Below are positions 1 through 64,000 of a stretch of DNA of 64,000 nt, in pieces. Both the position numbers and the translations under genes were made by a program. The notes beneath the pieces were generated by a model that made no database searches, was not told the origin of the DNA, and worked only from the letters and a program-made list of their open reading frames with translations. Numbering within the stretch: position 1 is the first letter of the stretch; each line of letters begins with the position of its first letter. The DNA comes from Saccostrea cucullata (Eukaryota): contig NW_026927380.1 of the NCBI RefSeq assembly GCF_032062105.1, positions 186,001 to 250,000 on the forward strand, given 5' to 3'.

Positions 1-691
1 TCAAATTGCCCCCTTTTTATTATGATAAATGTTAAGATGCTTAAAGCTGTCCACTGTTAGTGCCCCCTTTACACCTTTACACCTTTACATCTACTTATCA
101 AAGACTAGAATTAAAAAAAGAAACGAATTAATGATCTTAAACAATCGTCACTCTTTTTTCAAGACCCTTTTCTCTTTTATTTTATAAAAACCTCAAATAT
201 TTAAAACGTCAATATCTCATGTCCTGAAGTGACTATCATAAAAAAAGTTATCCAACCAGGATCTGTTATTTATCATACCGATTATTTGTGAGAATATTGA
301 TCAATCTTTACATTTTTTTTCAAAGTGCGTTAATATGTGTGCTATTACGCACTTTGAAATAAATAATTGGAGTTTTTCAAAGTGCGTTAGCTTGGTCCAA
401 AATTTAACGCACTTTGAAATTTTTTTTTTCAAATTGCGTAATTTTTCAAAGTGCGTTGTAACAGTGCCCTCTCAATAACCCCCCCCCCCCCAAAAAAAAA
501 AACTATACTACAGAAATATTAATACAAGCTAAATGATCTTGAAGAATTATCATTTTAGCATAAAAAGTTATATGGAAATTAGACCATAAACTGAAATGAG
601 TAGCACTTTGAAAAATTGTTGACGGACAGCTACCAACTTGTTTGTCGATAACTTTACTATACCCTTTTCTCTTGTCTCTGACCTGTGAACT

Positions 692-1710
692 AACAAGAGG
701 CCCATGGGCCTTATAGGTCACCCGCGTATCATGTAACCACTTGTAATACCAAAGTGCAGATGTCAAAGCATTAATTTTTTTCACAAAGATGAAAGCCAGT
801 ACCTCTTTAAAAAATTAACCATTTTGGAAAATGCTTTCTTCATCATAAATATGTATTAAGATCATTGGCATAATACACAGGAGCAAAGGAAAAGATTTTC
901 AAAGAATCATTCATGCATTTTCACTATATAAACATTAGAGCCCCCCCCCCCCATTACACAATAAGCCCTGACCCAGGGGCCCTGAAATTCACAAATTTCA
1001 AAGATCATAACTATGTACATAGTTCATTGGTTTAATAACCAGGTGCAGAAAAGAAGATTTTTAAAGAATTTATGCACTTTCACTATAGTCAATATATATA
1101 TAATCAATAGAGCCCCACCCTAACACCAGAACCCCTAACCCAGGGGCTATGAAATTCACAATTTTGAAAGAGGCAGTCTTATTCAACATAACTATGTATT
1201 GGTTAGTTTATTTAATAATCAGGAGCAGAGAAGAAAATTTTCAAAGAAATAATTTATTTTCACTATATAATGGTTATAGCACCGCCTTAGCACTAGAACC
1301 CCTGACCCTGGGGCCCTGAAATTCAGTTTTAGAAGAGGCAGCCTTATTCAACATAACTATACAAATGGTTAGTTTATTTAATTTTTAAAGAATTTATGCA
1401 TTTTCACTATATAATCTATATAGCCCTGCCCTGCCAATTTTGACCCTGGGACCACAAGATTCACAATTTTGAAAGAGGTAGCCTTATTCATCATACAAGT
1501 AACTATGTACATGGTTAGTTTATTTTTAAATGCCCATGAACAGAGAAGAAGAATTTCAAAGAATTTAGGCATTTTCACTATATAATCTATGTAGCCCCAC
1601 CCAAGAACTAGACCCCTGACCTTGGGGCCATGAAATTCAGAATTTTGAAAGAGGCAGCCATTTTCAACTTAGCTATGCTAACTAGTTGAGTTTACTCAGG
1701 TGACCTAAAA
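692..1710 (-). mobile_element. Non-autonomous Helentron/HINE-like element with ~5 internal tandem repeats of roughly 150-180 bp
   Basis: Terminal palindrome AGGCCCATGGGCCT next to AACAAG (692-711). Subterminal inverted motifs TAGGTCACC (714-722) and GGTGACCTA (1699-1707). A unit 'aaagatttt..aaagaa..tgcattttcactata..gaccc.ggggcc.tgaaattca' recurs near 890, 1055, 1235, 1385 and 1550. Confidence 0.75.
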
Positions 1711-1720
1711 ATCAGTTGCT

Positions 1721-2150
1721 TTAGTCCCCCGTTTTCACTGAAAGTGGGACATTAATTCGCATTTTTCTGTCACACTAAAGATTCTGTGCAATATCTCCAG
1801 AACCCTTTGAGCTTTTGCAATGAAATTTTACATAACAGATCCCTGTGACCTAAGCAAGATTCCTGTTGATTTTGAGATCAAAAAGTCAAAGTTGAAGGTC
1901 ATATATTCATAGATTCTGTCTGTTTTAACACTTTTGTTTCCCTTGGATATCTCGAGAAGACTTTGACTTTTTGCAATGAAATTCTACATACAACTCCCTG
2001 TGGCCTAAGGAAGAGCCCTATTAATTTTCAGGTCAAAAGGTCAAGGTCATAACTTCATAGATTCAGTTTGTGTGTAAATATTTCATTTCCGAGCGACTAG
2101 TCAAGAAGCTTTTGCAATGAAATTTTTATATCATAACTCCATATGGCCCC
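1721..2150. repeat. Degenerate repeat with ~150-bp internal tandem units (probable second HINE-type family)
   Basis: TTTTGCAATGAAATT followed by an AAGGTCAT motif recurs near 1813, 1970 and 2110, with related fragments at 2910-3320. Confidence 0.5.
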
Positions 2151-2272
2151 GCCTGAAAAAAATAAAACAGTAAATACAAGCTAAATGGTTCCGCACATAC
2201 TCTCTCATGAAGAAATATCAGAATTAGTTTGTTTCAATATGATTTGTCTTATTTCATTTTTAAACTGTAAAT

Positions 2273-2375
2273 CACAGGCAGTTGTTATGTACATGTATAT
2301 ACGGGGTACCCCTTGCATATTTTTACCATGTAAAAATAAGTAGGGGGTGCCCTATATATGAAACAATTGCTTGTG
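2273..2375. repeat. ~100-bp imperfect palindrome (small MITE-like hairpin)
   Basis: CACAGGCAGTTGTT...TATATACGGGGTACCCC...TATTTTTAC is mirrored by GTAAAAATA...GGGGGTGCCCTATATA...AACAATTGCTTGTG. Confidence 0.55.
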
Positions 2376-2434
2376 CTGTAAATACTTCATACAGTATGTC
2401 ATTATACTGCAAAAAGAAAACTCCAGTCAGTAAC

Positions 2435-3800
2435 CACATTACGTATTAATTAGCATCTAGATTTCAATGAAAACCACATATTTTACGACATATGCAACTA
2501 TCTATAATTTCTTGTCAGTGAAAGTATTGTTATTATTCTTAGCAATAGTAAATGTATTATGATTCTTACAAGTTACCACCAAGTCTATGTAATGAGTAAA
2601 TTAACATTCCTTCATCCATGCCACTACACAATAAATGGGTTCATTGGCAAAAATGCTCACCTATAAATTGGATGTCTCTCTATACAAAAACTCCTCTTGT
2701 GAATCACAGCCAAAAAGCAAATTTGTAAGGACAATTCATTAAATAACATTGACCAAGTGATCATCAGTTCTTATATATCACTAATGAAAAGAAACCGATC
2801 TTGATATTTTTTAGATCATTACAATTGTAAAAGTTATTATTTCTTAACATTATACACAACACTTGCTCAAAAGTAATTTTTGACTTCAATGTTCTCATCA
2901 AACAAAACTAGAACTCCCAGTGGCCTAAGGAAGACCCCCTATTAATTTTCACTTCAAAAGGTAAGTTTTTCATAACTAAAGATCATGTATCACACATGAA
3001 TTAAAAATTTTTTTCCAGTGACCTTGAAATTTTGCAATGAAATTTTATATCAAGGTCATGACATATGGCCCCTTGGGTCAGCCCCTTTGTGTGAAATGAG
3101 AACATACGCACATGTTTATCAATAAAAAAAGATGGGGGACACAGACTTTTTCTTCCAGTGACCTTGAACTTCCCCAATGATTTCAAGGTCTTGACACATT
3201 TCTGTTTGTCAATCTTTGTGTGAACATACTACCAAATTTATTTTTTTTAAAGTAAATATGGACATCATTATGAAAATTTTCTGCACAAGTGAAAACTTCC
3301 CCAAATGACCTTGGGTCATGGTTGACACACATTAAGTATTAATTAGCATGTAGATTTCAATGAAAACCACATATATAAAGACTTATGTAACCATCTATAA
3401 TATCTTGTTAGTATTGATATTATTCTTAGCACAAGTAAATGTATTATGATTCTTACCAGTGTTACAACAAAGTCTATGTAATGAGTAAATTGACATTCCT
3501 TAATACCACTACACAATAAATGGGTTCATTGGCAAAATTGCTCAACTATAAATTGGATGTCTCTCAAACAAAAACTCCCACAGCCAAATAGCAAATTTGG
3601 ACCGGACACGAATTCATTAACTTTAACATTCCAGTGACCATCACTTCCCCATATACCTTGGGTCAAAAAGACACACTAAGGTCATTGCAATCTTTGTGTT
3701 TTTTAAAGATCATTATAATTGTAAAAGTTGTTATTTCTTAACATTATTCACAATACTTGCTAAAAAGTAATTTTTACTTCCATTTTCTCATCAAACAAAA
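2435..3800. repeat. Local direct duplication of ~470 bp (2435-2907 and 3328-3800) downstream of CNPPD1
   Basis: Both copies run from CACATTA.GTATTAATTAGCAT.TAGATTTCAATGAAAACCACATA to TTCTCATCAAACAAAA, with long identical blocks such as CCACTACACAATAAATGGGTTCATTGGCAAAA. Confidence 0.85.
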
Positions 3801-4204
3801 TAAAGCACCTTGCCACTGAACTGAGCCATTTACAGTACTATTGGCTGAAATATTAGTCTTATTTGACCAAAACAAGTAAATATTCAAGAGTTAAAATGTA
3901 TCCATTAATAGTTCCATGGCAGTCCTTGGGAGTTTTTGCTTGATTTTGAATTCAATACAATGTGAATTCTGGCTTTTCAACCTTTTATGCAACAGTAGAA
4001 AAACTTTTTTAAAATACCACATCAACAAATATATGCTTGAAAATATACCAGTAAATTTATTTCAAAAATTTTCAGAATTTAAAGCTTTGGTTAAAATAAA
4101 ATAAATTTTAACAAAATGAGTATTGGAAATATTTGTTCGAAACAGTTTTAAAATATTTGGAGAACTTTTGTCATAAATCATAATTCACTAAAAAAATATT
4201 AAAT

Positions 4205-7200
4205 TCAAGTCCCAAAAAGTGGAATTGGAGTTAACATCGTACGAAAGCCTAGAGATATGTCCGCGAAACCATTCATCACTAGAGACCTATCCAAATCTGC
4301 AGTCACATGATCACAACAGCATGAGATGTCCAAGTGTCCATCTAAAGTCCAGTCACCAACCGTTTCCCTGGTATCACAGAATCGGTCCGGTCTCCCAAAG
4401 TCCAAAGTCTTCCCAGCCTCACAATGCTTACACCGTGTATCAGTTCGCCTTTGTTCATAGTCCTTTTGAGTCCATAGAGAATTGATCAGCCAGTTGCCTT
4501 GTGGTGTGGATACATTCTTACAGTTAATATTTTGTCCACTAAACAAACATGGACCTTTGGCACACACCATTTGATTTGAACTGGTTTGTGGAAGATCAGG
4601 TATCGTAAACAAAACAATGTCCTTGACCAAACTGAACAAATTCATTCCCTCGCCTTCTACGTTGGATGTGTCCTTTGTCTGTTCATTGTCCAAGCCGTTT
4701 CCAACCCCAGTAGAGTTACCATCTGAATTAGCAGACTTTTTAGCACCAGTTGTTTTTTCAGAGAGTACAGGATGTGACAAAGACAATATTGAGGGTAGAG
4801 TCAAGAGAGTCCATAATGACGAAAAAGCTCCGTCCAGCACCTTTGGTTTGTTTTCTTCAATTGTAACAGTTTCCATCTTTTCCTGAGTGATTTCCTGACT
4901 GGGACTAGACACAGGCACATTGTTCAAGGTCGGAAGCATGGAGTGCTCCTTAACGGGGAGGCCAATGGGGGTCAGAGTAGCCAGGGTAGACAGAGTTGTG
5001 GTGACCAGGAGGGTAGAACCCACCACGGTTAAAAGTCCAGCCACATAAGCTACCATTGACACTGCCAACATCTGGAAAAAAAGATTATGATTAATTTGGG
5101 GGACAAAATACTTAAAAGAACAATTTAAATGCCTTTGAAGTCAGTTATACACAAGACTCAGGTGTTAGAATTTTCCTCATCTATATTGACATAATTTTCC
5201 AGTTATTCTGGCATTGTCCCTTCAATCCTCATCAGGGGAGGAATCTAAGGCAACCTTCTACTTTTAAAATGCCCTGTCTATTTCAATTTTTTATGGAAAA
5301 CTTTGAGTCAGGGTGATTTAAATAATCCTGATTTTTAAGTCATTGCACACCAGAGCGTGTGTTTTGCAAAATTACAGAAATGCATAGAAAATATTTCCTT
5401 TGTCATAACTATCTCTACTGGGGTTTATGCTTACCTTGGGCACCAGAGCAGATAATCCTGTAAAGGTCTGTAGGAGTTGTGGGTCTTGGCTGATTGCCCA
5501 TAAATCTGTGTAGGAGAACCACCCTCTTTCAAGTCCCTGGTTAAGTGCAATCCTATAATAAAATGTACAGATTAATTATAAATCAATAAAGTTTTTCATC
5601 AGCAGATGATTTGTCTTTTCAGTTATTGTTAGTTACTTTCAAAAATGTGTTGAACTTTGACAAGAATATCTCCAAAAACATAGGTATAAATCAATATTAC
5701 AAAGCTCTTTTCTGTAAATGTTTTCAACTATCAGTAACTTACAGTAACTAGATTTACCATAACATATCAATGATTAAGAGACATTGGCACCCCAAAAATT
5801 TCTCTATCATTGTTTTGAAATATATATCTAGAAACAAAACTACAGAAACCAAATATATATCATCACAAGAACCTTGTCATTCTTTCAGAAGAGCTAGAAT
5901 ATAAATTATAATTATCTCATTTTTCACATTACATGTATATCAATCAAAAACACGGACCCCTAACTAGTGGTGACTAATAATTCAAAGAAGTAGCTCAAAA
6001 TATAATTTGCATTTTTATAAGTAAAAATAGATCAGAAAGCCTCAAATACAAACCGTCTTTCCACTTGTTGTAGCACCTGATAGAATTCTGTTTCATTTAC
6101 ATACAACTGCCAGTCCTACAACCAAAGGAAAAGAATATTTTATACACAAACATTTCCCTTATTTGTTCAACTAATTCAACTAAAAGAAAATATCTTCAGT
6201 AGGTAAGTTTTGCTTACAATTGCCGATAGGAATTTCCGTTCCATTTCATTGATGTCCTCGGTTTCCAGGTCTGCTGAGGCTGCCCATTCATCATTAAATA
6301 CTTCATCCTCAACACCTTCATCATACAGAAACTTGGAAGCCATCATCTACAAAATTTTGATTACAGTCAGTGTTTACTGTATTGAAAATAAGCCATATCC
6401 TCTACAAAATTTCCATTGAATATTGCATTGCAGGTTTGAACAATTGGTAAGATTCTGTTGTTGTCTCCCTTCCCTTGACAGCTAGAGTGCATTACAAGCA
6501 TTTAAACAAGGACCATCCTACATTATTTACCAGTGATTGGGAAGGGCTTGCGCCACGCGCCATAGTCGCAATGAAGTGAAAAATGGCGCATTAAATCAAT
6601 TAATCATGGCGCCAAGGTGCGCATTCCATTTTTAGCGATTTATATGAAAATTTTGTGTACGACTTTCTTTCTTGTTTTACTTTCGTTTTGAATGCAAAAT
6701 TTAAAACAATAAATCTCATTGGTTGATATGTCAAAAAGTACAAACGGTTCACACACATGAGGTACAAAATATTTTTTTAAATTGATTTGAGCTTATTATG
6801 TTAGATTCGTTCCTGTATTGTAATGTGATAAACGGGCAAACATAGTGCATTTAATAGGAACAATCTAGAGAAGATGTAAACATGGCAGGTAATTTGAATT
6901 GCGACAAAAACGTTGAAAATTAATTGGATTTTCGTATTTTTATGGATTATTTTTTGGGATAAAAGGCATAAGCAATCTCAAGAAGGTTTGTTTTGATTAT
7001 TTTGGTAGTTATTCCCAGTGCAAATCATTTTATATTCTTCAAAATGGTTGACATGCAAGAATGTACATTACAAGTACAATATACTGTGGTGAGGGCCTGT
7101 ACCGAGACACAGTTAGATTATTCTAACTAGAGGTACAATACTTCATTCATTTGTATGGTAGGGCTGTTCCCTTTCCAAAACTGTCGTAATTTTATCACAA

Positions 7201-9391
7201 AATACAGGTCTGGTATATTCTAAGCAAGCTCCTTTGAATTTGCTGCATTTCATGCGTTAAAAATCGGATTTGGTTAATTAAAAACGTGTTTTCTCTCGTA
7301 CCTCATATCTGTTTGTCAGTTTGTTATTTCTTAAAATGGCCCTTCAGATTATATTTATGGCCCATTTATTTTCGAAATGGCCCATCAAAAATATTAAGTA
7401 TTGACCATTTTGGCCTTCCCAATCACTGATTTACTATTTTTTTTGTGTGTATTCATAAAAACTTACATTTACATTTGAATTCAGGAATCTCAAAATTTGA
7501 TATCTCAAATGCCATGGTTTTATCAAAGCGAGAATAAAATAAGCCCTATTTCTTACACCCAGATAAATGATGAAGTTTTTATCTGTCATTAAAAACTAAA
7601 TGAGGTTTGAATCATATTTGTAAACAAACATACCATAGAAATCAGGAAGAGGTCAGAGGAAGACACTTGCTGCATGTAGTCAGGCTTCTTCTTCTTCAGT
7701 CTGTTCACGTATATCATCCCCATCATCATCGAACATGGTGACATGCAAGAATGTCTGAAATCAAAATTCTGGCCATTAAACACTTCTTAGTGGTACATGT
7801 ATAAAAACAGTTGCCCTGACATAAACAGGAATGAATGATGGACAGGTCAAAATTGTTAGTGTGTGCATTATGTCACTCTTACTTAATTGAAAATTTCAAA
7901 ATGCCTATTAAAATATTTCATCCAAACTTGACAAGAATAGATTTATAGAACTGCCACTGAAGTTTCTTATTAATTGTGCATCTCGGATAATTAAGTACAA
8001 AAACTTCACTTTACAAATAATTGTAACTGTTTTAAAAGAAATTGATTACCGGTACATGGAAATTTGGTGAATTAAGTAAACCTAGCTCTCACACCCCTGA
8101 TAAAATACTAACTCTCAGTGAACCATGCTACATGTACATATCTCTAAGAAAAAAAAGAATTTACAAACAACAAACCTGGCACTAGAAGCTGCAAAATAGT
8201 GATCAATCTTCCCAAGTTTCTTTGGCACTGAGGCATTCAGGAAATCCACAGTCAGGTCTGTGATGAAAACAGAAAAGTAGTTATAGCAACAAAGTTTGTC
8301 ACTCCAAGTCAAAATTGCTGTAGTGTATATTACTATTACTACTGAAATGAGAATACCCTCCCACCTGTCCACAGAAAGTCCATAATTCTTGCTCCCAAAC
8401 AAAGAAGGAAAGAAATATGCTTACACAAAAATGGACATTAAAAATTCACACACTGTGCCCAATGAAGGGTTAAATTGACAAAGGTAGAGAAAGTTAAATT
8501 TAACAGAATCTGGTTGATGATAAATCATCAGAGTATCTTAAATACAAATCAAGTAAGGCAAGATGTGCAAAACATTGTTCATGCACTCTTTTGATGATGC
8601 TTGGGCAGACCTGAGTTATACATAACCATGATAAATCTAGTATTAACTGATCTCGCCCTGATGGTTGCACCTAAAGCTGCATTACTTATCAAAGTAAATC
8701 ATGTCTACTTCATTATCATGATTATTACTGAAAATCATTTAAAAAAATTGAGGCCAAGACTGTTTACATATAGGACTTACACACAAAAAGTTTATGATTG
8801 TCTCAAACTCAATCTAGTTACAAATCAATCCTGTATCTCCCTGGTTTTGTTATGTCACTCACAACACTGTATGGCGACATAACAAAATACAGGAGCATAA
8901 AGGATCTAATTTCATTAGATTATCTAAAACTACGAAATTGAATTATATACTTTTCAATGACTCTATCGTAAAATCAAAATCAAACATTATTCTGACTCTC
9001 TACCTCTAACTTTATCAATGTGTCAATAGATAAATAGATGTAAACTAAATATACTTGTAAGGGGAAGAGATGGGCGGTCTGTGGTTGGTCGTTTTCCATA
9101 ATAAAGAGTTTTCCTTAGTCTCTCAGATAATTCCTCGTGGTCCTGTGAATATAAATATACCAATTACATGAAGTTAAATCATATATATTAACAGTATTTA
9201 AAAAATTGAAATATTGGTTATGAGCCAAAAACTGTTTATTATCATGGTATTTCGTAGCCAAGGGCAAATTCCACATAAAACATTAAGCTTTGTCATGCTA
9301 TACGATTAATTTTCCTTACCTGAAGTTCGGTGTTTTCGAAATCATTGTATCCATCGTGTCCCCGTAGGAAGGGGAAATGGAAAGCAGACAT
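4205..9391 (-). CDS. CNPPD1: CNPPD1 (cyclin Pas1/PHO80 domain-containing protein 1), 8 coding exons
   Basis: Exons 9320-9391, 9055-9142, 8176-8257, 7634-7754, 6218-6346, 6054-6115, 5435-5552 and 4205-5071 have GT-AG boundaries and compatible phases. Conserved peptides: [93 protein letters not shown]. A hydrophobic segment opens the last exon. Confidence 0.93.
6531..7428. mobile_element. Non-autonomous DNA transposon (898 bp) with 15-bp TIRs and 6-bp TSD, in CNPPD1 intron 4
   Basis: TIR CAGTGATTGGGAAGG / CCTTCCCAATCACTG. ATTTAC flanks both ends (6525-6530 and 7429-7434). Confidence 0.85.
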
Positions 9392-9581
9392 ATTCCCCTC
9401 TTTGTGACCAGTTCAGGCAGTTACACCAGTTTTAGGTAACACTTTGGATGGTGCGAAATAGATCCGCGCGAGAGCAAGGTGTGGCGAGATCTCGAACGAG
9501 ACTTCAGTGTTAAAAATGGCGACGGTGATTCATAAATGAGGAAAATGACAGATGAAATTCATTGCATGAATTTAGCATAAT
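9392..9581. promoter_or_regulatory. Compact bidirectional promoter shared by CNPPD1 and DIP2
   Basis: Divergent ATGs at 9391 (-) and 9582 (+). Locally CpG-rich. YY1-like AAAATGGCG at 9513-9521. Palindrome CGAGATCTCG at 9485-9494 and a CGCGAGA motif near 9467. Confidence 0.75.
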
Positions 9582-12500
9582 ATGATGGCGGATAAAACAG
9601 TTGACATATCTCGTCTTCCAGAAGATGTCAGACAAAAACTTGAAGAGCTTGATATAGAGCTTGCAGAAGGTAACTCCATTATCTGATTGATTTCTATTGT
9701 TCGCAATGCTTTTTCATAGTTTATTGATGTTCATTTTGTGCTACTGTTTATACAAATTTACAGCCCAGCCAATCTTCTTTTTCACTAGAGAGCATAAAAT
9801 CAAATGAGAAAATTTGGGAATTGAAATGGCAGTGAATTTTTATGTTAAAATTTATAGATTTTTTTGTATTTTTATAGATTTGTTTACATTATGGTCACTT
9901 TTTAACATGTGAAAAGTCGCAAAAAATGTATGTCGGGTTTTAATGTCATACTTTAACAGTAATGCAGGCAACTTATTTGTTATGAGATCAAGAATAAATC
10001 ATTTGTCTTAATCATTCTTTTTAAGAAATACAAACAAAAATGTTATTCGATCCTTACACCTGAATCTCAATGTGTCACAAAAAATCAATTTATTGACCAC
10101 AGACATCATTGTTGCATAAATTGCATGTACTGATGGGTTTTTATTTATAGAGCAAGTTCCTGGCATGAAGTTGTCTAAAAGTTAAAGCTACTCACTTTTC
10201 AATTCTCTAATGATATTCTTAAAAGGAGGCTTTGTTTTGAGAATGAAATATCTGGTACGAAACATGACTTCTTTATAAACAGGTGTCCTCTTATGTGTTT
10301 TCACTACAAATGGGTTTAACTGTATAAATTATACATCATTGGTGAAAGCATTAAGTGTAGTTAGTTATACAATCATCAAGAGATTTAAAGAATAGATTGG
10401 AGAGAAAAAAACTGCATAGATTAACAATTACATGTACATTAGGCCAAAATAAAAAATATTAAAAGTTTTTATTACATTTTCATTTTTGGGGTGACACTAA
10501 AATTTTAAAGTCAACCAACAATATTTACAATACATCACAAGTGTACAGGATACCTTTACTTTATAAATCTTCATTACCAAACTTGCTCTGTAAACTGCAA
10601 ACATATCATTTTCTTGTTATTACATGAAATATGTTTGCATCCATTGAGGTTTCAATATAAAATTTTTTCTCAAAATAAAATACCTACCTACCCTAATAAA
10701 AATTTTCTTTTGGCCTTATAAAAGGGACACATGACATGTCATATCAATGCTCTCATTGCTCTGATATTAAATTATTTTTAAAACATAATAAAAATTTGGG
10801 ATAAATGAGAATATAACATATATAAGGAAAATGGATTAAAAGCATAGAATTTTTAGTTAATCAATTACTAAAATAATATTATTTCAAAGTAATCTCAATA
10901 CATGCAAAAATGCTTTAAAAACATCGATGTAACCTCAGATTTTGCCAGGAAATCAGATCAAGGCATGATTGATTTAGTTTGGAAGCAGAAAGTGTAGGTT
11001 AAAACATTATTGTGAGAAACATGGTTCTACTTTGTTGATTGCTCAAAAAACTTTGAAAATTAGTGGAGAATCCTCCTGCTGGCAAGTCATTGAAGAAAAA
11101 GAGAAACATTCATACAATAATTAGCATTATTAGTTTGTATAATTTGGAAAAGGGTATTTAAATACAACACAGATTTCCAAAATAATCTTTAGTTATAATT
11201 GATCTCTGTAGTTTGGTGCATCAATGCATTTTTATTTTTTGGATGTTCTACTGTGTGATTGCACACTTTGACAGGAGTTGTAAAAATCAGGGTTTAAGTG
11301 GATACAATCTGCATTATCCAGCAATTATAGTTGTTTTTGTGTCATTATGTTTTTTAAAATTTTGTCATTTTAAGATAATTATTCATAGTTTTAATGTGAG
11401 GGTTAGAAATAAACACACAATTGCTTTTAAAGGCCTATCTAAAGAAAGATTCCAAATTCTCATGAATTGGATCTTTGATATTGGTATGTTCTGATCATTA
11501 TTGACTATACAGGCACATTGTTTTATCCTTATAATGTGATCAGAACTAGTGTGATTCAGATGTACAGGGATGTAGGCATGCAGTATTCATCACCCACTGT
11601 CCATCTGTACACATCTGCTTGGAATGATGTTACTCAGTTTATGCAAATAAAGAATCATACTTTAAAACACATCACAAATTTCAGATGAATGTTAAAGACC
11701 AAGGATCATATGTATGGGCTATTTATGCATGGAAGCAATATTAGGTCATAAATTATTCATAATTAAAGGTTGAAAATCAATGTGGGAAAATTTTTATACT
11801 GTGTTGTTGTAGCTGTATAATAAGTAGGTCACCCAAAGTAAATAGAGTTGTGGCTGTAACCACAATATTTACAGAACTGTAGGACTACTGGTAGAATGTC
11901 ATGACTCATATCAAGTCAGGAGGAAAGTGGTCAGCATGTTATTTGCTCGAAATTTAAAAGGGTCCACGGCCACTTCGCACATACATAAAAATCCTCCTAC
12001 CACGAGATGAAAGATAATTTTTTTTTGTGTGTGTTGTCGGGGGCTAGGGTCAGGCAGGCACAAACTTTTTACCAGTTATAAAAATTCAGGAAATTAAATG
12101 GGAGAGCTAGAACTACTTGAGATCAATGAAGGCACGTAGTTACACAACACCGGCAAGAAATGAGAAACATATGACTAGGGCTGGGTATTACACGATATAC
12201 GATATTTTAAACTGTATTGCGATATGTATTGCAATATTTTCAATTGATAAAAATAGCATTTTCTTACTATATTTACTTTAAAATGCAGAATGAGTAACCA
12301 AACATGTTGATTTCAAAGATGTCTGAAATGTTACCACAAAACAACTTCTGACTTACTGTTTGGCTTAATAAAAACTTTCATCCAATCCATTAATATTGCC
12401 AATATATCGATATTACAAAATCGTATTGCGATACGATATTTTTTGTCATTGTATTGCAATATATTGAAATATCGATATTATTGCCCAGCCCTACATATGA

Positions 12501-15500
12501 CAAAGATGTCTAGCAGGGGCAAAAAATTCCAGTCACAAAGAATGGGCTGCTAATTCTGTAAAAGAGAGCTTGCTAATTTGTTTGAAGGAGAGACTGTCAA
12601 TACACCATTCAATGCATTCATCTTTCATCCTATTGTGTAAATCTGAGTACTCTGAATTTTAATTAAGTAGAATAAAACCATATTACATTATACATGCATA
12701 TGTATATTCTGTTTCTTGATCTATAAGGATACAGGTCTCTGATCTAATAAAGGATTTGAATGAAATACCATAAAGTTCAATGACATTATGTTAACTTATA
12801 ACTTTTAATTAAAAATTGTTACACAGACATATGTATGTATGTTTGGTGACAGTCATTTCTGCATGATTTTATCTCATGAAAGGGAGATATTTAAAAGGTT
12901 TAGGGATGTAAAGTGTAACAATTAGAAATACTGCATAAATTACATTCTGTGGATTAATTTAAGTAATTTTTCATAACAATATGCATACACATATCAGACA
13001 AATGTGTATATATAGACAAAGTTGGTCAATTGAAATCTCACTGAATATTTAACAATTGACCAACTTTGTCTATTTTTTCAATTGAATATTTAAATATGTA
13101 CATTCTGTATTCATAACATAGCATCATAACATGAAATGTATCATTTAAAGTATGGTTTATATACCTTAGGGTTATAAACACTTAACTTTGTTTTTGAACT
13201 GCTTTTTTAGTATCTCATTCCTCATCTCCCCCCCTCCCCACCTTTACATGAATCAGAATATTGATCTATAACTCACAGCTTTCTCTGATTAGGTCTAGAC
13301 AGGGATTACTGCAAGACAATATTTTGAGGGTTGTAAAAGTAATGATAAATATTATGACCACCAGTGAAGAACTGACATATATTTCTACACCAACAAAAAA
13401 TTCAACTCTGTATCTTTATTCTTCAAACCTATCATCATTCATTTGCATTGTTAAGCACAATTAACCTGGGAAAAAATGAATTATTGTAAAAGAGTTGCAT
13501 GGGGAATGTACTAAATGTTTCCTTAGAAACACATTTAAAGATTGACACGGTTTGAATTTGAGCTGTTAGGATGATACTTTGGAATGTTTCCTGGCCCTAG
13601 TCTTTCTTCCCATGTATCGAGGATAACATCATAATTCCGTTTGATAAACTATAAAATATGTTAATGGTCTGTGTGTCATAGAAAAGCCATCTGGTTTGTT
13701 TTAAAATATTTTCAAGAGAAATCCAGACTCTCTGCTTAAAGTTTCAGTTTATTTTATTCTGGAAGGCTGAGGGTGAAACATGAAAGGTATAATTATGAAA
13801 AGGAAAAAAATATCTGTAAAGGCTCTGCATTTATTTGTAAGTGGTATTGCAAAAAGTGTAGGTGTTTTTTCTAGGATTGCACTTTTTTGCAGATCATTAA
13901 TTTTTAATGGTGACTTTGTAAAGTATATATATATCTGTACACCTGGCAGCTATATTCAGATAAAGGTGTGAAAATTTGCCTTTTTCTCGATACAGAACAT
14001 TGTGAGAGATTTGTGGGATTGATCATCAGTGATGTGACATACATGTAGAAAGGTAGAAGACACTATAGAGACTGCATGACTTAACAGAGGGATTGGGTCA
14101 GGCAATCACTGACACACTATAATTCACTAACGAAGAAATTCATTAGCTTTGTTAACTAAGACAAAGATTTGTTTTGTATCTTTCAGGTGACATCACTCAG
14201 AAAGGCTATGAGAAGAAGAGGAGTCGTCTATTGGCAAACTATGTCGCTCACTCACCTGCAGGTAAACATCGCTAATTACGTACCTATTAATTAGGAATGA
14301 ATGTCTTTTACAGGCTTATAGTAAATGTCATGTTATTATATATTTCTGTTATTTTTAGGTAACATAATAGATTTTTTTTTCTCCAAATCGCCCATGTCTG
14401 AACTTCAGGGGGATATTAGGAAAAGAAATTAGTAGGGAAAAGTACAGAGAAGTTCATAAAGATAATTTTAGACAATATCCTTTAGTTTTCACCAATTCCT
14501 CCCATATCCCTACTTCACGCCTCCTCTAGGTCTTTCCCCTCTTGATTCACCTCAAATCTCCTCCTCTACCTAGGGATACATTCTACCCCTTTTGCCCTTT
14601 TCCTACACATCCTAGCCCTTACCCCTATTTTAATTTCTTCCCAATGCCTACTCATTCGTTCTACTTTGTTTTCTTACACATGCCTATATCACCTCAATTG
14701 TCATGTGTCTCTTCCCCTTTATCCCTATATTTAATCCAGCTGTTTTACTCTAATATCCCACCCATCATCTCATCTCATATTCCTATATCCCTCCCAAGGC
14801 TCCCATGTCATAATCATTCCACCTAGCTCCTTCTCCCCTCCACCTAACCTAACTAGCCACTCCTACCATCCTTTCTTCCCTGATCATATGTGACATCTTC
14901 AATCTTATTTTCTCTCCATCATTATTCCACACATCCTACCAATCTATGAATCTACCCCTTACTTGATAATCTCCCTAACCCCTCCCTCATCTCTCCACTT
15001 ATTTTTGTTTTTCTTGCTGATTTCTGCTGAGTGCATCATTAGATCTGTATTGAGATTTGAGAAATTCTGTCTGGTCAGAAGATAAGTATAAATGGGAGTT
15101 GACTGTTTGTTTTTGTGTATTGTAATGTAAACATTCCTAAACCTCACCAAGCAAAAGTTTGATAAGCTGCAGCCTGGATCTCGTCAGAACCCCCCTAATG
15201 GACTTACAGGCATGAGTCCCCATCTTACATGGTCAGGCTAATGAGTCAGAATTAATAATTAAGCACTGATTAAAGATTACGGCATGATTTTTCCATTATT
15301 TCAATACACAATATCTTGGTAAGATTTGCTGCATGGTTTACAGTGGTGTAACAAGGAGGTGGACAGAACCACATATGTGTTTAAGCCATGTAATTGAAAC
15401 AAGGCCTGGAGATTATTTTGTGGCCCTCCACTATTTACTTTGTTTAAAGATGCAAGATATGATCATGATGATAAGAGCTTCCTGCATCTTTGTTTTTTTT

Positions 15501-18500
15501 TTCCTCTCTTGTTGTAATGAAAAGAAAGGAAACTGCTAATTTCAGACATGGTGTTTTCTAAAAGTGTCTCTGAAAAGATAAGGTTCTTTTATACACGTTA
15601 TCTTGGAGGTTAAACAATTAGGATTTGAAATTAAATGGGATTCTATTGCGGGGAAGTGTTTGCGGTATTACGTAAATCAAGTTTTAATTTTTTTGTAATA
15701 AAAACTAACTTCTGAGGAATTGTTTGATTTTATCCGAGCAATGAACTCCCTCTGATGGTATACTGTTGGTGGCGGGGAGATTTATTTAGCATGTGTCGGT
15801 GTTTGCTGATGGCTATATGTAACATTTTCTCTCCGTGCTGTATATATTTTTTTAGCAAAGAAAATCCCAAGGTACTGCCATATTAATGAAGTTGTTAGAC
15901 TATATATTAGTGATTCTGTGATTTTTGGTGGGAGTTATGCATTTACATGAATTACATTAACATAATTTGAAAATTTACTCTGAAGGATGTGAGTACTTCT
16001 TTATAAGTGATTTCAGTAATTGATATGGATGATACAGATCTCTGATGATGGCTGAACCTCCATTAATTTTGTGTCTTAGTTTGTTTACGTCAACATGTAT
16101 TTTGGGGGGCTGAAGCTTCTACCGCAAGGTCAGTGACACGTCTAATCAATATTTCGTTTATATCAGGATGCTCTGTAATTTGGTCATTCACTTTATTATG
16201 AGGATTTAAGAAGCAAATCAGCCTCTTTGAAAGCATCCAGTAAGAAATATACAAGAAGTGGTGGTAGTCCACTTGATAATTTTTTTCTCCCATTAAATGT
16301 TTTAATGGTTTAGAACCTGTTACCCCTGCAATCTAACACACACTTCGCTTTCCCCTGTGGGATGCATGAACTTGCAGTACTGTTTTATCCTATGTAGTAC
16401 AAAGGCTGTTGATGCATGGCACAAATTCTGCTTCCTTTTTGTATCCGTGCTTTGACTTCTAATCTTTTCCAGGAAAAACCAGATTTACTCTTGTAAATGT
16501 TTTTTTAAGGGTAGGAAGCTGGTATATACACATGTATGATACAGATTATGTGTTGCATGACTTTCTTTTTTCATGGTTTTAGTATCAGGATCAATATAAG
16601 ATTATTTTACTTATATCAACACTTTTAGATTTAAATGCTTTATTACTGTAGATGGAACCTTTTGTGTTAGATATAGTCCACTCTACAAGCTTTCTACTAC
16701 ATATTTCATGCATATAAAGGTTCACACACCCCATATATTGTCCAGAAGGAACAGAATTTATTGGATTATGATCACCTGCCCATAATATGCACCTGTACGA
16801 TCTCTCTGTAGTCTGTAGTTCACCTGTTGATATTATGACAGATTATGGGGTAGTCTGTAGTCACTCTGCCATGAACCAGGGACTTGTCAGGTGAATCAGA
16901 TGACATACTAGGATGTACTGTCCAAACTGACCAAGTTTTGTGACTGCAGTGTATTAAGACATTTTTTTCTGGCCCTAGCTCTGTTAAAATTAGTAAAACC
17001 ATTGTTTATTCTTTAGATCTTTGTGAAGACAGTTATGAATACATGCATATGGTCTGCAAGTTGTTGCATATCTTATGATGGTACTTGATTATATTTTTTC
17101 TTGCGGGTAAGGGAGGGGGGAGGTATATATATGCATATGATCTACCAATTGTTGCATATTGTATTTAGATACAAATATATACTGCTTTTATTTAGGAGTG
17201 AAAAGTTTCAATTTTTCCTTCTTGGCATCTATGGAATGTAGTATATGCTAGCTATTAATAAATAGTTTTGGCCTGTTGTCCCATTAGTAAAAAACACAAC
17301 TCCAGACCTGTGATGATTACTTAACAGAGTGTCTGGGAGATAGATAAAGTTGTGTGTGCAGATATTTTGCCAGACTGAGAGATACCATGCACTATAACTG
17401 GGCTTACTGAATCATCTTATTGCATAATATTTTCATTCAGATTTTTGTTTAGAAAAAAATACCTCATAATGCAACTTCAAATTTATATTGTGCACAACTG
17501 AAAATTGATCCACCAGGGACCGTGGACAGATCTTTGGATTATTTGTATGGTAATAAACCAAATATGAAGAAGGAGAGCCACATAACGTGCATAAAGAAAA
17601 ACATCACCTCAGCCAGTGAATGGTTGCAGTGTGTTTTCACACTTTATTATCGATTATCATCATAAATAAACATCAACCTCTTAAACTCTCTATAAAAACT
17701 TCAGCGGATTTGATTAAAGGTTATCCACATGGTATCTATTACGCCTCTCTCCGAGACGAGACCTGTGAAAGGCTCTATTTAGTGCAGCAGACTTTCTTGA
17801 GATTTTTGATGAAGGAACCTGGATTAGCGATTGTTGATTTTATCATGTTGCTCTCATTATGTAATTATTTTCAGAGCCAAGTGCACCTAGCCCCCAGACT
17901 GCCGCGCAGAGAAAGGCTCACCGTAGGCTCACAAGGGAAGACAACCGCTACCATTCAGGTACGCCAGTTTACCTTGAGTTTGAAAATTTTTCATGAAATT
18001 ATTCATCATGATCATAATTAAAAATGAAAAGTCTCAGTGCCTTAAAAATACTGATAATTATTGTGAAATTTTTATTTATCATTTATTTTATGTAATTAGC
18101 AATTAGACTAATCAATGTATGTCTTTAAAGCCAATAGGAAAATAATGAGAGCAAATTTTTTTTATTATTCAAATTTACATGAATTTCGTGTCCCAAAGCC
18201 TCTGAGAGAGACTTCATTATTGTTTTACATAAATTTTACATGCCAAAAATGTATGACTGTTGACCTATTACTGGCAAATTTTTTGACCTAGTTTAGACAA
18301 CACTTGTTATTCTGGTATAATTAGATACAAAAATTGCTCACTACTACATTTCCTTTGAAGTAAATGTGGAAAGAACCATTCTGAAGCCTGAACAACTGGC
18401 CTAATACTTGGGAATCACATTTATTAATATAAGAAAGTCATGCCATAAATCTCTCGTTAAGGACCTAAAATTCATGAAAAAAATTACATAACTGAATTAT

Positions 18501-21500
18501 CAATGCGAATTTTTACCTTGTTTGATATTTTTTATTTCCCCCAAACACCATGTGTGTTTACGTTTTGTATTTTTTGGCACTTGCTCTGAAGTCTGTGGTT
18601 TTGAGACCACAGACGGAAGCCTCACCTTGCATTCCATTTTAAATTGATAATCATAACATCAAAATTAGCATAGGCAACACATTTTAACCTACAAACATAA
18701 CACACATGTAAGAGTTACACGGTATAGGGAAACCATGTTTTTGAATGTTACAGAAATCAGAACGGAGGCAGTGATGCAGGCACTGGCTCTACACAACAAG
18801 AAACCTGTGGTTCCACTGCCATCCAAACGGACATCTGTCCAGTATCCGGGTCAACAGCAGAGAGCCAGAGAAAGACACGGTATTGTACTCTTTATATCCT
18901 TGTTGAGAGAAAAAGGATTGGCTAATGAATCCTGTTTAATTTTTTTTTAAAGAATTTATTGAGAAAAAAGATGGGTTTTCTTGGCTTAATGATTCTTGTT
19001 TAAACTTTCTTTTGAAGAATTTGTTGAGAGAAAAAGGGATAGGTTATCTTAGCTTAATGAATCTTCTTTAATCTTTCAAGAATATTGTGTAGGAGTTGAT
19101 CAAAAATCTTTTATAAAAAATAATTGATCTTGGTGAGACTTGTAGTAGGAATACTCAGTGATGAAAATTTTTGCCTTACAGATTCATCATCAGATGACGA
19201 CGACAGTATTTTTGGTGATGACCAACACAGAGATTTTCAGCGAGGGGGTCGATATCGTGACAGTGGGGCTAGCTCCTCCTCGTACTCTGATGCCAGTGCC
19301 TCTCCCCATCACGGGGGTCGGGGAGGGGACAGTCGACCCCACAGTGCAGCCTATGCCATCCCTGGGAATACCTCCAGACATGCATTGGCTGACGTGTTAC
19401 AGAATGCCAGGCATTGTAAGTTTTACTCATTTGTCAACAAATAGCTTTTATTGTGGTTTAATGTGTGATAAATTTTCATTCTTACCTACAACTTATTAGT
19501 GTTCACTCAACAGAAAAAACTCTGAGTTCCAAAATTTTAAAAGTAAAGTATGTGTTCTGAAGAATCACATTTTAGTGGGATCAAATTTTTGTGGTTTGAT
19601 AAAAACTGGTTTGTGAGAATTTGATTTTTGGTTGAAAAATTGCAAGCAGCAGAAGTAAACATGATATTGCTGTTTGAAATTTTTACATTTCATGGAAGAT
19701 GTGAATTTGTGGGTCTCCTTGTACCATGAAAACAACCAAAGTTACCCCCCCCCCCAAAAAAAAATTTTTGACTTCACAGTGTTTAAGTATTATATAAAGT
19801 GTTTTACATTAAAAATACTCTGCTCTGTGTTTTTCCTAGCTCAGCCAATCTCCCAGCCACCTGATGTAACCAACAATGCTAAGAGCACCAGACAAGCTGA
19901 TAGGGTTGGCCATTACGCTCCATCACACATATCATCTGTCAGACTGAACAATTCAGGAAACCTCTCAGGCCTTCAGGATGATGGTAACTACACAACCATA
20001 GAAAAAATTCAAATTGTTTCAAAAGAGAGGACTCTTAAAGTGAATATTAAATGTGATGAATAAGGCAGAATTTTGATTCATTTTTTTTTGGAAATTTCAG
20101 AAATTCGACATCAGGGGAAGGTCTCAGCTAAGATACAGCAGTTATTGAATACATTAAAGGTAACAACCCACAAAAGTATTAATACATGTAGGAATAATGT
20201 GTGTGATTTTGTTAATGTAAATCACTTTTTATTCGCGAGAACTTTATTTTCACGTAATTACGCGAGACAGTGTGCTCACAAAAATTTAATTATGCGTTTA
20301 ATAGTATTCTTTAGCAATAACCACAATTCGTGAAAATTTTACTGCTACATTAAAGGTAACGTCCATCCACTAAAATAAGGTGTTGGGCATAATGTGTGTG
20401 ATTTTGTAATTGACTTAAATAAGAATTAATGCTGCTTTCTACCCTTGAAAAATATTTCATTTATAATGCTATAATGGTATTTCTCAATGTTTTTTTAGAG
20501 ACCCAAAAGAAAACCATTACCAGAGTTCTTTGTTGAAGAAGATGATGCTCTTGAAAGTAAGGAGAATGGATTTCATTCATACCATTATCTTAATTGATTC
20601 TTTGCTACATTTATTTACTGCTTTCATTTTGTTTGAATTTAATCACCACACACATTTTTAAATGCATTTTCACTTGCAATAATGGGGCTTGAATAAAATG
20701 GAAATAAAAAAAGATGGGGAAAAAAATTTCTCTGTATATAGTAGTTAAAACTAATAAAAAAGCTGAAAGCTAATGCAGGAACTGTTTTATTTGTAGCACC
20801 AGCACCTGATCCCAATGCACCAAAACCAGAAGGCAGTGTCATGTCCCCATTTCCTGGAGAACAACTTGTGGTAAGAGTTTTTGAGCAGTTGAATATTTTT
20901 TTGTTCTATGGAATGAATATGAGGAAATTTGAACTTGATTATTGAGATGTGCAGTTAAACGTAATAATATATAGAGTGTACTTTATTATGGTACAGTTTT
21001 TCAGAGCTCATTGATATAGCTAAAAATCTATGTTCAATTCTATTAGTCCTATGAAGTCCATATTAAATTGAATTTTTTTTTCAATTAATGCTTTTAAAGC
21101 TCTCCTTCATGTAAAGACAAATCTATGCATACATATATACTTGTAGTAAAATAATAAAACATAGTATTTCATAATTAATTTCTATATATTTGTCAATATA
21201 ATCTATGTTCTACCTGTATTTTTATGTATACAATAAAACGTCAGTTTTATTTTGATGTTTGTTTCATCATCCCTTTATAGATACCAACAGGTTTGCCTCG
21301 TAATTTAGAGTCAGCATTACAAAGATATGGATCATCTAGTTACAAAGCTAATGCTGTGACTGTCCTAGACCAGAACGGAAAACCATCCCTCACACTTACA
21401 TATGGTAGGTCATTTAGAGTCAGCATTACTGTATGGTATGTGGCATAAATAGCAAGCATGGTTAAGGTCAAGATCTAGTAAATGAAAGGTGCCTACAGAT

Positions 21501-24500
21501 TTATCAACTTGAGAAATAAATTCCTTTGTTGATGCTTTACAACTTTAGCTTGGTCACATAACCTTGCATAATTTGTAGGTAAACTGCAAAACTGTATTTT
21601 AAACTGTCATTTTCAATGAAAAATTAAGAAAACCAGTTATGAATATGGGAGTTTTTTTCGTATTCGGCAAAGGAAATGTATCCAGATTGCCTACAGTCTC
21701 TCAGAAAACGGTAATTACAATGTAGTACGTTTATGGCCTCTTCTGTAAATCAGTATCAAATTTAATATAGGTATCCGGTTTACTTTTCAGATGATTTCAA
21801 ATTGAATGACATGAAAAATTTTCACATAATTTCTAAAATAAATAAGTTGAAATTGATTATTCATAATGGATCTAGCACCAAAAAATTAGTCTCAAGTTAT
21901 TTAAAGTTCAACTGTGAAACAAAAAAAAACTTTGATAAGGATTCAATATAGTGAAGTTTAAAACTTAAGAAAAAGTAGATGAGTCTTAAAAATTACTTCA
22001 ACTTATCCATGGAATTTGAGATATCGGTGTTGAGGTACTCAAATTCAACTGTAGTAATAGTATGTAACTTACTGAAACCTACATTTATGCTTACCACTGA
22101 CACAATCATTGTTAACTGCTTATGATTTGTAACTTAGACAGCATCTGTCCCATAAAAATGAGTTTAAAAAATCATTAACTAAACTATCATTCTGAAATTG
22201 TTTAGATACACATTTACAGGCACCTTTACTTATCAACAATAAATCTTTTCCACAATAAAAAGCCAAATATGACAAAGGCTTTATTGATTTTAGTTATGTA
22301 TTATTTGCTGGTACAATGATGTGTTTTAATTAATTTTTTTGCAGGAAAACTGCTGGCCAGAACCCAGAAAATAGCTTACAACATGTTACAGAAAACAGGT
22401 CATAAAGGGGAAGGTGGAATTAAACCCAATGACAGGGTAGGTGTTACATTGGTATTAGACATTAGATGCTACTAAATGGTTTGCTTGAGTCACCCATTTA
22501 TATTTATTTAACCTTCTTGATGTGAATTCCATATTTAGGCAAATAAAATGTGATGTTAAGACCTTGTCTGTCCCCTTTTGATAAAAAGATGCTATTGTTG
22601 TGCAGTAATATACGCAACCGCAAATGTGAACATGGTGATGTTGCATGAACTCTTAGATCTTGTGTATTTTGTCTGTTCTGGAATGACTGATTTGATTTAT
22701 TCAAAATATATGCTTAATTTATATAGCCTGGTAATTTTATTTTTTCCATTTCAAAATTCACTGACCAATTAAGTCTATGATTGGTATTAATGGTATGTGT
22801 TTTACAAGTTACTTAGTATACAGTGTTTCATTACTTTTTTCAGGTGGCTCTCGTTTATCCAAACAATGACCCTATATCTTTTATCAGTGGATTTTATGGC
22901 TGTTTACAAGCAGGTGTAGTGCCTGTACCTGTAGAAGTCCCATCGTCCAGAAGGGTAAGTCTTTCTATCAGAAGGTCTATCTGTGAAACTTTGTATTTCC
23001 AGCCAAAATGTTAATTCTTAAAAGGAAAATTATTTTTACATTTATTCAAGAAATTACCAAAGCTATTCTTAGAGAAATCTGAAAGATTATTAAAGAGACA
23101 CATTTGCATGTACTTATCTTGGTTTACTTAAAAATAAGTGAAACTTTTCCCCTTTAAAGGATGCAGGAGGGCAGGGTATAGGGTTTTTATTGGGCAGTCT
23201 CAATGTAAAATGGGCCCTCACCTCAGAGGCGTGTCACAAAAGTCTGGCCAAGACGGCCAGTGGAGAAGTCGTACAGTTTAAAGGTGAGTTGTTTTCATTA
23301 CAAAAGATATGTCCAGTCACTAATTGTTAAAATTTTTATTGAGGAGTAGAAAGCTCTAACTTAAAAAAAAAAATTATCAAGTATAGTTTGAATGATAAAA
23401 AATGCATTTACTCTGTGTATTTGTTTCGATGGATGAGTTTTGGATTTAAGGTTGGCCCAAGCTGAGCTGGTTGGTCACTGATAGTTTAAACAAGTCTTCA
23501 AAAGACTGGCAACCCCCTCCTAAACAGTCAGAGGATATTCCTGCCTATGTAGAGGTAGGATTCAGAGTAATTTACCAATGAGGGATACAAAGTACATTAA
23601 AATTCATTTGGAATCATTTTGTGCATGTGATTAAACCATAAATTTGTCGGATTGTCTTGTGGTTAACCGATTAGCAATTTTGTAAATGATTGCCATCCAT
23701 AGTGCAAATGAATCTTTTTTTCAGATTATCAATTTCTTATATGTAAAGGCAATATATTGAATATTTCAGTACACACAAAGTAAGGAGGGAAGTACAGTGG
23801 GTGTGACAGTGACTAGAAATGCCATGTTGTGTCACGCTAGGACCCTCACACTAGCCTCTAATTACACAGAGGGTGAGTCAGGAAATCCTGTGATTTTCCT
23901 TGTGTTATGGCACTTTAAGGGCCAAAAATAAATGTATGACTTGTAGCCATCTGAAATGGAAAAAAATGAAAGGACACTATACCTGTAATTATGAAGTTAT
24001 GAAAGGAAAAAATTTCAAAAAAGGTATTCTCTTTCCAGGTGAAGTTATGGTCTGTGTTTTAGATTTTAAAAGAGATGTGGGTCTCTGGCATGGTATATTA
24101 TGTGTAAGTATAAGAAAATATAATTAAGCTTAGAGGGACAAAAAACTTGTCATCATCTTAAGTTGTCTTTAATTTGGTACCTTTATGTTCATTGAAAAGT
24201 TTATTTATTTACATGTATTTATTTTTGCTGATTTCAGAGTGTGTTTAATGGCATGCATGTGATATTTATTCCTTATTCCTTGATGAAAGTTGATCCAGCC
24301 TCATGGATGAAAATGATCACCAAATACAAAGGTATCATACTAAAACATGTATGATTAATATGATTGCAGTTCGTTTCAGTTCCTGAACTGTTTCGTAAAG
24401 GAGTACTACTATTTTTACAAGACTAGCAGCAAAAAAAGTTTTTAAAAAAAAAACTTATGCATATATTACATGCACATGTATAAAAAAAGAATATTAATCT

Positions 24501-27500
24501 TTTAATTGCAAAAAATCAAGCTCATTTTCAAAACTGTTTTATTTTGACAGCTTCAATAGCTATAGTGAAGTCCCGGGATATGCACTGGGGACTTCTAGCT
24601 CAGAAGGATCACAAGGACATTAGTTTTGCCACACTGAGGCTTTTGTTAGTAGCGGATGGAGCTAATCCATGTAAGTCTGACAAAGGCAATGTTGTGATGT
24701 AATGGAGATATATGTCAACCTTTAAAGATAGTTTCAGCACAGTGTACATGTATTATAGAGATTATTATTGATGGATTCAGTTAAATAATTCTTGCGTATA
24801 TTAGTATTTCTATGGATTATATAAAGCAATCACCACAATTCGTGAAAATTTTGTCGCGCTTATAAAAAGGCAATGACTACAGTAAGGTGTGAAAAAATAG
24901 TAAGTTATAAATCACCTGATTTTTAAAAAATTTTTTTTTGATGGGAAAGGAACTCTGTGATAGGGGAGATAATTTTAAGTTGATACTTCACTGATTTCCT
25001 CTTTAGCAATGATTAGTCCCAAACTTTGCAATTCCATCTTATTTTTGCGAATATTTTGCAAAGCCTGTCGCAAATGGACGGTTTCAAGAGTTTATTGCAC
25101 CATTAAAATAAAGGCGAGTAATTTGATTTCGTGTGTTTTGAAATTTGATAATTAATTCCATGCTTATATTTAGGAATCTACAGTATTGAATCTGCTTTAA
25201 TTTTATTTACATTGTATATAAAAAGACAATATCTTAGATAAAAAGACATTTTAAGATGGTCATTTATGCTATAAGAAAACATGGTTGTTCAAATTTTGAC
25301 AAAACATTCTGTTTATTTTTAAAGGGTCTTTAACTTCCTGTGATGCATTCCTGAACTTATTCCAAAGTAAAGGATTGAAACCAGAGGCCATTTGTCCTTG
25401 TGCCAGCTCCTCAGAGGCATTAACTGTCTCAATTAGAAGGTAAAAGACTTAAAGTCTCTAAAAAGTTTACCCTTACTTTAGAGGCAAAAAAAGCATTTTT
25501 CTCAGTTAATGTGTATAAATGAGCCTTACAGAGTTTGAATTTTTTTCAGGCCGGGGCGGTCAAGTGCTAGTGCGACTGGTCGAGGCATCTTATCCATGCA
25601 GGGTCTGAGTCACGGTGTGGTGAGAGTGGACACAGAAAATAGTCTGACCTCCCTCACCCTACAGGACTGTGGACAAGTCATGCCTGGAGGTAGGAAATCA
25701 GTTATTCTGTTAATCAGAAACAAAGCATAAAACTGCAGATTGTAAAATGATTTGAGAAGCAATATCTTATTAACTTAAAAATGCCCCCTAGGTCTTTTTC
25801 AATTGAGGTGATTAAAATTTTCAACAATTTGAAGAAAGTTAAAATGTCTATTATCAAATTTCTAGTGGAAAATGAATAATTTAGCATATACTTAAGGTAA
25901 TTCTACTATACGAGGTGAAACATGTATATTTGCTTATATCTTATATATTTGTAAGGAATTTAAAAGAATTTCTCCTCATTACTCAAATTAGAAATGGTAA
26001 ACTGTGTTTGAAAACTAGCAGGGACTATAAATATGGCATATGAAAATATCTTCTTTTCTGCCTCTCAAAATTATAATAGAACAATGAATTCAGTTATAAT
26101 TTTTACACAATCGAAGACTTGGAGAAATTTTCAAATATAAGTTAAATTAATAATGAGGGACTAAACTTTCAAAATATATCAAATTATTCTGATTTTTCAA
26201 ACAAACTAGAACTGCTTTTGTTTCAAAGTGCAGATTTCAAAAAATATACTCTCTCAAAACTTTTTGTTTTTTTCTACACTTTTATTATATTGAAAATAAG
26301 AAAAAGTTAAATATAGGAAGCATATGAAAATAACTAAAATATCCTAAAAAATTAAGAAAACCTGAGAAAATTCGGATTAGGCAATATCCAGTTAATATCA
26401 AGCTATAGACCCGATATAGTATTATGTTTTTATGCAAAAAGAGCAATCTTTAAAGTTTTGAAATAGAAGTAGGTATCACATGATTAGCAACAATATTTTT
26501 TTATTCTTAATGTTAAGGAAAAAGAAATGTGACCTTCTAATATGTCAAATTCAATTTCACTGATACTATCACTTACTGATAGATTCTTGAAAATTTCATT
26601 AATTTTTGAATATTAGAAATGTGAGAGGAATCCTACCTTAAAGTAAAGTAAGACATTATTTTAGTGGTACTTTGTATTTATTTTTCAAAAGATTTTTTGA
26701 AGTTAAAATATGACTTTAAATATTATAAAAAGAATACCAAAATAACCGCCCCCTTATCGCAATTTTCTAAGTGCCTGGGGCGGTTAATAGGGATTATACG
26801 GTATCTTAGATCATACAGTTGAATATCTTTAATTTGAACAGGGATATCTCTAATACAATAGATTTGTCAAATTCAGTTGGAAGTCCCAGCTACTCATTCT
26901 TTTGTTTGTTTTGGGGGCTCCCTTCAGTTCTAGATAATAAACTTTGACCATATTTACTGTATATTTCTAAAATTATTTCTCAGGAAGCCTTTGGCACATG
27001 TCAGGAAATATAAAATTTTCTTTGTTTTTTAGTCACAATCAAGAGCTGTTATTTAAATCTGTGATTGCTTTCTGTTTCTTGGTTTTGTTTCCCAAAGTCA
27101 TCACTCAAATAGAGTATGTGTGTTGTTTACCCCTTTCAATTGTGAGTTGCATAAAATGAGATAAGGATGGGTATCCCCAAAAATTTAGTATCGCAATGCA
27201 ACATGATTTTTTCCCAGTAAAATGAAATACTGTAATTTTCAAAAATATTTATGGATTATGATGTTGATTTGTTTTAGGTTCAACCACAACACCCAGATGG
27301 AACAGTGATTACTGACAAGAAATATGTCAGGACAGGTCTCCTAGGGTTCCTGGGTCCAGTAAGCCTTTACAAAAACCATGATAAGTGATTGTTCAATTTC
27401 ACATTGTGGCATTCTTTTGATATATAAAAACTGTAAAATCTAATACTGTCTAATTTTTATGGAACTGCCATGGGTATCAATTGTGCCCATTATTAGCAGA

Positions 27501-42022: not shown

Positions 42023-43935
42023 TCACGCCTCTAAGAATGACACATAGTCTGTTAGAACTGATAACTGCTGCTCACTTAAAAGTTCAGGATCCTTGGCAGG
42101 CACTGCAAGAAGTAAATCATAATTTTAAAAATAATAATAGTTTTCTGACATTTGTTGAAAAAAAATAATTAAACTGAAATTACAACAGTGAATATTGGTA
42201 AGTGATCATATAAATGTCACAATAATCATTAGAAAAATGAATTTATTAAAGAATGCTCTTACCTAGCTTTTTAGGTTTAATATACTTAGTTGCAGAGTCA
42301 TATGTCCACCCTTCTTGGGTTGCCGCTGTATATGACAAAAAGAATTACTCAGATTAAACCAAAACAAAGTTTCATTTACAAGCTACCTGTATAAGCATAT
42401 CAAGCATAGCAGTTAAGCTCTTAAGAATCTTAAGTCTCATGTTTTCTTCTCTTGTGTTAATCACTTTATTGTTAATGTGAAAAATTCCCCATCAGCACCA
42501 ATGTCAGTAACAAGATAAAACATACTGGGAAAATTCAGAAGGGCAAACCTTGTATAGCCTCATTTGAAGGCATTCCCATAAAAACAGCCCACTCTTCAGC
42601 ATTGATGGAACTGTAGGCTTTAGATACTAGTCTCATGGCTCTTTCTCTTGTGGCAGCTTTCAAGAAGAGAGAGAAATGACAGATTTGAATGCCAAGACTT
42701 TGTTAAAATGATCAAGGATAATTTTCCAGATACAATTTATAGTTGAATATCTTGTTCAAAAAATGAGTGTGTATTATTTTACCTTTCACTGCCTCCATTA
42801 TTTGTAGCACACTTTCTGACCATTCTTTCTTTAATGCTTCATAGATTCCTGGGTAGTCCCTCAACCACAACTTCTGTCCCACTGCCCAAATATGACCTGT
42901 TTCAGGACTCGACTACAAGACAAGGTTTAATAATTAAAAGATGTTTAGTCTTGTATGTCAAGTATGAGCAGCCTAAGATTGGGACTTCTTCTTGGCAAAA
43001 ATTTTAAGGAAACTGACTTACGCTCTTGACTGACTGTGGTATTCTTTTCCATAAAAATTTTGCATTGCACCTGGAATTGAAGACATTAAAATGACATAAA
43101 ATGAAAATAATGTAATAATCATAAAAGCCATAGTAGACCTTCTTACAATATGACAAAATCTATACAAGGTCCTTTCACAATAACTGTGGTAGTACTCTTT
43201 TGCAGGGCAAAATGATATATTTTGGTGAAATATGACATAATTTAAGCAATTGCTTAATAGGGGCCCAGAGATAGAGGCCTATAAATTAATTATCTATCAA
43301 TATTAATTAAAATTATCTTAAATTACATTATCTATCAACAAAATCTTCACCAAAAGTTATTAAATCGCCCTGCAAAAGAGTACTACTGCAGTTATTGTGA
43401 GGGGCTAATACTATATATCAAGAAAAATCATTAGAAATATTATGTCTGTCTGTTTTAAATCATAATCTTACATGTCATTGTGAAGAAGGTACAGGGCTAA
43501 CAGCTGATTATACACCTGAGGTGATGTCCCTCCTCCTGCAGACTGAAATGCAATGCACAAAATCATGAACATTTATCTTGGACCAGAAACCAAAGGTATA
43601 AAACAAGATGTTGTTTATGCGGACTTCAGATTATTCCATTATTTAATCACTGTTGTACAAAAATTTTTTACGAACATCAAGTGTTAATTCTATTCGAATA
43701 AAAAGAGTAAATATATGTTCACACACACCCATTAAAAATAAACAAATGAAGAGAAAATTCGAGTTAACTGAATTTCGCTTCATTACTGGACAATACTGAA
43801 GTTATATCGTTTTATGTATTCAATAAAAATGCTGCAATTAAATTATCACTGATGTCTGTCTTGGCACATTACCTCGAGTTCTTGTTGTTCTAATTCGATT
43901 TGTAGCTTTTGATAATCAACATTTTCTTTGGCCAT
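42023..43935 (-). CDS. COPS8: COP9 signalosome complex subunit 8, 7 coding exons
   Basis: Exons 43873-43935, 43472-43542, 43022-43070, 42783-42912, 42549-42656, 42263-42325 and 42023-42102 splice in phase. Product: MAKENVDYQKLQIELEQQELESAGGGTSPQVYNQLLALYLLHNDMCNAKFLWKRIPQSVKS...IWAVGQKLWLRDYPGIY...ATRERAMRLVSKAYSSI...EQQLSVLTDYVSFLEA*, matching CSN8 hallmarks. Confidence 0.95.
43175..43400. mobile_element. MITE with ~34-bp inverted repeats in COPS8 intron 2
   Basis: TCACAATAACTGTGGTAGTACTCTTTTGCAGGGC / GCCCTGCAAAAGAGTACTACTGCAGTTATTGTGA. Confidence 0.75.
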
Positions 43936-44275
43936 TTTTACAATGGACCCCAATGCGAACGAAACTTTATTTTCCGAAAAAATGAAGACTTATGGGTGCG
44001 TCATGAATCCGGTCTATTTGAGAAATTTTATTGGGACGTACATGTAGCCTCCTTTTTGAAAGTGAGTGAGTGGGGGCAACCTAGAGAAAAAAAAACTTAC
44101 CCGAAAATCTTTACAAGCTAAACATGGGGGGGGGGGGGGGGCTGTGTCAATGAACATTTTCTTAATCAAAAAGTTATGTCTGGAAAAAGAGTGGACTACG
44201 TATACCCTCCCCTGGCCCGATACTACGTGCCTGATATAGATTGAAGAAAAATAATTCAGCGAGTTATTATCATAT

Positions 44276-44600
44276 ACGGTGGTAAGTTATTTTTTTAAGA
44301 TGCGAGGGAAAATTGTCTCGTTTAACAAGATTTATCTAGTGAACACGACATATTACTTCGTGAAAACGAAATAACATACCGTGAAAACGACATAATATCT
44401 CATGAAAAAGAGATATTATCTCGTGAAAACGACTTATGATATCGTGTCAACAACATAATTTGTCGTGAAAAGTAACGCGATATTACGGAATTGTTACGTT
44501 TTACAACTCGAAAGTTGCGCGTTTATTCGCGAAAGTTTTAGCGATATAACGCGAAAATATATTTTCTATCCTTCGAAAATAAGTGCAATGGGATTTCGTA
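44276..44600. repeat. Degenerate MITE-like element with a ~21-22-bp minisatellite upstream of COPS8
   Basis: TCGTGAAAACGA(C/G)AT-type unit repeated ~7 times (44317-44471). Ends are TACG...CGTA. Confidence 0.55.
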
Positions 44601-45399
44601 AATAATTTCTTACAATATTAAAAAAAACTTTGAATTTGTTACCTAGTATGTTTTTTTTTGGGGGGGGGGCACAACTGACTTTATACATTAAAAAAAAATG
44701 TTTGACAAGTAATAAAAGAGGGAAGAGAGAAAAGATCATTTTTGTTCAAATTTGTTATAATTGGTCAACACCAATTCAGTCAGTGTATAATTGTGCGAGA
44801 TCGTATTATACTATAGTCCATCTGGACAGTTTAAAACATCATAGTGACGAAATATTACGGGTACCGGAAAGCCAAATGCACCTTCCCATTTAACATGGTA
44901 AAGTACAGTATATGTTTAATCCAGTTTCTTTAAAAACATTTTATATTCACTTTCAAAGTAATAGTTTTTTATATAAGTTTAGCAATGCAGCGGTTACATA
45001 TATAAATGTATATAAATATTAAATTTTATCAGTGAGTGTCCTATGAACGTCATAAAACATATAGGTCTCTCTCCAAAAAAAAGTTCTAGAAATTGATCCT
45101 TGTATTTTTCTTCTAAAATACAACCATCGAATTTCATACATACAAACTACCAACTTTTACGTCAAGTTCTAGATGATTAATATTATTTAAAATATTGTTG
45201 TTGGCATTTACGATATACAAGAGCCCATGCGTGCAAATTTTAACTATAACAGACGTTCCAAATATATACTTTTATACATGTACCTCTACTGATTTTTCCC
45301 TACATAACATTAGATCGATAGATCGATATGATTATTATACCTCTACTGATTTTTTCTTATATAAAAATCAGGCAGTAAAATGTGAATAATTCCCTAGAA

Positions 45400-46455
45400 A
45401 TCTCTGTGAATGGACTAATCTCCATGCGTTAGTCAAATGAGCTAATCCCTAATTTCCCGGTTATCCGTAATCCTCTAGATTTAACTTTTGAATCGGTCTA
45501 ATAATTATGTTAATGGACTAATCCCCGTGTGTCTAGTCAGGAAGCTAATTCCCCGTCATTCGAAATCCTCTTTTTTTTTTACTTTTGTATCGGTATTATC
45601 AGATAAAACAGTTAAAAAGTATATCATTGAGAGAGTTAGCAAGATTCCAGTTCCCCTCGACCAGGACTATTTCCCGAGGCGCAATCCCCGTGCGTTCGTC
45701 AACTGACGTCAAGTGAGCTTGTCCCTGCTTCGAAAGCTACAGCGTAATCACGGTTATCCGTAATCCTCAAAATTTTACTTATATATTGGACTAATCCCCG
45801 TGTGTTAGTTCAGTAAGCTAATCCCTGCTTTGAAACCACACTATCTGAATCCTCTAAAGTTTACGATTGTATCGGTGAAATAAACAGTTTAAAAGTATAT
45901 CATTGCGGGAGTTAGCTTTGCTTCGGGTAATAGTCCTGGCCTTGGGAAACTGGAATCTTGCTTACTCCCTCAAAGATATACTTTGAATAACTGTACAATA
46001 TCAATCTCCTACGCAGAGTTGTCATTCGTTCCTCTCTCAGACAATGAATGTATGAGCCGATGGTAGAGAATGGTATAATATATAGTCAAAATAGTAAGCA
46101 AAATTCCAATTTCCCGAGGACGGCACTATTTCCCCATTCATAATTATTGAACCTCTACTTTTCCTTTTTAAATTTAGATCGATAGATATATTAATAGTTT
46201 CCTGTGAATTCTGTGAACGGACTTATATAATCCCCTTTTTGTCATGCGCCATTAATACATGTAGTACTTGTTATATAGTCTTCAAAGTCTGATTCGTATG
46301 TAGATATACATGTATAGATTTTACTTTTGTGTAATAAGCAGACAAAAAGGATTTAGCAAGATTCTAGTTCCCAAAGTCAATGGAACTTTTGCCTCGGGTT
46401 TTTCCTTGGGGAAATCTGAAATAGTCCTGGCCTCGGGATACTTGTATCTTGCTAT
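45400..46455. repeat. Cluster of rearranged inverted and direct repeat fragments
   Basis: GGACTAATCCCCG and GGTTATCCGTAATCCTC recur. A ~60-bp inverted pair lies at ~45618-45680 / ~45923-45982. Related TAGCAAGATTC.AGTTCCC ends occur near 46095 and 46353-46454. Confidence 0.6.
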
Positions 46456-46742
46456 CCCCCCCCCCCTCCTTCCCCTTGCAACGATATACATGTACTGCAT
46501 GTTGCAACGATATACATGTACTGCATGTATCATGCGGTATGTATATAATTAAGTTAAATTTGTCAAGTCTCCAGAAAAACTACGCATGTATGTCGTGTTA
46601 ATTTTATTCCCGATATCGTTAATATTTTGTTTTTAGTCTACAGTAACAGTTTAAAGGATCGATTTTTTTTAATTTGTACATGTATCTTACGGAAGCTGGT
46701 AAGGGCAGCAGTAGTACCTTTTCTTTATTTGCCCTAGCCAAT

Positions 46743-47006
46743 TTTACAACGACTATAGGAATTTGGAGCGTATTAAAGATCTGATTTAGTATCTACATGT
46801 CTTAAATGAAACAATAATTTTAAATTGCAAATACTGTAAATTGCGATTGTTCATCTGGTACATGTATCTTTATATGCATACTACTTTAACACTTGTAATC
46901 TTACAGGAAATAAATTTCTTTTTTAATATGTAAATTACATGTATTAACTCAATCTGTTCAAAATCAGATCTTTAATACGCTCCGAAATTCCGATAGTCGT
47001 TGTAAA
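46743..47006. mobile_element. MITE-like element with ~45-bp inverted ends just upstream of the methyltransferase
   Basis: TTTACAACGACTATAGGAATTTGGAGCGTATTAAAGATCTGATTT / AAATCAGATCTTTAATACGCTCCGAAATTCCGATAGTCGTTGTAAA. Confidence 0.75.
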
Positions 47007-47103
47007 GCGACTATTAGAATTTTGGACCCTAACAAAGAGATTGAGAATAAACACGTCATATTCAACATTTTCAACGATATGCTCTCTGCTTACATTTTAG
47101 GTG

Positions 47104-48198
47104 ATGGGAATATTTAAAGAAGCTATAGCAAGAAATCTGAGGCACCCAAAAAGTGGACCGGCAGGCTGGTTCGTCAGCATAAGCTTCCCAAGTTCTTGTT
47201 CAGATCAATTTCATACATCTAATATTCAAATACATGTACATGTACTTATTATGACGATTCACTACGCAATTTATTCATTTTTAGAAATACGTTTTTGAAG
47301 AAAAAAATAAAAACTTGGAGAAAAACGCTGTCAACGTGTGCAACATTTCTAAAGATGATATTGTTCTAGAAGTGGGATTTGGTCCGGGGTTTGGACTCGA
47401 AGAGGCACATACTAAAATAAAAGGTTATTAATTTAATTATAAATGATAAGATTATTGTTATAAATGTAAACTCATCAAAAAGAGAAACTGGGAGAGATTA
47501 ACACTTGCAGGATACATTTAAAATTTAAAACTTTCATTTCTTTATTCCTTCTTTATTCCTATAATGTCATATTATAAATTTTGAATTTACCGGGTGGCAG
47601 TAAATACGAAATTTACAACATGACAACTTGTAAATTTTGTATTTACTGTCATCTGGTAAATTCGAAATTTACAGCATGACACTATCCTACAAGTTCAGTA
47701 AGAACTAGTTATATTTACCTAAATACCCCCGTATTATACCTTTTAAAATATATATTGTGTTTTATCTTTACAGATGGAAAGGGTAAGGTCTATGGAGTCG
47801 AGATCTCCCAAGCAATGTTAAAAAAGGCGGGACGTTTACTCCAGACTGAGATAAACTCAGGAAAAGTTGAACTAATACTGGCAAATGTCGCAAAACTGCC
47901 TTTCGAATCCGACATGTTTGATCACGTGTTTCACTGCAACTGTTACTATTTTTGGGATGATCAGGTTGCGTGTGCTGGAGAATTGCATAGAGTAATGAAA
48001 CAAAATGCAAACATGGTAGCTGTACTGAACGAACAGGGTCTAAAAGTAGCGGAAGAAGCGGGAGTCTTAAAATACGGAAACACAGACCCACATAGATACA
48101 TGGACTCTTTAAAGAAAGCTGGATTTCAGGATATAGATTTCAAGAAACTGAAAAGTGCAAAGGGTCATCCATTTAGTGCAATTTTTGCTCGAAAATGA
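47104..48198 (+). CDS. Class I SAM-dependent methyltransferase (small, Methyltransf_11/UbiE-like fold), 3 coding exons
   Basis: Exons 47104-~47178, 47285-47423 and 47774-48198. Motif I VLEVGFGPGFG, post-I VYGVEIS, motif II LPFESDMFDHVF, then NCYYFW and ELHRVMK. The first donor site is ambiguous. Confidence 0.85.
47565..47681. repeat. ~115-bp imperfect hairpin in methyltransferase intron 2
   Basis: TGTCAT..TAAATTTTGAATTTACCGGGTGGCAGTAAATACGAAATTTACAA is mirrored by TTGTAAATTTTGTATTTACTGTCATCTGGTAAATTCGAAATTTA..ATGACA. Confidence 0.75.
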
Positions 48199-49299
48199 TT
48201 TTAATAATGGCAGCTGTGATTCCATGTCATAAAATTGTATCTCCATTAATATTCACTATTCAGGGGGTCCCAAGTTGAATTTATACGAGTTTTTTTTTAA
48301 TATTTATGATTGATTAACATAACAAGATTAAATGGTTCTAATTGTGATATTAGATTTTTAATACAAAGTTTATTATAAAAAATTATTTCACTGTTTATTT
48401 AGTACATGTATATGAGATCTACAGACTACATATGCGTTCATATAAAATTAATTAATTAAGAATTATCATTTTTAAGCATGGGGAAACATCCTCGTTTTCC
48501 ATCAGTTAGTCAACCATGCTGAGCTAATCAGATTTTGTCACGTTGGCGAGGTGGGCAAATGAAACTTGGTCATGAAGATTTGAATTTTCTTGCACGTGAT
48601 TTCTGTAACATCGTTACACTGGCGAATAAACCTAAAAATAAATTTAGAAGGCGTCAAATCATACGATGTTATTGATAATGCAAAAAATACTTTCAATGAA
48701 TAATAGACAGATATAATTTTCTGCATATTTTTTATCAATATATTTGTTTTATCTGATTTTTTTTATTACCTATCACGATCAGACCGATAACTCCAACCAA
48801 GAGAGGGATGGCCACTGCAAATACTTTTGGCGGGAAAAAATTCTGTAGGAAGCTGTCCTTTTCTACAAACGGCTGGAAAGAAATGAGAATGTCATATACT
48901 TCCATACACAGAGAGAACTCGAAGAGATAGTCTCCAATGCGATTTTTATATTATCATTTTCGACTAAACAACACTTTATCTGTATTGATAAAATATAGAA
49001 TGCACAAAACAAGTACCAGTGCGTACCATACTTTTTTAATCTTAAAACGTAAAAAAAAAATCACATCTGAAATACCGGTAGCTTACCAGAATGATAACCC
49101 ATACTGTGTAGTAAATTCCAAACGTCACGGAGCCAGATATCAGGGACAAACCAAGCAATCTGTCCATTGCATCTCTGAACTGAAAGAAAGACATGAGACC
49201 CATGGGGCACAATGCTCGCAACAGCTTTGAACAGCATAATATACGTGTGTTCGAACGTAAAATTTTGATTCTGTAATTTTTTTTGGTTCCACCCTAAAT

Positions 49300-49620
49300 A
49301 CATGGGACATGATTTTAATGAATCTATGATTCTATCTTACAAGAGGATGCTTCCACCTTAATATTTGTTGTTCTTCAATCTTGAGTGAACGGTTTTTAAA
49401 AAGACCCCCCTGTGTAATTCCTACTGTGGTTCTGCCCTCCGTTCCCTGCCCCCTGGGACCATGATCTGAACATGCCTAATCGGCTAATGTTAGGCCTGGG
49501 TTCTTGAAAAGAAGGTAAAAATGTGAAAAGTTTACAGACTGACATATTGTAGTTGCAGAACTGTAGCTCTCTGAAAAAAATATATTCAGAGACCTGCAGA
49601 GCTTTTAGCTCAGATGAGAT
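49300..49620 (-). mobile_element. Degraded Helentron/HINE remnant
   Basis: GGGACCATGAT.TGAAC repeat core, AATGTGAAAAGTTTACAGAC, and a GAGCTTTTAGCTCAGATGAG end motif. Confidence 0.45.
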
Positions 49621-49825
49621 TATGCTTTTAGATGTTAAAAATCTATCAGGCGCATTTGTTCCTTAAATTTTTTTTTTATGACAAGAACAGTCCTCCATAC
49701 CTTGACAATACCGATTTGGGTTTTCTCTTTTATAATCCGGAATATTCAAACGCGTGCAACGTCTTCGGGATAAATCCGATTATGCACATGTAATGATTGT
49801 ATTGGTTATTTTAATATCCACCTTG

Positions 49826-52800
49826 ATGAGAAAATGTATATCTAGGCTGTGCATCACTAAAACTTCCAACAAATCAGTGCAGGTTTGTGGTACAGAGCTT
49901 GATGTGGTAGATTCATTGCTGAAAGGTATGGTGCAAAAATTTTTTTGACTTGTTTAAAATCTTTTTAACTTCTTACACAGAAGAGCGTTTGTAAACAGAG
50001 TACATTGCCCTTTTATCTCATAAAATAGATAACTGTCAAAATTAATTATTTCACAGACCGGTGTCCTTTTACAATGATTGTATTTTATATTTTAACCTTC
50101 TGACAGCTGAACAACTGTCTAATATTGCAGTAATTTCCGTGGAAGATGGTCAGAAATTCATAAAGATAATTGGATCTGGAAAGAGAGGTATGCTTTGTTA
50201 AAAAAAGACAATCTGAGCATCAGGTATCTAGTGTAAAGGGGGAACTTCTCCCCTATTATGTCCTTGAATATTCTGTTTTCAAACTAATATGTTGACTGTG
50301 CAATGGTTAGGGCTCACACAGATAGCTTTTCATTTATAAACTGTATTTAGACACATCTCTTCAACCCAAATGATGACTTTTTGTTATACCCCTTCTAATC
50401 AGTCCCTATATGATTTCTTACTTTGAAAAGTCCAACAGTCCGACTGTCTTCCCTGACTGTTGGTCCAAGAACTGTTAAAATTGACTGTTAAAAAAGACTG
50501 TTGCCCGCTGACGTCAGATGGCGCTAAACTGAGTTATCTTTAAATTCGGTAAAGGAGTATAACAAAACAGTTGTTGAAAGGAGTCTCTGGAAACAGTCGA
50601 CCTGCTGGACCAGAGTGCAAACTGTTTTCCCTGGCCTTGGGCAACAGCTTGCACTCGGTCCAACAGATCGACTGTTTCCCTCTACCCCAGTCAACAAATG
50701 TGCAATATGTGACATTTGGTATCTCTAGACTCTGACATTGTATGTAAGTGCATTACCAAAGATAAGCCAGTACGAAAGTGTCTAGCTGTGCTAGCTATTA
50801 ATTAGATATAATTATTTATTGCAAATTAAACTTTTATAAATATGAAATGAATCAGATCTCATTGCTTGATTTCAAAATTTCTTGATATCTTATCTTTCTT
50901 TTTAGGTGAAAACAATCTTACAGGAAGTTTTTCACAACAAAGACAATGTTTCCACACAGTTCCTGCATGCTTTTCTGACAAGTCAAACAACACAGATGAA
51001 AATGGTCATTCTAGGGATAATTTTGGAATAAACAATAAATACCTAAACTCCAAAAAGTCAAACACCATGTGTGCAGATGGTGCCAACTTTGATGCAGATG
51101 CATTTAAGAAAGCTAACCCCAAAGTGAAAGTAGGATGGGCAATGTCTGCCATGAAGAGTGGGGATGAGGCCAAGAGACAGCAAATGAAGGCCTGCTCAGA
51201 TCACCTTCAGGAAATGTGGCAAGAAAGGAAAGACAAGTCCCCAGTGTTAAAACAGTTTAGAGACTATTTGATGAAAAGTGATAATCCCTATGCATTTGTT
51301 GTGTTCCTGTTGAATGACTCGCATGATCTTCACGTTCATAAAACTGCGACTTTTTCCTATGCAATTTGTAAGGAATTTGATGGTTGGTTGTCATCTCCTC
51401 ATTGCAATATCAGGAATAAGGCACAGGTTTTGACACCAGAGATAAAACTAGAGGCTGTGAGTGTTGCAACAAGGTTAGTGTCTTTAGTAAACTGAGAAAG
51501 CTTGGCAGTATTGAACTGTTCAGTAATTTTAAGAAATTTTTGCAGCATTGAACTGTTAAATGATTTTAAGAAATTTCTGCAGTATTGAACTGAGCAATGA
51601 TTTGAAAAAAAAAAAGTTTGCAATATTGAACTGTGCAATAATTTTTAAGAGAAAGTTTGCAGTATTGAACTGCACAGTAATTTTACTCAGATGGAGAATG
51701 TATCAGGATCAGGTATGTGTGCTATTTGAGACTTGTTAAAGTAATTTTTTTTCTATTTTAAAGAGCTAATAATTTTTTTTTTTCAGGTACCATACAGTGA
51801 TGTTTCAACTGGTATTTAAAACATTTGAGCTGAAGCACCAAGGGAACGGTTATATGTTGCCAGAAATAAAGAGATTCTTAGAAGGGAAGAAATATAATGA
51901 GGTTCTTAAAGCCAGAACTACTATTTTAATAATTTTACTTATTTTCTAGTTTCTGACATCACAGGAACTAATACTGTACATGTACATTTTTGTTTTATTT
52001 TTAGTGTGCTCTGCTGGCAGGGCATTTAGGTCTTCAGGACCACTTCAGAATTGAGGAGGTAAGTTTTGATCTCTCAAAAAATTACCATTCAATTTGATAA
52101 ACACACAAGCACAAATATAATTTTACAGTAATAATATTGGGAAATATTGCATAAAAAAGCTTTTTCACTCCTTCATTGTAACCTTGTTTCAGATAGCAGT
52201 ACCCCTGATTCTACAGAATAAGTTAAACCTTCTAGAGACCTACCTCAGAGGAAACCAAGGACAGCAGACACTGGTTGTTCAGTTCCTAGATCATATGTGT
52301 GATAAAAGCTACAATATTAACAACCTTGTCAGGTACTAAAGAAATGAAGCTAATTTCAACTTTTGTTATATGATATAACTTAACTTGGGGCAGTTTACGC
52401 TTTATAATCCGTGACGCGGTTTATAAAAAAGCGTAAACTGTCCCAAGTTATGTTATATCGTATAACAAAAGTTGAAATAAGCTTCATTCCTTATAATTTA
52501 ATTTTAATGTAGACAATGAGACAATTTTTCCATTTTTTCCTTCAGAAAAAGGCTTCAAATATAGCATATTTTAAAATTAACGTCAAGCGAGTAATACGTT
52601 TTTGACGTAACTCATTGTGACGTAGGCAAGTTATGTTATACAAGATGGATAAAACCGTTTAACCAATCAAATGACATGTTACAAGTGAAATTAAATTATT
52701 TATACATGGATGTTTTATATTCTCACAATCTCAGACAAGTGTCAAGTTCTTGCAATGTTATGCATGTATTATGATAAAATCTCAGACATGTCTAATGTTC

Positions 52801-55800
52801 TCCTAATCTCACACATGTCTCATATTCTCATAATATCAGACATGTCTAAAATTCTCAAAAATCTGGAACCTGTCTCATGTTACAGGCTCAGACATGTCTT
52901 GTATTCTCATAATCTCAGACTTGTCTCATTGAAAAATATACATTTATATTGAATTGTTGAATATATTATATTTACGATTTTCATTTCCAGTTCTATGCAA
53001 GTCCCTGATGTGAAGATGAGTCATCTGCAGAAAAAGTCTATCAGCAAGCTAGCTACCAGACTAGCCAAGCTATATGAGATCCCTAATGGTAATATGATTT
53101 TATTGACAGAAAACAAAAACAACAATTTAATATCTTATTTTTGTCCTGTTTGTGCTATTTCCACCCATTGTTATTTTCACACTCTTGGACTTTTACACAC
53201 ATGTATTTAAAACTTGTATGTCAGCGGACACTCACAAGACACTGACCCATCTACCGGTTTTGATGAAATGTTTATTTTTTTTACCTGATTTTAATAAATC
53301 TTTAGACTGTTTTGCTTTCACATCATGAATGACTTGGTATAAATTGAAATCCATCATTCTACACTTCTACAAAGTACATGCATATATGAATGTATAAAGA
53401 GCTAGGTTTACTGCAATTTTTCTAGATCTTATACCCAATATAGTCACAGCCAGAGGTCTTGGAGCATTAAAATTTCTTCTTTATAAGAGGTATATTGAGG
53501 TAAGAAGTTCCTGATTTTACACAGACAGAATAATGTACTGAATTTATTGTAGCAGAGATTTATGCTTTTGATACATTTGTAAGTTAGTGTAAAATTATTA
53601 GCACCTCCAGGATATGGAACCTTGTACATGTATAGTCCTAATTCATTATTGCAACTATCAATTGCCTAAATTTGATCAAATTTTGAATACATTGAAGAAC
53701 ATGTATAGTGAAACTAAGTGCATGTACTACCTGTACTTGTACATATGTCAGTTTTAGGTGTGATAGCTCAGATTCATTATGATCAATTTTACCAGTTAAG
53801 CCTATATATCATTTGAAAACTCTTTTTAAGAAAAGTTAGAAAAAAAATTTTGCCTGCCAAATGCTGAAAGAGAAGTTTTTTTCTAAGGTTTCTTATTCTT
53901 TATTTTATTAGAATGGCATGGCCACTGGGAGTTGGGAAGACATGGTGCAGAATGCGGTGGGTGACAATGAAACTTTACAGCTGGAGCTAGTGGAACAGCT
54001 GCTTTGTTATAATGAGGTCAAGGCCTCAGCTAAGTGGGCCAATTTCTACAACCTTCCCGATGACAAATTATCCATTCCGGTGAGAGAGGAGAGGAAACGC
54101 TTGGCTGAGTAAGATGACTTCTAGGTTTTTTGAAAAATTTCTCTTCCAAGGACAATTAGGTACCTTTACAATATCAAATCCCTCGAGAATAAAAAAGGTA
54201 CTCAATTTTTCATTTAAACCAAATATTATTCTTTTCATCTTTTATTTGCAATTTGTCAGTTTGAAATCAATCTATGACAATTAATATTCGCAACTAAGGA
54301 AATATTCTCTATGACCACAAAACAAAATTAATGGTTCACAATGATTAATGTTCACGTATTAAAGTAAGTCGCAAAACTTGTGGATATTTCTCAATGTGAA
54401 TAAAATTGGTTTGCAGTCAATCAGTTTTATCATGAATTAATCATGATATTCAAAAAAAACACACGGTAAACTTGTCATTTCAATAATTCAGGGGTCTTGG
54501 CTCAGAGCCTGCTGCAGGGCCTTCGGAGGAGAGCTGGGAGGATGAACTAATGCCGGTGGATGATATGGAGGCTTATTACTATAAACTCAAGCTGGACCCC
54601 TCCAATATACAGTTTGTGGACACCAAGGAAAAATACCAAGAGTTTATCTCTGTTGTGTCCAAGGTACTCAGAGGTTAAAATTTTTTTGTTATGAGATTGG
54701 ATTGCAGTTTTTTTTCATATGTAAAGTAAATTTTGTATAAGCAATACTTTATTTACAGCCAGACAATGTGATTGGAGTTGACTCTGAATGGAAACCATCA
54801 TTTGGAAATTCTGTTCAAAGGTTTGCCACCCAAATACATGTACATGAGTTATGCTGTATTTTCGTCAAAATTTAAATGACAGCAAAGTTTTTATGGCTTA
54901 ATGGATAGGTTCTTCACAATTAATTTCAGAAATTTTTTTTTGTTTTCAAAATATACATGTACAATGTAATGCATTATAATCTCTCTGCAGAATAGCCCTT
55001 ATGCAGTTTGCCACAATGAATCAGATTTTTCTGCTGGATATGATAGCTCTCAATTCAGTGTTGTCGAGCAGTGACTGGCTTTTATTGGCAACAGCAGTGT
55101 TTTGCAACGAGGACGTTTTAAAACTTGGTCAGTGTTTGATGGTTTATTTTAAATCATCAAGTCTAAAATGTGTGAAAAAAGCATATGCACAAAACAGTCA
55201 ACCAGTTATATTTACATTCAGTGTAATTTTCTTTATGAAATCCATTAGAAATTCAGGGTGTTCAAATCTCTATAACACACATGAAACCTTGTCACCACAC
55301 GTTAAAATACACAGTAGGAACTATATGCATTTTCAATACTCTAGAATATCAAAATGTACATTATTTCGACTGAATTTAGTTCAAAACTATAATCCTGTTA
55401 CATTTACGTAAAAATACAACAAACGTGTGTTTATAATTAATTTGTCACTTTTTTTCCTCGCAATGTTCGTTTGCGTTATTTAACTTTGCAACGTCAAAAA
55501 CGGCTGTTACGTCTATAAAGCACACCAGTTTTGCAGGGCGCTAAATTCACGTTAAAGATTACCGAAATAAACAGTAACGTTATGGAGAGGAAAAATTAAA
55601 GAATGTAAATACGGTAAACTTCGTTATCTCGACATCGACGGGACAGTCGGAAAATGTCGAGATATCCGAGGTGTCGAGATATCAGAGTTGAGACTCGACG
55701 TCCTTAATTTTACTGCATAGTAAAACGAAAGACCTAAACTGAATAGACGTGTACCTACAGGTACCTATATGTCTTCAATTAGACTGTAGCTCGGTTGTTT

Positions 55801-58800
55801 CAGCTATCATTCTACATTTATTAGAAAATCTAAGAAGTTATTCACAAATGTTATTTATGAAATGCTTTCTTTTTTTATCGAAATCTTCTCATTTCACTAA
55901 ATTCGTTTTCCATCCAGCATTCGATCCGCGTGCCATAAATAGCAGCCATTAGCTCTGTCAGAACAGGATACGAAATGCGCTTTATAAACTCCGAACCGGA
56001 ACGGTGCAAAGTCGACTTCCGAGATACGGAAAAAAATTAATGCGTATATTTTTTAAATTATTTCATTTCACATCTTTTTTATTTCATAATCATTCATCAT
56101 TTATTTTCAATATTAATTTTCAAACCAAAATTTAAATGGAATTGGGCATTTAACAAAACTTACCTATGCATCCATATTACGGCTGATGCAGTAGTCGTGC
56201 ATGTCGTAAGTTTGATTGATTCGTGTTGAATGCATTTTTACCACAATTTTTAAGTTAAATTGAATCCAATGTGTATATGATTTATTGTTATTCAGTTACC
56301 TTTTTTTTAAATAAAATGTTTAAGTTTTGTTAGATTTCGACAAAAATAAACGGTTGTACATTTACGCCGAATTGAGAAGATTTACCAATGATAATTACCC
56401 AAGCTGAATATTAAACAATTAACGTATTAGAGACTCCCAGTCTACAAATACATTTTTACAGAGCAGTACGTAGTCAAAACATGGGTGGGAAAGGTGTGAA
56501 TTTCTTACGACGTCGAGATAAACGAGGTCGTCCGTGCGTGACGAGCGACCAGCTGACAAACAATTAGGTTAAGTAGAGCAGAAAATTGCACCGATGTCGA
56601 CATATACCAGGTAAATTTTCCTCTTGGGGCTGTGAAATACGTCGAGATAAGCGGGGTAGTCGACATTACCGAGGTCGACATATCAGAGTTTTTGCACATC
56701 ATTTATATAGTAAATAATGTCGGGACCGCGGACCGACGTCGACATATCCCAGGTTGTCGATATATCCGATGTCGAGATACCGAAGTTTACCTGTATAAGC
56801 AATGAATTCATATTTTGGGATGTCTTTGGTCCTATAACACACCTGGCCGTGCCGACAAATTATCATACTACTAACGCGCGATATTTAATTTGTTGGCACG
56901 GCCAGGTGTGTTATAGGACGGAAGACATCCCAAAATATGAATTCAATGCTTAAATACAGTGTACTTAAGAAAAAAAACCCTTTTCTTTGAGTGATCTACA
57001 AGAACGAATTTTAGAGGAGACTGCAAATAAAGTGCTGTGTGGTAGATTTCTTAAATGTTTATTTATTTATTCCATTATTTAAATGATAAAGAGTAATACA
57101 TCTTTATAGATTATGAAGAATTTACTGTTGCTAATGAATATTTAACCTTGATCAAAGGTATGAAGAACTAAAATTAAAAAACCATCTGAGTATCTGATTT
57201 GAAATGTAAGGAAGTAACCAGTCACTATGAGTCATCCAATTTGACTAATACTGATGAAGTAAATTTTCTTTATTTCCAGGTTATGGATTTGATGCTGACT
57301 TGAAAATGATGGTAAAATCGTATCCTTTCTTGAAAGAACCACTAACCAAGATGAAAAGAACAGTGGATTTGGAAAAGTTAGCTGTAAAGGTTTGTTGGTC
57401 TTCTCTATAAGGAATCACATTTTCCAGGAAAAAAAAAAGATTAAAAAAATACAACTCCCTGCTCAGTGGCCATAAGTGCCAGGACCTTCCTCTTACAGTT
57501 GATGGAATCGTGATTTGAGTGTAATATACTAAATGGAACTTAAAAAAAAACATCGTTTTGCAAGTTGTAAAAAAAATAATTTTTTCTAAATAAAAGACTA
57601 TAACTAATAAAATAACTACAGATTAATTTCATATTACGGACATAATGGGGTACCTGTTTCTTAAACATTTCTTAACACTCTTTTTTATAGTGTGAAAAAT
57701 AGAACCCAAGTGATGAAATGTTGCACAAATGTATCTGTTTACTTTTATACATGTTTTGTGGCGTCGGTAGTCTAGTGGTTAAGGTGCCGGACTCTAACCG
57801 AAAGGTTGCGAGTTTGAATCCTGGCCGTGGCAAGTCGACATTGTGTCCTTGGGAAAGGCACTTTACACAAATTTCCTCACTCCACCCAAGTGTAAAATGG
57901 GTACCTGGCAATAGACAGTGAAAGATGTCAGAATATTAGTGTTCTAGCGCCTTAACAGCAGCTTGCACTGAGAAAGATTCTGGATTGTTATGGTCTGCTG
58001 GGGTAATAATGTATTGTAAAGTGCTTTGAGTAGCATTTATGCTAGAAAGGCGCTATATAAAAACAAACATTATTATACCCCCCGCTTGAAAAGTGGGAGG
58101 GTATATAGTAATCGGTATTTCCTCCGTCTGTACGTCCATCCGTCTGTTACGCTTTGGGGTACCCATCTCTTATCCGCAACTCCTCTTATACCACTGAGTG
58201 AAATTTAATGAAACTTTCACAGAATCTTTATTACATATTGCCATTGTGCACCTCCTATTTTACTTTTTGATCCGACACATATTTTGGGTTTCCCGGCCAC
58301 TACAAAACATGGACTTTTCCATTATAATCATATGGGAGGCAGGGGGTATTATTTAGTGAGCTCATTGCTCACAGTACCTCTAGTTATTTATTATTATTAT
58401 TACATGTATATTGAGCTAGGTTCAGTTTTTTGTATATTTTGCGGTTTGTAGGTGATAGACAAGGCCATCAACTTAATGCCAGATGACAAGGGGGATTCTG
58501 ATGAGGAGGGGCTGGAGGATAAAGACAGCGGCATCAACGTCAAATTCCAGAAAACGGAGGAGAGAGGTGGGTGGACTGATGACCCTTGAGATCTCATTTA
58601 CTTTTATCAATATAGAGTAATATACATATAGTACCAAACAAAAATGCTTGCATTATGTAGATCACCATGTATGAAATTAAGAATTCATTCTCTGTTGATG
58701 TTATGATATTTTTTTTCAGGTTTGAGTGAGTTAGTTCGTCAGTGTCTAGGCAAACCACTAAATAAAGGGGAGCAAATGTCAAACTGGGAGAAACGCCCCC

Positions 58801-61800
58801 TTCGCCCCACACAAGTCCAATATGCAGGTAAAGAAAACATCTTATTGAATTGCATTTTTGTTGACGTAGATATAAATCGATGATTTTGGACATACTGAAT
58901 ACTAGGATCTTCACTGCCTAGATAATCAAGGATTTTGGATATGCTGAATACATGTACTAAGAATATTAACTTCACTGTTATTTTGTAAATCTGTTCATTT
59001 TTGGCCACAGCACTAGATGCTTTTGTTCTGCTGGAGGTCTATGACTGTATGGTTCAAACTGCCAAAAGAGAGAACATGAACATCGACTTAGAACCAGCAG
59101 TCACTGTCAAGTGGAGCAAGGAAAGCAGACTAGACAGACTGAGAGCCAAAGCCAAGGGTCAACAGCCTCCAAAGTCAGCAAAGCCACAGGTACATATATA
59201 GAATAGATGACAATTTAATTTTCATTTAAAAATAAAACAAATTTTAACATTAAAATGGAAAAGTTTGAGTGACTCATTCAAATCATTCAAAGTAAATTTT
59301 GCATTAGTTGTTTACCTAGTGTTATGGGTATGGCATTTTAGAGTTGCATGGTGTAAGTCTAGTTTTAATGATTTGTTGCTCATTTCTATTTTGCTTCTGT
59401 ATATTCTGTTTTCATAACAGGTACCACAGAATGCCTCTTATTTGGGGATGGAGATGGAACCTGGTCAGCTGAGGGTGGTGGTGGACTCCATGTTACAGGG
59501 TCTAGGGCAACAACTCAGGGGGTGTGGGGTGGACGTCTTCATACTGAACTATGACGAGGGTCATGAGAAGGCTATTGAGGTAATTAGTTCACACTGTAAC
59601 ACCGAAACTATATATTTACAAGACAGTTTGCAGCAATTACAGATTTTTCATAGGGATATAGAGATTGATCATCCAAAGCTCTCAATATTATAAAGATCAC
59701 TCTCCATATTTTTACTTAGAGAGTGGTCATCCCAAATACTTTTATAAAACACTTACCGTGTTGAACTTTAGAAATATTGAACAAAAAAAATTGCTAGGAA
59801 TGTTCTGTTATGTAATAAACACAATTTTTACTGTGAAAAAATATGTGATCTCTCTCTTACTGAATAATTTTAATAATTTTGCCAAAAATTTTAACTAAAT
59901 ATTCGATATCATTAAAATCTCTACATTCTTACAAATTCTTTAGGAGATTGTATATTTTTTCCAAACCATAGTTTTGTAAAAAGACAGTGTAGATAAAGCC
60001 ACTTTTTCAAGAAAAAAAATAAATTTATATCAGATTTATTAATGAACCTACTTATTTCCAGGTTGCTATGAAAGAAAACAGAATTATATTGTCATCAGGG
60101 ACACCTTATCAAACAGTAAGCTTATCATCATTTTTCCCGAATACACAATAAAACATGGTTATAGTGAAAAGGCCTATAATGAATTCATGCTCACAGTGAA
60201 GCAACCTTTAACCCCTGTGGTTTTATTTCATAATGTGAACTTCACAGACACAACCAAATATTTTGAATTGAAAATACTGGTTTCTGGTACTTTGCAATTA
60301 GTATGTTTTACTGTGCCTGTACATAAAGTCCTTCTATACTCATGAGCATTGCAACACTTTCTCGTGGTCATTCTACATGCATTATAGCAATCTCTCCACA
60401 AAGTTGTCATACCTTTTATTCACATAAATCTCTGTCAACATTAGGAAGAAATCCATGTTAAAAAATATTTTTGACAGCACATTATTAAACATGTATGATT
60501 CCAATTTTACTTTGCAGATTTGCTCTCAATTAGGACCAGAGAGATGTTTCCATGTTGTAAATACTCTGCCAGCAAAGGAGCAAATTGTGGACGTTCTGAG
60601 GCACTTTAAAGTCAGAGTCAGAAAAGAGGACATATTCAGTCGATGTCAAGTGAGTGCCAAGATTTTTTTAACTTGAATAATTCCCAATAATGGCTTATTT
60701 CATATACAGGATGACAGCCTGTAAATATAAATTAGGGGTGGGACGATACACAGATCTTGCAATACGATACGTATCTCGATATATTAGCATGATACGATAC
60801 GTATCTCGATATTATGATATTAAACTATTATAAAAAAGTATTTTATTTCATTTTCTGTCTTGACATTAATTTAACTGTTACATGATAAATTATAAAACTA
60901 TGCAAAAGAATTAGTATTTTATTTCATTTTTGTTTTGTCGTGACATTAAATCAACAAATTATTCTTAGACTATATAAAATCATGTGTGCTTTGAAATTAA
61001 TACTTAAAGTTCATCAATTTCATTGATTAAAACTTTATAAAAACAATAATACGTGTACAAATTATTGTTACCAAATTTCTATAAACAAGTTGTTTACAAA
61101 CAGTTGAGTTGTTCATCAAAGAACACTGACTAAAATTTCCTACAAAAAACAGCATATTTACATTTTAATCAATTCCTGCAAGTCTGTAGCCTAGTTAAGA
61201 TTACAAAAAAGCACGAGATGGACTAACAATTAGTAATATCAAATGTTCTGGAAATGATGCTTTCTGTGTATAGCACGCATTACATACTAAACTTTTCTTG
61301 TTCAATCTTCCGAGGCTGCTTAAAAGGGAAAATGTTTTACCCCTAATCAACAACTTATTAGTTCAACATTATGTTTTCAATATCATCATCGTCTCTTCGC
61401 TTCGTACAAGCCGCCATTTTCCAAGGACAAGTACTTTCATTTTCAATCTTTGGATAGGTCCTTCGTGTATCGTTTCGTACCGATATTTGAATGCTTGTAT
61501 CGTAAACCGTATCTTAGAGGAAAATATCGATATGTATCGGTGTATCGGTATATCGTCCCACCCCTAATATAAATCAAGTACATTTTGTAATTATATCAAG
61601 TATTAGACTATTCTTTTTATGTTTTGACCAGTAGGTTTGTAACAGTGACTACTTCCTGAAGATCCCATGCAGAGATGTGAGGAAACTGTCAGAAATATTA
61701 ACAAACTCTAGGGAGAGAAGACCAAGGGACAGAACTCCATCTCAGGATAGATGGCAGCAATACATGTTGACCACACATGGCATTGACAGTACAAGTGTTT

Positions 61801-61970
61801 CATTTGCAAAGACAGGCATAGATATTATGATTGATACTGTTCCTCAGAAAATATTTGGTATAGTGGATTTCTTTTACATTTGTGTCAACTGTGGGAAGAT
61901 ATTCTGGGAAGGTCCGCACATGAGTACAGCTTGTGAACAGTTTGCTCATGTTATGAACCTCCAGACTTGA
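49826..61970 (+). CDS. EXD3: Exonuclease mut-7 homolog (EXD3/Nibbler): DEDDy 3'-5' exonuclease plus Mut7-C domain, ~20 coding exons
   Basis: Exons splice in phase from 49826-49925 to 61635-61970. ExoI IGVDSEWKP (54759-54820), ExoII GYGFDADL, GLSELVRQCLGKPLNKGEQMSNWEKRPL, ExoIII QYAALDA. Mut7-C: VVDSMLQGLGQQLRGCGVD, FSRCQVCN, FYICVNCGKIFWEGPH. The first two exons are less certain. Confidence 0.93.
50379..50698 (-). mobile_element. Hairpin-plus-body element, reverse orientation (tentatively Crypton-like)
   Basis: Second IR TTTTGTTATACCCCTT (50379-50394) / AAGGAGTATAACAAAA (50552-50567). TGACGTCA at 50509. Hairpin core 50589-50679. Confidence 0.65.
51506..51685. repeat. Minisatellite, 5 units of ~37-40 bp
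   Basis: GCAGTATTGAACTG.....ATTTTAAGAAA.TT repeated. Confidence 0.8.
52339..52699 (+). mobile_element. Hairpin-plus-body element (tentatively Crypton-like non-autonomous)
   Basis: Hairpin at 52339-52492. Second IR ATAATTTAATTT (52493-52504) / AAATTAAATTAT (52688-52699). TGACGTAA and TGACGTAG motifs. AACCAATCAAA...TGTTACAAG. Confidence 0.7.
52715..52928. repeat. Minisatellite of ~28-bp units
   Basis: ATCTCAGACATGTCT.ATATTCTCA unit repeated several times with divergence. Confidence 0.7.
55207..56952 (-). mobile_element. Hairpin-plus-body element (reverse orientation) interrupted by a Tc1/mariner-type MITE
   Basis: Hairpin at 56796-56952. Removing the insert at 55612-56793 plus one TA restores GAATGTAAATATA, the exact inverse of TATATTTACATTC at 55207-55219. 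Confidence 0.65.
55612..56793. mobile_element. Tc1/mariner (pogo/Tigger-like) non-autonomous element, ~1.18 kb
   Basis: TA|CGGTAAACTTCGTTATCTCGACATCG ... CGATGTCGAGATACCGAAGTTTACCTG|TA, with many subterminal GTCGA(G/C)ATA motifs. Confidence 0.85.
57758..58072 (+). mobile_element. tRNA-derived SINE with CORE-like central domain and L2/CR1-type 3' tail
   Basis: A box TAGTCTAGTGG and B-box-like GAGTTTGAATCC. Central TGTGTCCTTGGGAAAGGCACTTTAC...TTTCCTCA...TGTAAAATGGGTA resembles the CORE domain. Tail TGTAAAGTGCTTTGAG...AAAGGCGCTATATAAA is followed by (ATT)n. Confidence 0.85.
58073..58385 (+). mobile_element. Helentron/HINE (DINE-1-like) element inserted in the SINE (ATT)n tail
   Basis: 5' TTATACCCCC subTIR with nearby partial inverse GGGTATA. 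(GTCY)n-like CCGTCTGTACGTCCATCCGTCTGT. 3' GGGGGTAT subTIR, then hairpin GTGAGC...GCTCAC and a CTAGTT end. Confidence 0.8.
60733..61566. mobile_element. hAT-type MITE (834 bp) in the last EXD3 intron
   Basis: TIR TAGGGGTGGGACGATA / TATCGTCCCACCCCTA, exact 8-bp TSD ATATAAAT, and subterminal CGATAC/GTATCG motifs. Confidence 0.9.
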
Positions 61971-62267
61971 GCATACTATATGGACAATGTTCATGATTAA
62001 ATCTCAGTTGCAATGATATATTTTTTAAACTATCATTTGTCCATTATATGGACCCTTCAGCTATGAAGTTTTGAACTTCCAGCTGTGAGCAAACTGCATG
62101 GATAACGTTCTGAACTAAATTTTCAATAGCCATGATATATTTTTGCTACATGAATTTTTTTTTCAGAAATCAATTGGTTCATTGAAAATAACTGCTTGTC
62201 AATCATGTTTAGATACTATTACATACAAGTACATGTACTTTTTCAAATGTTTAGTACAACAAATTAG

Positions 62268-62302
62268 AATAAAGACATGATGTTGCTTTTAATTGTTTTA
62301 TT
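62268..62302. terminator. Facing polyadenylation signals of EXD3 (+, AATAAA 62268-62273) and the C1orf53-like gene (-, 62297-62302)
   Basis: AATAAA on + and TTTATT on + (AATAAA on -) lie ~24 bp apart in the ~390-bp gap between the two stop codons. Confidence 0.55.
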
Positions 62303-62362
62303 TTTACCGGTAATGTTTCTAAAGCATCACAGAGTACATGTATTTCTATATTGGAATGTTTA

Positions 62363-63714
<1,352 letters not shown>

Positions 63715-64000
63715 AGTTTCTAGCTGGTTCTTTGTAGGTTTCCCTGGGAAAAAAATCAATTTCAATATGTAAGACATGTCTGTGTTAAAAAACTACTTTG
63801 AAATCACTAATTTTTTGTGGGGGTATAATTTTCGTTAGTTTCGAGGCAAGGAGAGACCCACGAAATGTAAAATTTAATATACATTACTACTAAAACATTC
63901 TCCATCCACGAAATCAAGTCTCCACAAACCAAGATTTTTTCCCTCAAACCTCGAAAATTTGACCCCACAAAAATATGTGATTTTGCAGTAAGTTATTTCA

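What the first reader, a model, noticed from the sequence alone, without database searches (positions are those of the whole stretch)
25690..27277. A conserved DIP2 coding exon appears to be absent, breaking the reading frame
Seen: exon 25550-25689 ends ...LQDCGQVMPG+G (phase 1), but the next recognisable exon 27278-27358 (VQPQHPDGTVITDKKYVRTGLLGFLGP) starts in phase 0. Direct joining gives a TGA at 27313-27315. Established: DIP2 proteins have ~45 residues here, including the LCKTDEVGEICV...YxGL segment of the first adenylation-like domain. I could not find it by eye on either strand of this intron, which instead holds a Kolobok-like element and what looks like a lone transposon end (GGCGGTTAATAGGGATTATACGGTA, ~26759-26783). 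All other exons are intact and in phase. Inference: a recent TE-associated deletion (null allele in this haplotype), an assembly error, or, less likely, a displaced or trans-spliced exon.
Basis: partly seen in the sequence, partly recalled or inferred. Interest (0 to 1): 0.7.

Follow-up and report, generated by a model that had tools for sequence, protein, structure and literature searches.

The report
Oyster DIP2 exon lost, haplotypes blended
One conserved coding exon of an oyster lipid-regulating gene (DIP2) is absent from this genome assembly and the young transposons beside the gap are riddled with tiny deletions, which likely marks a spot where a broken and an intact copy of the gene were blended into one sequence: probably an ordinary hidden broken allele or an assembly error, not new gene biology.

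Summary
Confirmed: exon 21 of 41 of the single oyster DIP2 gene (137 nt, 46 aa, phase 1 to 0) is absent. The other 40 exons are intact (10 differences in 1,525 aa from the nearest homologue). Direct joining gives TGA at 27313-27315. No remnant lies in the window, and four queries missed it in the assembly while controls hit. A relative's RNA-type contig carries it. The 'lone transposon end' is wrong: it is the right end (26779-26803) of a MITE split by the Kolobok-like element. New: both elements are young yet carry about 30 deletion-only gaps without microhomology, as does an intron-1 MITE. A toy long-read consensus reproduces this pattern when two haplotypes are collapsed. It erased the exon only when the transposon-bearing haplotype really lacked it (26 of 88, against 0 of 224). 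Best reading (0.55): a heterozygous null allele blended with a wild-type haplotype. Pure assembly loss: 0.27. No reads of this animal were available. Three look-ups found no earlier scan note of this pattern.

The parts
9582..37349 (+). DIP2 gene (DMAP1-binding domain + two FAAL-like domains), 40 of 41 coding exons present
   Evidence: Pfam domains of P0133; single copy in G000
25550..25689 (+). exon 20, ends in phase 1 (GT donor at 25690)
25690..27277 (+). fused intron lacking the 137-nt exon 21; the breakpoint lies somewhere in 25699-27062
   Evidence: relative's contig aligns to 25698 and again from about 27063
25757..25895 (.). left part of TA-flanked MITE B, left terminal repeat eroded; 9 deletions, 0 insertions against family consensus
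25896..26637 (.). Kolobok-like non-autonomous element A (family 915 bp, here 742 bp) in the TTAA of B (TTAA 25892-25895 and 26638-26641); 26 deletions of 1-27 nt, 0-1 insertions, about 5% substitutions
26814..26960 (.). older small repeat C (about 180-bp family), one internal gap of about 40 nt
27063..27155 (+). intron sequence shared with relatives' DNA contigs, lying downstream of the missing exon
   Evidence: tables 2, 5, 8
27156..27225 (.). 70-bp left fragment of a ~410-bp repeat D, absent from relatives' contigs
27278..27358 (+). exon 22, phase 0, holds RTGLLGF; premature TGA at 27313-27315 if joined directly to exon 20
12176..12493 (.). second deletion-riddled young MITE, in DIP2 intron 1 (318 of 408 bp; 10 deletions of 2 nt or more, 0 insertions, 3.5% substitutions)

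Best explanation
The 137-nt exon 21 of DIP2 is absent from this assembly, and the locus is likely a collapsed consensus of two alleles: one that carries the young nested transposons and likely lacks the exon (a predicted null allele), and one wild-type allele that likely has the exon but not the transposons. Shown: the exon is absent, the frame breaks, the rest of the gene is intact and single-copy, and the transposons carry deletion-only gaps. Inferred: reads of the transposon-free allele were aligned across the insertion and punched scattered gaps into the consensus, while the backbone allele lacked the exon. Inferred from established knowledge: the exon-less mRNA stops at codon 724, far upstream of the last junction, so it would be degraded by nonsense-mediated decay or give a protein that breaks off inside the catalytic first adenylation-like domain; the animal would live on the other allele. 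How the deletion arose is not shown.
For: (1) Exon not found in G000 by two 45-aa peptides, a 30-nt pattern with 2 mismatches, or full-length P0006 (35 exon hits, none at aa 724-760); a 46-aa control exon was found. (2) The loss is not old: 10 aa differences in 1,525 from P0133; 16 of 17 listed exon differences to relatives are third-position. (3) Element A has 22 deletions of 2 nt or more and 0 insertions, the most of 75 copies measured; 25 of 27 young copies have 3 or fewer; it has only 3 private substitutions away from gaps, against a mean of 7.2 in 31 young copies. Gradual decay does not fit. (4) Gaps lack microhomology (0.6 vs 0.94 by chance). Gap sizes in 4 riddled copies match simulated collapsed consensus (KS p=0.17); those of the other 71 copies do not (p=3e-6). 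(5) Toy consensus: riddled transposon plus no exon trace in 26 of 88 null/wild-type runs (11 of 12 at 8:8 coverage with noisy reads), 0 of 224 runs with the exon on both alleles, 0 of 14 homozygous-null runs. (6) DIP2 and a gene 35 kb away are single-copy although the assembly holds haplotig-like pairs elsewhere (2 pairs among 138 loci). (7) Hemizygous transposon insertions are common in oysters (3-13% of the genome; 10.64898/2026.02.10.705023, section 15).
Against: No reads of this individual or of a proven conspecific were found: best word share 0.11. The simulation is my own toy: unknown real assembler, backbone always the transposon-bearing allele, back-translated exon, stand-in introns, successive rounds not independent; 62 of 88 null runs did not give the pattern. 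A layout-stage error was not modelled, and missing exons are among the commonest false gene losses in assemblies (PMC9516821, passages). Two or three young elements in this one gene are riddled against 2 of 27 young A copies genome-wide, which a local biological process would also explain. No second allele is visible in the assembly.
Confidence: 0.55

Rival explanations
1. Pure assembly loss: both alleles carry the exon, and structural differences between them made the assembler drop it.
For: The gap sits beside a tract that looks like a consensus artefact. In simulation, gaps spill into shared flanks and damage the exon when insertions are staggered (score down to 66 of 274). Missing exons are a frequent false loss (PMC9516821, passages). 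Racon-type polishing mixes alleles and has hotspots (10.1101/2021.07.02.450803, passages). The gene is otherwise under purifying selection.
Against: In 224 simulated consensuses from six arrangements with the exon on both alleles it always left a detectable trace; the window has none.
Confidence: 0.27
2. The sequence is real as written: a local process whittles young insertions in these introns by microhomology-free small deletions, and one larger deletion removed the exon.
For: Riddling recurs in one gene (intron 1 MITE, B, A) and clusters near another riddled copy (L132). No read data contradict it.
Against: 22 deletions against 3-8 private substitutions, few 1-bp gaps (18% vs 50%) and less microhomology than in other copies (0.50 vs 0.99) fit no repair pathway I recall, and a simple consensus model reproduces all three. 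Searches listed no paper on such a process in bivalves; I saw listings only.
Confidence: 0.12
3. The exon was moved elsewhere and is trans-spliced, or lies on unassembled DNA.
For: The assembly is fragmented (23,869 contigs), so absence is not proven.
Against: Four queries found nothing. Relatives keep the exon in cis: a 1,037-nt DNA contig bridges both flanking exons with about 628 letters between, and X5 joins the exon's end to exon 22.
Confidence: 0.03
4. An open 137-nt AG...GT stretch at 27005-27141 serves as a replacement exon and restores the frame.
For: Same length and phases as the lost exon, no stop; top-scoring of 33 open candidates.
Against: No similarity to the lost peptide. Such a stretch occurs in 7.7% of 300 shuffles and 20 of 80 window tiles. 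It overlaps ordinary intron shared with relatives. No RNA joint used it among the joints shown for relatives (69 joints were not shown).
Confidence: 0.02

Closest known systems
DIP2 family (Disco-interacting protein 2; DMAP1-binding + FLD1 + FLD2), nearest P0133, Saccostrea echinata DIP2C-like
   Same: 99.3% identical over 1,525 aa, same exon frames. Adenylation by FLD1 is needed for function in yeast (PMC9342972, passages).
   Different: 46 aa of FLD1 are absent; they align with the GEIGEVWVKG...GYW stretch of a solved FAAL-type domain (7r7g), the A6 motif by recall.
Hemizygous structural variants and recessive load of oysters (10.64898/2026.02.10.705023; PMC5804265)
   Same: Sub-kb to kb indels between homologues, about half or more transposon-related; high recessive load.
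   Different: Here the variant would remove a coding exon of a single-copy conserved gene, and heterozygosity is inferred, not read-verified.
False gene loss, 'missing exon' class (PMC9516821), and polishing artefacts at heterozygous sites (10.1101/2021.07.02.450803)
   Same: Exon without any hit in the assembly; allele mixing by consensus tools.
   Different: In the passages I read neither describes deletion-only riddling of hemizygous transposons, and this exon is not GC-rich or beside an N gap (0 N in window).
Kolobok-type non-autonomous element (A) and pogo/Tc2-like MITE (B); labels recalled, from no call
   Same: A: TTAA duplication, GG...CC ends with terminal repeats. B: TA-flanked, CCGTA...TACGG terminal repeats.
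   Different: No transposase in either; superfamily not tested.

Membership tests
DIP2 | DMAP1-binding domain plus tandem FAAL-like domains | tested here: met
   Pfam on P0133; window matches P0133 at 99.3%
DIP2 | continuous reading frame through FLD1 | tested here: not met
   137 nt absent; stop at codon 724
heterozygous null allele | exon absent from one allele | tested here: inconclusive
   absent from assembly; allele-level reads not available
heterozygous null allele | second, intact allele in the same animal | not testable with these tools
   only inferred from gap signature and simulation
heterozygous null allele | rest of gene not decayed | tested here: met
   38 of 38 other junctions GT-AG and in frame, no stops
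false gene loss (missing exon) | exon present in all raw reads of the individual | not testable with these tools
   no run of this individual found
transposon-mediated deletion | truncated or solo element end at the breakpoint | tested here: inconclusive
   A and B keep both ends; B's left repeat is eroded like the rest of the tract; breakpoint not pinned within 25699-27062
Kolobok superfamily (features recalled) | TTAA target duplication and purine...pyrimidine termini with terminal repeats | tested here: met
   13 copies and the window copy
Kolobok superfamily (features recalled) | Kolobok transposase in an autonomous partner | not tested
   element is non-coding; no partner sought
trans-spliced or displaced exon | exon with splice sites elsewhere in the genome | tested here: not met
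   not found with four queries; assembly may be incomplete

The most novel reading that the evidence does not exclude
The small gaps are real: oysters have a locus-level process that strips young transposon insertions in the introns of some genes by dozens of microhomology-free small deletions before point mutations build up, and here it also took out a conserved exon.
Probability: 0.1. Interest if true: 0.75.

Novelty: new member of a known kind. Interest (0 to 1): 0.22.

Why it matters
As most likely read, it is one more hidden null allele or false exon loss in a very heterozygous genome: low biological surprise. The practical point is the signature. Young transposon copies with deletion-only, microhomology-free gaps likely flag loci where two alleles were blended, so gene-loss calls and transposon age or deletion-rate estimates there should not be trusted without reads. 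If the gaps proved real, they would be an undescribed fast route of genome shrinkage.

Tried and rejected
Exon remnant in the intron: a TGGGGGCT match near 26912-26921 is the best local hit but is not above chance and sits in repeat C. Lone-end model: rejected. Chimeric B element from two copies (recombination deleting the exon): both halves meet at one TTAA with matching duplication and have similar substitution levels (10% left, with many gaps; 6% right); not needed, not excluded. Microhomology-mediated repair as source of the gaps: no enrichment. Transition/transversion ratio did not separate riddled from clean copies (p=0.78). X5 as proof of the same species: it is 82 of 82 identical over 27276-27357, but 4 of 30 loose letters running into the next exon differ from the window, so it counts as a close relative or conspecific, and its RNA label is a guess. 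An alignment could not be used to search the whole assembly, so sensitivity there rests on single peptides and one pattern. In-frame skipping exists only by dropping more exons, including the RTGLLGF exon (exon 20 to 29173, or exon 19 to 28036), so it would not rescue function. Back-to-back A copies in L103 are 85% alike, so not a fold-back read chimera. Of 90 A copies sampled, 16 with under 500 aligned bases were dropped before counts; the sample needs an intact left end. Paper searches and scan look-ups gave no description of the riddled-copy signature; supplements were not read.

Full report
The observation. The window is G000:C9517:186001-250000, in a 1.17-Gb assembly of 23,869 contigs. 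Exon 25550-25689 matches oyster DIP2C-like proteins; the nearest held is Saccostrea echinata P0124/P0133. Mapping P0133 gives 40 coding exons from 9582 to 37349, with 38 of 38 other junctions GT-AG and in frame and 10 differences in 1,525 residues. Exactly 137 nt (aa 712-757) are missing. Direct joining stops at TGA 27313-27315 after 723 aa. All 76 of 136 held proteins that have both anchors keep the segment. It lies in the first adenylation-like domain and aligns with a conserved stretch of a solved FAAL-type domain just before RTGDLGF. FLD1 adenylation is needed for yeast DIP2 function (PMC9342972, passages).

Is the exon anywhere? Not in the window: profile HMM best 3.7 bits; a deletion-tolerant profile scores at background, with power for copies up to roughly 40% deleted. 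Not found in the assembly with two peptides, a 30-nt pattern or the full protein, which gave 35 exon hits, all on C9517 and none at aa 724-760, under a stricter first look with 30 of 37 candidates scored. A 46-aa control exon was found. Relatives have it in cis. DNA contig X4 record 9 bridges 25565-25698 and 27237-27500 with about 628 letters between, where the window has 1,538. RNA-type contig X5 matches 27276-27357 at 82 of 82, and its loose letters encode the end of the missing exon as in P0124. X5 differs at 4 of 30 letters further on, so it is a close relative or conspecific, not proven the same species. No run held more than 0.11 of the words, so no reads of this animal were seen.

What fills the intron. 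After 68 unique bases comes MITE B (family about 381 bp), split at its internal TTAA by Kolobok-like element A (family 915 bp); then an older repeat C, about 200 unique bases (27063-27155 shared with relatives) and a 70-bp fragment of repeat D that relatives lack. The superfamily labels are recalled. The breakpoint can only be placed within 25699-27062.

The unexpected part. Against its family consensus the window's A copy has about 5% substitutions but 26 deletions of 1-27 nt and 0-1 insertions; B's left part has 9 deletions and none inserted; B's right part has one. I sampled 90 A copies in contig order by their left end; 74 had at least 500 aligned bases. The window copy is the most riddled (22 gaps of 2 nt or more). 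Among 27 young copies 25 have 3 or fewer and 2 have 13 and 17. It has 3 private substitutions away from gaps against a mean of 7.2, so it is young. Gaps show no microhomology. A MITE in intron 1 shows the same: 10 deletions, none inserted, while 9 best-hit copies have no deletion. A third element in intron 10 is less clear (6 gaps against 3, pairwise).

Mechanism. I wrote a toy Racon-like consensus (unit-cost read alignment, 500-base windows, partial-order graph, heaviest path). A hemizygous insertion under mixed reads gives scattered, mostly deletion-type gaps, and none arise when both alleles are the same (0 of 14). Gap sizes and microhomology of the 4 riddled copies match the simulation (KS p=0.17; 0.50 vs 0.44) and those of the other 71 do not (p=3e-6; 0.99). 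With the exon on both alleles, in six arrangements, it was never erased (0 of 224; lowest score 66 against background under 40). With the exon missing from the transposon-bearing allele, the observed pattern (at least 70% of the transposon kept, at least 10 gaps, no exon trace) arose in 26 of 88 (4 of 28, 14 of 42, 8 of 18), and in 11 of 12 at equal coverage with noisy reads. By the same measure the real locus keeps 78% with 29 gaps. Limits: unknown real assembler, backbone always the transposon allele, stand-in introns, dependent rounds, no layout errors.

Verdict. Most likely (0.55) a real exon-deletion allele, blended with a wild-type allele. Its transcript would stop at codon 724 and, by established knowledge, be a target of nonsense-mediated decay. 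In-frame skips also drop the RTGLLGF exon. Oysters carry 3-13% hemizygous DNA, much of it transposon-related (10.64898/2026.02.10.705023; abstract, outline and section 15 read) and a high recessive load (PMC5804265, passages), so this is ordinary. Pure assembly loss stays at 0.27: missing exons are a frequent false loss (PMC9516821, passages) and polishing mixes alleles (10.1101/2021.07.02.450803, passages). That the small gaps are real biology gets about 0.1 and would be notable. An open 137-nt stretch at 27005-27141 with the right phases is within chance. Searches (listings only) showed no paper on the riddled-copy signature; supplied background. No supplements were read.

Noticed in passing
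window 12176-12493: Young 408-bp MITE in DIP2 intron 1 with both ends but 10 deletions and no insertion: a second riddled copy in the same gene.
   Followed up: yes
L089 (G000:C1730:156209-157509), L044 (C102:22872-25893), L071 (C1037:333313-336334): Other A copies with 17, 13 and 8 small deletions; in L044 most cluster within about 220 bp. Neighbouring repeats near L089 also look deletion-biased.
   Followed up: partly
window 27005-27141: Open 137-nt AG...GT stretch with the same length and phases as the lost exon, no homology; within chance.
   Followed up: yes
window 27690-27817: This exon shows 8 listed third-position differences from relatives' reads, more than its neighbours (1-5 listed each); protein unchanged.
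   Followed up: no
L024:1393-1800: Another B copy carries a different ~400-bp insertion at about the same internal site as A in the window; the internal TTAA may be a repeated target.
   Followed up: no
L103 (G000:C2277:4190-10190): Two A copies back to back sharing one TTAA, 85% alike, amid further inverted repeats.
   Followed up: partly
window 21462-21903: TTAA-started repeat in DIP2 intron 10, 6 gaps against 3 in a pairwise match; not polarised.
   Followed up: partly
L140/L141 and L012/L117: Pairs 97-98% identical over 1.3-2.1 kb including flanks: likely haplotigs kept apart in this assembly.
   Followed up: partly
window 4208-6346 (-), 42538-42702 (-), 47680-48195 (+), 50851-61967 (+): Open frames of neighbouring genes; by recall only, cyclin-domain, COP9-subunit, methyltransferase and exonuclease-like. 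Their exon completeness was not checked.
   Followed up: no
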